Below, piece after piece: positions 1 through 61,935 of a stretch of DNA of 61,935 bases. Made by a program: the position numbers and the translations under genes. The notes under the pieces were generated by a model that was not told the DNA's origin, ran no database searches, and worked only from the letters and a program-made list of their open reading frames with translations. Source of the stretch: a virus (lineage: Duplodnaviria > Caudoviricetes); the IMG/VR virus record IMGVR_UViG_3300021976_000013, positions 1-61,935 of that record, one strand, 5' to 3'. The stretch's first letter is position 1. Each line of letters begins with the position of its first letter.

Positions 1-156
1 TCTCTCCGAGTTTCTTCCTGCTGGCAGGGGGGGATTTTCGATCTTGGTCGAATCTGTTGGAATATGCGCGCTACCTGGGGATTCTTTGCGAATCCGTCAA
101 GTTCTTGGAACCCTGGTAGCTCATGCCTACCAGTCAAGTCGCGTATAATTTCATGT

Positions 157-771
157 ATGAGAAAGCTTGAGACAGTCGTCTGCCCGTGTGGGTACGTGTT
201 CGACTATGAAAGATCAACTCCGGGCCGACCGCGCCGGTGGTGTGACTACTGCCTGAAGCTCCCGACGAGCCGCAGACATCCGGCGCATCCGGTGGTGTGC
301 TCATGTGGCCAGAAGTTCTCTACCAGCACAGATCACCTGTCATGCCGTCAGTGCCGATACAACCGATTGTGCGAGGGTTGCGGAGTCATGTTCAAGCGGG
401 AGAAGTCGCAGCGGTTCTGCTCGTATGCGTGCGCTTACCACGCGGGCGCGAATCTCGGTGATCGCTTGCCGTACAGTGCCGCTCGGGAACGTGCCAGGCT
501 GCAAGAGAAGGGCCGACGACGCCGGGCGCAAATGGCCGGTAGTCGAACCGGACCGTACACAACGCAAGAGATCGCAGAGCTAGATCGTTTCATCTGTCAA
601 TGGTGGGAGTGCGGCAAACCCGTTGACATGACATTGTCAGGTAGGGACCCGTGGGGGCCTACAATTGATCACACGATCCCACTGGCATGGGGCGGTCCCG
701 ACGTGCGAGAGAATGTGACCTTGATGCACAGACGGTGCAATTCGATCAAGGGCTCAAGGATGCCTGTATGA
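157..771 (+). CDS. HNH endonuclease with N-terminal Cys-rich Zn motifs
   Basis: CQWWEC..TIDHTIP..GG..NV..H..CN.K HNH motif and several CxxC pairs. ATG at 157 lies just after TATAAT, so it is probably leaderless. Stop overlaps the next ATG (ATGA). Confidence 0.85.
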   Translation: MRKLETVVCPCGYVFDYERSTPGRPRRWCDYCLKLPTSRRHPAHPVVCSCGQKFSTSTDHLSCRQCRYNRLCEGCGVMFKREKSQRFCSYACAYHAGANLGDRLPYSAARERARLQEKGRRRRAQMAGSRTGPYTTQEIAELDRFICQWWECGKPVDMTLSGRDPWGPTIDHTIPLAWGGPDVRENVTLMHRRCNSIKGSRMPV

Positions 772-1136
772 GCAGGGAGCCGAGAACAACCCTTCCGGAT
801 GATCCGGTGCCGTCCGGCACGCAAGCGACGAACATCGTCGAACCGTCGGAAGGTGATCAAGCTGTCTGGATTCTTGACGACGGCAGCAAGAGCCCGTTCG
901 GGCCGGTCGAGCGGCAACTACGGGCCGACATCGGTGAACTGAAGCTGGCCGGGCAACTGTCCGGCACCGTGACCGCTACCGCTTTCAACCTGGCACGTAC
1001 TCTTGATCGTGGCGCTGGTATGGCGACGGCGGCCGTAGCTCGTGAGCTACGGGAGTACATCCGTCTCATTGAGGGGGCTGCGGGTGACGACGCTGATACA
1101 AGCTCACACAGGGCTGACCTGTCTACCCCGGTTTAG
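768..1136 (+). CDS. terminase small subunit (probable)
   Basis: Directly upstream of TerL; helical A..LAR.LD..A.V..ELR pattern typical of actinophage TerS. Confidence 0.65.
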   Translation: MSREPRTTLPDDPVPSGTQATNIVEPSEGDQAVWILDDGSKSPFGPVERQLRADIGELKLAGQLSGTVTATAFNLARTLDRGAGMATAAVARELREYIRLIEGAAGDDADTSSHRADLSTPV

Positions 1137-2571
1137 TACCCCGCGACGTTACGACCGGAAGACCTACGGGCCGCGCGTTGCTCAGGTGGCTGAGAATCTC
1201 GGATACGGATTCATGCCGTGGCAACAGTACGTCTCGGACATCGCGCTTGAGGTAGATCCTTTTACCGGCCTGCTGGCCTACCGCGAGATTTGCCTGACGG
1301 TTCCTCGCCAGTCGGGCAAGACGGTTCTCCTGCTCGCGGTGATGATCCACCGGGCACAAGCGATGATCTCCGCGCGCGAGCCAAGACAGCGGATCTTGTA
1401 TGCGGCTCAGACCCGAATCGCAGCACGTGGGAAGTGGGAAGACGAGCACATCCCGATCTTGAAAGCCAGCCGCTATTCCCGTGACTTCGTGACTCGACTG
1501 GCGATCGGTCAGGAAGCGATCAAGTGGCATAACGGATCGCTGCACGGGATCACGTCGAACAAAGAGACGTCTGCCCACGGCGAGACTCTCGATCTTGGCA
1601 TGATCGACGAAGCCTTCGCGCAAGAGGACGCTCGACTAGAACAGGCGTTCAATCCTGCGATGGCCACCCGTGATCAGCCGCAGATTTGGATCAACTCGAC
1701 GGCTGGCACGCGGAAGTCAGCGTTCCTTCGGGAGAAGGTCAAGACCGGCCGGGAGCTGGCTCTTGCTGAAGAGACTGACGGATCGTGCTATATCGAGTGG
1801 TCGGCACCGAACGAAGCCGATCCCGACGATCATGATGTGTGGGCGCAATGCATGCCTGCTCTCGGGTACACGATCAACATCGCTGCGATCAAGCACGCCA
1901 AGAAAACACTCAAGCTCTCTGAGTTCCGGCGCGCGTACCTGAATCAGTGGCAAGACGAATTCCCTGACGAGTGGTTGGTGATCAAGGAATTCACCTGGAA
2001 AGCCTTGATCGATCCTGGCTCACAGATCGCCGGTCGGATGACGTTCGCAATCGACGTGACTCCCGAGCGCGCTTGGACGTCGATCTCTGTTGCGGGTGCT
2101 CGGGAAGACGGCAGGATCCACGTAGAGACGATCAAACACGGGCCGGGTACGGCGTGGGCCGTGGCCGACATGGTCACGCTGGCAGAGCTTTGGGACGGCC
2201 GTGAGTGGACTGTGCGCGTCGTCATTGATACCGCGAGCGCGGCAGCGTCGCTGATCAGCGAAATCGAGACTCTCGCGGAATCCAAGCGGGTGCGGATAGA
2301 GATCATCAAGACGACGTCCCAAGAGTATGTGCAAGCCTGCGGCATGTTCTACGACAAGGTTGATCAGTCCCAACTGATCCACTTGGGTGAGGCTAGAATG
2401 AATGTCGCGGTAGCAGGGGCGGTTAAGCGTGATCTTGAGGCATCATGGGCATGGGCTCGAAAGGGTCTTTCGGTGGTCATATCCCCGCTGGTAGGGGCTA
2501 CTCTGGCGCTGTGGGGGTTTGTCACCACAGATCCAGGTAGTGATTACGATGTGCTCGATTCGGTTCGTTAG
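1084..2571 (+). CDS. terL: terminase large subunit
   Basis: PWQ Q-motif, Walker A VPRQSGKT, Walker B MIDEA, motif III NSTAG, nuclease AIDV; likely GTG start at 1084 after GAGGGG. Confidence 0.95.
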   Translation: MTTLIQAHTGLTCLPRFSTPRRYDRKTYGPRVAQVAENLGYGFMPWQQYVSDIALEVDPFTGLLAYREICLTVPRQSGKTVLLLAVMIHRAQAMISAREPRQRILYAAQTRIAARGKWEDEHIPILKASRYSRDFVTRLAIGQEAIKWHNGSLHGITSNKETSAHGETLDLGMIDEAFAQEDARLEQAFNPAMATRDQPQIWINSTAGTRKSAFLREKVKTGRELALAEETDGSCYIEWSAPNEADPDDHDVWAQCMPALGYTINIAAIKHAKKTLKLSEFRRAYLNQWQDEFPDEWLVIKEFTWKALIDPGSQIAGRMTFAIDVTPERAWTSISVAGAREDGRIHVETIKHGPGTAWAVADMVTLAELWDGREWTVRVVIDTASAAASLISEIETLAESKRVRIEIIKTTSQEYVQACGMFYDKVDQSQLIHLGEARMNVAVAGAVKRDLEASWAWARKGLSVVISPLVGATLALWGFVTTDPGSDYDVLDSVR

Positions 2572-2579
2572 GGGCTTGT

Positions 2580-3866
2580 GTGGGCATGTTCCGGGACTTC
2601 GGGAGAGATCTCTATCGAGCGATCTTCAACCGACCGGCCGAATCGCGAGCGATCACGTCGGTGCCGTGGCGACCGTTCAATGTTGGGCCTGATCGCGATT
2701 ACGGATCTTCCGGTGATGCTCTGTCCTTGATCTCCTACTTCGCATGTGTCCGGGTGCTGGCGGAACAGATCTCCGCGCTGCCTCTCCAGACCTTTCGCGA
2801 AGACGGAGACATCTCCAAACGGATCACCGATCCGCAACTGATCAAAAAGCCTGCGGCTGTGGTCGATAAGATCACGTGGACGCGGCAGATGGTTATCTCG
2901 CTGGCCATGCGCGGGAACGCCTACGGGATCATCACAGAGATCGATGGATTTGGGTTCGCGGTCAGTATCGAGTGGCTACATCCTGATCATGTGTGGGTTG
3001 ACGAGACTCACCCGACGCGACCGATTTATTATTGGACGAATCCAGATGGCGGTTACGGTGAGATCCCCCGTGACCGGGTGATCCACATCGGTTGGTTCGT
3101 TCCTCCGGGTGGCGTCGTCGGTCTCTCGCCGGTCAAGGCGTTCGCACGGTCCATCGGGTTCGGGCTGGACGCTCAGGAGTACGGCGCGAATTGGTTCGGC
3201 AATGGCGGCGTGCCACCGAGCACGTTCAAGAACAAAGAGAAAGTGATCTCTGACGAGCAAGCCGACGAGATCACCGAGCGGCTTGTAAGATCTCTTCGCT
3301 CCGGACGGCCGCTTACGTATGGTGCCGACTGGGATTTCTCTGCCGTGTCCATTGACCCTGAAGAGTCACAATTTATCCAGACCATGAAGATGAATGCGAC
3401 GCAGATCGCGGCGATCTTCGGCATTCCTCCCGAGTGGGTCGGTGGTGAGACGGGCGGATCGCTGACGTACAACTCCCCGGAGCAGAACGGGTTGCACGTC
3501 TACAAGATCGTTCTACTCCCGTGGACTACCTTGATCGAAGGCGCGATCTCCCGCATCTTGCCAGAGCGGCAGTTCGTTCGGTTCAACCCGGATGGGATCT
3601 TGCGCGGTGATCTCAAGACTCGTTACGACGCTCACGCGGTAGCGATCGACGCGGGTTTCCTGACGATCGATGAAGTTCGCGAGATCGAGAACCGACCACC
3701 GTTGCCCAAGCCCAAGGTCCAGAAGCAGCCGATCATTCCCATACTCGTTACTGACCCGAGCCAAAAGCCACCGGATCCGAACCCGGTTCCGGCGAAGCAA
3801 GATCCGAAGCTGACCGGAGGGTCTAACGGCCGTCGGGTACCGGCGATTCACACGATCCGGATCTAG
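2580..3866 (+). CDS. HK97-family portal protein
   Basis: RGNAY, GLSP, F.NGG.P, IAAIFGIPP and LT.DEVR..E..PP motifs; position after TerL. Confidence 0.95.
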   Translation: MGMFRDFGRDLYRAIFNRPAESRAITSVPWRPFNVGPDRDYGSSGDALSLISYFACVRVLAEQISALPLQTFREDGDISKRITDPQLIKKPAAVVDKITWTRQMVISLAMRGNAYGIITEIDGFGFAVSIEWLHPDHVWVDETHPTRPIYYWTNPDGGYGEIPRDRVIHIGWFVPPGGVVGLSPVKAFARSIGFGLDAQEYGANWFGNGGVPPSTFKNKEKVISDEQADEITERLVRSLRSGRPLTYGADWDFSAVSIDPEESQFIQTMKMNATQIAAIFGIPPEWVGGETGGSLTYNSPEQNGLHVYKIVLLPWTTLIEGAISRILPERQFVRFNPDGILRGDLKTRYDAHAVAIDAGFLTIDEVREIENRPPLPKPKVQKQPIIPILVTDPSQKPPDPNPVPAKQDPKLTGGSNGRRVPAIHTIRI

Positions 3867-3878
3867 GAAGGAAAGGCG

Positions 3879-4547
3879 ATGTCAGAGACGACGCCTGAAC
3901 GCCGGTACACCACATGGCCGGTCGAGTATCGCTCCAGGGGCGACGGTAACAAGATCGGTGGGTACGCGGCTGTCTTCAGCACGCTCTCACGCAATCTCGG
4001 CGGATTCGTCGAAGAGGTCAAGCCGGGATTCTTCAATAAGTCTCGCGGCGACGGTTGGCCAGGCGTGGTTGCTCGGTTCAATCACGATGACAACATGCTC
4101 CTAGGAACGGTCGCGGGCGGCTCTCTACGGCTCTCTGTGGACGAGACGGGCCTTGACTACGTGGTGGAACCCCCGGCAGCACGCGCGGACATCACAGAGC
4201 TTGTCCAGCGCGGCGACGTGCGGCAAAGCTCATTCGCCTTCATGACCTTTGAGGACGAATGGGGTGTCACAGAGCAGGGCTTCCCGATGCGGTCTCTCAT
4301 CTCGGGAAAGCTGGTGGACGTCGCACCGGTCGTCAGTCCGGCCTACCTCGATACGACCGCAGGAATGCGTTCGCTCGCGGCCAAGGTTGGTGCTGATCTT
4401 GAAGAGGTTCGGAAGCTCGCGGGAGAGAACGAGCTTCGGAAATTCTTCGTCAAGACTGGCGTTCCGTCCACTCCGGAAAAGCCAAGGGTCCGTGGCCACA
4501 GCGCCATTGCGGCATTGCTGGCCAAGAAAGACGGTCCGGCTGGCTAG
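3879..4547 (+). CDS. HK97-family prohead protease
   Basis: GYAAVF, FNHD, D..GL, SSFAF and DV.PV..PAY motifs. Confidence 0.95.
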   Translation: MSETTPERRYTTWPVEYRSRGDGNKIGGYAAVFSTLSRNLGGFVEEVKPGFFNKSRGDGWPGVVARFNHDDNMLLGTVAGGSLRLSVDETGLDYVVEPPAARADITELVQRGDVRQSSFAFMTFEDEWGVTEQGFPMRSLISGKLVDVAPVVSPAYLDTTAGMRSLAAKVGADLEEVRKLAGENELRKFFVKTGVPSTPEKPRVRGHSAIAALLAKKDGPAG

Positions 4548-4558
4548 GTGATACCTTG

Positions 4559-4740
4559 GGTCCGGCAGGTAGGCAGACCGAAAGTCACCGACTGCCGGAC
4601 CGACAACTACATGATCAATCCAGAAGGGCAGCCTGCTCGGCACCCTCTGACACGTAAGAGACAACCGTGATCACTACCGGTTGAGACACGGTGGGCAGAC
4701 CGACAGTCACCCCCAATCCATGATCAATCTGGAGAGGGTG
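4559..4740 (+). promoter_or_regulatory. structured capsid leader with three repeated stem-loops
   Basis: GGCAG-(AC/CC)-N5-(GT/GG)-CACC three times (4572, 4627, 4694); CATGATCAATC twice. Confidence 0.55.
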
Positions 4741-4747
4741 GGCGGCT

Positions 4748-6010
4748 ATGGCTGGCACCATCGTTGAACGGCTTCGCGAACGACGCATGCGCGTCTGGGA
4801 CGAAGCTAAGGGCCTGGCAGACGTGGCGGCTGACGAGAACCGCGCTTTCTCTGCCGAAGAGCAAGGCAAATGGGACTCTCTGAACGAAGAGATCGATGCC
4901 CTAGACACGCGCATGACGTCCGCTCTGGAGACGGAGAAGCGCGCCAAGGACACTGACGAGCTGTTCGACTCGATTCGCGGGCCGGTCAAGAACGCCAAGA
5001 CTCCCGAGAGCAAGCAGGCTGAAGATCGTTCAACCGAACTTCGCAAGTTCCTGCTCGGACAGTCCGGCCGGACGTACGACGTCAAGCCCGACAAGCCTGT
5101 TGACTTCCGTGTCCTCGGTAAGGTCGTCGCGGGCAACATCACCACTGCGGCAGCAGTCACGGTCCCGACGTCGTTCTATGACCGGCTGGTCGCTCACTTG
5201 ATCGAGGTCAGCGCGGTCATGCAAGCTGGCGCGACGGTGCTCTCTACCAGCTCGGGTGAAGTGATCCAGGTCCCCAAGACGACCGCTCACGGCTCGGCGG
5301 CACTGGTCGCGGAAGGTGCGGCTATCGGTGCGGGTGACCCGGCATTCGGGCAGATCTCTCTTGGCGCGTTCAAGTACGGCACGCTGATTCAGATCTCCCG
5401 CGAACTGATCGAAGACACGGGCGTCGATCTTGAGGGGTACCTCTCGATGCAGGCGGGCCGCGCGATCGGTAACCTCTTCGGCTCGCACGTGATCACCGGC
5501 ACCGGTACGACTCAGCCACGCGGAATCACGCTGGACTCGACTCTTGGCGTCACGTCAGCAACGACGGTCGCGGGTGTTCCCAACGGAGACAACCTGATCG
5601 ATCTCTTCTACTCGGTGATCGCTCCCTACCGGGCATCGTCGGCCACGAAGTGGATCGTCAAGGACTCGACCGTTGCGGCGCTCCGGAAGATCAAAGACAA
5701 CAGCGGCGGCGCTGGCATCGGAAACTACCTCTGGCAGCCTGGCCTCACGGCCGGTGCTCCTGACACGATCCTGGGCAAGCAGGTACTCACGGATCCGGGT
5801 GTCGCGGCCACCGGGCTCAACGCAAAGTCGATCATCTTCGGCGACATCTCGCAGTACTTCATTCGGATCGCGGGCGGAATCCGGTTCGAGCGGTCTGACG
5901 ATTTCGCGTTTAACACGGACATGGTCACCTTCCGGTGCCTCTTCCGTGCAGACGGCGCACTGGTGGACCTCACCGGCGCGGTTAAGCACTTCGTCGGTGC
6001 TGCCACGTAA
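4748..6010 (+). CDS. HK97-fold major capsid protein with N-terminal delta domain
   Basis: Coiled-coil N-terminus; V.EG, ISRELIED, LRKIKD..G.YLWQP, FGD and R.DG motifs. Confidence 0.95.
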   Translation: MAGTIVERLRERRMRVWDEAKGLADVAADENRAFSAEEQGKWDSLNEEIDALDTRMTSALETEKRAKDTDELFDSIRGPVKNAKTPESKQAEDRSTELRKFLLGQSGRTYDVKPDKPVDFRVLGKVVAGNITTAAAVTVPTSFYDRLVAHLIEVSAVMQAGATVLSTSSGEVIQVPKTTAHGSAALVAEGAAIGAGDPAFGQISLGAFKYGTLIQISRELIEDTGVDLEGYLSMQAGRAIGNLFGSHVITGTGTTQPRGITLDSTLGVTSATTVAGVPNGDNLIDLFYSVIAPYRASSATKWIVKDSTVAALRKIKDNSGGAGIGNYLWQPGLTAGAPDTILGKQVLTDPGVAATGLNAKSIIFGDISQYFIRIAGGIRFERSDDFAFNTDMVTFRCLFRADGALVDLTGAVKHFVGAAT

Positions 6011-6023
6011 TCGGATCAAGAAC

Positions 6024-6067
6024 TACCGGCCGGAAGCGTGTTCTCGGGTCATTCTTTCCGGCCGGTA
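6024..6067 (+). terminator. hairpin after the capsid gene
   Basis: TACCGGCCGGAA...TTCCGGCCGGTA inverted repeat. Confidence 0.6.
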
Positions 6068-6096
6068 CCCGATCAAGAGAGAGAGGGTGAAAGATC

Positions 6097-6501
6097 ATGA
6101 AGGTTACGCTTCTAACGGATGTCACGGGAACGCGCGACGGCGTTGACTGGCCGCCGCGTTACTCCGTCGTAGATCTCCCAGAAAACGAAGCGAAGGACAT
6201 GATCCGCTCGGGCATGGTTCGAGAGGCTACGTCCGAAGATCAAGAACGAGCCGACAAGCTGGACGAAGTCCACAGCGATCTGGCCAAGGCCAATGATGAG
6301 GCGTTCGAGGCGCAGCAGGATGCCGATCTCAAGGCTTGGGAAGCTCAAGACGAAGCGGACGCCAAGGCTCGGGAAGCTCTCGCGGCGGCTGAGACGGCGC
6401 GTCAGGCCAAGTCCGGCAGGGTTGAGACGGCAACCACGCGGAAGCCTTCCAGCACCAAGAGCGGGCTCACGACCAAGAACGCACCGACGGGCGGCAAGTA
6501 G
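6097..6501 (+). CDS. hypothetical virion-associated protein
   Basis: RBS and position after capsid; A..M...G.V head-accessory-like N-terminus. Confidence 0.7.
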   Translation: MKVTLLTDVTGTRDGVDWPPRYSVVDLPENEAKDMIRSGMVREATSEDQERADKLDEVHSDLAKANDEAFEAQQDADLKAWEAQDEADAKAREALAAAETARQAKSGRVETATTRKPSSTKSGLTTKNAPTGGK

Positions 6502-6504
6502 TCA

Positions 6505-7134
6505 GTGACGATCACCAACGGATACGCAACCGTGGCCGATGTGCGCGGGCACATCGACGATGAGTCATCCGTGGTGTCCGACGTTCTGATAGAGCGGGCG
6601 ATCAACGCGGCGAGCAGGGCTATCGACAACTTTTGCGGGTTCCCTAAGCGAAAGTTCTGGAAAGATCCGGTAGCCACTGCCCATACGTACGTGATCTATG
6701 ACTACCAGTGCGTTTACATTGACGATCTCGCGTCCACCGTGGGCCTGGTCGTGGCCACCGACGACGGCACGGGCACCTTCCCGACGACGTGGGCAGCGAG
6801 CGACTACCGCCTAGGGCCGATGAACGCGGCCGTCAACAATCTGGCGTATGCGTACACCAAGATCGATGTCAGCGGATCAAGATTCTTCCCGACGCTCGAC
6901 TACGGCCGACCAGGGTTGAGGATCACCGGCTTGCACGGCTGGTCGGCTGTTCCTGACGAAGTCAATGAAGCGTGCATTCTCAAGGCAACGTCTCTGCTCA
7001 AGCGGAAGGATGCTCCCTTCGGCGTCGCAGGCTTCGGAGAGTTCGGCACGGCGGTCCGGATCCGCGCTGAAGATCCTGATGTGGTCGAGCTACTCAAGAG
7101 CAAGATTCGATATGGGGCGGGGACCACCGGATGA
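6505..7134 (+). CDS. head-to-tail adaptor
   Basis: YAT..DVR, I.AASR.ID.FC and GW..VP..V..A motifs. Confidence 0.85.
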   Translation: MTITNGYATVADVRGHIDDESSVVSDVLIERAINAASRAIDNFCGFPKRKFWKDPVATAHTYVIYDYQCVYIDDLASTVGLVVATDDGTGTFPTTWAASDYRLGPMNAAVNNLAYAYTKIDVSGSRFFPTLDYGRPGLRITGLHGWSAVPDEVNEACILKATSLLKRKDAPFGVAGFGEFGTAVRIRAEDPDVVELLKSKIRYGAGTTG

Positions 7135-7550
7135 CGGACGTACAAGGGGTCATGACGGCTCTGAGAGCGCGTCTCAGCCTGGTAGACGGGCTGTCCGTCC
7201 AGATGGCTCAGACCGGCAATATCAACCCGCCATACGCGTTCCTAGGGCCGCCCGTGGTGGACTCCTACCGCAAGTCGTTCGCCGGTAACAAGATGAACAT
7301 CTCGCCGACGATCACGATCCTGACATCATCGGCGTTCGATGAGATCGGCGTCCGTCGGCTGATCGAGTACATGGCACCGACCGGCGACAAGTCGATCGTG
7401 GCGATCATCGAAGCTGACCGAACCTTGGGTGGCGTGGTCGAGGACACGAGAGTGATCGACTTCCAGCCGTACGGGCCGCAGGAATACGGCGCGGTGGGGT
7501 TCTACGGCGGGACGTTCAATCTGGAGATCATGGCCAGGGGTGACGGCTGA
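7131..7550 (+). CDS. tail terminator / head-tail joining protein
   Basis: Position; SI..IEADRTLGGVV motif. Confidence 0.7.
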   Translation: MTDVQGVMTALRARLSLVDGLSVQMAQTGNINPPYAFLGPPVVDSYRKSFAGNKMNISPTITILTSSAFDEIGVRRLIEYMAPTGDKSIVAIIEADRTLGGVVEDTRVIDFQPYGPQEYGAVGFYGGTFNLEIMARGDG

Positions 7551-7996
7551 TGGCGGTCTTCAAGCGGACGTCCGGGACAGAGGAACTTCGGAAGTTCGTT
7601 CGACAGTTTCCGAAATTCCCGGCAGAGATCAGGCGCGAGATCCGGCCGATGCTCCGGAAGATCGGGCAACCTGCTTTGACGGCCGCGCGTCAAAACGCTT
7701 CGTATTCGACTCGAATTCCCAAAGCGACAAAGCTCTCTGTCCTGCTCTCGAAAAAGGGGGCTGGACTTCGGCTGACTACCAGCATCGCGGCGGCCGACGA
7801 CTCCCGAGCGCTTGAGCACAGAGGACAACCGGGCATGTTCCGGCACCCCGTCAATCCGAGTAAGACGGTTTGGGTCAATCAGAAAGCGCGTCCGTTCCTT
7901 TGGCCTGCGGTCGAACCGATCACCAAATCAGTCGATAACGAGATCGGGACGATCGTAGATCAGGTTGCCCGCGCTCACGGATTCAGAGGGAGATGA
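7550..7996 (+). CDS. HK97 gp10-like neck protein
   Basis: Basic protein with LEHRG and Q.ARPFL.PA motifs. Confidence 0.7.
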   Translation: MAVFKRTSGTEELRKFVRQFPKFPAEIRREIRPMLRKIGQPALTAARQNASYSTRIPKATKLSVLLSKKGAGLRLTTSIAAADDSRALEHRGQPGMFRHPVNPSKTVWVNQKARPFLWPAVEPITKSVDNEIGTIVDQVARAHGFRGR

Positions 7997-8000
7997 CGGG

Positions 8001-8510
8001 ATGCCACTAAGCACGCAAACACTGATCCAAGTGAATGCGTTCCTGTCGAACACGGGAGCGGATCTTACGGTCCCGTCGGCAAACATCGTGTTCGCGCAAC
8101 AGCTCAATCTCGACACGGGAACGGGCGCTGGCCAGGCGGACAAGGTCTATGTGGACACGAACACGCTCGGCGCGTCAGGCACGGTGGATATCGACTTGGC
8201 GGGCTCGCTGACCGATGCTCTCGGCGCGGCGTTGACCTTCGTCCGGGTGAAAGGGATCTTCATTCGCGCGGCGGTTGGCAACACTAACAACGTCGTACTA
8301 GGTGGCGCGGCGGCGACTCAGTTCGTCGGCCCGTTCGGTGCGGCAGCGCACACGATCGCAGTCCGGCCGGGCGGATTCTTCGGGATCATGTCGCAGGATG
8401 CTACCGGTTGGACGGTCGGCGCTGGCGCGTCGGACTTCCTTCGGGTGGCGAACAGTGCCGCAGGTACGTCAGTGACCTACGACATCCTGATCATCGGCGC
8501 GAGCGCGTAG
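8001..8510 (+). CDS. virion structural protein, paralog 1 of a tandem pair
   Basis: G/A/T-rich, beta-strand-like protein; shares long motifs with 8521-9036. Confidence 0.7.
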   Translation: MPLSTQTLIQVNAFLSNTGADLTVPSANIVFAQQLNLDTGTGAGQADKVYVDTNTLGASGTVDIDLAGSLTDALGAALTFVRVKGIFIRAAVGNTNNVVLGGAAATQFVGPFGAAAHTIAVRPGGFFGIMSQDATGWTVGAGASDFLRVANSAAGTSVTYDILIIGASA

Positions 8511-8520
8511 GGGGGAAACG

Positions 8521-9036
8521 ATGCCACTCGATACACAGTTCGTTACCTCGCTGGCAGCGAATCAGACGGCTACTCCGCTTGACATGTCAGTGTCACCCGT
8601 AGCAGCGCTGGCGTACACCAAGACGATCTCGCTAACCACCGGTACCGGGTTGAACCAAGCCGATCAGATTTTCTTTGATCAGCGAACGATCGCGATCTCC
8701 GGTACGGATGATCTCGATCTGGCAGGCGGCGTCACGCACTCGATCACCGGTGCCGCATTCTCGTTCGCGAGGATCAAAGGGATCCTGATCTATGCGGCCA
8801 TCGCGAACACGAACAATGTGGTCGTCGGTGGCGCGGCGGCGACTCAGTTCGCTACGTGGGTCGGTGCGGCAGCACATACGGTCACGGTCCGTCCGGGCGG
8901 GATGTTCATGCTCTTCGCCCCCGATGCCACGGCGTACGCGGTCACGGCCGCAACGGCTGATCTGCTCCGGATCGCCAACTCTGGCGCGGTCTCGACTGTC
9001 CTGTACGACATCATCCTTATCGGCGCGAGCGCATAG
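8521..9036 (+). CDS. virion structural protein, paralog 2 of a tandem pair
   Basis: Shares NTNNVV.GGAAATQF, GAAAHT..VRPGG, LR.ANS and YDI..IGASA with the previous gene. Confidence 0.7.
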   Translation: MPLDTQFVTSLAANQTATPLDMSVSPVAALAYTKTISLTTGTGLNQADQIFFDQRTIAISGTDDLDLAGGVTHSITGAAFSFARIKGILIYAAIANTNNVVVGGAAATQFATWVGAAAHTVTVRPGGMFMLFAPDATAYAVTAATADLLRIANSGAVSTVLYDIILIGASA

Positions 9037-9047
9037 GAAGGTTGATC

Positions 9048-9350
9048 ATGGAAATGGTGTGGATGTGCCATCCGAACCTTCCTGGTCAGGAGACGGAAGT
9101 ACCGGCATCGGCGATGCCCACTTACGGCATGTCCGGCTGGCTACTCATGGACGGGCCGCCAGAGCCGAAGCCGGATCCGGAAGTCGCTCGCGCGAGTGTG
9201 CACAGCGAGCCACGCGAAGAGCCGAGCGACTCCGAGAGCATGAAGCCGAAGGATCGCAAACCGGCCGACAAATCCACTGACACTAAAGAGTCAACCGGCG
9301 CTAAGGGATCTTCCAAGAGCGCTTCTAGCGCGAAAGGAAGTGATCACTAA
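9048..9350 (+). CDS. hypothetical protein
   Basis: RBS AGGAAGG; translationally coupled to the major tail gene. Confidence 0.65.
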   Translation: MEMVWMCHPNLPGQETEVPASAMPTYGMSGWLLMDGPPEPKPDPEVARASVHSEPREEPSDSESMKPKDRKPADKSTDTKESTGAKGSSKSASSAKGSDH

Positions 9351-9838
9351 TGGTCGCGACTCCGATCACTGCCGTCAACCGGTATTGGCCGGTCGGCACG
9401 ACGAAATGGCTATGGGTTCCAGCGGTAGCGAACTACACCGTTGCGATCACCCGAGCCGAGATCAACGCGGGTACCGATCTATCCGGCGAAATCAATGACA
9501 TCGCAGGCTGGACGGTCACGTCCAATCAGATCGACACGCCCGACGTCAACAGCCGATTCCGCTCCAAGATCCCTGGCCCGATCGAGGCGGAAGACAGTTC
9601 ACTCACTCTGTACGCGGACCCGAGCACGACCGACGTCCGGCAACTCTTGCCCCGTGACACGGCGGGCTATGTGGTCCGGCTCGACGGTGGCGACGTGGCC
9701 GGTCGGCGTTGTTCGATCTTCCCCGTGAAGGTCGCGAGCCAGAACAAGATGATGGGGACCGACGAAGAGGCGGGCCGCATCGAGATCAGCTTCACCATCA
9801 CGCGTGTGCCTGCGGAAGACCTGGTCATTCCTGCGTAA
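9350..9838 (+). CDS. major tail (tube) protein
   Basis: P.VA....T.AEINAG.DLS..I..GW....IDTPD..KIPG pattern of actinophage tail tube proteins; position. Confidence 0.85.
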   Translation: MVATPITAVNRYWPVGTTKWLWVPAVANYTVAITRAEINAGTDLSGEINDIAGWTVTSNQIDTPDVNSRFRSKIPGPIEAEDSSLTLYADPSTTDVRQLLPRDTAGYVVRLDGGDVAGRRCSIFPVKVASQNKMMGTDEEAGRIEISFTITRVPAEDLVIPA

Positions 9839-9927
9839 GCGTGAGTGCATGGGCGTTCATGATCGGGACATTGCTCCCGATCATGTGCGTCATACCCGAG
9901 GGACGACGAGTTAGGAAGATCAACATC

Positions 9928-10344
9928 ATGGGAAGTCTGCTCAAAAAAGAAGACCTTTGGCAGATCACGGCCGACCTTCCGGCCGAAGAGGTCGAGGTGT
10001 TCGACTCTAACGGCAAGCTCGCAGGCGTGATCAAGGTTCGCGGACTCACCGGATCGGAGCTGACCAAGTATCAGGAGTCTCTGACGATCCGGCTGTCGAG
10101 CGGGCAGACCAGGCCAAACGTGAGATTCGCGATGGCCAAACTGATCGTCCTGACGGCGATCAACGACGACGGATCTCCGTATTTCGAGGTCAGCGACACA
10201 AAGCATCTCGACGACGCACCGGCCAAGATCCTGGTCCCGCTGTTCGAGTCGGCGCAGAGACTCTGCGGACTCACCGAGGACACGTTCAAGGAGATGACCG
10301 AGGGTTTCGAGCCAATGCCGAGCGAAGGTTCCGATTCCGACTAG
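9928..10344 (+). CDS. tail assembly chaperone (G)
   Basis: Between the major tail and tape measure genes; V.VRGLTG.E and LF..A..L.GL motifs. Confidence 0.85.
   Translation: MGSLLKKEDLWQITADLPAEEVEVFDSNGKLAGVIKVRGLTGSELTKYQESLTIRLSSGQTRPNVRFAMAKLIVLTAINDDGSPYFEVSDTKHLDDAPAKILVPLFESAQRLCGLTEDTFKEMTEGFEPMPSEGSDSD
10302..10308 (+). other. -1 programmed ribosomal frameshift site G GGT TTC
   Basis: In-frame X XXY YYZ heptamer; the -1 frame reads GFRANAERRFRFRLAMALGK... into ORF 10347-10592. Confidence 0.85.
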
Positions 10345-10592
10345 CCATGGCGCTCGGCAAGTCCATCTCCGAAGTCAACCAAATGTCCGCGTGGGAGATC
10401 AAGGAATGGGAAGCGTACGAGCGGGTAACCGGGCAGTTCGGACAGGAACGTAACGATCAGCTCGCGGCGATGCTGGCAAAAACGATCGTGAACCTCTTCC
10501 GGAGCAAGGGCAGCAAGACGGCAGTGACAACGGACTTCATACCGAAGTGGGGTTTCGAGGAGGTGAACGGGGATGGCCGGGAGCATCCGTAA
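10302..10592 (+). CDS. tail assembly chaperone frameshift extension (GT)
   Basis: R.LA..LG.S..E...MS..E..EW.AY pattern; reached by the -1 shift. Confidence 0.8.
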   Translation, partial: GFRANAERRFRFRLAMALGKSISEVNQMSAWEIKEWEAYERVTGQFGQERNDQLAAMLAKTIVNLFRSKGSKTAVTTDFIPKWGFEEVNGDGREHP

Positions 10593-13500
10593 TCTCATGG
10601 TCCGGCTCGGCGTTGAAGTGGACGACCGGGGAGCCAAGAAATTTGGATCTTCGATGGACCGGCTGACCGGGCAGGCCAAAAGCTTCGGTATCGCTATGGG
10701 TCTGGCGTTCGGCGCGTCCACGGTGATCGACTTCGCTCGCGACTCGATCAGGGCAGCGAGTGATCTTTCTGAATCGATGTCCAAGACGAACGTGGTGTTT
10801 GGATCTTCGTCTAAGGCGGTGACGGATTTCTCTCGGAATGCGGCCACGGCCATGGGTCAGAGCCAGCAAACGGCTTTGGAAGCCACAGCCACATTCGGAA
10901 ACTTGTTCGTATCTATGAAGATCGGTCAGCCTGCGGCGGCCGGTATGTCCATGAAGATGGTTCAGCTCGCGTCCGATCTTGCGTCGTTCAACAACGTCAA
11001 GCCGGAAGAGGCGCTCTTGGCCCTTCGCTCTGGTTTGGTCGGCGAGACGGAGCCTCTTCGGAAGTTCGGGATCAACCTGAACGAATCGACGCTCAAGGCC
11101 GAAGCGATGCGGCTCGGACTCGGCAAGATCGGGCCGACCCTGACGCCACTGCAAAAGGCTCAAGCGTCCTATTCGCTGATCTTGCAGCAGAGCAAGACAG
11201 CTCAGGGCGACTTCGCACGCACGTCCGGAGGGCTGGCCAACCAACAGCGGATCTTGAACGCACAGTTCATGGACGCCAAGGCGGCCATTGGGGAGGCGCT
11301 GCTTCCTGCGGCGCTGGCGCTCACGAAATGGGCGACCGGTTCATTCATCCCTGCTCTCAAGTCGTCGGTGCAATGGGCTAAGGAGAATTCCGGCACGATC
11401 AAGACGCTGGCTATCGCGGTCGGCGTGCTGGTCGGCGCGTATGCATTGATCAAGGGGACCATGCTTGCGGTCAATGGGATCATGATCGTTAGCAAGGGAG
11501 TCATGCTTGCGTGGGCCGCCGCGACGAAGATCGCTCAAATGATCTCTACCGGGTTCGGATCCAAGATCAGCGCGCTGTCCGGAATCTGGGACAGTGTACG
11601 GCTAAAGACCATGTACGCGACGGAAGCGGTCAGCAAGGCCGGTGGGCCTATGAAGGCTCTCAACAGCTCGATCGGTGGCATGAGCGGTGCTGCCAGTAAG
11701 GCCAAGGGTGCACTGTCGAGCGTCGGCGGGATGCTCGCTTCGGGCGGTCCGTGGGGGATCGCTATTGGTGCGGCTATCGCGGCCGTCGGTTGGTTCGCCA
11801 CCCGGAACGACGAAGCGGAAGCGCGGGTGTCGGCGCTCTCGGACGCGATCAAGGAAGACTCGGGAGTGCTCGGCACCAACACCCGAGCCAAGATCGCTAG
11901 CACGCTCCAGACTCAGGGCATGCTCGACGCAGCGAACAAGCTCGGGCTCAGTTCAAAGGTCGTTACTGACGCGGTGCTCGGCGAGGGCAACGCTATGAAG
12001 ATCGTTGACGCGCGGCTGAATTCGCTGGCTACCGCGACGGTCGTTTACGGCGGTCGAGCTGGCCAGGGTACGACCGCGACGAAGCAACTGACCGGCGCGG
12101 CCGACGAGCTTTTCAACATGATCCATGGTGGTAACTCCGAACTGACCGAAGCGCAGCGCAAGCAGAAGCAACTGAACGACGCTTTGGGGATCACTACGAC
12201 CACCGGCAAGGATGCGACCAAGACGATCGGCGGGCTCGGTGACGAAGCGGTCACGACGGCCGGTGGGGTGGGCAAGCTCAATGACAAGCTGTCCAAGTTC
12301 AACAGCTTGACCGGAGATGCTGATCAAGCCGGGATCGACTTCCGGAACACGATCGATGACATGACGTCCGCGTTCAAGAAAAACGGGCTGGCGATCGACA
12401 AGCGAACCGGCTCGTTCAACCTGAACACCCGGAAGGGCCGCGACAACAACTCGATGTTGATCGACGCTATCCGCAAGGCGGGCGATCACGCGGATAAGGT
12501 CTTTAAGGAAACTAACTCTGTCAAGCTGGCTAACAAGACCTTTGACGCAGAGATCAAGATGATCCGTGGAGTGATCACCAAGCACGGCGAGTCGTCGCGA
12601 TCTGTACAGAAGTTGATCGACAAGTACGTTGACGCCAAAAACAAGATCAATAGCGCTACCAACGGGATCAAGAACAAGACGGTGCGGATCGAGGTCAAGG
12701 CCGGTGGGACTCTGATCGGCTACCACGTGCAGGGTGGAACCCTGCTCAAGGCGTCCGGTGGCGTGCTGCCTGGTTACTCGCCTGGCCGAGATGTGCATAT
12801 GTTCCAGAGCCCTACTGGCGGCACGCTTGGGCTGTCTGGTGGCGAAGCTGTCATGCGTCCGGAGTGGACGCGCGCGGTCGGCGAGCAGAACGTCAACCTG
12901 ATGAACGCGGCAGCACAGACAGGCGGACCGAATGCGGTTCGACGCATGCTCGCTGGCGGGGTGGGCCGGTACGGGCTCGGTGGCGAAGGTGCGTACTTCG
13001 CTCAGGGCGGGATCATCTCAAAGGGGTCGGTCACCGGAGTCTCGTCTGTCCAGAACATGGCCACGAAAGCGAGCGCGCTCTACTCCATGTGGGCCAAGAA
13101 CATCGGTACGAGCCTTTCTAAGGCGCTTAGCAAGCTCTTGGGTGTCGGTGGTCCCAAGGTGCAAAAGGCGCTCGCATGGGCCAAGTCACAGAGCGGCAAG
13201 CCCTACATCTGGGGAGGTGTCGGACCGCGCGGTTACGACTGCTCCGGATTCATGAGTGCGATCACCAACGTGATCCACGGGAAGTCTCCGTACTCCCGGC
13301 TTTTCAGCACACACAGTTTCGGATCAAGTGGTCCGTCCGGGTTCGTCAAGAATCTCCAGAGTGGTTTCAAGGTTGGTGTCACCAACGCGGGTGTCGGGCA
13401 CATGGCCGGAACACTTGGGAAGACCAATGTGGAGTCAAACGGATCACAAGGCGTCCACTACGGGAGCGGCGCTCGCGGATGGAACAACGGCCTGTTCGGA

Positions 13501-13788
13501 TCTCACTACGGACTCAAGATGTCTCGCGGTGGCGTTCTACAGCCGTTCACGATGGACAACGGTGGGATCTTGACGCCGGGATCGTCGGCCGTCAACGGCA
13601 CGCGCGAACCGGAAGCGGTCTTCACCCGTAAGCAATGGGACGGGCAGGGACGCGGCGGCGGTGATACGTACAACATCACCGTGCTTGCGACTCCCGGCAC
13701 CGACAAGGCAGCGCTCGGCAAGGAAGTGTACGAGCTACTCAAGGAATACAAGCGGCGCTCTAAGAACGGCGGGAGTCTAGATCTATGA
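10573..13788 (+). CDS. tape measure protein with C-terminal NlpC/P60-like peptidoglycan hydrolase
   Basis: 1071 aa, Ala-rich helical; DLASF.N and GE.EPLR.FG motifs; GKPYIWGG...YDCSG...GH. Confidence 0.95.
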   Translation: MAGSIRNLMVRLGVEVDDRGAKKFGSSMDRLTGQAKSFGIAMGLAFGASTVIDFARDSIRAASDLSESMSKTNVVFGSSSKAVTDFSRNAATAMGQSQQTALEATATFGNLFVSMKIGQPAAAGMSMKMVQLASDLASFNNVKPEEALLALRSGLVGETEPLRKFGINLNESTLKAEAMRLGLGKIGPTLTPLQKAQASYSLILQQSKTAQGDFARTSGGLANQQRILNAQFMDAKAAIGEALLPAALALTKWATGSFIPALKSSVQWAKENSGTIKTLAIAVGVLVGAYALIKGTMLAVNGIMIVSKGVMLAWAAATKIAQMISTGFGSKISALSGIWDSVRLKTMYATEAVSKAGGPMKALNSSIGGMSGAASKAKGALSSVGGMLASGGPWGIAIGAAIAAVGWFATRNDEAEARVSALSDAIKEDSGVLGTNTRAKIASTLQTQGMLDAANKLGLSSKVVTDAVLGEGNAMKIVDARLNSLATATVVYGGRAGQGTTATKQLTGAADELFNMIHGGNSELTEAQRKQKQLNDALGITTTTGKDATKTIGGLGDEAVTTAGGVGKLNDKLSKFNSLTGDADQAGIDFRNTIDDMTSAFKKNGLAIDKRTGSFNLNTRKGRDNNSMLIDAIRKAGDHADKVFKETNSVKLANKTFDAEIKMIRGVITKHGESSRSVQKLIDKYVDAKNKINSATNGIKNKTVRIEVKAGGTLIGYHVQGGTLLKASGGVLPGYSPGRDVHMFQSPTGGTLGLSGGEAVMRPEWTRAVGEQNVNLMNAAAQTGGPNAVRRMLAGGVGRYGLGGEGAYFAQGGIISKGSVTGVSSVQNMATKASALYSMWAKNIGTSLSKALSKLLGVGGPKVQKALAWAKSQSGKPYIWGGVGPRGYDCSGFMSAITNVIHGKSPYSRLFSTHSFGSSGPSGFVKNLQSGFKVGVTNAGVGHMAGTLGKTNVESNGSQGVHYGSGARGWNNGLFGSHYGLKMSRGGVLQPFTMDNGGILTPGSSAVNGTREPEAVFTRKQWDGQGRGGGDTYNITVLATPGTDKAALGKEVYELLKEYKRRSKNGGSLDL

Positions 13789-16226
13789 GCGTCCCTGTGC
13801 TGATCGCTGAGATCATGTTCGATGATCCAACGTGGACCGACGTGAGCGCGTACGTACGCTCTGCCAGCGTCCACAGAGGGTCAAGCCGGGTGGACTCCCC
13901 CACCCTTCGCTATGAGGCCGGTACGGCCACTCTCAAGCTCGACAACAGGGACCGTAGGTTTGACCCGACGAATCTCGCGGGACCGTACGTCTCGGGCGGC
14001 GGTGGCGCTGGCACGTCCGGCTTGATCTATTTCGACAACACGCTGAATCAGGTGTTCGGCGTAGGGCTCACGGTTGACATTAAGAGCGTGAGTTCTTCGG
14101 TCGCGGCGTCGGTGGTCAACGTGACCAGCAAAGCGACCGGTACGACCGGATCTTTTTCGGTGAACAAACCGACGGGCACCGTGAGCGGCCACCGGGTGAT
14201 GATCATTCACTTCTGTGACATCGGCGATCTCTCGGATATGGGCACGCCCACGGGCGGCGCATCGTGGGGAACTGTGCTGGCGTCCGACTCCCAAGGCAGC
14301 GATGCTTTCCAGTGCAAGATATGGATCAAGACGGCTGGTGGATCCGAGCCGAGCACGTACGCCATGACGCAAAACTCCGGATCGGACGGAGTGGTGTTCG
14401 TGATCACTATCCGGGATGCGGACAATGCAGCTACTCCGGTGTTCGCGTTCACCGACAACAACGAATCGAGTACGTTCGAGACTCCGAGCACAACGCCGGT
14501 CGGCACCAACGCGCTGGAGATCCGCGCGTGTGGCGGATCGACCTACGGAGACAGTCCATCATCGTGGACAGCGGATCCGGCCGACGGGTTTTCAGAGCTT
14601 GGCGACAAGCAATCCAACAGCTTCACGTGCGGTGGTCTGTTCTCGAAATCGCTCAGCGGAGTGTCGTCCGGTGTTGGTACCGGCACGCGAGTGCTTCCCA
14701 TGCGACCAATCCGGTTGCGTGCCACATGGCCCTTCACCGCGACAACCAACCTGATCCAAAATCCGTCGTTCGAGGTGGACACCACCGGCTGGACCAACAT
14801 CACCAACAGCGGGATTGCGCGTGTCACAAGCGTCTCGTGGATCGGTGGCGCTGCCCTAGAAGTCCGACGTACGGCGTCGGCTACGAACTTCGCTTACGCC
14901 GGTCGAGCTACCAGCGTAGCCGCTGGCGGCGCGACCGTGGGAGTCACGGTCAGTCTGTCGGCCTACGTCTATGTTCCGGCAGCGAGCTTTTCCAAGGTCA
15001 CCGGGATCAAGGTCGGAGCTGTTGGGATGGCTCAGGCGTTCGTAGACATCTCCGGACTGGTCGCTGACCAGTGGTACCGGGTGACCCGCTCGGCGGCGCT
15101 CTCGACGACTCTGGACGACGTAGAGGTACAGTTCTGGACCGACGACACGCACGCGGATGGCCAGGTAGTCGGCTACGTTGACGCGGTCCAAGCGGAAGTC
15201 AAGCCAGCGCCTACCGGATACTGCGACGGCGATCAACCGGCCTGCTCGTGGACGGGCACCGCACACAACAGCTCGACGACGCGGCCAAGCACGTTCACGT
15301 TCCCGATCTTCCGAGGGTTCATCGATCAGTGGGACATCTCGTGGACGGCCGATGTTGACTCTGAAGTGTCAGTGCCGTGCACCGACGGTTTCAAGGTCAT
15401 GGGCTCGATCGATCGCGTTGCGCTTGGCGCGCCGGTCGGAGTCGGTGAGCTGTCCGGCGCACGTATCACACGGATCTTGAATTCCATCGGCTGGCCAATC
15501 GGCGAACGAGTGATCGGCACTGGTGGATCAACAGTCCAAGGAACCACGCTCGCGGACAACGGACTGACGGAGCTGTTCCTAGTTTCTGACTCCGAGCTTG
15601 GTGAGTTCTACATGGACGCGTCAGGACTCGCCACCTTCCGAAGTCGATCGGCGCTCTTCAGTGACACGCGATCGGTCAATGTGCAAGCTGACTTCGGAGA
15701 CGGAGGAACCGGAGCAGGAGAACTTCCGTACCATGACGTCGTGATCAGCTATGACGACGTGCAGCTCTACAACGATGCGCACATAGCTCGGACCGGTGGC
15801 ACGTCGCAGACCTGGCAAGATGCTGATTCGATCACTGAATACCTGACACACACGTTCGAGCGTACGGATCTTGTACTTCAATCTGATGCGGAGTCTCTCA
15901 GCTACGCACAGTGGATCGTCTACATCTCGAAAGATCCAGAACTGCGGTTCGATCAGCTCGTGATTCGTCCGCAGAAGCAAGAGGATGATCTTTTCCCACA
16001 GGTCTTGGATCGCGAGATTGGGGATCGGGTAAAGATCACCCGACGGCCACCGGGCGGCGGATCTCCCGTGGTCCGAGAGGTATTCGTCCGTGGGCTGGAG
16101 CTGAATATCGAACAATACTTCTGGGAGATCACTTACAATCTTCAGTCAGCGACCAAGGTCGGATCCTTCCTGACTCTTGGTCATCCGATCCTTGGCAAGA
16201 TCGGGCTCAACGGATTGAGGTTCTGA
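13785..16226 (+). CDS. minor tail / tail-tip protein with inserted beta-rich and carbohydrate-binding-like domains
   Basis: WTDVSAYV and AGTATL.LDN.D.RF.P motifs; internal NLIQNPSFE..TGW CBM-like segment. Confidence 0.85.
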   Translation: MSVPVLIAEIMFDDPTWTDVSAYVRSASVHRGSSRVDSPTLRYEAGTATLKLDNRDRRFDPTNLAGPYVSGGGGAGTSGLIYFDNTLNQVFGVGLTVDIKSVSSSVAASVVNVTSKATGTTGSFSVNKPTGTVSGHRVMIIHFCDIGDLSDMGTPTGGASWGTVLASDSQGSDAFQCKIWIKTAGGSEPSTYAMTQNSGSDGVVFVITIRDADNAATPVFAFTDNNESSTFETPSTTPVGTNALEIRACGGSTYGDSPSSWTADPADGFSELGDKQSNSFTCGGLFSKSLSGVSSGVGTGTRVLPMRPIRLRATWPFTATTNLIQNPSFEVDTTGWTNITNSGIARVTSVSWIGGAALEVRRTASATNFAYAGRATSVAAGGATVGVTVSLSAYVYVPAASFSKVTGIKVGAVGMAQAFVDISGLVADQWYRVTRSAALSTTLDDVEVQFWTDDTHADGQVVGYVDAVQAEVKPAPTGYCDGDQPACSWTGTAHNSSTTRPSTFTFPIFRGFIDQWDISWTADVDSEVSVPCTDGFKVMGSIDRVALGAPVGVGELSGARITRILNSIGWPIGERVIGTGGSTVQGTTLADNGLTELFLVSDSELGEFYMDASGLATFRSRSALFSDTRSVNVQADFGDGGTGAGELPYHDVVISYDDVQLYNDAHIARTGGTSQTWQDADSITEYLTHTFERTDLVLQSDAESLSYAQWIVYISKDPELRFDQLVIRPQKQEDDLFPQVLDREIGDRVKITRRPPGGGSPVVREVFVRGLELNIEQYFWEITYNLQSATKVGSFLTLGHPILGKIGLNGLRF

Positions 16227-16228
16227 TC

Positions 16229-16750
16229 ATGCCCTTCAAAACGTTCGTTGACGGGCAGGTACTCACGGGCGCTGACGTCATGAAGTACTGGATTCAGCAG
16301 TACTCGATCGTCAAGCAAGCAGACGAAGTCTTGATCAGCTCCGCGACGGTCCAGAATGATAACGAGTTGATCGCTCCCTTGCTGGCTAACTCCGTCTACT
16401 GGATCGAGATCTTCGTGATCTACGAAACGATCCAAGCGGCTGATCTCAAAGTGGGCTGGTCGGTGCCCGCTGGCGCGGCGATCCATTGGTGTCCGAACGG
16501 TCAGGATGCCGCTTCAACATCGACAGTGTGGGACATTCTCAAGCGGGAGCGATCGGAAGCTAATACCGAAATCATTGGAGGTCCGGGCGCGGCGCTCGGT
16601 ACTGACGCGATCATGCCGGGCGAAGGATACGTGACGACGGCAGGAACCGCAGGAAACCTGACGTTTCAGTGGGCGCAAGGAACATTGACCGCGACCAACA
16701 CAACCGTCATGGCTAACTCTTGCTTGATCGTTCAAAGGTTGACGACCTGA
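16229..16750 (+). CDS. minor tail protein, paralog 1 of 3
   Basis: MPFKTFVDG...DN.L...G...FQWAQ...T.V.A.S shared with the next two genes. Confidence 0.75.
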   Translation: MPFKTFVDGQVLTGADVMKYWIQQYSIVKQADEVLISSATVQNDNELIAPLLANSVYWIEIFVIYETIQAADLKVGWSVPAGAAIHWCPNGQDAASTSTVWDILKRERSEANTEIIGGPGAALGTDAIMPGEGYVTTAGTAGNLTFQWAQGTLTATNTTVMANSCLIVQRLTT

Positions 16751-17268
16751 TGCCACTTCGTACGTTCGTAGACGGCGAGTCACCGAGTGCGGCTGACTTC
16801 AACCGCTACTTCATGCAACAGATCATGATCCGCAAACTGGTTACGGAGTCGGTGAGCCTTAACGCTACGGCACAACCGGATAACGAGCTGTTCTGTACGG
16901 TTAACGCTGGAGAGACGTACTTTGTCAACATGTTCTTGCTGTACGACGGGCTGGCGGCGGCTGACATTGAAGTGTCATTCACTGGTCCGGCTGGTGCAAC
17001 GTTCGATTATGTCTCTGACGGAGTGATCCAATCAGCGGCGGCAACTATAGATCGTTTGAGTCGAACGCATCAAGTCCTGACAACCAGCTTTCCGACTGGC
17101 GGCTGCTTTGGAGTCGGCACTAGCGTTGCCATGCTGCTTAAAGGGATCTTGATAGTGGACACGACCCCCGGAACCTTCCAATTCAATTGGTCACAGTTCG
17201 TATCGAACGCGACAGCTACCCGAGTGCTGGCCGACTCGGTAATGATGTTGAGGAGGTTGACGGACTAG
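16750..17268 (+). CDS. minor tail protein, paralog 2 of 3
   Basis: MPLRTFVDG...PDNEL...GTFQFNWSQ; TGATG coupling. Confidence 0.75.
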   Translation: MPLRTFVDGESPSAADFNRYFMQQIMIRKLVTESVSLNATAQPDNELFCTVNAGETYFVNMFLLYDGLAAADIEVSFTGPAGATFDYVSDGVIQSAAATIDRLSRTHQVLTTSFPTGGCFGVGTSVAMLLKGILIVDTTPGTFQFNWSQFVSNATATRVLADSVMMLRRLTD

Positions 17269-17786
17269 TGGCGACAACGATCAAGACATTCGCGGTCGGT
17301 GCTCCTCCGACTGCGGCAGATCTCAACACATACTTGATCCAAGGTTCGTACATCATCAAACCGTCTGACGAGTCACGGATCACTACCACGCTGTCCAACG
17401 ATTCAGCGTTGGTGCTTCCGGTGCAAGCCAACACGCGTTACTGGCTTCAATGTCTCTTCATTACGAGTGGAGTCGCAGCATCGGACATGTCATTCAAGTT
17501 CATCGCACCAACCGGAACGACCATGCAATGGGTGTCTGATGCGCTCGGCTCAGCGGCTACGACATTCTTTGGGATCATCTCCCGGTCAGTCCAGCCGATC
17601 AGTGGAAACCCATCGTTCGGCCTAGCTACGGCCGCCGCGTTTTGTATCGCATCGTCCAAGGGGTTCATTAATGTCGGAAGCACCGGGGGGAACCTTCGGC
17701 CACAATGGGCACAAGCTGTTGTGGACGCGGGTAATCCTACGTTCATGCGAGCAGGCTCAATGATGGCAATCCGAAGGATCATGTAA
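17268..17786 (+). CDS. minor tail protein, paralog 3 of 3
   Basis: KTFAVG..AADLN.Y...GNL..QWAQ; TAGTG coupling. Confidence 0.75.
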   Translation: MATTIKTFAVGAPPTAADLNTYLIQGSYIIKPSDESRITTTLSNDSALVLPVQANTRYWLQCLFITSGVAASDMSFKFIAPTGTTMQWVSDALGSAATTFFGIISRSVQPISGNPSFGLATAAAFCIASSKGFINVGSTGGNLRPQWAQAVVDAGNPTFMRAGSMMAIRRIM

Positions 17787-18016
17787 TGGGTAGTGGCGGT
17801 GAGCCGCAAGAGCCAGGCGCGACCCTGATATGGAAGCAAGGGTTCCCGACGGCAACGGACTTCAGCGAAGCGTGTGACACTGCACTGTCAACGGCGCGTG
17901 GGCAGGGGGTCACTGATCCACTCATGCACCCTGGCACCAAGATCGAAACTCAGGCGCATATCGACGCGGGAGAGTACTTGGTCCGGCTCGTGTTCGGGAA
18001 CGCTCCGGAAGAGTAG
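17786..18016 (+). CDS. hypothetical protein
   Basis: TAATG coupling; last gene of the tail operon. Confidence 0.6.
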   Translation: MGSGGEPQEPGATLIWKQGFPTATDFSEACDTALSTARGQGVTDPLMHPGTKIETQAHIDAGEYLVRLVFGNAPEE

Positions 18017-18094
18017 CGTAAAGTAGCGATAGAAACAGCCCTACATGGATCTTGACGAGAGGCTCATGATCGGGCTGACAAGATCAATATACCC

Positions 18095-18192
18095 TCTGAC
18101 CTGGGGAAATCCCTATCTCGGGTAGGGTGGCATACGGGTACCCAACCTAGGGTTGAAGCCCTTAGCGTGGCTCTCAGGGCCGTCTAGGGGCA
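18095..18192 (+). repeat. dispersed ~100-bp element, copy A
   Basis: TCTGACCTGGGGAAATCCCTATCTC...TAGCGTGGCTCTCAGGGCCGTCTAGGGGCA. Confidence 0.8.
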
Positions 18193-18220
18193 ATCGCCTT
18201 TTCACTACGGAGCGTGACTT

Positions 18221-18574
18221 ATGAGTGAGTCTCCCGAGACGAATCGGGATGCGTACGCGCGTGGGAAGATCGCGGGGGAGATCGCGGGGGAGATCAGCGC
18301 TCGGCTGGCCGATCATGACCGGCATTTCGCAGCGATCAACGGGCACCTAGGAGATCTTGCGGGAGAATTTCGCGAACTGCGGCTGTTGGTCCAGCAGCTA
18401 AAGGATCAAGCAATCGCTCGGGATGCGATGACGGAGAAATCGCTCTCGAACACAGAAGCGATTCGCTGGCAAGCTGCTAATGATCGCTGGTTTCCGTGGG
18501 CGCGGCTCTTCGCGGTGATCTCGGCTCTTGCGCTGGCTGTTTCGATCATCCTCGCTGTGCAGGGGTTGAACTAG
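18221..18574 (+). CDS. coiled-coil protein with C-terminal TM helix (lysis cassette)
   Basis: RL.DHD.HF..ING motif, C-terminal hydrophobic helix. Confidence 0.7.
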   Translation: MSESPETNRDAYARGKIAGEIAGEISARLADHDRHFAAINGHLGDLAGEFRELRLLVQQLKDQAIARDAMTEKSLSNTEAIRWQAANDRWFPWARLFAVISALALAVSIILAVQGLN

Positions 18575-18870
18575 TGGAGTGGGTCGGTCTTCCTTTTGTC
18601 CAAGGCGGCTTCATGCTGGTCGTGATCGCCTTCGTTCTCGCGATGTTAAGTGGCCGACTCCTGCCACGGTCCTACGTCCAAGCGCTCCGGAAAGGTGATG
18701 AACTGACAGTTGAGCGTCAACGGGAAGAGATCAAGGAGTGGCGCACCGCTTGGATAGCGGCTGATCTTGCCAAGCGGGAGCTTGCCAACCAAGTCGGGGA
18801 GCTGGCCGAAACCGGCAAGATCACTGTCCAACTCCTCCGGGCGGTAACGGAGGATGGACGTCGATCATGA
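18574..18870 (+). CDS. holin-like membrane protein
   Basis: N-terminal TM followed by GRLLPR and a coiled coil; in the lysis cluster. Confidence 0.6.
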   Translation: MEWVGLPFVQGGFMLVVIAFVLAMLSGRLLPRSYVQALRKGDELTVERQREEIKEWRTAWIAADLAKRELANQVGELAETGKITVQLLRAVTEDGRRS

Positions 18871-19097
18871 AGTTCTGGCCCTGGTCGAAGTCAGACGATC
18901 TTCATAAGATCATTCCCGAAGACATGGACGAAGCTCGGGAAGCGCGTAAGAAATCAGAACGAGATCTCCATGAGGTCCGAGGACAGCGACACGAAGTAGA
19001 TCGAATCGCTAGCAAGCTTCGCGAGATCCGACAAGAGAATCATCTGGCCGAAATTCTTGAACGCTCGATCAAGCCAAAGGAAGATCCGGATGAGTGA
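18867..19097 (+). CDS. hypothetical protein (lysis cassette)
   Basis: MKFWPW...L.....NH.A pattern; ATGA coupling. Confidence 0.65.
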   Translation: MKFWPWSKSDDLHKIIPEDMDEAREARKKSERDLHEVRGQRHEVDRIASKLREIRQENHLAEILERSIKPKEDPDE

Positions 19098-19407
19098 CGC
19101 GCTCCTACGAACCGTCGGCGATGTGCTGGTCATCTGGACCTTCGTAGCTTCGCTCGCGTTCGTAGTCTCCTACCACATCACGGCGCGTTGGTGGGAATCA
19201 GCTTTCGGCAAGTCCCTGATGATCTACCAGATCGCGATGACGCTCGTGCTCGGGCTGACCATTCCCCGGATCATCATCGGAGTTGATCACATCGCATTCG
19301 CGACCTTGAGATTCATCGTCTTCGCGGTGGTTCCGCTGGCTCTGACGTGGCGGATCTCTGTGCTGATCAGGGTCCAGCACAAGAGCCGGAAGGACAAGCA
19401 GCCGTAG
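19090..19407 (+). CDS. 3-TM holin-like protein
   Basis: FV..Y....WW.S..G..LM motif; three hydrophobic helices. Confidence 0.65.
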   Translation: MSDALLRTVGDVLVIWTFVASLAFVVSYHITARWWESAFGKSLMIYQIAMTLVLGLTIPRIIIGVDHIAFATLRFIVFAVVPLALTWRISVLIRVQHKSRKDKQP

Positions 19408-19452
19408 GCGTACTCTGGACTTGACAACACGACAGACAGGAACAAGATCTCT

Positions 19453-20286
19453 ATGACGGTCCAGTGGATCACTAGAGCCGATCTTGGGTGGCCGTCCGAG
19501 CCGCGCGGCGGCTGGACGAACACCAACACGAACCTAGGCATGATCGCCCACTATGACGGCTCACGCGGCCTGCTCAGTCGGCACGCGGCGTCGGGGCACG
19601 CGGCGTGTGTGAGTTATTGGGAGGGCGCTCGGAACGCCCACATCAACGGCAACGGCTGGTCCGACATCGGGTATGCCTACTTCGTCTGTCCAGACCGGAA
19701 AGTCTTCGTCGGCCGGGGCTACGGTCACCAGCAGGCGGCCGAGCTTCCGACGTCGGGCAAGCTCCAGAACGGCAACGTCCGCTACATCTCGGTAACCTTC
19801 GGTACCGGGCCGGGCGAACGGCCGACCGATGACCAGCTCAAGGCATGGGCGGATCTTCGCGAGTGGTACCTGACGGAGAAGAACGGGCTACAGACCGTCT
19901 ACGGTCACCGAGACTTCACGTCCACCGACTGTCCGGGCGATGTGATCTTCCACATGACCCGAGATGGAACGCTCAAGGCGACGGCCATTCCGGACGTCAC
20001 GCCTACCCCGGAAGGTGATCTCTTGTCCAGCATGCCCATGCTCAAGGTCGGCGACCGAAGCACGGCCGTGCTCTCGCTTCGCGCTCTGCTCTTTGAGCGC
20101 TGGCTTTCCGCTCGGTGGGCCAACGATTCCACCGGGCTCTACACGTGGCTACGCGAGCAGGCGTTCACTCCGGATCTCCGGGTAGACGTGATCGCATACC
20201 AGAAAGATCGGTTCCCTGACGACTCCTCCCAATGGGATGGAATCGTGGGACCTCTCACATGGGGCAAGTTGCTCCAGGTGGTCTAG
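19453..20286 (+). CDS. endolysin: N-acetylmuramoyl-L-alanine amidase plus peptidoglycan-binding domain
   Basis: AHY, H...NGWSDIGY, GRG and GHRD..T.CPG amidase_2 motifs; DGIVGP.TW..L. Confidence 0.9.
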   Translation: MTVQWITRADLGWPSEPRGGWTNTNTNLGMIAHYDGSRGLLSRHAASGHAACVSYWEGARNAHINGNGWSDIGYAYFVCPDRKVFVGRGYGHQQAAELPTSGKLQNGNVRYISVTFGTGPGERPTDDQLKAWADLREWYLTEKNGLQTVYGHRDFTSTDCPGDVIFHMTRDGTLKATAIPDVTPTPEGDLLSSMPMLKVGDRSTAVLSLRALLFERWLSARWANDSTGLYTWLREQAFTPDLRVDVIAYQKDRFPDDSSQWDGIVGPLTWGKLLQVV

Positions 20287-20300
20287 GAAGGATCATCCTC

Positions 20301-20498
20301 ATGTGGCTTGCCACAGTCAAAAAGGCTCTCGCGGGCGCAATCGCGGCCGGGCTCGCTGCGCTCGGCACGTCGGTAGCTGACGGAGTCGTCACCGGTGCTG
20401 AGTGGGGCATCGTGTTCGCGGCCGTAGTCGGCGGATTCGCGGTCGTCTATCTCACCCCGAAGAACACGAACGACTCGACGGCGGGCCGACGGCTCTAG
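20301..20498 (+). CDS. holin (2 TM)
   Basis: KA..GA...DG.VT..EW...VY.TP.N pattern directly after the endolysin. Confidence 0.75.
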   Translation: MWLATVKKALAGAIAAGLAALGTSVADGVVTGAEWGIVFAAVVGGFAVVYLTPKNTNDSTAGRRL

Positions 20499-20501
20499 GG
20501 G

Positions 20502-20537
20502 TTTGTCAGTAGGTCAAGGTCGTGAGATGATCGGTAC
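20502..20537 (+). promoter_or_regulatory. leaderless promoter with overlapping 17-bp operator
   Basis: TTGTCA-17-GATGAT-6-ATG; operator TTTGTC-AGTAG-GTCAAG. Confidence 0.65.
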
Positions 20538-20777
20538 ATGACTATGACCCGCATGACTAACGATGAGTTCGGCGACAAGGTGGGTTGCGACTTCACCATG
20601 GCGTCTCGACTCAAGAACGGTCAGCGGCTACCGTCTCGGGAACTTCTGGAGCGGATCGTGGAAGCGTACGATCTTGACGCGAACGAAGCTCTTGCGGCCA
20701 CCCGAGCCGGTAGAGCCGCATTCAAGGAATACCTTCGGGCGAACGTGTTCGAGGCTTCCACACGAACGGACCCCTGA
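20538..20777 (+). CDS. XRE-family HTH regulator (candidate repressor/Cro)
   Basis: EFGDKVGC....SRL.NGQR.PS...L..I HTH; operator on its own promoter. Confidence 0.85.
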   Translation: MTMTRMTNDEFGDKVGCDFTMASRLKNGQRLPSRELLERIVEAYDLDANEALAATRAGRAAFKEYLRANVFEASTRTDP

Positions 20778-20789
20778 TCCCTTCTAGCT

Positions 20790-20828
20790 GAAACCCCTTC
20801 CGGTTACATGGGGACCGGGAGGGGTTTC
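20790..20828 (+). terminator. intrinsic terminator
   Basis: GAAACCCCTTCCGGT...ACCGGGAGGGGTTTC. Confidence 0.7.
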
Positions 20829-20890
20829 TTGACGTCTGGTCAAGGCAGTGAGATCATATGAGGAGGTCAACACGAAGGGAGGGTGATCAT

Positions 20891-21439
20891 ATGTCACGCG
20901 CGTTGGTCTTCTATCTCGATCTTCCGAAGGACGACAAGCGGATGCCCGCTTGCCGTGATATGGATCCGGGGATCTTCGTGGGTCCGGACGGCGAGGCCAA
21001 CTCCGATCGCGAATTTCGCGAGACGGAAGCCAAGCTCGTTTGCGTTGGGTGTCCGTTGCGCGAAGAGTGTCTATCGTGGGCTGTAGATCTTAAAGAGGTT
21101 GGGATCTGGGGCGGCACGAACGACGAAGAGCGGAAGGTGATCCGCGACTCGGATCCGAATCGTCCGCTCAGAACGCAGTCTCGCGTTCGACTTGAACGCG
21201 AGCGGACAGCTTGGGTGCTCGCGACCGAAGAGGGACTCACCCGGATCGAGATCGCGAAGCGGCTCGGCGTCACCGAACCGACTGTGTCCGAGTACATGAG
21301 GTCTCAGAAGCGGAAAGTGGATCAGAATGTCCAAGCAGACCAAGATCCAGATCAGGCATCGGCCGACGAAGCGGGACACGAGTCTAGATCTTCGGACTCC
21401 GTCCGGGAGTCGGCGACTGCCGTACTAGGGGCAGCATGA
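20891..21439 (+). CDS. whiB: WhiB-family Fe-S transcription factor fused to a C-terminal HTH
   Basis: C-x(n)-CxxC-x5-C with GIWGG turn; GLT..EIA.RLGV...TV HTH. Confidence 0.9.
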   Translation: MSRALVFYLDLPKDDKRMPACRDMDPGIFVGPDGEANSDREFRETEAKLVCVGCPLREECLSWAVDLKEVGIWGGTNDEERKVIRDSDPNRPLRTQSRVRLERERTAWVLATEEGLTRIEIAKRLGVTEPTVSEYMRSQKRKVDQNVQADQDPDQASADEAGHESRSSDSVRESATAVLGAA

Positions 21440-21678
21440 GCAACTTCCATGGGAACGGGAGTGACATCTCGCACGATGAGATCATTCCTCCCAGCAGAGC
21501 CGGTACCAAGATCGGAACTTCTGGTGAGTCGGATTACCCGTTCCTCACCGAAGAAGAGATCATCGAGCGCATGCTTGCTTGGATAGATCATCTCAAGCGG
21601 CACGCGGGTACTATGCGGCTCGGCGTGATCACCGACAAGGAAGAGCAAGATCTCTTGAGCATGCTCTTGGATCTCTGA
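21436..21678 (+). CDS. hypothetical protein
   Basis: ATGA coupling. Confidence 0.55.
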   Translation: MSNFHGNGSDISHDEIIPPSRAGTKIGTSGESDYPFLTEEEIIERMLAWIDHLKRHAGTMRLGVITDKEEQDLLSMLLDL

Positions 21679-21810
21679 CTCTTAAGAGCCAAGCGTCCTC
21701 TTGCCTTAGGCGGGGGGACGCTTGCTATTTGACAGGGTGGCAAGCTGTCGAGTACCGTTCGGAGTAAGAAGATCGACTAGCGAAATACCAGGTCAGGTAG
21801 GATAAACCCC

Positions 21811-22185
21811 ATGAAGATCACCCTCACTCTCGCAACGGTCCTGACGGCTCTGGCACTTGCCGGATGTGGCGCTTCCGAGCCCGTCAACGCGGCGCAGACA
21901 AGATCAGTGACCCCCGTCGGTGCCGTGGTCCCGAATGCGTGTCTTCAGGCACTCAACCACGCGGACGACGTCAAGTCGCTGTCCAGTGGTTTCGCTGATC
22001 AAGTCGTCAAAGAGAACACAGCTCTGCACGCGTGGCTGACCGGACAGATCACCGAGACGGAGCTAGCCGACACGCTCGACGGCTACACGACCACCGTTGA
22101 TCAGATAGCCAGCGACATGGGTCCGGCAGTGACTCAGTACAACGCGACCAGCGCGGAATGCCGCAAGCTGTCCAACGCGCGATAG
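21811..22185 (+). CDS. lipoprotein
   Basis: Signal peptide with LAGC lipobox; upstream promoter TTGACA-18-TACCGT. Confidence 0.8.
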   Translation: MKITLTLATVLTALALAGCGASEPVNAAQTRSVTPVGAVVPNACLQALNHADDVKSLSSGFADQVVKENTALHAWLTGQITETELADTLDGYTTTVDQIASDMGPAVTQYNATSAECRKLSNAR

Positions 22186-22198
22186 TTCAAGATCTAAC

Positions 22199-22226
22199 AG
22201 CCCTGGTCGGCCGACCAGGGCTTTTT
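22199..22226 (+). terminator. intrinsic terminator
   Basis: AGCCCTGGTC-GGCC-GACCAGGGCT plus TTTT; a related hairpin lies near 35758. Confidence 0.8.
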
Positions 22227-22233
22227 CATGGGC

Positions 22234-22345
22234 AGGGTCGGACCCCACATGCCCCTGGACGGCTCTGAGAGCCACGCTAACAAGATCCACCCCCGTCTGG
22301 TCACCCGGCTATCAACCCTGTCGAGATAGAGCCCTGACGACCCCT
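22234..22345 (-). repeat. dispersed ~100-bp element, copy B
   Basis: Reverse complement closely matches 42134-42245. Confidence 0.85.
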
Positions 22346-22445
22346 TGCAGCGCGATCGTTTTCAGGATGATCAGCTCTTAGCCGCTTTGACGTACCGGCA
22401 AGCAGGGTAGAGACTGGACAAGAGGGCCGAGAGTCGGAGAAGATC

Positions 22446-22685
22446 ATGAAATCAGCCACAGAGGTGTTTGTGTGGGCCTGGTCGGCAGACAAGGGGAACG
22501 AGCGGATAGCCTTCCCCAACGCGACCGAAGCATGGGGGTTCTGCGCGGATCATCCGAACGATTGGATTCGGATCGAGCAGGTCGAAACCACCGTGATCTT
22601 CGACAAGCAAGATCCTCTCGGACTCGATCTAGGTCAGCCAGAACCGATCATCAAGAAAGGGAATCATGGATCAGAACGATCATGA
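22446..22685 (+). CDS. hypothetical protein
   Basis: RBS GGAG; promoter/operator at 22386. Confidence 0.6.
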   Translation: MKSATEVFVWAWSADKGNERIAFPNATEAWGFCADHPNDWIRIEQVETTVIFDKQDPLGLDLGQPEPIIKKGNHGSERS

Positions 22686-23037
22686 GCCGACCGAGCCGGA
22701 GATCGCAGAGTACGACGCGATGGATCCGCACCGAAGGATCTGCTATCACGGGCTGTCCCTCTTCGGCGTCGTCGCAGGCAACGGCCAACACCTGATGGCC
22801 ATGCGGCTCTTCGGCCACCCGTGGGAGCGCGACGAAGATGATCCGGACGTCGGACCAGCCGACGATATCAGCGAATACGTGATGGACGCTCGGGACTGTG
22901 CGGAGCTGATCAACGGGCTCACTCACGGGTACCGGCAGATGGCTGCAGAAGATCGGGCTCGGATCGGCGAGGACAACCCGGAAGCGGCCAAGCTGCTAGA
23001 GATGATCTCCGAGAGCCAGCAAGGCACGCTCAACTGA
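22666..23037 (+). CDS. hypothetical protein
   Basis: RBS AAAGGG; acidic protein. Confidence 0.65.
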   Translation: MDQNDHEPTEPEIAEYDAMDPHRRICYHGLSLFGVVAGNGQHLMAMRLFGHPWERDEDDPDVGPADDISEYVMDARDCAELINGLTHGYRQMAAEDRARIGEDNPEAAKLLEMISESQQGTLN

Positions 23038-23058
23038 TCTAGAAAGGCGACAACAGCC

Positions 23059-23406
23059 ATGGATCCCATCAAATTGGATCTCATGGACTACCTCAATCAG
23101 CGATCCGTATGGATCAAGGTTGACGGTAATCCGGAAAAGATCTCAGGCATGGAACCGTTGCACCGACGGAACGCGGCGCGATGGATGATCAAGAACGCGA
23201 CCCTACTCTTGATCAACTACCAGTTGGTAGAGATGCGGCGTACGGCGCAATGGGCAGAGTCGGCAGGCAACGGAACGGACCTTCGTCGAACGCTGGCCAA
23301 CATCAGTCGGCCGGAGCAGTGGATCAAGGGCACGACGCTGTTCCTCGCACTCACCGACGGAGATGATCTCGCTTCCGGGTACGCGCTCCCACGAGCGCAC
23401 CAATGA
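23059..23406 (+). CDS. hypothetical protein
   Basis: RBS; L.Q...W....G....I..M...H..N...W pattern. Confidence 0.7.
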   Translation: MDPIKLDLMDYLNQRSVWIKVDGNPEKISGMEPLHRRNAARWMIKNATLLLINYQLVEMRRTAQWAESAGNGTDLRRTLANISRPEQWIKGTTLFLALTDGDDLASGYALPRAHQ

Positions 23407-23452
23407 TCAGGTAGGGTTGATCCCGAGGGTGTGATCCCACGGGAGGGAACAC

Positions 23453-23493
23453 GAAAGAGCCGATGGAACCGTTTGGGTTCCATCGGCTCTTTC
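23453..23493. terminator. bidirectional terminator between convergent operons
   Basis: Perfect 18-bp stem GAAAGAGCCGATGGAACC / GGTTCCATCGGCTCTTTC. Confidence 0.7.
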
Positions 23494-23631
23494 CGTTGTA
23501 GTCGGGGCTGTTGCTCAAGTCCCCGCTTGACCCGATGCCACGTCCACCTGACGGAAGCACCGGCGCTTGGTCCCGGTCTGATCACCGGCAGTGTCCGCGC
23601 TACGGATACCAGTGATCAGACCGGCTCTTTA

Positions 23632-24216
23632 TCACTCGAAAGGATTGTCATCCTCTTCGGGAGCGTTGTCGTCGGCGGAAGTGTCGGCCGGAAGCTCCGA
23701 TGCCCACGTGGGCGGCTTGTCGGCCGGGTACCAAACCGCTTCGTACACCTTGGGCGCGGTCATGTTCTTGTTCGCTTTCTTGCCGTCCGAGACGTACTTG
23801 ATCGAACCGAACTGGTCGGCGTCGATCTTTCGGATACCAGCGGCTTTGCACGCATCCTTGACAGCGTCCATGAGCGAACCGGGGGCCTTGCGTCCCCTGA
23901 TGAAGATCCGACGCAAGCCGTCATCCTCACCGAATGCACGCTCAGCGTTGCTGACTCCCTCCCACTTGCGGAAGGTGGTCTGAACGGTGAGCACGGGGTC
24001 TAGCGCGGGCTGTGCTGACTTGGTCGTGGTGACCTTGCCATCGTTCCAGTACAGAAGATCCCCCTGCACGTATTTGTTGGCGGTCGCGTCGTACTTGACC
24101 TCTCGCCGATGCTGCGCGGTATGGGTCACGAGCCGGAACCGGACTTCAGTCCCCTTGGTGTCGAAGGACATCGCGGCGGCAGCGGATCCGAAAAGCAGGG
24201 AGTTGGCATCAGCCAT
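23632..24216 (-). CDS. ssDNA-binding protein (probable)
   Basis: Acidic C-terminal tail ending EEDDNPFE; next to exonuclease and helicase. Confidence 0.65.
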   Translation of the reverse strand: MADANSLLFGSAAAAMSFDTKGTEVRFRLVTHTAQHRREVKYDATANKYVQGDLLYWNDGKVTTTKSAQPALDPVLTVQTTFRKWEGVSNAERAFGEDDGLRRIFIRGRKAPGSLMDAVKDACKAAGIRKIDADQFGSIKYVSDGKKANKNMTAPKVYEAVWYPADKPPTWASELPADTSADDNAPEEDDNPFE

Positions 24217-24419
24217 GATCACTCCTAGTGATCTAGTTGTGGCGTGTTGTGGGTCCGGAGAGTGTCGTAACGCTGCGAAACGGTTGGATCACTCTCCGGA
24301 CGATCGAGCCGTCCGATCTTGCATGCCCCGTGGGGTCGGATCGAGCCCTGAATCAAGACCCGCCTACCGGAAGATCTCTAGGTTCCTCCGGGCAACTGCT
24401 TGACCTACAGGCAATGCTA

Positions 24420-25382
24420 TCACCTTGACCGGGGTCGGCGGGTGACGATTCCTTGATCCTTTCTCCATTCCCGGATCTTTACGCTGGCTTTGGCGTACTG
24501 CCAGCCCTTCCGTAGATCTACGTCGATGATCTCGGCCACGCCGGGCTGTGTGGCCGGGGTCCAGATCACCACACCAAGATCCTTGTCTACTTCCGGCATC
24601 TTGATCCATGTCCATGGTTCGGTGGATTGGTCGAGCATGTATTCAGCGTTCGCGTAGCACGCGAGCTGAACAGCAAGCGAGATGTGGCCGAAGTCCATGG
24701 ATGCCTGCGACTTGACGTCACCGATGCGCGGCACGCCATGATCCGTAACGATCCGGTCGAGCCGACCGGCGAGACCGAGCGACGGAATCGCGATCACCCG
24801 CTCGATCATGTTCGGGATCATCTTGATCTGTTCGGCTTTGATCAGCTCAGCGTACGCGTCGATCATGAGGGCGTCATCTTCGGTGATCGTATCCCTGTCG
24901 ATCATGTCTCCGGCGTCGATCACTTCCATCAGGGTGTGGAAGGCAGTGCCGACAGCCGCACCCTCATAACTCCCTGCTCCGTCCATGGCTTGATCAGCGA
25001 TGGCATTGATCAGGTCCTTGGTGCGCTTGGGCATGGGCGTTACCCGATGCTGATCAACGTGCTTGAGCATGCGCTCGGTGATCCCGTCCAGCAGTTCAGG
25101 CTTTCGCTTGATCCCGATCACTACCTGACGTCGCTTCCAAAGATCCAGGAAGTACGTATCGTCAAGCACCTTTCCGACCGTGGTTACCCGTGTCCAAGGC
25201 TGTACGCCACATACGCCGGGTATCGCGGGCAGGTTGGCATACCGTCCCCACCGGTCGTAATGGATCGCCTTAGGGTCCTCTTCAGGGACGTCGTACGCGT
25301 CTCCAAAGGGATTGTCGGACTCGGGAGACTCGGACGGCTTACCGGCCGGACCTAGCGCGGCCGACCCTGTGACTTCGCTCAT
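24420..25382 (-). CDS. PD-(D/E)XK exonuclease (RecB/Cas4-like)
   Basis: RVTT, GT..H, E......AGRLD......GDVK and QLA.Y motifs. Confidence 0.88.
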   Translation of the reverse strand: MSEVTGSAALGPAGKPSESPESDNPFGDAYDVPEEDPKAIHYDRWGRYANLPAIPGVCGVQPWTRVTTVGKVLDDTYFLDLWKRRQVVIGIKRKPELLDGITERMLKHVDQHRVTPMPKRTKDLINAIADQAMDGAGSYEGAAVGTAFHTLMEVIDAGDMIDRDTITEDDALMIDAYAELIKAEQIKMIPNMIERVIAIPSLGLAGRLDRIVTDHGVPRIGDVKSQASMDFGHISLAVQLACYANAEYMLDQSTEPWTWIKMPEVDKDLGVVIWTPATQPGVAEIIDVDLRKGWQYAKASVKIREWRKDQGIVTRRPRSR

Positions 25383-25621
25383 GTGATCTCCTGACTCGCG
25401 GCCGTTGACTCTTCAGTGTCAGTCCAGCATCCCGCGTTAGCGATCTCTTTCTCAACACAAGATCGGCATTCCCACCCGCCCATCCCGTCAGCGCGAATAG
25501 GATCACCGGAGTCGAACCGCTCACGGCCGCGAGCGCATTCACCGGACGCGCTGGCCGGTAGATACGGGCTCGGCAGGACCCACGAATTTCGTGGATCACC
25601 GGGCGCGAAATGGTTACTCAT
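25379..25621 (-). CDS. small Zn-finger protein, paralog of the next ORF
   Basis: A...ECA.G.E....G..IRADG.G..ECR.CVE; start uncertain (25621-25636). Confidence 0.6.
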   Translation of the reverse strand: MSNHFAPGDPRNSWVLPSPYLPASASGECARGRERFDSGDPIRADGMGGWECRSCVEKEIANAGCWTDTEESTAASQEIT

Positions 25622-25623
25622 GA

Positions 25624-25839
25624 TCATCCTCTCCACATGTGATCGTTATGCTGGCCAGGGTCGAGATCAAAGAGATCGCCATCGTCCTCCAAGATCGATT
25701 CGATCTGCTCTTCTACGCACTCCCGGCACTCGAATGATCCGTCTCCGTCGGCGCGAATCTCCGCACCTTCAGTGATCGTCTCACCACCGGCCGAGCACTC
25801 GCTCTCGAAACCGGCAGGGAACCATGGGCCGACACTCAT
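25624..25839 (-). CDS. small Zn-finger protein
   Basis: ECSAGGE...G.EIRADG.GSFECRECVE; RBS AAAGGA. Confidence 0.65.
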   Translation of the reverse strand: MSVGPWFPAGFESECSAGGETITEGAEIRADGDGSFECRECVEEQIESILEDDGDLFDLDPGQHNDHMWRG

Positions 25840-25897
25840 GATCGTTTCCTTTCGTGACGAAACCGGCTCGGGATCTTCCGAGCCGGTCTGTGATCTA

Positions 25898-27487
25898 TTA
25901 CGCGTTCTTCGGCAACTTGTGGTCCAGCCGACGAGACGCCACCCGCACCGTGATCAGATCCGAGAGCACTGCCTTGGTTGTATCAGTCGGCACCGGGATC
26001 CGCAGACGTTCGGCGTAGTCGAGCTGTGCGGGGCTCGGCGGCTGCTTGCGCTTGCGCCACGTCGCGCGGCGGTTGGTCAGCGTCTTCTGATCAAGAGCCT
26101 TGACCTCTTGCTCTGCCCATGCCATCGCGTCCGAGAGCTGAAGATCCTTCCGGATCCATGATCCGCCAGAGTCGCGAGTCGGGCAGATTCCGATGTGGAA
26201 CAGACCGGCATCACTGCCAGGCCAGAGGAACACGAGCCTGTCGGCGAGTGCCACGAACCACAGTCCGGCATCCGTCCGAAGCCACATGCTGACCGACTGG
26301 TGGAAGAGATCGACTTGGGTGTGATCCACGTAACCAGTGAGCGCGGGGTGTCCGGCTTTCTTGAGCCGACGGGCCGCACCGGTCAGCGTCTCGCCGGGCT
26401 CGACCTTGTCAACCCTCTTGCTGGACAGGTCGGCGAGGGTAGCAAGATCATGCTCTTCACTGGCACCAAGCACGTCCAGCACCAAGCAGTCGGTCTTACC
26501 AGGGAAGATCCGCAAGCCACGGCCAACCATCTGGACGTACAGAGCCGCTGACGTCGTCGGCCGGGCGATCACGACGCAGGAAGCGAAGGGAGCGTCATAG
26601 CCTTCGGTCAAGATCATGCAATTGGCGAGGACCTGAAGATCACCTTTCTCGAACCGCTTGAGGGTAAGTCGGCGATCTTCGTCGCTCATGCCATCCCATA
26701 CCGCGCCGGTCGAGATGCCTGCGGCGTTGAACGCATCGGCGAACGCGCGAGCGGCGGCCTTGGTCGGCGCGAACAAGATCCCCTGACGATCGCTGGCGTG
26801 CTTCACGTACGCGTCCGCGACGATCTTCTGTGCGTCAGCGTCCAGCATGAGATCGCTAAGGCTGGTAGCCGAGAGGTCGCCGCGCGTCCGCTTGACGTCC
26901 GCGAGGGACAGACCGTCCACCGTGACCTTGATCCCTTTGGGATCCACGAGCCATTCGGGGATCATGTCGAGAATGTCGATGTGCTGAACAACCTTCTGCC
27001 AGACGTCGCCAAGCGATAGCTTGTCCCCACGAACGAGAGTGGCCGAGAAACCGACGGCGGGAGTGCCGTGATCGTCGTAGCAGCCGAGCCCAGTCATGAT
27101 CTCTACGTACGACTTGGCGGCGGCGTGGTGCGCTTCGTCAACGATCACCAGGTTGATCTTCGGGAGCATGGCCAGGCGCATCGGGTTCCGGAGGGTCTGC
27201 ACGGATCCCACGATCACGTCATGCCCGACGTCGTTCCGGGCGGCCTTGACGATGCCGATCGAGAGGGCAGGCTTGATCGCGGTCAGCTTCGCGACTGCCT
27301 GGTTAACCAGCTCGTCACGGTGGACCAAGATCAAGGTTCCAGCGGTCGCCATGTGAGCAAAGATCACAGTCTTTCCGCCACCCGTGGGGATCACGACGGC
27401 CGGGCGCTGAACACCGGACAGGAGTGCGGCATGCACTCGCGTGATCGTCTCTTGCTGGTAGTCCCGGAGGGGAAGGCTGGAGATCAT
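25898..27487 (-). CDS. SF2 DEAD/DEAH-box helicase
   Basis: LRDYQ, PTGGGKT, DEAHH, SAT, LTEGYD and QMVGRGLR motifs. Confidence 0.95.
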   Translation of the reverse strand: MISSLPLRDYQQETITRVHAALLSGVQRPAVVIPTGGGKTVIFAHMATAGTLILVHRDELVNQAVAKLTAIKPALSIGIVKAARNDVGHDVIVGSVQTLRNPMRLAMLPKINLVIVDEAHHAAAKSYVEIMTGLGCYDDHGTPAVGFSATLVRGDKLSLGDVWQKVVQHIDILDMIPEWLVDPKGIKVTVDGLSLADVKRTRGDLSATSLSDLMLDADAQKIVADAYVKHASDRQGILFAPTKAAARAFADAFNAAGISTGAVWDGMSDEDRRLTLKRFEKGDLQVLANCMILTEGYDAPFASCVVIARPTTSAALYVQMVGRGLRIFPGKTDCLVLDVLGASEEHDLATLADLSSKRVDKVEPGETLTGAARRLKKAGHPALTGYVDHTQVDLFHQSVSMWLRTDAGLWFVALADRLVFLWPGSDAGLFHIGICPTRDSGGSWIRKDLQLSDAMAWAEQEVKALDQKTLTNRRATWRKRKQPPSPAQLDYAERLRIPVPTDTTKAVLSDLITVRVASRRLDHKLPKNA

Positions 27488-27620
27488 TTCTTGACCCTTT
27501 CGATTGGTTCTTGCTCCGATCCTATCACCCCTTGCCTAGTGGTCAAGGGTGTCCGCGAGGGTGTATGGTGGTATTCACCCCTAAGAACGGGGCTACCGAT
27601 CATCACCCCAACCCGAGAGG

Positions 27621-28601
27621 ATGATCATGTACGGAACGCTCAAGGTTCACCCGTTCGCGGACAAGTTTCCGCTGATCGAAGGCACCGAGCTGGACGAGCT
27701 GGCCGAAGACATCAAGGTCAACGGGCTCCGCGAGGCGATCTTGGTTTCCAACGACGGAACCACGATCATCGACGGCCGGAACCGCTACCGCGCTTGCGAG
27801 GTTGCCGGGGTCGAGCCCAAGATCAAGCCGCTCGCCAAGACGGTCAAAGAGTCTGACGTCATCGAGCTGATCATGTCGGTCAACGTCCAGCGGCGTCACC
27901 TTTCGCAGTCTCAGCGGGCCGTGCTCGGCACCGAGTACCTGGAGTTCACCGCGAAGATCGCGGCGGAAGCCAAGCTCGCTGGCCAGAAGAAAGGAGCGGC
28001 TACCACCAACGCCAAGGCGAACGGCAACGGCGACGGTGACGAGTCGGATGGCACGCAAGCGGACGGCGACAAGCCCAAGCGCAAGCGTGGCGTTCGCGCC
28101 ACCGACCAGGCGGGCAAGCTGGTCGGCACGTCGGGTCGTTCGGTCGCTCGCGCGGCTCGGGTGAAGGCAGTGGATCCCGATCTTGCCGACGACGTTCTCA
28201 AGGGCACCGTGACTCTCGCGGGCGCAGAGGACAAGGTCCGTCGGGCGACCGGTGGTGGCGCGAAGCGCAAGCCGCGCGTGGCCACCGACCGCAGCGAGAA
28301 GCCGCTTGAGGCTCGGGCTCTGTACGAGCTGAACGCGCGCATCGGCGGTCTTGCTCGGTTCATCGAAGACCACAACGGGCTCGGCGCGTCGGTCACTTCG
28401 GCAATCGCTGGAGAGGCCGTGTTCGGTCAGAACATGCGCGCTCTGCGAGTGGCGCTTCGGGATTTCCAGCAGGAGATCAGCGAGCGCGCGGCCGAAGGTA
28501 GCGAGAGCAAGACGGACGACGGTCAGCCGACCGGCACCGACGACCAGCCGACCGGCACCGAGCCGACCGGCGACGAGAACCCGGAGATCACGACCGCATG
28601 A
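27621..28601 (+). CDS. ParB/Srx N-terminal domain protein with HTH
   Basis: L.EDIK.NGL.E.I, IDGRNRYRAC (Arg patch), N.QRRHL and A...GTS...V.RA HTH. Confidence 0.85.
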   Translation: MIMYGTLKVHPFADKFPLIEGTELDELAEDIKVNGLREAILVSNDGTTIIDGRNRYRACEVAGVEPKIKPLAKTVKESDVIELIMSVNVQRRHLSQSQRAVLGTEYLEFTAKIAAEAKLAGQKKGAATTNAKANGNGDGDESDGTQADGDKPKRKRGVRATDQAGKLVGTSGRSVARAARVKAVDPDLADDVLKGTVTLAGAEDKVRRATGGGAKRKPRVATDRSEKPLEARALYELNARIGGLARFIEDHNGLGASVTSAIAGEAVFGQNMRALRVALRDFQQEISERAAEGSESKTDDGQPTGTDDQPTGTEPTGDENPEITTA

Positions 28602-29437
28602 CCGACGTGGGAATCACCCTCAAAGGAACCGAGCCGACATGGATCGCGCTCGGCAAGCTGATCGTAGATCAGCGCGTTCAACGGCAGGCGCTGAACATGG
28701 CGCACGTGTACAAGATCGCCGAAAGCTTCGATCCGGAAGCGTTCAAGCTGGTCGCGGTCAACTACCGGCCGAAGGATGAGATCTACGGCGACGGTTCGTA
28801 CGCGATCATGGACGGGGCTCACCGATGTGAGGCTCTCCGAGAGATCGGGTTCGGACCTGACCAGCTCGTGCCGTGCGACCTTCACAGCGGGCTCACGCTG
28901 GCCGAAGAGGCGGCGATGTTCGACGAGCTGAACCATGTCAAGGTCGTCGGTGCGGCCGACCGGTTCCGGGTGTCTGTGATGGCGGGCGACCCGCTGGCGA
29001 ACGAGATCGACAAGATCGTAACGGCGCTCGGCTGGAAGATCGGCCGGGCACACACCAAGGATCCGATGATCTCCTGTGTCACAGCTCTCAAGGCTGTGTA
29101 CAGCGGACCGACCGGCGACGAGCCGATGCCGGGTGTCCTGTACGACACGCTGAACACGATCACCCGAGCGTGGGGGCATGATCCTCGCGCTGTGCGGGGC
29201 TCGCTGGTATTGGGGCTCGGCAACCTGATCAGGCGGGATGCCACGAACAAGAACCTTGATCTTAAGGGGCTCGTCCCACGGCTGGCCGCTTACAAGGGCG
29301 GTTACGACGGGATCATAGGCACCGCTCGCGCGGTCGCTTCGGGATCGAAGAAGATCAACGACGCGGTTTCATTCGTGATCGCGGACGTCCACAACAAGGG
29401 CCGCCAGACCAGAAAGCTTGATCGCTGGCTGGTCTGA
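28598..29437 (+). CDS. ParB-like domain protein (DUF6551-like)
   Basis: L.VD..VQR, V..R, Y.IMDG.HR and EA..F..LN motifs; ATGA coupling. Confidence 0.75.
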   Translation: MTDVGITLKGTEPTWIALGKLIVDQRVQRQALNMAHVYKIAESFDPEAFKLVAVNYRPKDEIYGDGSYAIMDGAHRCEALREIGFGPDQLVPCDLHSGLTLAEEAAMFDELNHVKVVGAADRFRVSVMAGDPLANEIDKIVTALGWKIGRAHTKDPMISCVTALKAVYSGPTGDEPMPGVLYDTLNTITRAWGHDPRAVRGSLVLGLGNLIRRDATNKNLDLKGLVPRLAAYKGGYDGIIGTARAVASGSKKINDAVSFVIADVHNKGRQTRKLDRWLV

Positions 29438-29455
29438 TCATAGATCAAACTCATA

Positions 29456-29483
29456 CCGGGCTGACTCTTCGGAGTCAGCCCGG
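29456..29483 (+). terminator. UUCG-capped hairpin
   Basis: CCGGGCTGACTC-TTCG-GAGTCAGCCCGG. Confidence 0.6.
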
Positions 29484-29504
29484 ATCGGTATCGAAGGAAA
29501 AGAC

Positions 29505-29729
29505 ATGACCATGACTGCCGTGAAAGTCAAGAAATTCGATCACCGAAAGATCGGTGATCTTCGCCGCGCGCGTGGCTGGACTCAGGTTCAGCTCGCGGAT
29601 GAGTCGGGCATTCATATCGATTCGATCAGGGAGTACGAGCGCGGTCGGTCGTATCCGAGCGTGCCCCGGCTGCTGATCTTGGTTGAGGCTCTCGGCTGTC
29701 AAGTCGAAGATCTCACTACGGTGGCCTGA
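29505..29729 (+). CDS. XRE-family HTH protein
   Basis: LR..RGWTQ.QLA..SGI....I..YERG...P....L...LG. Confidence 0.9.
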   Translation: MTMTAVKVKKFDHRKIGDLRRARGWTQVQLADESGIHIDSIREYERGRSYPSVPRLLILVEALGCQVEDLTTVA

Positions 29730-29731
29730 TC

Positions 29732-32215
29732 ATGGGCGACGCCACTCTAGATCGCGATGCCGTGCGTGCGTGGTTCGTGCGGCTATACGGAGACATGGAC
29801 GGTGGTGAGCTGATCAACATCGTCCCCGTGGGTGACGATTGGTCCGGCAACACCGGATCGTGTTGGGATCTTGACGGCGTCGTGGACTTGATCACTCGGC
29901 TGGACGCTGGCAAGCCCGTAGGGATCTACCACCGGATCACCACTGTGATCAATCCTCCGGAACCGTACAAGAGGGGGGTAGCCAGAGATTCCCACATGCT
30001 CCCTGGTCTGTGGGCTGACATCGATATTGCCGGGCCTGGCCACAAGAGCAAGAAAGGAACCCTACCGGCCGACGAAGCGGCAGCTAGGAAGATCGTCGAA
30101 AACTCCTGCCTGCCTGCTCCGACGCTGTGGGTTCACTCGGGTGGCGGACTCTACCCGTGGTGGCTCTTCGATCACGCGGCCGAAGTCACCGATGACTCTT
30201 ACGAGTCAATCGCCAAGCTGTCCGTAGATCTTCATGCGGAGCTGAAGCGGTCGGCCGAAGAATTGGGCATGGCGTGCGAGCCCATGGCCGATCTTGCTCG
30301 GGTGCTTCGGGTGCCTGGCACAGTCAACCGAAAGGATGGACTGGCGCGGCCGTGTCGAGTGATCGACGATCACGGGCACACGTACGCGATCGAGGACATC
30401 CGCGAGGCAGTACCGGGCGGGGGTCAGATACCCATCGTGCTGGCCCCACAGGACATCTATGAGGACCTACCGGCTGGTCCCCCTTGCCGGGCTATGGATC
30501 GGAAGCTAGCGGCCGTTACAGGGGCTCTCAGGGACGCTGAGACGGGGTCCAGACATCGGACCGCGTTGTCTGCGGTCGGTTCGCTGGTCTGGCTCGGCAA
30601 CGTCGGGCACGCCGGTGCTCGGGAAGCGCTCGATCAGCTCGGTGAAGTGTTCGAGGAGATCAAGCCGTCGGTAGAGCAGGGCTCGAAAGGTAGTTCCTGG
30701 CAAGGGATGATCAGTTACGTCATCTCGCGGATCGAGGTCAAGGAAGATCGCCACTGCTGTGGAGAGTGGGCGTTCACCGAATCGCACATGGCCAACCGAG
30801 CGGCCGAAGAGATCTTGATCGGAACCTTCCGTTGGTCTGGCGGAATGAATTGGGTTCGGTGGACGGGCAAGATCTGGCGTCGGGTAGAAGATGCCGAGCT
30901 GTTCGAGGTGCTCAAACAATGGTTGCTTGACGGTTTCAAACGATCAAACCTCGCGTGGGCATCGAACCCTGCCGACAAGGCACTAGAAGGGGTCATGAAG
31001 GGGTGGCGTTCGATGTTGAGTCAGAACGCTATCGCGCACATCCTCAAGCTGGCTCAAGGTGTGCCAGGGGTGATCTTTGACGCGGCCGACATGGACGCTG
31101 ATCCGGATCTTCTGAACGCTCAGAACGGGGTAGTCGATCTCCGTACCGGTGAGCTGCTTGAGCACGATCACGGGCGGCTCATGTCCAAGATCGCTACATG
31201 TGCTTACGTGCCAGGCGCAACGCATGAGGACATGATCAAGGTCTTGTCCGCACTGCCGGAAGACGTTCGCGGTTGGATGCAAGATCGCATCGGGCAGAGC
31301 GCGACCGGGCACATGACGCCAGACGACCTCTTGTGCATCTTGCAGGGCTCAGGCCAGAACGCGAAATCGACGCTGTTGGAAGGGATCAGTACGGCGCTCG
31401 GCAGCTATCACACGATCGTCTCGGACCGCGTGGTCATGGGCGATATCACCCGAGACGAGATCATGGCTCTGCAAGGCGCGCGGTCGGTCTGGCTAGAGGA
31501 GACTCCCGAAGCTGCACACCTTGACATCGCCAAGCTGAAAAAGATCATCGGAACGTCGGACATCACCGGTCACCACCTGTACAAGTCTTCAGTCACATGG
31601 AAAGCGACACACTCTCTGTTCATCACCACCAACTATGTCCCCATGGTCAGCGAGACGGATCATGGAACATGGCGACGGCTGGCGCTGATCCGGTTCCCGT
31701 ACACCTTCACCAAAGATCCCGTAGGGGAATTCGAGCGGCTCTCGGATCCGACCCTTCGGCTAAGAGTCACCCGCGACGTCAAGATCCATGAAGCGTTCCT
31801 CGCATGGATCATCGAAGGCGCTCGGGAGTTCTACATGCGAGACATGGTCACGATGGACTGGCCGACCACTGTCCGGCGAGACACAGACGACTGGCGGGCC
31901 GATGTCGATCTAGTGATGGGCTACTGGCGTGATCGGCTCACTCATGATCCGACTCGTTACATCCTTTCAACGGACCTTCGTGCGGACTTCAACGAATGGA
32001 CCGAGCGGAAGGGTCATAAGGGCCTGTCCGAGAAAGTGTTCAACGCGAGATTTGCTGATCATACGGAGACGACTCGGGCGCACGTCCGGAAGGAGAGGAT
32101 CCGGACTAACGCTCCCGGACTGTCTAGGCCACACGAAAATGGGCCGAAAGCTCCCGAAAAGGCCATGACGTGGCAGGGTGTCCGTTTCCAAGACGACGAA
32201 GATCCGTTCAAATGA
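29732..32215 (+). CDS. DNA primase (RepB-type AEP) fused to a D5/SF3 helicase
   Basis: WADIDI..H, HSGGG, D.ARVLRVPGT.N.K; LN..NGVVDLRTG, GSGQNAKST, TN..P, D.G.WRR. Confidence 0.92.
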   Translation: MGDATLDRDAVRAWFVRLYGDMDGGELINIVPVGDDWSGNTGSCWDLDGVVDLITRLDAGKPVGIYHRITTVINPPEPYKRGVARDSHMLPGLWADIDIAGPGHKSKKGTLPADEAAARKIVENSCLPAPTLWVHSGGGLYPWWLFDHAAEVTDDSYESIAKLSVDLHAELKRSAEELGMACEPMADLARVLRVPGTVNRKDGLARPCRVIDDHGHTYAIEDIREAVPGGGQIPIVLAPQDIYEDLPAGPPCRAMDRKLAAVTGALRDAETGSRHRTALSAVGSLVWLGNVGHAGAREALDQLGEVFEEIKPSVEQGSKGSSWQGMISYVISRIEVKEDRHCCGEWAFTESHMANRAAEEILIGTFRWSGGMNWVRWTGKIWRRVEDAELFEVLKQWLLDGFKRSNLAWASNPADKALEGVMKGWRSMLSQNAIAHILKLAQGVPGVIFDAADMDADPDLLNAQNGVVDLRTGELLEHDHGRLMSKIATCAYVPGATHEDMIKVLSALPEDVRGWMQDRIGQSATGHMTPDDLLCILQGSGQNAKSTLLEGISTALGSYHTIVSDRVVMGDITRDEIMALQGARSVWLEETPEAAHLDIAKLKKIIGTSDITGHHLYKSSVTWKATHSLFITTNYVPMVSETDHGTWRRLALIRFPYTFTKDPVGEFERLSDPTLRLRVTRDVKIHEAFLAWIIEGAREFYMRDMVTMDWPTTVRRDTDDWRADVDLVMGYWRDRLTHDPTRYILSTDLRADFNEWTERKGHKGLSEKVFNARFADHTETTRAHVRKERIRTNAPGLSRPHENGPKAPEKAMTWQGVRFQDDEDPFK

Positions 32216-32220
32216 TCTTC

Positions 32221-32304
32221 TGGGCAGGGTGGGCAGGGTCTATCAGAACTTATTCATACGCCCGCGCGTGAGCAAGTCTGTGTAGACCCTGCCCACCCTG
32301 CCCA
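32221..32304. repeat. perfect 22-bp inverted repeat with G-quadruplex arms (candidate origin)
   Basis: TGGGCAGGGTGGGCAGGGTCTA / TAGACCCTGCCCACCCTGCCCA. Confidence 0.85.
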
Positions 32305-32406
32305 CGGATAGCCTAACTCGACCTATTTGGACAGGCTCATCTTACCCGTTGGTTACTATGGATCCATGACATGATGGCAAGGTAATCCCTCCCGAGAGGA
32401 ACGATC

Positions 32407-34152
32407 ATGCGACACTTGGCATTCGACCTTGAGACGTGGCAGGCCGACGAGATCTTTCGTCAGCCTGACTTCGTCCGGCTCGGTGCGTACGGCACCGCTA
32501 AGTGGCATCGCATGTCCACCGACGGCAACGTGATCGTAGACGCACTACACAAGGGCATCGCGGACGGCCGCGTTCTGACCGGTCACAACATCTGTGATTT
32601 CGATCTTGTGGCGCTGGCTCGCTGGCACGGGCTCAAGCTTCCAGAGCTTCGTGATCACATTGCCGATACCTACCTGCTCGCGTTGATCAACGATCCCCCG
32701 TTGTCTGGTGTGGAGGGCCGTTCGATGATGCCGCGTGGGTACTACGGGCTGAACGAGACGTGCGAGCACTACGGGATGCCGGGGAAGACCGACTCGGCTA
32801 AGCGGCTGGCCAAGCAATGGGGCGGGTTCGAGAAGATCCCTACCGATGATCCGGAGTTCCGGCATTACCTCGCGGGTGACATAAGCGCGTCAAGCCGCTT
32901 GATCCAGGCCATGCCACCGATGACCGACTACGCCAAACGGGATATGAACGTCGGGCTGATCATGTCTCAGATGAGACTGAACGGCTTTCGGGTGGACGTC
33001 GAAGAGTTGCATCACGCGCTGGCCGACCAGGTAATCCGTAAGACCGGACACATAGCCGAGCTTGCCGAGATCACCGGTATGCCTACCGGCCGGACGGTCG
33101 GCGTGCGCAACCCGCGTTACGAAGAGTTCGCCTCTCCGCTGGCCACTGACGTGGGCAAGCAGGCGATCATCAAGGCGTTCTTTATCGAGGGGATCAAGGA
33201 AGGTGCGCTTCCGACCACTCCAGGTACCGGCAAGCTGGCTACCGGCCGGGAGCCGATGCTTGAGCTGAAAGAGAAGATCATCAAGTACGGCGGCAACCCG
33301 AAGCTTGAGCGGATGATCGATCTGATCATCTCCGTCGTCGGTGAGCGGACCGTGTACGACACGATCAACAGCACGCGAGTGGACGATCGAGTGCATCCGT
33401 CGATCAAGCCGTCTCAGGCTTCCGGCCGGTGGTCCATCACCGGGCCTGGCCTGACGGTGCTCGGCAAGCGCGGCGGCCGTCATGTCGAACGTCGGGTGTT
33501 GCTTCCCGAGATCGGTCACTCGAATATGTCGGTTGACCTTCGTCAGGTGGACGCGCGAGCGGTGGCAGCACACAGCCAAGATCGCAACTATATGCGGATC
33601 TTCCAAGAGGGTAGAGATCTTCATACGGCTAACGCGATCACCGCTTTCGGAGACGGGAGCAGGCGAGAGGACGCCAAGCCGGTCGGTCACGGATGGAACT
33701 ACGGTCTGTCGATCCGGCGCATGATCGAGATGGGGCTCACCGAGTTAGCCGCTTGCGCGTTCGACGAGAACATGAGGGCGAATCATCCGGGTGTGATCCG
33801 CTGGCAGAACAACGTTCGGCAGATCGCTCGCGACGGCGGCTTGCTCGACAACGGGTGGGGACGGATGATGCGCCCCGATCCCCGCTTCGCCTACACGCAA
33901 GCTCCGGCTCTGGTCGGCCAAGGGTGTACGCGGGACATCTTGGCCGAAGGTCTGCTCAGGCTTCCGGTGGAGATCTGGCCGATGCTTCGGGTTGTCGTGC
34001 ATGACGAGATCGTTATGTCGGTGCCGACCGAGAGCTATCACGACGTCGCGGAAGTGGTTCGAGAGGCACTCTCGTTCGATTTCCGGGGGGTCCCGATCGA
34101 GTGTGACGTCTCAAAGCCGGGCTCGACGTGGGCAGCGGTATACGACAAGTGA
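32407..34152 (+). CDS. polA: family A DNA polymerase with 3'-5' exonuclease
   Basis: FDLET, GHN..FD, SGRWS; motif A D..QVD.R, motif B R..AK....G..YG, motif C VHDE. Confidence 0.93.
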   Translation: MRHLAFDLETWQADEIFRQPDFVRLGAYGTAKWHRMSTDGNVIVDALHKGIADGRVLTGHNICDFDLVALARWHGLKLPELRDHIADTYLLALINDPPLSGVEGRSMMPRGYYGLNETCEHYGMPGKTDSAKRLAKQWGGFEKIPTDDPEFRHYLAGDISASSRLIQAMPPMTDYAKRDMNVGLIMSQMRLNGFRVDVEELHHALADQVIRKTGHIAELAEITGMPTGRTVGVRNPRYEEFASPLATDVGKQAIIKAFFIEGIKEGALPTTPGTGKLATGREPMLELKEKIIKYGGNPKLERMIDLIISVVGERTVYDTINSTRVDDRVHPSIKPSQASGRWSITGPGLTVLGKRGGRHVERRVLLPEIGHSNMSVDLRQVDARAVAAHSQDRNYMRIFQEGRDLHTANAITAFGDGSRREDAKPVGHGWNYGLSIRRMIEMGLTELAACAFDENMRANHPGVIRWQNNVRQIARDGGLLDNGWGRMMRPDPRFAYTQAPALVGQGCTRDILAEGLLRLPVEIWPMLRVVVHDEIVMSVPTESYHDVAEVVREALSFDFRGVPIECDVSKPGSTWAAVYDK

Positions 34153-34232
34153 GCACGCAGCGTGCCTGACGGCACGTGACCGATCAAGAGGGCAAGTAAG
34201 ACACGCGTCTCGCTTGCCCTCTTCGCACCCCT

Positions 34233-34328
34233 TCTGACCTGCGGAAATCCCTATCTCCAAGGGGGCCATCCGGGTATACCTAACTAGGGGTGTAACCCCA
34301 CACAGAGCATCTCAGGGCCGTCTAGGGC
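34233..34328 (+). repeat. dispersed ~100-bp element, copy C
   Basis: TCTGACCTGCGGAAATCCCTATCTC...TCTCAGGGCCGTCTAGGG. Confidence 0.8.
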
Positions 34329-34509
34329 TAAATCACGGAGAGTGACAAAGTGGAGATCGTCCAACTGCTAGAGATCATTCTGGTCATGCTCTGCACGTTG
34401 GAGGTGATCATCCTGATCAAGATCCTAATTCTCCTGATCAAGATGGAGAAACCGATAGAGATCATTCAGACCCCGTTCAAGATCCACACCACCGAAGATC
34501 GGACAGAAA

Positions 34510-34833
34510 ATGATCTGTGAAGTGTGCGCGTCAGCGGCTGACTTGATCAGCAACGTCGCCCATCCCGAGGTGCCGATGATCGTCATGCTGGCGGAAGATC
34601 TCCACTCGAAATGTAAAGGTGGATCATGGTGCGACTGCCAGCACCAACTGACACGTAAGAGTCAGCCGACGGTGCGAGTCCTGACGGTTCCGGAATATCG
34701 GGTGATCTCTGAAGAGGTCCTCGACGAAGCTGTTGCGCTCGGCGTCAAGGTCCGGAAGTTTCTCGACGGCGAACGCGACCGGATGATACTGGACAACCGA
34801 GTAGATCAACTCAAGCTGGACGGAGGAATCTGA
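34510..34833 (+). CDS. hypothetical Zn-binding protein
   Basis: MIC..C....H..C.G..WCDCQH. Confidence 0.65.
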   Translation: MICEVCASAADLISNVAHPEVPMIVMLAEDLHSKCKGGSWCDCQHQLTRKSQPTVRVLTVPEYRVISEEVLDEAVALGVKVRKFLDGERDRMILDNRVDQLKLDGGI

Positions 34834-34835
34834 TC

Positions 34836-35357
34836 ATGGGAGCACGCGGTGAGCGGTCACCGGATCTCAACCGATACGCGAAGGGAGCGCGGTTCGAGCA
34901 CAAGATCATGGATCACCTGGTGGGTCTCGGCTACTCCTGCATTCGAGCCGCAGGATCGAAGGGCGACACAAAGATCGACATCGTCGCCTTCAAAGAGGGC
35001 TTCCCGATCATGCTGATCCAGGCCAAGACCGACGGCAAGATCAGTAAGGCTGAGTGGGATCGGGTGTTCGAGGTTTCGCAGTGGTACGGACACGGCGTGT
35101 GCGTCCCTGTGCTGGCCGCTAACGGGCCGAAGGGCGTGGGGGTCACCTATACCCGCATCCTTGGCCAGAGGGTCCTGTACGCACGCTCACAGCCGTGCAG
35201 ACCCTATAGGCCGGGGGTCGTCGAAGTGCCACGGGTGCGTATCGGGTGGGTACCGAACATCAGGGCAGCAGCAGGGGATCCGGAAGTCGTCGATATAACG
35301 TCGCTGGTATCGAGCGTTGATCTCGGGACGGCTGATCTCCCGGAGATCGAATCATAA
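34836..35357 (+). CDS. Holliday junction resolvase (Hjc-type PD-(D/E)XK)
   Basis: G..FE.....L...GY...RAAGS....DIVA......IQ.K. Confidence 0.8.
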   Translation: MGARGERSPDLNRYAKGARFEHKIMDHLVGLGYSCIRAAGSKGDTKIDIVAFKEGFPIMLIQAKTDGKISKAEWDRVFEVSQWYGHGVCVPVLAANGPKGVGVTYTRILGQRVLYARSQPCRPYRPGVVEVPRVRIGWVPNIRAAAGDPEVVDITSLVSSVDLGTADLPEIES

Positions 35358-35393
35358 CTTGACCAGTCGTCAAGGTAGAGGCATGCTGGCGGT

Positions 35394-35627
35394 ATGCCTC
35401 TACCAGAGATCGAATACCACGAGAACAACGGCACCACCGAAGAGCCGGATGGGTATCTGTACTTCACCGACGGCGCTCGGTTGATCTTTGAGCCGGGTAC
35501 GTCCGGCATGGGGAACCCGTTCGGGCTGTTTCCGGGCGGATGGATGTTCGAGACAGATGATCATTACCGAGCCGCTGGCGAATACTTGATCGCTAACGGT
35601 CTGACCGGATGGCAGGCGAGATCATGA
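35394..35627 (+). CDS. hypothetical protein (leaderless)
   Basis: TTGACC-17-CATGCT-6-ATG promoter with operator. Confidence 0.65.
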   Translation: MPLPEIEYHENNGTTEEPDGYLYFTDGARLIFEPGTSGMGNPFGLFPGGWMFETDDHYRAAGEYLIANGLTGWQARS

Positions 35628-35842
35628 GTTGCCACTGCAAGCCAGGCAAGATCTGTACATGCCCACCGTGCGCTGACACGCACGCGAGCAAGCATTGGAA
35701 GACGGTCGAGAAAGCAGACAAGAAAGCGATCAAGCGCAAGCGTAAGTGATCTACACAGAGCCCTGGCCGACCGGCCAGGGCTCTTGTCATGGGTACAAGA
35801 ATGTGCCTTGACCAGGGGGCAAGGATAGGAGAGGATACGGGT

Positions 35843-36139
35843 ATGGACGAAGAGTTGCTCAAGATCCCGTCCGGGATGTGTCCGGCTCACCACATGGTGG
35901 CGCTTTCGTGGCGGAACAACTTCTACGACCCTCGCCACCCGTGCGAGTGGCCGGGTAAAGCGATCATCATGGACGCGCGGACCGATCATGCGGACCGTGA
36001 CAAGAGCTGGACCAAGCGCAACCACGAACAGATCATGATCGTCGCGAACATCTGCAACAACGGCAAGGGCCTGGCTTGTCCGGCCGAGTCGGAATGGGCT
36101 TCCATCCGGCAAGAGATCAACAGGAGGTATCTCGGATGA
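35843..36139 (+). CDS. hypothetical Cys/His protein (leaderless)
   Basis: TTGACC-17-GAGGAT-6-ATG promoter with operator. Confidence 0.65.
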   Translation: MDEELLKIPSGMCPAHHMVALSWRNNFYDPRHPCEWPGKAIIMDARTDHADRDKSWTKRNHEQIMIVANICNNGKGLACPAESEWASIRQEINRRYLG

Positions 36140-36233
36140 CGACTCAGACTCGCGTTCTCATGATCGTGGTGATTGTCCTGCTCATGATCAATCTCGGCAT
36201 CTCGATCTACAACGTAGTTGTGACGGTCACGTC

Positions 36234-36470
36234 ATGAGCGCCCACATCACCGGCCGGGAGTGCTCGGCGGCGTGTTGCGCCGGTAGAGATCCTTACGTCG
36301 ATTTCGAGATCATCGTCAAGGTCCGGGTTCATGAAGATCTTGCTGACTCCGGTCGTCCGATCACGCCGAATTCGGTGGTCAATTCGATCTTGGAAGAGAT
36401 CAGCGAGCTGGCTACCGGTGACTTGGTGATCATCACTCCTTCGCTCAAGATCGAGGAGAACGAATCATGA
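36234..36470 (+). CDS. hypothetical protein
   Basis: Coupled ORF in the rightward accessory operon. Confidence 0.55.
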   Translation: MSAHITGRECSAACCAGRDPYVDFEIIVKVRVHEDLADSGRPITPNSVVNSILEEISELATGDLVIITPSLKIEENES

Positions 36471-36609
36471 TCACGGATTCTGACGGTATCCGCATGCTGA
36501 ACGCGATCAGGGGACTCACGTCCGCTCTTGAGCTTCACACCACACAGATCAACAGCCTGACCGCTCGGATCGAGCGGCTCGAAAACAAGATTGAAGATTT
36601 GGAGGGATC

Positions 36610-37284
36610 GTGAGCAACCTGCCTGCTCTGCCGGATCCGGACGATGCTCGGGAGATCGACTCTCCGCATGGTCCGGATCTGTCTCGGCTCGATGACGGAT
36701 ACGGCGGCTACTCGGACTTCGTCGATGAGTTCCATTTCTGGGACAACGACGGTAGTGACTTCGTCCGGGACTTTCCGACCCGTCGGCGCGAAAGGTGGAT
36801 CACCGATCGGCTGATCGATTGGGCCGACGACGATGATCCGGATCCGGGCGATGCCGAGCCGATCGAGCCGAGCAGCGATCTTGAGATCACCGTGATCCGG
36901 ATCATGCCGAGCGGTGGCCACATGATCAACAACGGTCCGGACGAGATCGAGCTACGTGGGCCGACCAAGCGTGTCGTAGTGATCTACGGCCGGTGGTCGC
37001 TGCCGGTGGTCGGCCGGAAGGGCTACACGTACGAGACGGATCTTGGTCTTCAGGTCGGAGACATCGTGATGGTCCCTCCGACGGCCATCTGTCGGGAACC
37101 GCAGGAAGCGACTGTGGTCCGGCTTGGCTCGGACTACTCCGGTTACGTCCACAAGATCACGGAGCTGGTGGCCCGTAAGCCGATGCATGATCAGGATCGA
37201 GCCATGATCCATGGGGAGCCTAGCGATCACCCGTGGTACTGCCAATGCCGCGTGTGCGACGACGAAGGGGAAGGCGTTCGATGA
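36610..37284 (+). CDS. hypothetical protein (acidic N-terminal half; true start could be ATG 36922)
   Basis: RBS GGAGG; YTY....L.VGD.V.VP motif. Confidence 0.55.
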   Translation: MSNLPALPDPDDAREIDSPHGPDLSRLDDGYGGYSDFVDEFHFWDNDGSDFVRDFPTRRRERWITDRLIDWADDDDPDPGDAEPIEPSSDLEITVIRIMPSGGHMINNGPDEIELRGPTKRVVVIYGRWSLPVVGRKGYTYETDLGLQVGDIVMVPPTAICREPQEATVVRLGSDYSGYVHKITELVARKPMHDQDRAMIHGEPSDHPWYCQCRVCDDEGEGVR

Positions 37285-37435
37285 GCACCAAAGATCCACT
37301 GCTCGACCGACTCGATCGGGTAAACGTGCTGGGTCGCAATGCCGATGCTCAGGTGGTGGGCGCGCTGGCTGTGCTTCACCCCCAGATCTTGGAAGAGATC
37401 ATCGGTCTCCTCCTGAAAGAGCAGGAAAAAGGGTC

Positions 37436-37768
37436 ATGATCCTCGATACCGAAGTTGATCAGATGTTCCGAGTGGTCGTCACGCTGGACGTGACAGAGAC
37501 TCCCCCGACGTCTGCGAACGGCGTCCACTACCTGATCAAGCCGGATCGGCTGGTCGCGACGTGGGTGAAGGTCAACAACGATCCGAAGTGGCACGTGGAC
37601 ATGATCCGGGTTCGAGGGCCGAGGATCTTGAAAGGTGACCTGCTCTCGGACGCGGTCAGCGGTTCCAAGCATTGGACGATCACGGGGGATCACAAGACGG
37701 ATCCTCCGTCGTGGGTCCTCTCGATCATCGGAGAGATCAAGCCGAACGGATGGGAGCTGACCACGTGA
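37436..37768 (+). CDS. hypothetical protein
   Basis: ATGA coupling; V.GPRI.K and PP.W pattern. Confidence 0.6.
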   Translation: MILDTEVDQMFRVVVTLDVTETPPTSANGVHYLIKPDRLVATWVKVNNDPKWHVDMIRVRGPRILKGDLLSDAVSGSKHWTITGDHKTDPPSWVLSIIGEIKPNGWELTT

Positions 37769-37989
37769 ACCGCATGGGTGGCAAGGCGATGCGCCAGATG
37801 TACGAGTCTGGCTACGGCATAGAAGCGATCATCGGCTACACGAACATGACCTACATGGAAGTGATCGAGAGGCTTCGTACGGCTGGCACCAACTTGATCA
37901 CTGGTGGCCCTCACGACACAGAGACGTGCCGACACAACCATTTCGAGATCATGGATCTTCAGGGATCTGGGGAGCTGGAAAGTGCCTAG
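37765..37989 (+). CDS. small HTH-like protein
   Basis: MYESG..IE.I........V..RLR.AG. Confidence 0.55.
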   Translation: MNRMGGKAMRQMYESGYGIEAIIGYTNMTYMEVIERLRTAGTNLITGGPHDTETCRHNHFEIMDLQGSGELESA

Positions 37990-38126
37990 AAAAGATCGCG
38001 CGTTCGGAGTGCATCACAGCTCAGCGCACAAGGGTGGAAGCCAGCGGCGCAAGATCAAGGTCCGTAAGCCGGGTAAGCAGAAGATCGTCAGCTCGTACAA
38101 ATCCAAGGTGAGCAGGCGGCGCGACG

Positions 38127-38447
38127 ATGAGTAGGCCGACGGAAGATCTCTTCCGGCAGGCTCTCCGGGAAGCGCTCGGCGTCAAGAGGGTCAAGTATCC
38201 GGGGATCAAGCTGGTCGTGCTGTCAGTGATGGTGCTCTTCGTCGTCGCTGGTATGGTCGTGATCTTTACGATCTTGCTTCACCGGTGGTGGCCGCTCGTT
38301 CCAGTGATCGACTACTGGACGGCGTTCCTGCTCACCGCGCTTTACCGAATCGATATGGCGCTACTCAAGCTGATCGCCAAGTCCGCGAATACGTACGCGG
38401 AAGCGGGCAAGCGGCAAGCGGATATGAGGAGAGGCGGGAGTAAGTGA
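38127..38447 (+). CDS. membrane protein
   Basis: Two hydrophobic segments. Confidence 0.6.
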   Translation: MSRPTEDLFRQALREALGVKRVKYPGIKLVVLSVMVLFVVAGMVVIFTILLHRWWPLVPVIDYWTAFLLTALYRIDMALLKLIAKSANTYAEAGKRQADMRRGGSK

Positions 38448-38831
38448 AGAAGATCATCAGGAAGCTGATCGTTCCGGTTTGTCCGGGATGCAAGCGCGTC
38501 AGGTGCATCTGCACCTAGAAAGGTGATCATGGCCAGGACGAACAAGCCTAAGATCAAGCCCCAACGGCCGAAGCCTAAGGGCAAGTAAGAAAGATCAGGG
38601 TCCGGGTGTCGAGCCCGGACCTTGACTCTTAAGAAACAATCGAAAGCAGGGAATCATGCCCGGACCTCTGGCCACGAACCGGCTCACCAAGGCACCGGCT
38701 CAGGCCAAGCACACGAGCAAGCACATGCGCCGACTGGCGAAGCGGATCAAGCTCCGTCTTGAGAGCTTCAACATGATCAAGGACCGTTCGGGCTACCACC
38801 GGCCGGGCTCAGAGAACCGCAAGAAGTGATC

Positions 38832-39203
38832 ATGAGCCTCCTTAGCCTGCTCGAATCGTTCGCCTTACTCGCGCTGGCGCTGATCGTCGGATTCGTCTAC
38901 GCCTGCATCCGGATCAAGCGTCGTGATCGTCGGACGGCGGCTGAGATCAAGGCGGGTCACGGGATCATCCCTCCCGAGATCTTGGCTGACGCGCACAGAG
39001 AGATCCGCAGGGAAGAGAGTTGGCAACGTGACCTTCGGTCCGACCGGCTCGCGCGGATCTCCCGAAGTGCCGTAGCGGCAAGCTCGCGAGATAATGAATC
39101 TTCCGAGCCGGAAGACACGCAACCGATACCGGCTCATGACGAGATCGAAGCACATGGGGAAGCACGAAAGATCGAAGCGACGGCCGGACTCTCCGAAGAG
39201 TGA
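38832..39203 (+). CDS. membrane-anchored hypothetical protein
   Basis: N-terminal TM. Confidence 0.55.
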   Translation: MSLLSLLESFALLALALIVGFVYACIRIKRRDRRTAAEIKAGHGIIPPEILADAHREIRREESWQRDLRSDRLARISRSAVAASSRDNESSEPEDTQPIPAHDEIEAHGEARKIEATAGLSEE

Positions 39204-39783
39204 TCCACCCGAGCTGACAGCGTTCCACGTGGGTACCCCACCGGATCCAGAGGAGGAGGATTTCCCGAGTGAGCCGACCACTGGTGACCTCTGGGAAGAT
39301 GATCCTTTTTACGAGCCGGATCATAAGGGCGGCCGACTACGGGCAACCGTGGCGGTCGCTCTTTGTCTTGTGGTCGTGGCGCTGGTCGGTTCACTCGGAT
39401 GGATGTTCGGCACCGGGAACGCGGAAGAGCGTCGGCCCAAGATCGTGAAGACGGTCACGGAGACGAACGGGCCGACCGAGCGGATCACGGAGTACCTGGC
39501 ACAGCAAGGGGATCACATAACGATCACTAAGAAAGGCGGTAAGGTCACTGCGGTCAAGACGATCAAAGCCACCGTGACACCACCGGCTCGGACGGTCACA
39601 GCTCCCGTGTTGGTGCCGACGGTCCGAGTAACGATCACGGAGGATGCGGAGATCATCACCAAGAAAATCTCGGTACCGGGACCGACAAAAACGATCACTG
39701 TAACATCGATCGAGACGGTTACAAATGATCTCTGTTTCCGGGTGAATCGAGCCGGAGATAAGATCGAAATCGGATGCCCCTAG
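39154..39783 (+). CDS. single-TM protein with Thr/Val-rich extracytoplasmic region
   Basis: Central TM; TVT repeats; C-terminal Cys pair. Confidence 0.6.
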   Translation: MGKHERSKRRPDSPKSDPPELTAFHVGTPPDPEEEDFPSEPTTGDLWEDDPFYEPDHKGGRLRATVAVALCLVVVALVGSLGWMFGTGNAEERRPKIVKTVTETNGPTERITEYLAQQGDHITITKKGGKVTAVKTIKATVTPPARTVTAPVLVPTVRVTITEDAEIITKKISVPGPTKTITVTSIETVTNDLCFRVNRAGDKIEIGCP

Positions 39784-39892
39784 AAGGGCCGCCAAGGCGG
39801 TTCTAACGAGATCGTTTAGGGGTGCATAGACTGAGTCGTGGCCGAGCTACGGGAGCGCTACGGCTCACCTGTAAGTCCCGGAAGGGGGGATT

Positions 39893-40132
39893 ATGACCGG
39901 CCGACGTTCGGACGTATGGCATCCGGGCTGTTGCCCTGATCTTCACTTCCGGGGTTTGCGCATCGCGCACTGTTCAGCGTGTCACGCTACGTTCGCGGGA
40001 CCTCACGGATTCGATGCACACAAGTTACTCGATGGATGCCGGGAGCCGTCGGCATGCGGGATGATATGCCGTGACGGGATATGGCACTGGCCACCGAGGG
40101 AATCCCTGATCAAGTGGCTCGCCAAGATCTGA
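39893..40132 (+). CDS. FDXHR-type Zn-binding protein
   Basis: HC..CH.TF.....FDAH....C..P. Confidence 0.7.
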   Translation: MTGRRSDVWHPGCCPDLHFRGLRIAHCSACHATFAGPHGFDAHKLLDGCREPSACGMICRDGIWHWPPRESLIKWLAKI

Positions 40133-40142
40133 AAGGATCATT

Positions 40143-40706
40143 GTGAGGAAGATCGCATCCATCACAGCCGCGTTGATCGTCGCGTTCTCGACGATCTTCC
40201 TGGCTCTACCGGCCGGGGCTGACGTCATTCAGACGTTCCCGACGACCGGCACAGTCAAGATCGTTGAGCTGGGCACCGACGCCATGGGCGCGGACACGTT
40301 CCTGAATCGGAACCGTGAGTTCATCGATCTTCAGAACACATCGCCCACCGAGGACGTCAACATCACTGGCTGGCGCACCGAGGACGCATGGGCTTTCGGT
40401 GACAACTCACTGTCAAGCTGCAACACGTTCAAGTTCTCGACAGCCAACACGAATGGGCTCGCGGTCGGTAGTGACGTGATCCTTCCGGCCGGTCACACGG
40501 TCCGGGTGTACACCGGTAGCGGCGTGCCGAGCACGTCGGGCACCTTCCACCGATCGTTCCAGAACAGCCCGGATCACTGCGGCGCTCATGGTCACTACTG
40601 GACCAACAACGCGGATGACGCCTACCTTCGGGACAACACCCCTGATCACAACGTGGTCGCGCACGTCCGTTACAACCGGCTCGGTGGATACGAAGTGGAG
40701 TACTGA
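40143..40706 (+). CDS. secreted lamin-tail-domain protein
   Basis: Signal peptide AGA|D; EFI.L.N....VNITGW..ED, LPAG.TVRVYTGSG, W.N..D.A.L.D. Confidence 0.8.
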   Translation: MRKIASITAALIVAFSTIFLALPAGADVIQTFPTTGTVKIVELGTDAMGADTFLNRNREFIDLQNTSPTEDVNITGWRTEDAWAFGDNSLSSCNTFKFSTANTNGLAVGSDVILPAGHTVRVYTGSGVPSTSGTFHRSFQNSPDHCGAHGHYWTNNADDAYLRDNTPDHNVVAHVRYNRLGGYEVEY

Positions 40707-40951
40707 TCATGGGCATCGCGTCGCTGATCGCTCTGATTCTGTTCATCGTCGCGGCCATCCTTGCGGGTATGCAGCGAGCATGGGTTCTCTGTTTCATCGC
40801 GGGCGGGCTCGCGGTCCTGCTTGTCCCCGCTGTGCTTGGTCTGCTTAACTGACCAGCGGGTAGGGGAGTGCAGACAGTTCGGGATCTGTCCGGCACAGGT
40901 ACGGCCGCTCACGGGGGCTAGCGCACCGGGGGCGGCCGTATCCTTGTCTGT

Positions 40952-41767
40952 ATGTCACATCCATACCCCCATGCTCTGGGTCGGCGTGTCGAGCACGACC
41001 CACGATCCCTCTCGTTCGCGGTCGGCGTGCTGCCGAGATCCGCGATCCAATCTGTCTGGTGGACGCGACGGATCCCGATTCTCGATCAAGGTAATCTCGG
41101 CTCGTGCGTAGGCAACGCGATCACCGGCATTCTCGGCACCGACGCGGCTGGTCGAACCGGGTACACCAACGTGACGATCACGCAAGAGTTCTCGATCAAG
41201 ACGAACGGGATCTTCGTCGCCGGTACGTACAAGATCGATGAGCAGTTCGCGATCAAGCTCTACAGCCTGGCTACGGCCGTCGATGAATTCGCCGGTGCTT
41301 ATCCTCCGACCGATACCGGATCAAGCGGCGTAGGCGGTTCCAAGGCTCTTCAGACCCTAGGTCTGTGCCCGACGTATCAGTGGGCGTTCAGCATGGCCGC
41401 TCTACAGTCGGCGCTCATGCTCGGGCCGGTTGCGATCGGGATCCCGTGGTACGAATCGATGTTCTCTCCGTCGGCCGACGGGCGAGTGCGGATAGATCGT
41501 TCCTCTCCTCCCGTCGGCGGCCACGAGCTGGAGATCACCAAAATGGATCTCACGGCTGATCAGTATTGGTTCGCCAATTCATGGGGCGAGTCGTGGGGAA
41601 GATCAGGATGGGGCTACTTCACGTACACGGATCTTTCCACCCTGCTCGCGGAAGAGGGCGACGTCGTCTCTCCGAAGATCGTTACTCCCGCTCCAGTGCC
41701 AGCGGTCACTGATGCGCAGCTCTGGAATACGGCCAAGCTCTGGGCAGCAGGGAAGGGGCTCACGTGA
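40952..41767 (+). CDS. papain-like (C1) cysteine peptidase
   Basis: DQG..GSC.G, GGH and NSWG..WG..G catalytic motifs. Confidence 0.88.
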   Translation: MSHPYPHALGRRVEHDPRSLSFAVGVLPRSAIQSVWWTRRIPILDQGNLGSCVGNAITGILGTDAAGRTGYTNVTITQEFSIKTNGIFVAGTYKIDEQFAIKLYSLATAVDEFAGAYPPTDTGSSGVGGSKALQTLGLCPTYQWAFSMAALQSALMLGPVAIGIPWYESMFSPSADGRVRIDRSSPPVGGHELEITKMDLTADQYWFANSWGESWGRSGWGYFTYTDLSTLLAEEGDVVSPKIVTPAPVPAVTDAQLWNTAKLWAAGKGLT

Positions 41768-42132
41768 CACACCACATCACCGACCGACGGCTAGAGCTGG
41801 CAGGCATCGTCCATCGGGCGTTGCTGCGCGCGGCGCTCGGCGAGTCGTACACGTACGAGATCATCCCCATGGTCCTGCCGAATCAGGCGGGTGGCGTAGC
41901 CGAGATCGGTTACGTGCTAGCCATCGCGACGAAGTCACCCTTGATCGGGCAGGGCTACATCACGATCATCAGTCAGCCGTTCACCTGGATGGCCGGTGAG
42001 GATCTCGTCACGAACATGATCTCGATCATGCTCACCGAAATCCGCTCGCACGTGAGCAAGATTCTCTCAGAAGCCAACGGCAAGCCAGCTTCCCCGCTGA
42101 TTCCTAGATCACCCGGAAATCCGAGGGGCTGA
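41764..42132 (+). CDS. hypothetical protein
   Basis: GTGA coupling; last gene of the operon. Confidence 0.6.
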   Translation: MTHHITDRRLELAGIVHRALLRAALGESYTYEIIPMVLPNQAGGVAEIGYVLAIATKSPLIGQGYITIISQPFTWMAGEDLVTNMISIMLTEIRSHVSKILSEANGKPASPLIPRSPGNPRG

Positions 42133-42133
42133 G

Positions 42134-42245
42134 AGGGGTCGCCAAGGCTCTATCTCGAAAGGGTTGATAGGGATGGGTGCAGACGGGGGGTAAGGCCGGG
42201 AGCGTGGCTCTCAGGGCCGTCCAGGGGCATCAGGGGTCCGACCCT
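42134..42245 (+). repeat. dispersed ~100-bp element, copy D
   Basis: AGGGGTCGCCAAGGCTCTATCTCGA.AGGGTTGATAG...AGCGTGGCTCTCAGGGCCGTCCAGGGGCAT..GGGGTCCGACCCT. Confidence 0.85.
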
Positions 42246-42290
42246 CCCGTGCGTATCCGAGGGTGAATCAGACAAAACGGATTTGGACAC

Positions 42291-42329
42291 AAAAATGCCC
42301 CGTTCCTCCGAAGAGGGACGGGGCATCTT
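42291..42329 (-). terminator. intrinsic terminator at a convergent junction
   Basis: ATGCCCCGTTCCTC-CGAA-GAGGGACGGGGCAT with an adjacent A-run. Confidence 0.8.
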
Positions 42330-42334
42330 CATGA

Positions 42335-42697
42335 TCAGTCCTTGGCGCATGCGGTCCAGCGGGCACCGGGATTGCAGTCGGTGAATCGATCTTCGTCATA
42401 CGCGAAGAACGTCTGTTGCCAGCAACCACCGTTCGGGTAGTTCTTGATCGCTACCCACCGGAGAATGGCGATCATGTCTTGTCCGTTGTGCTGCACCACG
42501 AACTGATCTTCCACAGTTCCTTGGTTGGCTGGACAGCCCGGCAGGCTGAAAGCCGTCTCGGACGGCTTGGCCGGTCGGCCGGTGCTCTTGTGCTTGCTCG
42601 GCTGATTGGTCGGCGTGGCCTGCTCGGCGCATGCGCTGGCGAACGCGATCGGTGGGAGCAGGGCGAGGGAGAGGGAGAGAACGATCTTTGTGATCAT
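42335..42697 (-). CDS. putative lipoprotein / secreted protein
   Basis: Signal peptide ending ASAC; four Cys in the mature part. Confidence 0.6.
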   Translation of the reverse strand: MITKIVLSLSLALLPPIAFASACAEQATPTNQPSKHKSTGRPAKPSETAFSLPGCPANQGTVEDQFVVQHNGQDMIAILRWVAIKNYPNGGCWQQTFFAYDEDRFTDCNPGARWTACAKD

Positions 42698-42912
42698 CTG
42701 TGGATCCCGTTCCAGAACGTGATCAGGGGGTCGGCGAACGCATCCCATCCTTGGGAGCAGACGAAGATCCCCGCGAAGATCAGCAGGGCAAGCAGGAAAA
42801 GAATGATCTTACCGATCACGGTCCCACCTTTCCAGGAAGCCTAGGAAGATCAGGTAGAGCACGATCGTGCCGATGATCGCGGCTACCCACAGAACGTCAG
42901 ACATGATCACTC

Positions 42913-43209
42913 CTATCCGAAGCAATCGCAGTCGTCCGCGTGGCCGGGCTGTTCGGTCGAGCCGTTGATCAGCGAGTCCACGAACGCGAATGCGTTCTCG
43001 GGAGAGTCGTCGTCCGGCCAACACTCGGGAGCCTGGTTAAGGATCTTCTGGAGCGCGTCGTCGTGCCGAGCCTGAAGATCGCTCAGGAGGTCGTACTTGA
43101 TCGCGAGGGTGTTGAGCCGGAACTGAAGATCGAGATTCTCGCTGGCAAGCTCTCGGATCTTGTCGGCAGCGAGAGTCTTGTAAGCCACGTAATCACTGTC
43201 AGAGATCAT
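42913..43209 (-). CDS. hypothetical coiled-coil protein
   Basis: ORF in the leftward operon. Confidence 0.55.
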   Translation of the reverse strand: MISDSDYVAYKTLAADKIRELASENLDLQFRLNTLAIKYDLLSDLQARHDDALQKILNQAPECWPDDDSPENAFAFVDSLINGSTEQPGHADDCDCFG

Positions 43210-43281
43210 GGGGTGTGAGCCTTCCCGACTGCCCCTGACGATCAGGGGCAGTCTGTTGGTTGACGCTTATGTGTCAGTAGG

Positions 43282-43629
43282 TCATGAAGCTTTTTTGATC
43301 TTCCGGTGCCGCTCGATGCGCTCGCGGCGGTTCTCTTCTTTGGTATCCGGCTGGATACATGCCGGGTTGAGGCAGATCGATATCCCACAGCGGTGGGACC
43401 ATTCGCAGCCCTCCGGAAGCGGGCCGTGGAAAGCCTCGCCGACGACCACATGGCCGCGACGGGTGCGCTTGATCTCTTCGACCCATACCGACGGGTAGCC
43501 AGGGTTGCACTGGTTTTGCTTACCGCCACCCCGTGACGTGCCACCTGTCCAGATCCAACAGCCGTCCGGGTTGATCACGCACTTCGCGAAGATCTTTCGC
43601 ATGGTCGGACCTTCGGTTGAGATGATCAT
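43282..43629 (-). CDS. HNH (His-Cys box-like) endonuclease
   Basis: GCWIWTG, GYP, H....E...GP.P.G...H.C....C.NP...T..EN. Confidence 0.8.
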   Translation of the reverse strand: MIISTEGPTMRKIFAKCVINPDGCWIWTGGTSRGGGKQNQCNPGYPSVWVEEIKRTRRGHVVVGEAFHGPLPEGCEWSHRCGISICLNPACIQPDTKEENRRERIERHRKIKKAS

Positions 43630-44018
43630 CACTCGTCCCTGTCGTTGATCCCGTTGGCGTTGTTGTCGGTGACTCCGAACCATGCCAGCGGCGGACCGTC
43701 AGAGCATGGCCCCAGGTCTTCCCACGGGCACGCTGGCGGCCGTTCGGCCGGTGCTTGGTGTCCGAGTAGCCGCTTGAGAACGTGGTCCGTCTTGGGCGTA
43801 CTCAGGGCTTCGGACGCGGCACGGCCGACCTTGGAACCGGCCTTGCCTGCCTCGCGACCGATCGTCTGGTGACCCTCTACCAGAGTGCCGAGATCGTTCG
43901 AGGTCTTGCAGCCTGCGATGAACGCGCCGACGATCAGCATGACCACCGAGAGCCGCTTGAGCTTGCGAGTGATCTTGACCCGGTGGGACTTCGTGATCTT
44001 GGGGAGCTTGATCTTCAT
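43629..44018 (-). CDS. putative lipoprotein
   Basis: Basic N-terminus, hydrophobic core, IAGC lipobox. Confidence 0.6.
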   Translation of the reverse strand: MKIKLPKITKSHRVKITRKLKRLSVVMLIVGAFIAGCKTSNDLGTLVEGHQTIGREAGKAGSKVGRAASEALSTPKTDHVLKRLLGHQAPAERPPACPWEDLGPCSDGPPLAWFGVTDNNANGINDRDE

Positions 44019-44020
44019 GA

Positions 44021-44281
44021 TCAGTTCCACCCCTCGAATCGGAAGCCAAGGTAACCGTTCGCGCGGGTCATCTGCTTGCAGTCGTCGCACGTGAAGATCC
44101 GGAGTTCGGAGCCGGGCCGACCGGTGAAGACCTGCCGACCGAAGCACACAGGGTTGCCACACCTAGCGCTGGCGGTGGCCACGTAGGGAGTCAGCGAGAG
44201 CACGGGGGAGTGCGGGATGCTGGTCGGCGCGTCGGGAAGGTCGGCCGAGTAGCCGTCATGTCCTTGCGGGTGTACATCCAT
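44021..44281 (-). CDS. small Zn-ribbon protein
   Basis: C....C and C..C motifs; RBS GGAG. Confidence 0.55.
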   Translation of the reverse strand: MDVHPQGHDGYSADLPDAPTSIPHSPVLSLTPYVATASARCGNPVCFGRQVFTGRPGSELRIFTCDDCKQMTRANGYLGFRFEGWN

Positions 44282-44307
44282 TCTTGATCTCCAGTTCTGG
44301 GAGTCTT

Positions 44308-44624
44308 GATCAATTGGACGTTAGTAGGGGCACCCTCGCGGGTGCCCGATGATCACTTTCCCTTACGCTCGCGGCGCTTCTGTTCTCTTTCTGCGGCAGC
44401 AGCTCCCCAACGACCGCTACGAAGATCACTTATGCGATCTTGCATTCTCTGGTGATCTCGTCTGAGTTCGGCATCCCAACGGAAGAACATGGTGGCGATG
44501 GCGATGAACGGAACGGAGACGGCGATCAAGACGGAGATAAAAACGATGGTGTCCGACATGCTGTGATCCTTTCTGTCGGCTGTAGATCAATTGGACGTTA
44601 GTAGGGGCACCCTCGCGGGTGCCC
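44308..44624. repeat. identical 40-bp direct repeats (44308-44347, 44585-44624) flanking one gene
   Basis: GATCAATTGGACGTTAGTAGGGGCACCCTCGCGGGTGCCC twice. Confidence 0.95.
44353..44559 (-). CDS. small membrane protein
   Basis: N-terminal TM; RBS AAAGGA. Confidence 0.65.
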   Translation of the reverse strand: MSDTIVFISVLIAVSVPFIAIATMFFRWDAELRRDHQRMQDRISDLRSGRWGAAAAEREQKRRERKGK

Positions 44625-44640
44625 CTTTGTCGGCCGTAGA

Positions 44641-45303
44641 TCACTTCAAGGTGATCTTGGGGGCCTTGGCGTAGGTCCATCCGTACTTGTTCGCGCACCA
44701 CTTGCCGAACCCGTTGAAGATCGAGTTCTCATCGGTCAGCGTCTTCGCGCATGCACAGCAGGTGCCGTACAGACAACCGAAAGCCTTGGCTTGCTCAGTG
44801 GTCATCTTGTGCTCGGGACGAAGCCGGGCGACGATGCCGGGAGCGTAGTCGAAATGTGCTTCGGCCGGACGGACGACCTTGCCGTCCTCGAAGATCGCCG
44901 GGACGTCGGTGACCAGGACCTTGGCGTACATCTTGCCGGATCCGTGGACGGCTTTCTGAACCTTGTAGATCTTCATCTCCGGGCCGTTGTCGAGACTGAC
45001 CATGTACATACCAGCCTCAAGATCGGCAGCGGGCGCGGGAGTGGCCGGGTTGCTCGGGAGATTGACCTTGGGCGTGTCGAGCAGGAGCTTGATCATGCGA
45101 CTGGCGTCACGCTTGCTCAGCGTGCTGATCTCGACGACGCTGCCGGACGTGGGGTCTTCCATCTTGTTCCATGCCAGGTCAAGCATCTTCCATCCGCGCT
45201 CGGTGCAGAGCTTGACGATGAAGTTGATCTGCTTGTCGCTGGCGTCCATCGTGTTCGGGCCGAAGGGGTCACTCTCGCGAAGCTGGCGGGTGGCAGTCCT
45301 CAT
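44641..45303 (-). CDS. DUF6011-like Zn-finger protein
   Basis: AS.KQ..FI; A..FG....C..C...LTD..S...G.G..CA. Confidence 0.75.
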   Translation of the reverse strand: MRTATRQLRESDPFGPNTMDASDKQINFIVKLCTERGWKMLDLAWNKMEDPTSGSVVEISTLSKRDASRMIKLLLDTPKVNLPSNPATPAPAADLEAGMYMVSLDNGPEMKIYKVQKAVHGSGKMYAKVLVTDVPAIFEDGKVVRPAEAHFDYAPGIVARLRPEHKMTTEQAKAFGCLYGTCCACAKTLTDENSIFNGFGKWCANKYGWTYAKAPKITLK

Positions 45304-45369
45304 GATCTTGTCCCTTTCTGGGAATTTTTGGCCGACCGACCGGGGGCAGATCCCCCGGTCGGCTGAAGC

Positions 45370-45552
45370 TTAAGAGTCAGAGACGGGCGGGTTGATGATC
45401 AGGTTGAATTCTTGATCACGCTCGGCGTCGATCGTGTCGAGGTAGAGATCGTGCTCACAGCGTGCGGTGCACTTGGTGCACCACTGTGTGATCAACACGT
45501 CCCCGTAGTCGGGCAGGTCTTTGATCAGCTCACGAAGCTCGCCGATCTTCAT
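45370..45552 (-). CDS. hypothetical protein
   Basis: MKIGELRE.I.DLP start after an RBS. Confidence 0.6.
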   Translation of the reverse strand: MKIGELRELIKDLPDYGDVLITQWCTKCTARCEHDLYLDTIDAERDQEFNLIINPPVSDS

Positions 45553-45556
45553 GTGA

Positions 45557-45709
45557 TCACCTTCCGTCGCAGCCGTGGCAAGCACAGCTTGTGCAGTTCT
45601 CGCAGTGCTCGCTGAACGGGAAGGTGCATCCCTCGCAGCAGTCACAGAGGAAAGGACCTTGGCCACAGTGCTCGCAGACGGTCCCGATGATGTTCACGCG
45701 CTCTTTCAT
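45557..45709 (-). CDS. 50-aa Cys-rich, metallothionein-like peptide (below the ORF-track cutoff)
   Basis: MKERVNIIGTVCEHCGQGPFLCDCCEGCTFPFSEHCENCTSCACHGCDGR; RBS GGAAGAG. Confidence 0.65.
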   Translation of the reverse strand: MKERVNIIGTVCEHCGQGPFLCDCCEGCTFPFSEHCENCTSCACHGCDGR

Positions 45710-45762
45710 GATCTCTTCCGATCGTTAGTGAGCCGGGAGCCAAACGCTCCCGGCTGATCTTG

Positions 45763-45969
45763 CTAGTTCTTGATCGAGTAGTAGGACTGCTGATCTTCGT
45801 CATTGAAGATCCGCTCGACGAGCCCTTTGCGAAGCAGGGCTTCGGCCGGGCCGATCTTGAATCCGGGGAGCGCGGTCCGAGCGAAGGCGAGGTTGCCACC
45901 GGGGAACGGCTTGCCGTAGCTCCGGAGAGCCTCAAGGCATTTGGTCTGTGCGGGAGTCAGTTCGACCAT
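45763..45969 (-). CDS. small wHTH-like protein
   Basis: LT.AQ..L..L...AL..KGLV. Confidence 0.55.
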   Translation of the reverse strand: MVELTPAQTKCLEALRSYGKPFPGGNLAFARTALPGFKIGPAEALLRKGLVERIFNDEDQQSYYSIKN

Positions 45970-46008
45970 GGTGATCACTCTCTCTGTTTGGATCTTTAGG
46001 GTCTTTCT

Positions 46009-46135
46009 GGTCGAGCAATTCAGTTAGCCCTGAAAGGGGATCCTTATCGAGTATCCGAGCGGGAGGATCATTCCCGGCTTTCGCTCCGCGTGGCCGGGTG
46101 ATCCGGCCCTTCGGGGCTACTAGCTGTTCTCTTGT
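46009..46135 (-). ncRNA. structured leader RNA, copy 1
   Basis: Follows promoter TTGACA-17-TAGATT; homologous to 47097-47227 with a compensatory change. Confidence 0.7.
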
Positions 46136-46253
46136 AAGACCCAATCTAGTCAGAGCTTGCCAAGGTGTCAAGGAGATATGTCCGGTTCAAAAGTCACGGT
46201 CATGTAACGCTTTTAGGGTGAAGCTGGGGAGTCCCGAAGGACTCCCCACAAGA

Positions 46254-47042
46254 TCACACTTCCTCGAAGCTCTTGTCGCATGCTCCGCAAGTAACTTCGG
46301 CCGTCTCGAATGCGGTCCGGCTCATGCGCAAGATCCGAGGCTTGTCGCAGCCGCAGACGGCTTTGATGTTGTTCCGGCTCACGGTGGTCGTGGGGGTCTT
46401 GGCGCGCGGGATCCGGATCGTCGTCCCACCGGTGGTCGTTCCGCCGGTCGTACTGGAGTCTCCGAAGCCGGGGAGGTAGGTCTTGATCGCGGCGTCAAGA
46501 GCCTTGATCTCTGCGGCGTACCGAGCCTTGCCAGCTTCGGTGAAGGTGACCGCGCTGAAACCGTGCGTCGTGTCGGGGTCGAGCACTTCCTTGCCCTTGG
46601 CGTTGACCTTGGTGTGCTGGTAGTCAAGGCCAAGCTCGCGGCAGATCTCGACGAAGATCATGTTGTGGTAGCGGTTGCCCCTGCTCGTGTCCTGCTCTTC
46701 GCGGACAGCGGCGATTGCGTGCGCGGCTTCGTGCAGGAGGCTCTGCATGGTCAGCTCAGCGCCACATGCGAGACGCTCACCGGAGATGAACAGCTCGGCT
46801 CGCTTGCTCTTGTCGTTCTTGTCTTCCCAACGCTCGCGCCAGAAGTGCGCCCACTTCGCGCCCATCAGGTCGAGCCCGGATCCGGTGATCATAAGGACTT
46901 CGGGAACGTCCAGGTTCTTTGCGATGATCGCTTTCCAAGCGGCTTCCAGAGCCTTGATCAGTTCCGATCCGGTCTGCGGGCGGGTCTTACGAACGCGCGG
47001 CTTGCGGGTGGCGGGCTTGCGGGCGGTAGTAGCAGTAGCCAT
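46254..47042 (-). CDS. SprT-like Zn metalloprotease with C-terminal Zn ribbon
   Basis: LLHEAAH, YH...F and C.C...C..C motifs. Confidence 0.8.
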   Translation of the reverse strand: MATATTARKPATRKPRVRKTRPQTGSELIKALEAAWKAIIAKNLDVPEVLMITGSGLDLMGAKWAHFWRERWEDKNDKSKRAELFISGERLACGAELTMQSLLHEAAHAIAAVREEQDTSRGNRYHNMIFVEICRELGLDYQHTKVNAKGKEVLDPDTTHGFSAVTFTEAGKARYAAEIKALDAAIKTYLPGFGDSSTTGGTTTGGTTIRIPRAKTPTTTVSRNNIKAVCGCDKPRILRMSRTAFETAEVTCGACDKSFEEV

Positions 47043-47096
47043 GATCAGTCCCTTTCTGGGATCTTGCTCGGGTCAGTCTGTCGGTTGATCTTTAGT

Positions 47097-47227
47097 GGTC
47101 GAGCGATTCAGTTAGCCCTGAAGAAGGGGTTCCTTGTCCTTGAATCCGAGAGGGAGGAACGGTCCCCGCTTTGGCTCTGCGCGACCGGGTGATCCGGCCC
47201 TTCGGAGCTACTCACTTGTTCTCTTGT
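47097..47227 (-). ncRNA. structured leader RNA, copy 2
   Basis: Homologous to 46009-46135; operators at 47248 and 47281 upstream. Confidence 0.7.
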
Positions 47228-47337
47228 CTCTTAAGAGTCGCTCATAGCTTGACCCATGGACAATAGCGCCAAGGCTATAGCTTGCTTACCTGTCAAAGTT
47301 CCCTGATCAGGGCATGCGAAGAGCCGCACAGCGACAA

Positions 47338-47445
47338 TGCCCCTGTACGGCTCTGTAGTCCACGCTAAGGGGTTCTACCCCTAGTCAGGTATACCCGGAC
47401 CAGTCTTCGACGATCAAGGTGTCCGAGTCTTTGACCTGCGGAAAC
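47338..47445 (-). repeat. dispersed ~100-bp element, copy E
   Basis: Reverse complement matches 52868-52975. Confidence 0.85.
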
Positions 47446-47454
47446 GTCCGGTTC

Positions 47455-48057
47455 CTAGATCTCTCGTCGGCCGAGCGGACCCATGCCATCAAGTCGGCCG
47501 GACCAGCGGTAGAACGATGATCCTTCATGCGGGTCCGAGCTTCCGCGCCATTCGATGTTGGTCCGATTGATCATTCCGACTCCGAACAGTTCCGTGTGCT
47601 GGTAGCCACCCCGGAACATGACCTTCTGCCGGTGAAGATCGTTGATCTCGACGGCACCCGGACCGACGGCGATGATCTCCACTCGCCACGATGCTTGACC
47701 GGGGATCTTGGCGTACATGCCAGCATGATCGGGAACGTATTGCGGCTTGATCTTGTGTTGACAGATCTTGCATCGGTACGTGATCTTCTGGCGGTCCCAC
47801 GGTCCGTCGTCCGGATCGTTCTCGTGAATGATCTTGACGTGCTTGTCGAGCGTCGGCAGCGTGTATTGATCATCTCCGAACGGGTCGTAGCCGAACGCGT
47901 GGAAGTGGCCGGAAGGATCTACGGCCGACCAGTCGGGATCCGGCTTGACTGAACCCATGCTCGGGACGTCGATCATCGGCTGTTCGTAGATCATGGTGAC
48001 GTCGGTCATAAGATCTTTCTCATTGATCAGCGCGTAGTCCATCGAAGCGACTTGCAT
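47455..48057 (-). CDS. hypothetical protein
   Basis: ORF with CxxC and D..GH.H. Confidence 0.6.
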   Translation of the reverse strand: MQVASMDYALINEKDLMTDVTMIYEQPMIDVPSMGSVKPDPDWSAVDPSGHFHAFGYDPFGDDQYTLPTLDKHVKIIHENDPDDGPWDRQKITYRCKICQHKIKPQYVPDHAGMYAKIPGQASWRVEIIAVGPGAVEINDLHRQKVMFRGGYQHTELFGVGMINRTNIEWRGSSDPHEGSSFYRWSGRLDGMGPLGRREI

Positions 48058-48059
48058 GA

Positions 48060-48728
48060 TCAGAATCCTCTCGCGAATTGGATGATCTGGTAAGCCAGCG
48101 TGACCAAGATCCCGATCACGACGGCTACGAAAAAGATCTTCTCTCCTGTCTTGCCGGTGGTGAAGAGATCGAGCGTGTACCGGCGCTTGGACAGTGGCCA
48201 GAAGATCGGGCACCCTCGATCGGTGAGGCAGTCACCGGCGATGTGCACGAACGCGCCAAGCATGAGTGCGGCTGGCACGATCCGGAGATCGATATCCGTG
48301 AGCCACACCACCAAGATCACTATGACTGCGGCGGCTATGTCGTCGATCCATCCGGGGATCTTGGCGAGTCGGACCACTGCGGCCACCGAGAGGACCATGA
48401 GCCAGCACAACGCGATCAAGCCAGCGGGTGAATGCCGGTAGATCAAGGCCATTTGCGCGCCGATGCCGAGCACGACCACGAACAAGATCGAATGTGTGCC
48501 ATGCCGGTGCGGGCCGAACACGAAAATGATCAATCTGCTGGATACCCACGAGAGCGGTCCGAGTGATCGCGTCATCGTCGCCTTGTGATGATCAAGGTCG
48601 TTGATCATCGCTGCCCCGGTAGTGATCAGTAGGCCGACCAGAACGCTGGTCATGCCAAGATCCCAAAGCAACGTGGCACCCCCGAATGCGAGGGTGCCAG
48701 TAGCCGCGTGCGTTCGACCAAGAGCCAC
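48060..48728 (-). CDS. membrane-bound metal-dependent hydrolase (YdjM-like)
   Basis: TH, D.DH, HR..THS and H..GD.LT..G.P.FWP motifs; multiple TMs. Confidence 0.85.
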   Translation of the reverse strand: MALGRTHAATGTLAFGGATLLWDLGMTSVLVGLLITTGAAMINDLDHHKATMTRSLGPLSWVSSRLIIFVFGPHRHGTHSILFVVVLGIGAQMALIYRHSPAGLIALCWLMVLSVAAVVRLAKIPGWIDDIAAAVIVILVVWLTDIDLRIVPAALMLGAFVHIAGDCLTDRGCPIFWPLSKRRYTLDLFTTGKTGEKIFFVAVVIGILVTLAYQIIQFARGF

Positions 48729-49157
48729 TTACGTGGTCTTCAGGATCGTTGGGCCTTCAGAAGCCGGGTTGTGCTCCAGATCCGGGTACGCGCCCGAATC
48801 GAACGAGTCTACGAAGCGCACCACGCTGCGCGGGTAGTCTATGATCACTCCGGCACCGTGGTAGTCGAGATCCAGCCACGCATGACCGGCGAGCACGGTC
48901 CAGTCGGCACCGAGGATGGATCTTGCGAGCCGGGCGATCGGGCACTCTGCGGAGCTGCCCACAAGCCCCTTGATTCCCCTCGCTGCGAGACACCCGGCGA
49001 CGATGTCAGCCGTTTCACCGAGTGAGCCGAGCACTTCGCGAAGGGTCTGGAGCTGGGCGGTCTGAACGTCGGTGAGCATGGTGATACTCCTGTCCGGGAT
49101 GTGGATCATTGCGGGTGGGTTGAATCTTGGGCCGACACGGAGTGGTGTGATCTTCAT
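48729..49157 (-). CDS. hypothetical protein
   Basis: L...GI.G.....CPIA...FV..FD.G.YP.L motif. Confidence 0.65.
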   Translation of the reverse strand: MKITPLRVGPRFNPPAMIHIPDRSITMLTDVQTAQLQTLREVLGSLGETADIVAGCLAARGIKGLVGSSAECPIARLARSILGADWTVLAGHAWLDLDYHGAGVIIDYPRSVVRFVDSFDSGAYPDLEHNPASEGPTILKTT

Positions 49158-49444
49158 CAGTTCTTAGAAGATCGTCCGGTCACGCCGTTGATGTGATCGC
49201 GAAGCTCGTCATGGGACAGCTTGCGCATTTCTGTCGCTTCCTTGATCTTGTCGGCGATCAGCGCAGCCATCTCGGCACGTACCAAGTCGGCACCGTGATG
49301 CTGACCGTAGTGGTACGTGCCAAGTCCCCACGTACCAAGCGCGGCCATCGTCAGGACCACAGTCCAGACCGGGCCGGTTTGGTACGTGGCGGCGGTCGCG
49401 AGCGCGAGACCGATAGCTAGGAGGATCTTGGACATCCTGCACAT
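49157..49444 (-). CDS. 2-TM membrane protein
   Basis: RBS GGAAGG; two hydrophobic helices. Confidence 0.6.
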   Translation of the reverse strand: MCRMSKILLAIGLALATAATYQTGPVWTVVLTMAALGTWGLGTYHYGQHHGADLVRAEMAALIADKIKEATEMRKLSHDELRDHINGVTGRSSKN

Positions 49445-49494
49445 GATCGAACTTCCTTCCGTTTGAAGACGTACAGTGCCCACTGTTTCACACC

Positions 49495-49591
49495 CTTGCC
49501 ATCCGGGCAAGGTACCTATCAGGTACGCTTGACTACAGGGCAAGGGTGATCCATACTGGAGGCTTACGTACCTGATTGACACACAGACAAG
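49495..49591. promoter_or_regulatory. divergent promoter region with three 17-bp operators
   Basis: Operators at 49495, 49528 and 49575; TTGACT-17-CATACT promoter for the tra/spd operon. Confidence 0.75.
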
Positions 49592-49601
49592 GCGGTGAGC
49601 A

Positions 49602-49898
49602 ATGGCTAAGGATCTTGAGCAGCGGGGGCGTGGCACGGTGGCACCGATCGCTACCGGTGGCGACCAGCTCATGCCCTTCGTACCGGCACCGCGTTCCAGT
49701 GGCTCGGGTGCCACTGATAAGGACTACCTAGCGGTCCGTCCCCCAGCAAACGGGCGTATCCAGGCAAAATGGTCGGCGATCATCACGCCGTACCGGGCTA
49801 CGCTGCACTTCCGGTTGTGGATCACGTTCACCTGGTGGCGAGTGATGCTCTTGGTATCCGTGATCATCGGAGTGATCGTCCTGATCAAGATCGCATAA
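49602..49898 (+). CDS. small membrane protein (Spd-like by context)
   Basis: C-terminal TM; first gene of the tra/spd operon. Confidence 0.55.
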   Translation: MAKDLEQRGRGTVAPIATGGDQLMPFVPAPRSSGSGATDKDYLAVRPPANGRIQAKWSAIITPYRATLHFRLWITFTWWRVMLLVSVIIGVIVLIKIA

Positions 49899-49923
49899 AC
49901 GTTCCAGAAAGGAACACAAGATC

Positions 49924-51060
49924 ATGAGCATTCTCAGCAAGCCGAAGCCCAAGCCGCTATCGGTTAAGATCAAGGAAGCTGCGCAGCTTGCCGAGCTTGA
50001 CGCGGTCGAGCGGGCCGCACAGTTCAAGCGCGAGCAGGAAGAGGCCGAGCGGAACGTCTGGCGTGCGGAGCAGGCCAAAGCGGCACGTACCGAAACGGCC
50101 GAGCTGACCAAGTCGGCACGTGCCGCGCGGCTGGCCGAGATGGTTCCGTACATTCCACTGATCTTGGTGAACGTTGCGGCGATCACCGGTCAGTACGGGT
50201 GGGCGATCGACAACCTGACGGAGATCGGCAGCGACACGCATGATCCCGTTCGGTGGCTGGCCGCCGCTCTGTTCGCCTTCACGGCTGAATCGATCGCTCT
50301 GTTCCTTCAGTACTACGCGAACCGAGCGTTGCGGAACCGGGACAGCGCGTTGACCTTGTACCTGTCGGCCTTCCTGGTCGCCGGTCTGGTCGCGACGGTC
50401 AACTACTCGCACTGGTCAACGCACAGTTCGGACAAAGATCTCTTGGGATCTCCGACTCCGACGGCCGTGATCTTCGCCCTCTGTTCGCTGGCTTCCCCGT
50501 GGCTCTGGCGGATCCACAACCGGGCTGAGTACCGGGAGGTTCTGAAGAAAGCCGGGGAGATCGACACTCGCGCGGTCAAGCTCTCGCTAGCTCGCAAGAT
50601 CATGCACCCGTACCGGTCTTTCATGGTCATCTGGAATTCGTCGTGGAAGGGTGACCAGACTCCGGCCGAAGCGGTCGCGGCATGGGACAAGATCCATGAC
50701 GAGAGGGTCGCTCGCAAGATCGAGCGGAAGCGTCAGGCGCGGGCCGACAAGGCGGCTGAGAGGGCCGCTAAGGCAGAGCCGGTACCGGCAGACCAGGAAG
50801 CCGTGATCAAGCCGCAGGCACCGGCTCAGCGCGCTCCCAAGGCACCTGCGGGCGTAGGCGTGGGACCGAGCCATCCGAAGTGGGCGGAAGGCGTTCGGAT
50901 CTACGAAGCGAGCAAGGCAGGTCCGGGACGTTCGCTCAGTCAGCGTGATCTAGCAGGGCATCTCAACATGAGCAATAGAGATCTTGCTACCGCGATCAAG
51001 AAATTCGTAGACGAAAGAGATCAAAATGCGATCAACAACGTTGCGCCTTCGTCCCCCTGA
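49924..51060 (+). CDS. SpdB2/DUF2637-like spread protein
   Basis: N-terminal coiled coil, four TM helices, Pro/Ala linker, C-terminal HTH (SQRDLA..L.MS). Confidence 0.65.
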   Translation: MSILSKPKPKPLSVKIKEAAQLAELDAVERAAQFKREQEEAERNVWRAEQAKAARTETAELTKSARAARLAEMVPYIPLILVNVAAITGQYGWAIDNLTEIGSDTHDPVRWLAAALFAFTAESIALFLQYYANRALRNRDSALTLYLSAFLVAGLVATVNYSHWSTHSSDKDLLGSPTPTAVIFALCSLASPWLWRIHNRAEYREVLKKAGEIDTRAVKLSLARKIMHPYRSFMVIWNSSWKGDQTPAEAVAAWDKIHDERVARKIERKRQARADKAAERAAKAEPVPADQEAVIKPQAPAQRAPKAPAGVGVGPSHPKWAEGVRIYEASKAGPGRSLSQRDLAGHLNMSNRDLATAIKKFVDERDQNAINNVAPSSP

Positions 51061-52867
51061 TCGGACGACGAAGCGGCAACCGAAGGGCGCTTGGGACGAA
51101 CTGTCCCGAGCGCTGTTTCGCTATCGAGTCGAGTTCTTTCCGATCTTGCTGGCCTTTTGGCTCTATGTGATCACTGCGGTCATGGGACCTCGCCTGCCTT
51201 GGGTAGTACCTGGCACGCTGGCGCTAGGTGCCATCCTGACGTACCAATTCGGTGGCCGGTGGAACCTGCCAAGGTTCCATCTGGCACGCCGGGAGCGTGC
51301 CTATGCGGCGGCCGTGATGGCATGCCTTGGCACGTGGGCATGGTTCGCAGTGGCACTCTCCGAGAGTGCCAAACCGAGCCTGCGATGGACCCTGATCTTG
51401 CTTGGCATGTGCGTGCCACTCTCGATTCCGTGGCTTTGGCACCGACGGATCCAAGGTTCCGTATTGGTCACGTTCGAGCCGATGCGCTCGGGTGCCAGTC
51501 GGCGCGAAAGTCGGGACTGGAATCGCTGGCACCGGGAGATGACCCACCGTGCGCGCGAAGTGGTCGCGTCGTGGGATGGCATGATCCATGGCACGTCCGC
51601 GCTAGGTTCCAAGCTGGTCGCGATCCATTTCGACGCATGGTCTGTGGAGTGCTCCGTCCGTCTGGCACATGCCAGGGTGGCGGAAGACTTCACCGAGCTA
51701 CGGCTACGGCGGCTTGAGTCTGCCTTCATGGCCAAGCGGGACAGCGCTCGGACTGACTACGCGACCGGTAAGGGTGCCAGCGCTCGGGACGCCAAGATCA
51801 AGTTCATGTTCCAGGATCCGCATGCCGAACCGATCATCCCGACGGATGATGATCTCACTCCGGACATGGATCTGACCGTGGACATCGGGCGGTTCGAGAA
51901 CAACATTCACGTGATCATCGACTTGATCCATACGCTGGTGGCCGGTGCTTCCGGAGCTGGCAAGTCGGCGATCATCAACGCGATCATGCGTGGCTTGATC
52001 CGTAAGCCGCACGTGGCGATCGTAGGGATCGATCTCAAGCCGGGCGGCCTTGAGCTTGGCAAATGGGAAGAGGCGATGTACGCGCTCGCGACGACCGGGC
52101 CGCAGGCCAAGACCCTGCTCACGGGGATCTTGAACGGCATCGGCCGACGCGGCGAGATCATGAAAGCTCGCGGGATCCGGAAGTGGGTCGCGACCGAGGC
52201 AGAGCCGTTCGTGGTCTTGATCATTGACGAAGTCCAAGCGCTGAAAGAGTTCCGGCTGTTCGCCACGCTGACAAAGATCAGTGAGCTGAGCAGGGCATAC
52301 GGCTTCGCGATGATCGTCGCTACTCAACACCCGAAAGATTCCAGCGTGCCGACGGGAGCAATCGCGAACTGCACGCAGCGGATCGGACTTCAGTGCAACG
52401 CGAGCACGGCCGAGCGGCTGATCTTCGATGACAACGCGACTCGGGAGGGCTGGCGGTTGACCAAGCTTCCGGGTGATCGAGAGGGAACCTTCCTGGTCAA
52501 GAGCAAGCGGCACCGTAGGCCGATGCGCGCTCGCTGCCACTGGCTTGACGATCACCATGTCGAGCGGGAAGCAAGATCGTTCGCAGCGACGACGACAGCG
52601 ATCGATCCGGGCACGTGGGGGGATGATCTCTTGGCGATCGATCCGCCCGACGAAGGGACGGAGATCATCGATGTTCAGGTGATCGTCGAGAACGGGCCGG
52701 AAGATGTGATCATGACATTGATCGGTTCCGGCCGGGCTCGGACGCCTTCCAAGATCAGTGAGCTGTCTCAGATCCCTGTACGCACAGTGAATGTCCTGCT
52801 CAAAAAGCTGGCGTCCGAGGGAAAGGTGATCCAAGACGGAGCACGGAAACCATGGTCGCTAACGTGA
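51026..52867 (+). CDS. TraB-like FtsK/SpoIIIE DNA translocase
   Basis: N-terminal TMs; H.LVAGASGAGKS, IDLK.G.EL, LIIDE, RA.G...VATQ.P; C-terminal winged HTH. Confidence 0.9.
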   Translation: MRSTTLRLRPPDRTTKRQPKGAWDELSRALFRYRVEFFPILLAFWLYVITAVMGPRLPWVVPGTLALGAILTYQFGGRWNLPRFHLARRERAYAAAVMACLGTWAWFAVALSESAKPSLRWTLILLGMCVPLSIPWLWHRRIQGSVLVTFEPMRSGASRRESRDWNRWHREMTHRAREVVASWDGMIHGTSALGSKLVAIHFDAWSVECSVRLAHARVAEDFTELRLRRLESAFMAKRDSARTDYATGKGASARDAKIKFMFQDPHAEPIIPTDDDLTPDMDLTVDIGRFENNIHVIIDLIHTLVAGASGAGKSAIINAIMRGLIRKPHVAIVGIDLKPGGLELGKWEEAMYALATTGPQAKTLLTGILNGIGRRGEIMKARGIRKWVATEAEPFVVLIIDEVQALKEFRLFATLTKISELSRAYGFAMIVATQHPKDSSVPTGAIANCTQRIGLQCNASTAERLIFDDNATREGWRLTKLPGDREGTFLVKSKRHRRPMRARCHWLDDHHVEREARSFAATTTAIDPGTWGDDLLAIDPPDEGTEIIDVQVIVENGPEDVIMTLIGSGRARTPSKISELSQIPVRTVNVLLKKLASEGKVIQDGARKPWSLT

Positions 52868-52975
52868 GTTTCCGCAGGTCAGAGACCCGGACCCCTTGAT
52901 CGTCATGAGGTGGTCCGGGTGTACCCAACTAGGGGTGTAGCCCCTTAGAATGCAGCTCAGGGCCGTACAGAGCCA
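52868..52975 (+). repeat. dispersed ~100-bp element, copy F
   Basis: GTTTCCGCAGGTCAGAGAC...CTCAGGGCCGTACAGAGCCA starting right after the traB stop. Confidence 0.85.
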
Positions 52976-53059
52976 TGTGACAGGCTGTAGCGCTTGCCAG
53001 CACGGCAAGATGTGAGATGATGAGATCACACGTTCCGATCCCGAGGGAAAGAGTCGATC

Positions 53060-53569
53060 ATGGGCATAACAAAGATCGTTCTGGACATCCGCAACCTGGC
53101 TGACCGGTGGTCGTACGATTCCCAGAATCACGCGGAGACCAAGATCTCCGTAGTCAAGGCGGTCGGCGAGCTTCGTCAGCTCGCGTATGACATCGAGTAC
53201 GGCATCAAGATCGATTCGGTGGACTGGGACGGGTCCATCCCCGAGCCGGTCAAGATCGCGTGGTGGCAGCGCCAGCTCGTCTCAAAGGATCTTGGCCTTA
53301 GCGTGGGGTCGGCCATCGGATTCACGATCTTCACAGTCTTCGTGATCATGGGCTTTAAGATCGACACTGCCTTCCTGGCCTTCGCGATCATTGCTCTGAT
53401 CATGGCCGAGAAAATGTTCGGGATCTGGGAGCCGGAGAACGACGAGATCGATTCAGGTCCGATCTTGAGCCGAGAGCAAGTGATCATGCTCGGTGGCTGG
53501 CTCAACGACAAGATCAGCCAGGCCAAGAGCAAGATCAAGCCTAAGAAATCCGATCTTGAGGAGGAGTAA
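53060..53569 (+). CDS. 2-TM membrane protein
   Basis: Operator at 52993; two TMs. Confidence 0.65.
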   Translation: MGITKIVLDIRNLADRWSYDSQNHAETKISVVKAVGELRQLAYDIEYGIKIDSVDWDGSIPEPVKIAWWQRQLVSKDLGLSVGSAIGFTIFTVFVIMGFKIDTAFLAFAIIALIMAEKMFGIWEPENDEIDSGPILSREQVIMLGGWLNDKISQAKSKIKPKKSDLEEE

Positions 53570-54322
53570 TCGATCATGAGTTCTGTTGCCTCGCGCGGGC
53601 GTGCGCACACGCACGCTCGTGCAGGCGCAAGCGCAAGCGCACGCAATATGTGACGCGCGCATGACGTGGGAAAATGACCGGAAATAAGCGCAAATGATCT
53701 TGAAACAACTGATCGCTTGCGCTTATTTTGATCAAGAAAATCGGGGCTGGAGGATCAAGATGATCTTAAAGAACAGGAGTCAGCAGCCCGAGCACCAACA
53801 TTTTGTGATCACGTGCGGACCCTGCGGCTATCAGTTCCCATCGTGCGGGATACCGTGTTTCGCGATCTGTCCGGCATGTGTGACGATCTTGACTCTCTGG
53901 GAGGATTCGTGATCGAAACGATCTTGAGTAGGCTGGCTCGGCGAATCCACATCTGGTGGATCTTCCGGAAGCGGCAACGGACCAACATCGAAGGACCTGG
54001 CCAAATGATGTGGATCATGGGCCGATGGTATGTGATCACGATGATCGAATCTGATCGTCGGCTCGGTGAAGCAAGCTTGGTGACCGTAAGAGGTCAAGAT
54101 CCTATGAGTTACTACGACCGGCATTGGATCAAGAGGAGTGATCTTCGTGGGTGAACACAGCCGCATGCCCGACAGTCGGTGGGATCTGCTCTGGCAGATC
54201 ACGCAGAATCCGATGAAGGCTCAGACAGCACGTACCAAGATCGAATATTGGTGCCGTCTCGGTACGCTGGTGGCACTGATCGTTATCACTCTGGCACTCG
54301 GTACCTACGGAGTGGTACAGAC

Positions 54323-54544
54323 ATGGCTGTGATCGGCGAGCGGGCCAAGCTGGCACGTGCCATCAGAGAGCTAGACACGTTCCTCCGTATGTGCCTCGCG
54401 GAACGTACCAAGACGGAGGATCCGGTACGTAGAGCCGAAGTGGTACGGCAGATAGATGCCGCTTTGGATCGCCGGTCACGTGCCATGTGGGCACTCAAGT
54501 GGGACCAATTCAAAGTGGCACACGAGACGGACGTACCAAAATGA
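54323..54544 (+). CDS. hypothetical protein
   Basis: Coupled to 54541; RBS GGAG. Confidence 0.5.
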   Translation: MAVIGERAKLARAIRELDTFLRMCLAERTKTEDPVRRAEVVRQIDAALDRRSRAMWALKWDQFKVAHETDVPK

Positions 54545-55368
54545 CCCTCTATCCAGAATGGTTCATCGGCGGGCCGTGGCACGGCAAGGACAAGCGAACG
54601 GTCTGCCCGAATCTTCAGGGCATGGTCACGGTGGCTGTGTCGCCAAGTCTTCAGGAGATCTTCAGTCAGCCTGACCCGAACATGGAAATGGGCGTTGATC
54701 ATATCCACTACGTACCGAGATCGTTCGCGGTCTTCGGTCAGCGGCTCATAGTCTGGCTCACCGAAGAGGACGCATCTTCGATCATTGGCACGGCCGGAAC
54801 CGGCGCGCTGGTCAATCCGATAGATCGCGGCCAAGAGCTGATGCGGATGATCGGAGAATTGATCATGGCCCCGCATGCCGTCGTCGGTGGACATGCCGGG
54901 TACGACGTGAGCGCCATAGCCGAGCAACGTTCCAGCGAGTGGCAAGAGCAGATAGATCGGGAACGGTGGGCCGATCAACGGTACGCGGGCACGATCGACG
55001 AGTACCGGCGCACGATCTCTCAGCAGCGGGCTCAGATCGATCAACTCTCCCGGCAGGTTCGGCGGGAGTCCATGGGTGATCAGTGGCGCTACTTCCAAGA
55101 CACAGAGTCGGTACCGGCGATCAAAATGGAGCTGGCGGCCGACGGGTTGTGGTGGGGAGTTGATCAAGCCAACGTTACAACGTATCTCGATCAAGGTGAC
55201 GGTACCGAGGAGTCTCCCCCGGCATGGGTCGCCACGGCACAAACGGATCATGGGCCGATCACCGGCTACGGTACGAACGTGAAAGCGGCGCTGATCGCTA
55301 TGGCGGCCGACGCGTGTCAGGTGTACGCACGCATGATCGACATATCCGAGAAACCGAGGATGCGATGA
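54541..55368 (+). CDS. hypothetical protein
   Basis: FIGGP.HG start motif; coiled coil. Confidence 0.65.
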   Translation: MTLYPEWFIGGPWHGKDKRTVCPNLQGMVTVAVSPSLQEIFSQPDPNMEMGVDHIHYVPRSFAVFGQRLIVWLTEEDASSIIGTAGTGALVNPIDRGQELMRMIGELIMAPHAVVGGHAGYDVSAIAEQRSSEWQEQIDRERWADQRYAGTIDEYRRTISQQRAQIDQLSRQVRRESMGDQWRYFQDTESVPAIKMELAADGLWWGVDQANVTTYLDQGDGTEESPPAWVATAQTDHGPITGYGTNVKAALIAMAADACQVYARMIDISEKPRMR

Positions 55369-55778
55369 TCCAAGAGAAAGAGTGGGTGCTAGCCGAAGAG
55401 TGCATCGAGGTTCATGATCCACGTCTGTACGCTCGGGAGACGGACGGCGGATGGATGGACGACCCACGGAGCATGCATCACCACTGGATGATCTTGCGCC
55501 GACGGAACCCCCACTGCTCGAAATGTGGAGGGCGCGGCGGCGGGCCGTTCGGTCATGAAGCCAGCGAGTGCACATGGACGCATCCGGCCGAGAAGATCGA
55601 AGTAGTTCCGTCCGAAGAGCTGGAGATCAAGTTCCCGATCTTCGTCGCCAATCTCGTGATCGTGGACGCGGGCAGCGAAGAGGTCTTGCTTGACCTTAAG
55701 ATGTCAGGTCGGCATCGGGTAGTTCTCGATCTTCTGACTCTCGCGGCCGACACGGTGAAAGAGGACATCGAAAGATGA
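55365..55778 (+). CDS. hypothetical protein with Zn-finger
   Basis: C..CGG.G......C; ATGA coupling. Confidence 0.55.
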   Translation: MIQEKEWVLAEECIEVHDPRLYARETDGGWMDDPRSMHHHWMILRRRNPHCSKCGGRGGGPFGHEASECTWTHPAEKIEVVPSEELEIKFPIFVANLVIVDAGSEEVLLDLKMSGRHRVVLDLLTLAADTVKEDIER

Positions 55779-56143
55779 TCGTTACCAAGGCGCTGATCAA
55801 GAAAGCCATCTGGGAATTCGACTTCGGAGACTTCGGGCTCGACGAAGCTGAAATGACCAAGGAAGATCCAGGCGCTACCGAGTGGATCGACAAGCTGGCC
55901 GAGAAGATCCACAACAAAATGGCTGGAGCGGAAGAATGATCACATTCAGGATTCGTGAATTGGGCTTCTGGTGTCAGCCATGATCGTTACCCTCAAGATC
56001 GATGTCAAGCGGCAACCGGACGTGAAACCGGCTGATCTTGCCGAGATAGTGATCTCTAACGTAGTCAACTTCGTTCGGGATCGGCACGCGGCGGATGTGG
56101 TCGAGGTTCATTGGACGGCCGACACAAGCGCTCGGGACATCCG

Positions 56144-56404
56144 GTGAGCGGGTTCGACTACTGGACGTGGTTCGTGATCGCGTTCTGCGGCTTGTTCGGC
56201 GCATTCGCGTTCTGGGAGTACGCAGCGATCAAGAGCGGCCACCGGGAGTGGACGTTCACGTTCAAGATCAGAGGGTGGCTCGGTATCGAACCTCCCAAGC
56301 CATGGAAGGCAGTCGCGTCGATCATCTTCGCGTTGGTGCTCGGGATCTTTACCATCTGGTTTATCCCCCACATCACGCTCGGTTGGTGGGGCGGTTGCTG
56401 CTAG
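56144..56404 (+). CDS. membrane protein
   Basis: W..W....F...E..A.....T...IR.WLG...WF..H pattern. Confidence 0.55.
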   Translation: MSGFDYWTWFVIAFCGLFGAFAFWEYAAIKSGHREWTFTFKIRGWLGIEPPKPWKAVASIIFALVLGIFTIWFIPHITLGWWGGCC

Positions 56405-56453
56405 ACCACACAGCGTGTGACCCTTCCGGGGTCATGCGCTGTAGTCTTGCCCC

Positions 56454-56933
56454 GTGGCATGGAAACTGATCGTTTGCTCACTGATGACCAGCGCACCGCA
56501 GGCCATCCCTCCGAATACCTACACGATCTTGAAATTCCCGTTCGACAACGAATCGGCCGACGCACCGAGCTTGCATGATCCCAAGCAACCGGATACCGGC
56601 CTGACGACGACTGCCAGCAACCCGCGTTCCGGCCTGATCTGGCCTGCCCATGTCGGATGGGCACATCTGAACGGGCTGATCTACTGGCAAGGCGGCGACT
56701 ACACCGAGGTTCGAGATCGGTTCGTCAGAGATCCACTGGAGCTGACCACCGGATACGACTCGACGTGTACGGAAGATCACGCCAAGACTCCAGGCGGGCA
56801 GTACCTCGCGAAGAACTGGGATATGTTCGTTCATCCCCTGACGTCGGTCGGCCTGCTCGTCCAGCACAACGGCTCACGATCGGTCAAGGTGGATTTCGCG
56901 GAATTCAAGATGTCCTATTGGGTGGATCTCTGA
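56454..56933 (+). CDS. hypothetical protein, possibly a virion beta-sandwich protein
   Basis: Coupled to the glucosaminidase gene (TGATG). Confidence 0.65.
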   Translation: MAWKLIVCSLMTSAPQAIPPNTYTILKFPFDNESADAPSLHDPKQPDTGLTTTASNPRSGLIWPAHVGWAHLNGLIYWQGGDYTEVRDRFVRDPLELTTGYDSTCTEDHAKTPGGQYLAKNWDMFVHPLTSVGLLVQHNGSRSVKVDFAEFKMSYWVDL

Positions 56934-57451
56934 TGCTGCCGATCATGGCACCCCCGACGATCCCCCTGCTCACGATCAAGCGGAACGCGATCCGGCTCGA
57001 CGCGTCCGAGTGGTATCTCAAGGCTCTGGTGGCGCTCTGGGACGCTGGCCGCTGGTGGGGTGTGGATCCGCTCGTACTCGCGGCGCAATGCGCTAAGGAG
57101 ACTTCCTACGGCCGCTTCGGTGGCGCTGTGGTTCCCGGCATGGGCAACACATGCGGGCTGAAGATCCGGAACGCTACCGGCGATCTCAAGGATGATCACG
57201 CGGTGTTCCCGATGGCTGACGGCTTCCCGATAATCGGGGCTGTAGCGCACGCTCACCACTTGCGGCTGTATGCGGGCTTCCCGGTACCGATCGATTCCCC
57301 CGATCCGCGAGCGGTCTATCTGGGACCAGGTACGACCAATTTTGGGAGTGCTCCCCTGGTCGCTCTGCTCGGCGGTCGGTGGGCACCGGCACCGAGCTAC
57401 GGCGTGCAAGTTGAGGGGATCATGGCCAAGCTGGCGAGTACGAGTGTGTGA
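56933..57451 (+). CDS. GH73-like glucosaminidase (peptidoglycan hydrolase)
   Basis: GVDP....AQ...ET.YG.F, N.CGLK, F.....G..AH...L and L.GRWA....YG motifs. Confidence 0.8.
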   Translation: MLPIMAPPTIPLLTIKRNAIRLDASEWYLKALVALWDAGRWWGVDPLVLAAQCAKETSYGRFGGAVVPGMGNTCGLKIRNATGDLKDDHAVFPMADGFPIIGAVAHAHHLRLYAGFPVPIDSPDPRAVYLGPGTTNFGSAPLVALLGGRWAPAPSYGVQVEGIMAKLASTSV

Positions 57452-57506
57452 CGCTTAAGCGTCAGCCTGCTACCTTTGAGCAGGGCCGACGTCAGGAGTA
57501 GATCGT

Positions 57507-57893
57507 ATGGCTGACAACCTAACCGACATTGCCGAAGGTCTAGTGATCGACTGGCTGAATCCAGTGCTCACGGCACCGACGCGGCCGACATCCCCGCTCA
57601 AGGCTCGGCTCTATACGATCATCGGGACTGAATCTGCGGCTGGCACTGAAGTAACCGGTGGATCTTACGCGCAACAGACGGCTACGTTCCCTGCTCATAC
57701 CGGTGGCGTCGCGCTCAACACGAACTTGATCTCTTATACGCTCATGCCAGCGTGCACGGTGGTAGCGGTCGAGATCTGGGATAACGCGGGTGTGGGTCGG
57801 CTCTGGTGGGGACCACTCGCGGCTAACAAGGTCGTCAACCTAGGCGATACGTTCACCTTCCCTATCGGCTCACTCTCGATTGCGATCACCTGA
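57507..57893 (+). CDS. virion / tail-fibre-associated protein
   Basis: LYT......GTEV.GG.YA.Q...F and G.L...K.V..GD.F..P.G.L motifs; RBS AGGAG. Confidence 0.7.
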   Translation: MADNLTDIAEGLVIDWLNPVLTAPTRPTSPLKARLYTIIGTESAAGTEVTGGSYAQQTATFPAHTGGVALNTNLISYTLMPACTVVAVEIWDNAGVGRLWWGPLAANKVVNLGDTFTFPIGSLSIAIT

Positions 57894-58156
57894 TGGCAGT
57901 TCTCAGCACGGATCAAGTGGGGCTTTGCTTCGCTGACGGAACATGCGCGCGTACGGTCCTGCTCTCGGTGAAGAACACGACGGCTGGTGATACGGCCGAT
58001 CTCGCACAGTGGCTCAAGGTGATCAAGCGCTGTGGGCTGGTCAGCGATACCGGGACCACGATCGCATCATGCTCGATCGCCGGTACGGTGATTACCATTC
58101 CGGCTGGACCGTCTAGCGATGGCGTGTGGGTGCTCGCGGTCGGCGTCGCTGTCTAG
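57893..58156 (+). CDS. hypothetical virion protein
   Basis: TGATG coupling. Confidence 0.6.
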   Translation: MAVLSTDQVGLCFADGTCARTVLLSVKNTTAGDTADLAQWLKVIKRCGLVSDTGTTIASCSIAGTVITIPAGPSSDGVWVLAVGVAV

Positions 58157-58165
58157 GGAGAGATC

Positions 58166-58600
58166 ATGGCTCGATATTCTTCCGGTATGACTGCGGCCGG
58201 AGCTGGCACTACCGTCCGGCCGATCTTCGGGATCTTGGCGACTGCGGCCGTGACTCCGCTTCTGCGAGAGGTAGCGCTGTGGAATACCACAGCCGTGGCA
58301 TGCACGTATCGGCTGGTCACGTTTACCGGTGGAACCGCAGGCACCGGGCAGGCAGAGCACAAGTACCGGAATGAAGCGCCGACGGCGATCTGTACCACGT
58401 TCGGGCTGTGGACGGCCGACGCGACGGTGGTCGAGGACACGGGATATCGATTCGTGCTTGGTGCGGCAATCGGCTCGGCAGCGATCCTGACATTCGGTGA
58501 TCTTGGTATGGAATGTGCCCTGGGTGCTACATCCGGGCTCGGACTGGTGGCGGTCGGCACCGGTCAAGTTTGTGAGGTCAGCTTCACGTGGGATGAGTGA
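58166..58600 (+). CDS. hypothetical virion protein
   Basis: A/G/T-rich beta protein ending W.E. Confidence 0.65.
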   Translation: MARYSSGMTAAGAGTTVRPIFGILATAAVTPLLREVALWNTTAVACTYRLVTFTGGTAGTGQAEHKYRNEAPTAICTTFGLWTADATVVEDTGYRFVLGAAIGSAAILTFGDLGMECALGATSGLGLVAVGTGQVCEVSFTWDE

Positions 58601-58603
58601 TCT

Positions 58604-59305
58604 ATGCCTGCGGCTTTCGTCAGTTCGGTTAACACGGCTATGGCGGCGACGGCGTCCACTACAGTGGCTAAGCCTGCCAGCGTGGTATCCGGGACGCTCT
58701 TGGTCGCTATGCACAGTGCCACAACGTCTCTTGTGGCGGACATGCTGGTCACTGGTGGCGGGACATGGAACAGCACTCAAGCACTCTCGCTGACCACTAA
58801 TGCACTGTCTTGCCGAATCTCATGGCGGTTCGCTGGTGGATCTGAACCGGCCACATATACCGTGACGCATACGTCTACTAGCTCAAACGGCGTTATGACC
58901 ATGGTCGCTATCTCGGGTGCCAACCCTTCCATGATCAATCCGGTATACGGAACCGTAGCCAGCGCTACTAGCGCAGCGACGACGATCACCTGTCCGACAG
59001 CAACACCGGTTGCGGCGGACGATCTACAGCTCCGGTATGCCTGCGGATCCGGTGGCGCTTCCTGTACATGGTCATTCGCGGCTGAAAGTCCAGTGGCGAC
59101 GTCGCTGACCAATATCCAGGTCGCCACACTCCGGGCTAACCAGCTCGTCTCATGGCGTCAGCTTGCCAGCGGTGCGGCTGTCGGCACCAACGTGGCGACC
59201 AGCACATTCTCACAGACCAACCGGATCGCTCACACGATTTTGATCCCGTCTGCTCCCGCTGCGGCGGCTGTGATCCCGGAACTGATCATGGGCCGGTACT
59301 CATGA
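58604..59305 (+). CDS. virion beta-sandwich protein (domain shared with the tail-tip insertion)
   Basis: V.KP..V.SG and W..AGGSEP.TY motifs. Confidence 0.7.
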   Translation: MPAAFVSSVNTAMAATASTTVAKPASVVSGTLLVAMHSATTSLVADMLVTGGGTWNSTQALSLTTNALSCRISWRFAGGSEPATYTVTHTSTSSNGVMTMVAISGANPSMINPVYGTVASATSAATTITCPTATPVAADDLQLRYACGSGGASCTWSFAAESPVATSLTNIQVATLRANQLVSWRQLASGAAVGTNVATSTFSQTNRIAHTILIPSAPAAAAVIPELIMGRYS

Positions 59306-60375
59306 GCATCCGGTATACGCAGAGCCGACCAGCGGCGACGATCACTCCTCGATCTCGGATCATCACCCCACCAAGCACAGGACCGGCAACGATCTCCGGT
59401 GCGGCAACCTTGGTCGGCTCGGGTGCCCTGTCGGCGAGTGCGTTGGATGTTCAAGAGGGCGCGGCAACGATAGCGGGTAAAGGCACGCTCAGTGCCGCCC
59501 CTGTGGACGTCCAGCTAGGCTCTACGGCTCTGTCAGGCATGGGTACGCTCACCGGTACCGGGCTCAATGTTGATCTAGCTAGCGTGGCTCTCAGCGGCGC
59601 GGGAGCCATGATCTCTAGCGGTCTTAATGTTGACGTCGCAGCGTCAACGCTGGCGGGTAAGGGTACGCTCACCGGCTCGGCTCTCGATACGATTCCCGCG
59701 ACGGGTGCCTACTCTGGTGCGGGTACCTTGATCGCTAGTGCTTTGCCGATCATACAAGCCGGATCATCCTTCGCTTCTGCCGGTACCTTGATCGGCACGG
59801 CGCTCGATGTGGTCATCGCGTCCAGCTCCCTGGCCGGTATGGGCACGATGACCGCTTCAAGCTCCGGAGTCACGGGCGCGGCAACACTGGCCGGTGCTGG
59901 CACTCTGACGGCGAACGCTGTCATAATTCAGGTGTCGAGCGCTGACCTCTCTGGGCGTGGCTCGTTCACGTCGGCTGGCTTGATCTCCCAAATCGCAAGC
60001 GTGTTCCTCTCTGGGCGAGGGACACTGACCGGATCAGCGCTCGACACAATCCCGAGTACGGCAACCTTGCTCGGCATGGGCACGCTGGTAGCCAGCGGAT
60101 CCATACCAGGGGCGATCATCGCGGGTGCCGCTACCCTGGTAGGCACCGGGTATCTCACGGCATCGGGCAGTCTTCCGACTGACGCGGTAGCTTACGATCT
60201 GTCCGGCTCGGTAGTGATCACAAGCAGGGTGTCAGGTGTGGTCGTGATCGTCGGCGAGGTGAGCGGAACCCTACTGATCATGGGCAGGGTGAGCGGCTCG
60301 GAAGTGATCACATCTCGGCTGTCCTCTGCGACTCCGGTTGCTGCCTCTCGGATCACTGCGACTGTGGGAGCGTGA
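59302..60375 (+). CDS. fibre-like repeat protein
   Basis: About a dozen ~20-21 aa repeats of L.G.GTL.(A/G)S. Confidence 0.7.
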   Translation: MSIRYTQSRPAATITPRSRIITPPSTGPATISGAATLVGSGALSASALDVQEGAATIAGKGTLSAAPVDVQLGSTALSGMGTLTGTGLNVDLASVALSGAGAMISSGLNVDVAASTLAGKGTLTGSALDTIPATGAYSGAGTLIASALPIIQAGSSFASAGTLIGTALDVVIASSSLAGMGTMTASSSGVTGAATLAGAGTLTANAVIIQVSSADLSGRGSFTSAGLISQIASVFLSGRGTLTGSALDTIPSTATLLGMGTLVASGSIPGAIIAGAATLVGTGYLTASGSLPTDAVAYDLSGSVVITSRVSGVVVIVGEVSGTLLIMGRVSGSEVITSRLSSATPVAASRITATVGA

Positions 60376-60376
60376 C

Positions 60377-60721
60377 ATGCCGGTAGCGAGAGATCTCAAG
60401 TTGTACCAAGGGAACCAAGAGATCTTCACGGTCACCGTGACCAAGGATGATGACGGGCTACCGCAGAACCTCACTGGTCTGGTGGTGAACGTCTACCTGA
60501 AAGCCGCTCGGGAGACTGCCGATCTTGACGCGTCCACAGTCAAGCTCAGCACAAGCACGGGAGAGATCGTTCTTACTACCCCGCTGTCCGGACTGTGCAC
60601 GGTCACTGTGCCAGCGTCGGCGCTGGCTACGGCGGGCCGTCGGTGGTGGCGCTGTGATGTGATCATCGGTGGCCAGGCCAAGACTGCGGCGTTCGGCCCG
60701 TTGCTTGTGGTTGACACGTAA
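60377..60721 (+). CDS. BppU-like baseplate/adaptor protein
   Basis: QG....F.VTV..D.G.P.NLTG...G...VT....T...G.L.V pattern. Confidence 0.6.
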   Translation: MPVARDLKLYQGNQEIFTVTVTKDDDGLPQNLTGLVVNVYLKAARETADLDASTVKLSTSTGEIVLTTPLSGLCTVTVPASALATAGRRWWRCDVIIGGQAKTAAFGPLLVVDT

Positions 60722-60862
60722 GAGCCAATGATCCAGAAGTTTCGAGAGGCCAGGTAACAAGATGATCATGATACTCCAGATCATCGGATGCACCGTGGCA
60801 TGTGCGCTGATCATCGTCGGTGCTATCGCCACGCTGACCTTGATCGATGATTGGCTGAGACG

Positions 60863-61168
60863 GTGAGCGACGCTGGATTGCGGGGTCACGCTTATCGTGA
60901 AATCCGGGTATGGATGAAAGCCAACCTTCCTTGGCAGTGTCATCGATGCGGGCTACCGATCAGCCGAGAGATCACGGCACGCAACCCCCGGCATCGGATG
61001 GCCTGGTCTGCTGATCACTACCCCATCCCACGCAGTGCGGGCGGGCAGAGTACCAAGGACAATCTCATGCCAGCGCACAACGGATGTAACTCTGATGCGG
61101 GTAACGCACTCAAGGCAGAGCGCATCGAAGAGGTTGCTAACCCACGGTCCCGAGTGTGGGGGATCTAG
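60863..61168 (+). CDS. HNH endonuclease (packaging-associated type)
   Basis: C..CG..I, S.DH..P...GG...NL..AH..CN...G motifs; near the genome end. Confidence 0.85.
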   Translation: MSDAGLRGHAYREIRVWMKANLPWQCHRCGLPISREITARNPRHRMAWSADHYPIPRSAGGQSTKDNLMPAHNGCNSDAGNALKAERIEEVANPRSRVWGI

Positions 61169-61212
61169 GTGTATGCGATATCCCGAGAATTTCGAGAGGT
61201 CAGGATTCTAAG

Positions 61213-61596
61213 ATGATCTACGTTAATCATGATCTGGTGGTAGATCGGATCATGCGCAGCATGGAACGCATAGCCCAAGGTCACGAGATCTGCGGGCATC
61301 CGATCATGGTCATCAGTACTCGTGATCTAAGCTGGTCATATGATCCACTCATTGATGAGTGGGCACGTGGTGAAGGTATGGATACAGCCGAAGTGTGGAA
61401 GGTGGAGATCTACCAGACTGATCACCACCTTCACGCTGTGGTGTATCAGTGGGCTAGAGATGATCAGGACCATAGGATGTGGGATGCGGTAGGCAACGAG
61501 CCTGCTTACGTCACATACCACATGACCTTGGTATCCATGCCACCGATCAAGGGTGCGGTGGGATGGGTGAAGGACAGCGAGGTGATCACGTGCTGA
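61213..61596 (+). CDS. hypothetical protein
   Basis: ORF coupled to the next gene. Confidence 0.5.
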   Translation: MIYVNHDLVVDRIMRSMERIAQGHEICGHPIMVISTRDLSWSYDPLIDEWARGEGMDTAEVWKVEIYQTDHHLHAVVYQWARDDQDHRMWDAVGNEPAYVTYHMTLVSMPPIKGAVGWVKDSEVITC

Positions 61597-61826
61597 TGTG
61601 CGAGTGCTGTGCTCACATCAGTGGGCGTGTGCCTACCCCTGCTGAGTACCGATGGGTAGGACCACGCAGTGTGGTCACGTACCTCTGCCTCTCATGCTGC
61701 ACATGGTGGCGCATGCATGCGTGTGATGACCCATCGTTGATGCCGATCAAGGTGACTGGTATCCGCATGCCGATGTTGGAACGTGTGGGGTATCGGCACT
61801 ACCTGAACGAGTGGGTAACGGCATGA
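61596..61826 (+). CDS. small Cys-rich hypothetical protein
   Basis: MCECC...LC..CC. Confidence 0.45.
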   Translation: MCECCAHISGRVPTPAEYRWVGPRSVVTYLCLSCCTWWRMHACDDPSLMPIKVTGIRMPMLERVGYRHYLNEWVTA

Positions 61827-61935
61827 TCATAGGGGGTATCGGCATGCTGGGGGTATTCGATCAAGGGGGGTATTCGATCTTGCATACCCGCAGGTCAGAG
61901 GCGTGATTTTTTAGGGGGAGCTGCTGGCGTCCGAC

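Follow-up and report, generated by a model that had tools for sequence, protein, structure and literature searches.

The C-terminus of the TraB translocase of Streptomyces plasmids binds 8-bp repeats in the clt locus, according to the available excerpts of two reports (PMC4447253, PMC5133688), and the available parts of two further sources also treat these TRS repeats (PMC4170104, PMC9513070). Streptomyces plasmid TraB/clt, for example that of pSVH1 with GACCCGGA, is the nearest comparison system for the locus described here, which lies in a window of 61,935 nucleotides (the whole stretch of DNA that was analysed). The window contains terminase, portal, major head, tape-measure, holin and DNA-polymerase genes; the carrier is a 61.9-kb siphovirus-like soil phage, neither a plasmid nor an AICE. 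The likeness to TraB/clt comprises an FtsK-family motor whose N-terminus is membrane-associated and whose C-terminus is a predicted winged helix, an adjacent SpdB-like gene with several small overlapping genes after it, and clusters of a 6–8 bp word that share the replicon with the translocase gene, lie within it or close to it, and vary in word by lineage. However, the carrier is a phage here and a plasmid or AICE in the known systems, and the phage sites occur in both orientations at irregular spacing, 8–14 per array in three arrays, whereas clt consists of direct repeats. In addition, the phage word shows no co-variation with the recognition helix among the few sequences compared, and both its binding and its requirement in cis are predictions. 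The arrays are not an established member of the TraB/clt family.

The TraB/FtsK-like DNA translocase (51026..52867, + strand; 613 aa) was assigned by profile and structure prediction, with hydrophobic segments at residues 34–55 and 93–112, a motor at ~290–520 and a putative C-terminal winged helix at ~558–613. The motor matched Pfam PF01580 with 30.5 bits against a cut-off of 24 (E = 3.1e-7), the protein matched phrog_1358 (E = 2.2e-35), and a profile of 40 homologues matched the FtsK structure 2ius in the PDB (E = 1.2e-20). The top NCBIfam model was plasmid_TraB (NF041214; E = 7.6e-13, residues 301–510), with 47.8 bits against an equivalog cut-off of 800, so that the protein does not rank as a TraB equivalog. 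For the C-terminus a winged-helix fold is predicted, in line with what the clt model requires. The AlphaFold2 model (7 sequences) contained H54–64, H70–77, H81–93, E97–99 and E106–108 with a pLDDT of 82–92; the best Foldseek matches were the winged helices of MntR, DtxR, MarR and AspA with E values of 4e-3 or weaker, no Foldseek match having E <= 1e-3, and the sequence profile pointed to MarR-type and Z-alpha domains (E ~2e-3). The upstream gene (49924..51060, + strand; 378 aa) encodes an SpdB-like membrane protein, named for its resemblance to DUF2637/SpdB, with a charged N-terminus, hydrophobic segments and a C-terminal, sigma-70-region-4-like HTH at ~315–374. Thus, the TraB context that had been claimed in the preliminary description stands as a TraB/FtsK-type motor with plasmid_TraB as the best model, a predicted winged helix and an SpdB-like gene upstream.

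Array C (54232..54582) contains 12 TGGYAC sites, seven on the + and five on the − strand. A search of both strands placed their starts at 54232−, 54271+, 54292+, 54313+, 54351+, 54357−, 54405−, 54441+, 54480−, 54516+, 54533− and 54577+, which reproduces all 12 TGGYAC/GTRCCA positions listed in the preliminary description. The sites run through three overlapping ORFs on the + strand. The first (54138..54332; 64 aa, hydrophobic at its C-terminus, residues 35–64) carries sites 54232–54313; the second (54326..54544; 72 aa, helical-looking), whose start overlaps the stop of the first, carries seven sites and both copies of CACGTGCCAT (54354 and 54477); and the third (54541..55368; 275 aa), which begins at an ATGA start/stop overlap, carries sites 54577 and 54786 and a tail of GGYAC to ~55270. 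This looser GGYAC enrichment runs on past array C to ~55.3 kb. No family match was found for the three products (the 64- and 72-aa products in Pfam and NCBIfam, the 72-aa product also in PHROGs). The array includes the palindrome TGGCACGTGCCA at 54351–54362 and a near-copy of it at 54474–54485 (10 of 12 bases matching), and half of its sites (6/12) extend to TGGYACGT. The 11-mer ACGTACCAAGA/AAA occurs three times, at 54230, 54403 and 54531, and is read in different frames at 54403 (RTK) and 54531 (VPK). Strain differences in contigs from other soil samples numbered 242, and none of the 40 listed falls in array C.

The enrichment of array C was compared with two codon-preserving nulls of 2000 trials each, in which the ORFs 54138–54332, 54326–54544 and 54541–55368 were kept. 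Permutation of synonymous codons within the gene gave a mean of 3.7 sites (max 8) and resampling of codons from phage usage a mean of 1.8 (max 6), so that the 12 observed sites were reached in 0/2000 trials under either null, and the enrichment stands under the codon-preserving check that had been proposed for it. The background rate predicts 0.29 sites, with a Poisson P(>=12 sites) of 5e-16 per 351-bp span. The earlier statement that amino-acid composition does not explain the copies is borne out by the same shuffles, which never reach 12.

TGGYAC occurs 84 times in the window, against 43.4 ± 6.7 in dinucleotide shuffles (n = 100; max 61; 0/100 reach 84), and 39 of the 84 copies fall in 48000–55000. 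Outside this zone the rate is 0.82 per kb, matching the chance rate of about 1 per kb assumed at first, with at most two copies in any 351-bp span. The arrays are confined to 48.2–55.3 kb, around the translocase module only. Array A (49279..49713; eight TGGYAC sites, four on each strand) straddles a 160-bp gap between two divergent genes and includes the palindrome TGGTACGTGCCA at 49311–49322. Five of its sites lie in a gene for a small membrane protein (49157..49441, − strand; 94 aa); a second small membrane protein (MAKD..., 98 aa) is encoded at 49602..49898 on the + strand, with a like gene at the equivalent place in two relatives, G001 and G002. A YdjM-family membrane hydrolase-like gene (48060..48728, − strand) carries four TGGCAC sites. 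Array B (51211..51779; 14 TGGYAC sites, eight + and six −) is placed in the 5′ third of the FtsK-like gene and includes a hairpin-forming pair, TGGCACTCT-CCG-AGAGTGCCA, at 51351–51371; its 14 sites compare with 2.7 or 2.6 in the two codon-preserving nulls (0/2000 reach 14). The SpdB-like gene itself has no TGGYAC site. These results show that the arrays bracket and enter the SpdB-like and TraB/FtsK-like gene pair. Given that one word forms three arrays, array C is not singled out as 'the' clt, as it had been when first described.

KOPS of FtsK and SRS of SpoIIIE are likewise short words, read by the gamma (winged-helix) domain of an FtsK-family pump when it is loaded on DNA. However, KOPS and SRS are dispersed through the genome and strand-polar, whereas the phage sites are clustered, with strand counts (+/−) of 7/5, 8/6 and 4/4 in arrays C, B and A that show no polarity, and FtsK gamma is not among the 50 Foldseek matches listed. 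No helical phasing was found in the arrays of the window (Rayleigh z <= 4), and promoter and terminator counts in 48–56.5 kb were at shuffle level. No RNA sample was listed as containing 49000–55500. TGGCAC is the −24 element of sigma-54 promoters. Sigma-54 promoters were rejected as a candidate: TGGYAC followed by 5 bp and TTGC had no exact match, and with up to one mismatch there were eight matches against 4.3 expected, of which only one lies in the arrays.

It is highly improbable that the arrays lack a binding function and are simply a by-product of codon bias, amino-acid composition, slippage or duplication. Protein sequence does contribute, as the shuffled means of 1.8–3.7 exceed the background expectation of 0.29; 10 of the 12 array C sites share codon phase 1; the sites of array C recur at ~123–128 bp, which hints at an old duplication; and slippage is plausible in the low-complexity linkers that hold many arrays of high-G+C relatives. 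However, 2000 codon-preserving shuffles reach the count of neither array B nor array C, and in four genes from G001 and G002 the observed counts were likewise never reached. Tandem Repeats Finder reported no repeats in arrays A, B and C, and when the ~126-bp units of array C were aligned the sites corresponded and the spacers differed. Moreover, the sites of array B occur on both strands and in all three codon phases, identical 10–11-mers are read in different frames, and YdjM homologues carry 6 to 34 sites, showing that the protein does not demand them. The by-product reading is close to refuted for the window, and the word of the arrays is selected at the DNA level. The preliminary description's array of protein-binding sites embedded in coding sequence is consistent with the shuffles, the use of both strands and the shared words in different frames.

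Five relatives (G001–G005, all whole records) were found through the FtsK-like protein at 30–35% identity and were compared together with the window, giving six records. SpdB-like homologues were found in G001, G004 and G005, and also in G002 from a reading of its ORF. GGTAC ranked among the top eight clustered 5-mers in 6/6 whole records (rank 1 in G001, 2 in G002 and 3–7 in the others), and in 5/5 relatives the densest GGTAC window lay either within the adjacent YdjM-like gene or at most ~2.5 kb from the FtsK-like one. The YdjM homologues of G001 and G002 are full of GGTAC sites. Under codon permutation, 0/2000 trials reached the counts in YdjM of G001 (34 sites vs 14.1), YdjM of G002 (17 vs 7.4), the FtsK-like gene of G002 (41 vs 21.9) and a glycosyltransferase-like gene of G001 (19 vs 7.8); the arrays of G004 and G005 are weak and were not significant in this test. 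G001 has extra arrays distant from the module, at 32.7–33.5 kb and 43.05–43.9 kb, and a period of ~10.75–11 bp was seen in the arrays of G002 only, partly due to tandem-like repeats. In distant relatives the array word is TGGYACGT or CGGTACC. The FtsK-like protein was the sole window ORF with a tblastn match in all four strong-array genomes, a result biased by the way the relatives were found, through that protein. Since arrays lie beside the homologous gene in these relatives, they are a conserved DNA-level feature of the SpdB-like/FtsK-like module. Of the clt-like locus proposed at the outset, the related arrays beside a homologous gene speak for the idea, and the mixed orientation, in place of direct 8-bp repeats, speaks against it.

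Closer relatives were sparse. Megablast against the phage collection gave no close DNA relative and a single-protein scan of viral contigs gave no relative. Among the best 80 loci of a metagenome scan L055 was the only full-length relative, and the best 80 loci from a genome collection of 185,579 species included none. FtsK-like proteins of 45–67% identity (P0002–P0032) came mostly from Logan assemblies.

We tentatively favour, at a little short of an even chance, the reading that the arrays are cis-acting docking sites of the translocase module with a clt-like logic; we infer protein binding, the identity of the reader and a role in DNA translocation alike. An HTH-bearing protein of the module would bind many monomer-sized TGGYAC sites, the first candidate being the C-terminal winged helix of the translocase and the second the C-terminal HTH of the SpdB-like protein. 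Through such binding the hexameric pump, anchored in the membrane, would gather on DNA of the phage itself, and the DNA so marked would be the DNA that is engaged and pumped, as with clt/TRS in Streptomyces conjugation.

The TraB winged helix-turn-helix as reader, which the preliminary description had put forward, finds no support in the comparison of helices and words. The recognition helix of the window (VRTVNVLLKKL) differs from that of G003 (QTNVDLHLKQL), though both genomes use TGGYACGT, and is nearer to that of L055 (ERTVKLFVRRL), the word of which is CGGTACC. Likewise, two Streptomyces-type phage loci, L039 and L046, have FtsK-like proteins that are 91.7% identical and use different words, CGCTCC and CGGACC; their arrays sit in unrelated linkers of the SpdB-like genes. 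Because the helix differs where the word is equal and is nearer where the word is unequal, the word appears not to co-vary with the recognition helix, judging from the seven sequences and the L039/L046 pair. In eight Streptomyces-type loci with near-identical winged helices no common array word was found, only a weak clustering of GACGAC.

The variation of the word also bears on a host-encoded reader. The bases flanking the core are T..G in the window, G002 and G003, all with 57–60% G+C, and C..C in G001, G004, G005 and L055, all with 63–66% G+C; that the variant tracks genome G+C, a proxy of host clade, is likewise compatible with a reader encoded by the host, or with composition alone. The arrays might accordingly be host-protein or centromere-like sites, a doubtful alternative with a low probability, in which an actinobacterial FtsK/SpoIIIE, partition or nucleoid protein would be recruited and the phage DNA positioned or segregated into daughter compartments or spores, the module being simply linked or cooperating. 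Consistent with a host factor, the GGTAC core is kept despite 30–35% identity of the module and differing recognition helices. The window and G003 share TGGYACGT and almost no genes, as the matches of G003 to the window besides the FtsK-like gene are one XRE HTH and one tail-like ORF only. The fold matches include AspA, a winged helix that binds centromeres in archaea, and short repeats arrayed in mixed orientation are reminiscent of plasmid centromeres. However, the window ORFs scanned with Pfam include no ParA- or ParM-type NTPase, a ParB_N match at 27621–28601 is weak and under the cut-off, and a host factor alone leaves the constant position beside the FtsK-like gene unexplained.

Operator arrays are a possible though rather unlikely explanation, somewhat ahead of the host-factor one. 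Here a phage HTH regulator would coat the divergent promoter region along with genes next to it, and silence or time a toxic (kil-like) translocase operon, with the XRE products of 29418–29729 and 20538–20777, the C-terminal HTH of the SpdB-like protein and the 72-aa product as candidates; the 12-bp palindromes TGGYACGTRCCA would serve as dimer sites of high affinity, with the single words as auxiliary sites. Array A spans the divergent promoter region between the YdjM-like and the SpdB-FtsK-like genes, as do the densest arrays of G001, G002, G004 and G005; one G001 array covers a Cro-like HTH gene homologous to window 20538–20777, and an XRE gene of G003, a homologue of window 29418–29729, lies 0.8 kb from the array in divergent orientation. 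The excerpts available describe plasmid traB-traR as a kil-kor pair (PMC4447253) and SpdA2 as binding 12-bp palindromes within its own gene (PMC4170104). On the other hand, perfect 12-bp palindromes account for only two of the 39 sites (49311 and 54351), the remainder being mostly single words, and 12–14 sites are strewn across 350–570 bp of coding DNA. The translocase gene lies 1.4 kb upstream of array C, which is distant from promoter matches, no GntR/TraR-type regulator was found among the ORFs scanned with Pfam, and neither XRE homologue was detected across all array-bearing genomes.

The SpdA2/sps system of pIJ101, as far as the available part of its description goes (PMC4170104), resembles array C in having a repeated 12-bp palindrome within a small gene of the tra/spd neighbourhood, and in that the site shows as a recurring peptide (ARAI and SRAM in the phage, SRDD/E in SpdA2). 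It differs in that the 72-aa ORF matched no family in the libraries searched, which may contain no SpdA model, and in that sps has 2–3 copies, against dozens of sites, most of them single half-sites, spread over 6 kb of the phage.

According to the available excerpts of two sources, FtsK-like genes are widespread in actinophages with no function assigned (PMC11536984, bioRxiv 2024.02.16.580700), and a full-text literature search that covered few subscription journals found no clt-like arrays described in phages. The tie between site arrays and a gene pair would supply a defined element in cis, together with a few candidates for its reader. If the docking reading is right and the arrays serve for loading, a Streptomyces-type dsDNA transfer mechanism would be used by phages as well as by plasmids and AICEs, with a bearing on the persistence and spread of phage genomes in multicellular or sporulating hosts. 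A bolder idea, which we consider unlikely, is that some soil actinophages carry a complete conjugation-style dsDNA transfer unit that moves or segregates the phage genome without virions. The unit would combine a TraB-like pump with an SpdB-like channel partner and with clt-like arrays of its own, the arrays serving as an address label that directs the pump to phage DNA, and the genome would pass from one cell to the next, from one hyphal compartment to another, or into spores. This would give phages a second, capsid-independent route of spread.

FtsK-like genes also occur in cultured actinophages. Gp10 of the Streptomyces phage Gilgamesh has a homologous motor (33% identity over residues 287–512), but there is no array beside its FtsK-like gene, whereas in other lineages arrays are present, with other words and often in the linker of the upstream gene.

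A recount of TGGYAC on either strand returned the 12 copies that the preliminary description had placed in array C (54232-54582), each at the same position, seven on the plus strand and five on the minus strand; the palindrome TGGCACGTGCCA lies at 54351-54362. The whole window holds 84 copies, compared to 43.4 ± 6.7 in dinucleotide shuffles (at least 84 in 0 of 100). Outside 48-55 kb there are 0.82 copies per kb and never more than two in any 351-bp span, a background at which the Poisson probability of 12 copies per span is 5e-16. Codon nulls were run for 2000 trials with the proteins of the overlapping ORFs 54138-54332, 54326-54544 and 54541-55368 held fixed. Synonymous-codon permutation gave a mean of 3.7 copies (maximum 8) and resampling from phage codon usage a mean of 1.8 (maximum 6); neither reached the observed 12, and the enrichment thus withstood the codon-preserving shuffle that had been proposed as its check. 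The extension TGGYACGT is present at 6 of the 12 sites. Array C also contains two copies of CACGTGCCAT and three of ACGTACCAAGA/AAA, the last two of which are separated by 128 bp and are therefore in different frames. Relative to the ORF that carries each of them, ten of the 12 sites are in codon phase 1, and this across two ORFs with different frames, which suggests that genuine coding sequences take up the sites in the phase that costs least.

Array A (49279-49713; eight TGGYAC sites) spans the gap between minus- and plus-strand small membrane-protein genes and carries the palindrome TGGTACGTGCCA at 49311. Array B (51211-51774; 14 sites, on both strands and in all three phases) occupies the 5′ third of the FtsK-like gene, where codon-preserving shuffles gave 2.7 copies and matched the observed count in 0 of 2000. 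Four further copies lie in the YdjM-like gene (48060-48728, minus strand). Altogether, 39 of the 84 copies fall within 7 kb (48-55 kb), and a looser GGYAC enrichment continues to ~55.3 kb. The arrays are almost certainly genuine and under DNA-level selection.

Contigs from X4 and X6, sequencing runs from another soil sample, were 13-17% divergent across 50890-51702 and ~95-97% identical to the window elsewhere, showing that the array-B-bearing 5′ part of the translocase gene is a strain-level hypervariable spot; in one X4 contig, 121 bp (51246-51366) were exchanged for 136 different letters. Inverted-repeat site pairs, which could form hairpins or cruciforms, occur at 51351-51371, 48674-48699 and 54516-54538. 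An inverted pair within the translocase gene reads TGGCACTCT-CCG-AGAGTGCCA, and two of the inverted pairs were scored as resembling terminators on the minus strand. At 59152-60375, a 407-aa Gly/Ala/Thr/Leu-rich ORF in which G(T/A)GTL-type peptides recur contains a GGYAC peak (12 per 500 bp) that looks like a consequence of protein repeats, a reminder that some GGYAC peaks are not site arrays.

A protein search with the translocase returned 56 proteins, including ~40 full-length metagenomic relatives of ~600 aa (32-67% identity). Full-length relatives compared as DNA were the viral contigs L002-L008 and the metagenome locus L055, all 30-35% identical; L004 and L008 duplicate lineages already represented by L002 and L007, and five distinct viral records were taken whole as G001-G005. 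When 5- and 6-mers in the six whole records (window and G001-G005) were screened without bias for local clustering, GGTAC came within the top eight clustered 5-mers in 6/6 (rank 1 in G001, rank 2 in G002, ranks 3-7 in the remaining four), and in every record scanned the densest GGTAC stretch adjoins the module. For G001 its location is the YdjM-like gene together with small upstream genes. For G002 it is the linker of the SpdB-like gene, the 5′ third of the FtsK-like gene, the YdjM-like gene and an intergenic region 0.9-1.5 kb further downstream. In G003 it is found upstream of the FtsK-like ORF and within the 5′ part of that ORF, and in G004 and G005, weakly, by the YdjM-like gene. Against synonymous-codon permutation, the counts were significant (0/2000 in each case) for the G001 YdjM-like gene (34 observed vs 14.1), that of G002 (17 vs 7.4) and the G002 FtsK-like gene (41 vs 21.9), and non-significant for G004, G005, the G001 FtsK-like gene and the window YdjM-like gene. 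The window and G003 use T-GG-Y-AC-G-T, G001 and L055 use CC-GGTAC-CGG, and G002 has an intermediate form. On these results the arrays are a conserved feature of the phage module at the DNA level, with flanking bases of the word varying by lineage.

G001 also has GGTAC arrays distant from the module, at 32730-33506 and 43050-43900. One distant array is internal to a glycosyltransferase-like gene that has structural genes around it (19 vs 7.8 in codon permutation, 0/2000), and another covers a Cro-like HTH gene (homologue in the window at 20538-20777) and the adjacent convergent gene. In G002, the large intergenic stretch 3′ of the FtsK-like gene (3950-4560 of locus L006) contains ~23 GGYAC in 250 bp, followed by three or four ~90-bp units, each with the 10-bp palindrome GCAACGTTGC adjacent to TTGACG-like hexamers, which look like repeated promoter-operator units. 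G003, the record of L007, is a small element of 24,063 bp that ends in direct terminal repeats. It carries TGGYACGT, exactly the word of the window, by its FtsK-like gene, as well as an XRE HTH gene and a P-loop Rep-like 472-aa gene; few window genes match in it. Rather than a complete phage, G003 may be a satellite or an element of plasmid type.

The product of 51026-52867 is a 613-aa FtsK/SpoIIIE family protein (Pfam 30.5 bits vs a cut-off of 24), and a 40-sequence profile of it matched FtsK 2ius at E 1e-20. Its best NCBIfam model was plasmid_TraB, at 47.8 bits, far under the equivalog cut-off of 800. The name traB used in the preliminary description is thus fair as far as resemblance goes, although the carrier is a phage. 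The N-terminus has two hydrophobic segments, and the last ~57 residues form a predicted winged helix of three helices and two strands (pLDDT 82-92). Foldseek matched this C-terminus to winged helices of MntR, DtxR, MarR, IclR and AspA (best E 4e-3, none ≤1e-3); FtsK gamma was absent among the 50 matches listed. Thoma et al. (2015; PMC4447253) describe SpdB2 as a coiled-coil N-terminus, membrane segments and a C-terminal domain. The 378-aa product of the SpdB-like gene (49924-51060) resembles this layout in its charged N-terminus, hydrophobic segments and C-terminal domain. In the ESM Atlas it lay nearest to DUF2637 clusters (score 0.92) and, as a lead only, to clusters with SpdB_N and HTH_SpdB_C (0.84); residues 315-374 are similar to sigma-70 region 4. 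Small genes with overlapping stops and starts follow 3′ of the module, an arrangement reminiscent of spd operons.

The modelled winged helix of the translocase would suit a reader of the word in fold and position. The translocase stands alone among window proteins in having a homologue in each of the four strong-array genomes, a comparison biased by the relatives having been found via the translocase. No SpdB-like gene was found in G003 by tblastn or ORF reading, despite its exact window word, which was counted in favour of the translocase winged helix as reader. Counted against it, however, were that helix 3 is not the same in the window and in G003, with no helix-word pattern across seven sequences; that the FtsK-like proteins of L039 and L046, loci of Streptomyces-type phages, are 91.7% identical and have different array words; and that no clustered word is common to eight loci with near-identical winged helices. 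The SpdB-like HTH, conserved among the window, G001, G002 and G004 and not found in G003, could read the conserved GGTAC core. Each XRE protein is common to only some array-bearing genomes. The word variant tracks genome G+C, which would also suit a host-encoded reader; that the arrays are host-factor or centromere-like sites is unlikely.

The survey covered 54 loci at phage FtsK-like genes (8 full-length relatives and 46 with motor-domain homology only), often close kin, so that independent lineages number nearer a dozen. The top 6-mer cluster had P < 1e-8 in 39 of the 54, and 31 of these 39 clusters lie ≤2.6 kb upstream of the ATPase core (~21% expected by chance). The words are lineage-specific (CTGCCA, CGAACA, CGAAGC, GCATCA, CGGTCC, CGGACC, CGGACG, CGCTCC and CGGACA) and in most lineages are spread over two or three codon phases. 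No such array was found in large BE-type phages, including the cultured Gilgamesh. Many of the arrays sit in the low-complexity linker encoded by the SpdB-like gene upstream, where replication slippage could yield DNA repeats. Two arrays compared with codon shuffles exceeded them: the shuffles gave 2.7-4.0 copies of CGCTCC in L039 (18 observed) and 14.6-19.6 of CGGACC in L046 (51 observed). The L039 and L046 arrays are embedded in unrelated SpdB-like linkers and C-termini; between these loci (L039 3393-4691, L046 3185-4693) the SpdB-like linker and C-terminal domain are swapped together with the embedded array.

Published work describes TraB, clt, its 8-bp direct repeats, a kil-kor pair and actinophage homologues of SpdB2 (PMC4447253); SpdA2 and sps (PMC4170104); GACCCGGA and 25 chromosomal clusters of four such sequences (PMC5133688); and TraB specificity, with no clt described for pSAM2 (PMC9513070). 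Phage FtsK-like genes are given as of unknown function in PMC11536984 and bioRxiv 10.1101/2024.02.16.580700. Within the full-text literature searched, which covers few subscription journals, no description of clt-like arrays in phages was found. The window arrays are probably protein-binding sites tied to the SpdB-like/TraB-like module; that they have no binding function is highly improbable. By analogy with clt, docking or loading sites of the translocase system would be the best single reading, put tentatively at somewhat under even chances; operator arrays controlling the module are a less likely alternative, and it is very unlikely that none of the readings favoured here applies. Docking, operator and host-factor roles can coexist. 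In contrast to TraB/clt, the window system lacks an equivalog-level score and shows no word-helix covariation in the sequences compared, and its carrier is neither a plasmid nor an AICE; it is therefore classed as working like TraB/clt rather than as a member of that family.

The window itself is a linear IMG/VR virus record (61,935 bp; estimated completeness 85%; G+C ~59.5%). Its products include large terminase, portal, prohead protease, major head and tape-measure proteins, a holin and an endolysin-like protein; DNA polymerase, primase and helicases; a RecE-type exonuclease; two XRE-type HTH proteins and a WhiB-HTH fusion; and HNH nucleases, a gene content that identifies it as a siphovirus-like phage of an actinobacterium. 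No tRNA genes were found in it. Soil-metagenome runs of five studies contain near-identical or related DNA. HNH endonuclease genes lie near both record ends (64-771 and 60851-61168), adjoining the terminase, consistent with a cos-type, HNH-assisted packaging module that the linear depiction of the genome cuts in two.
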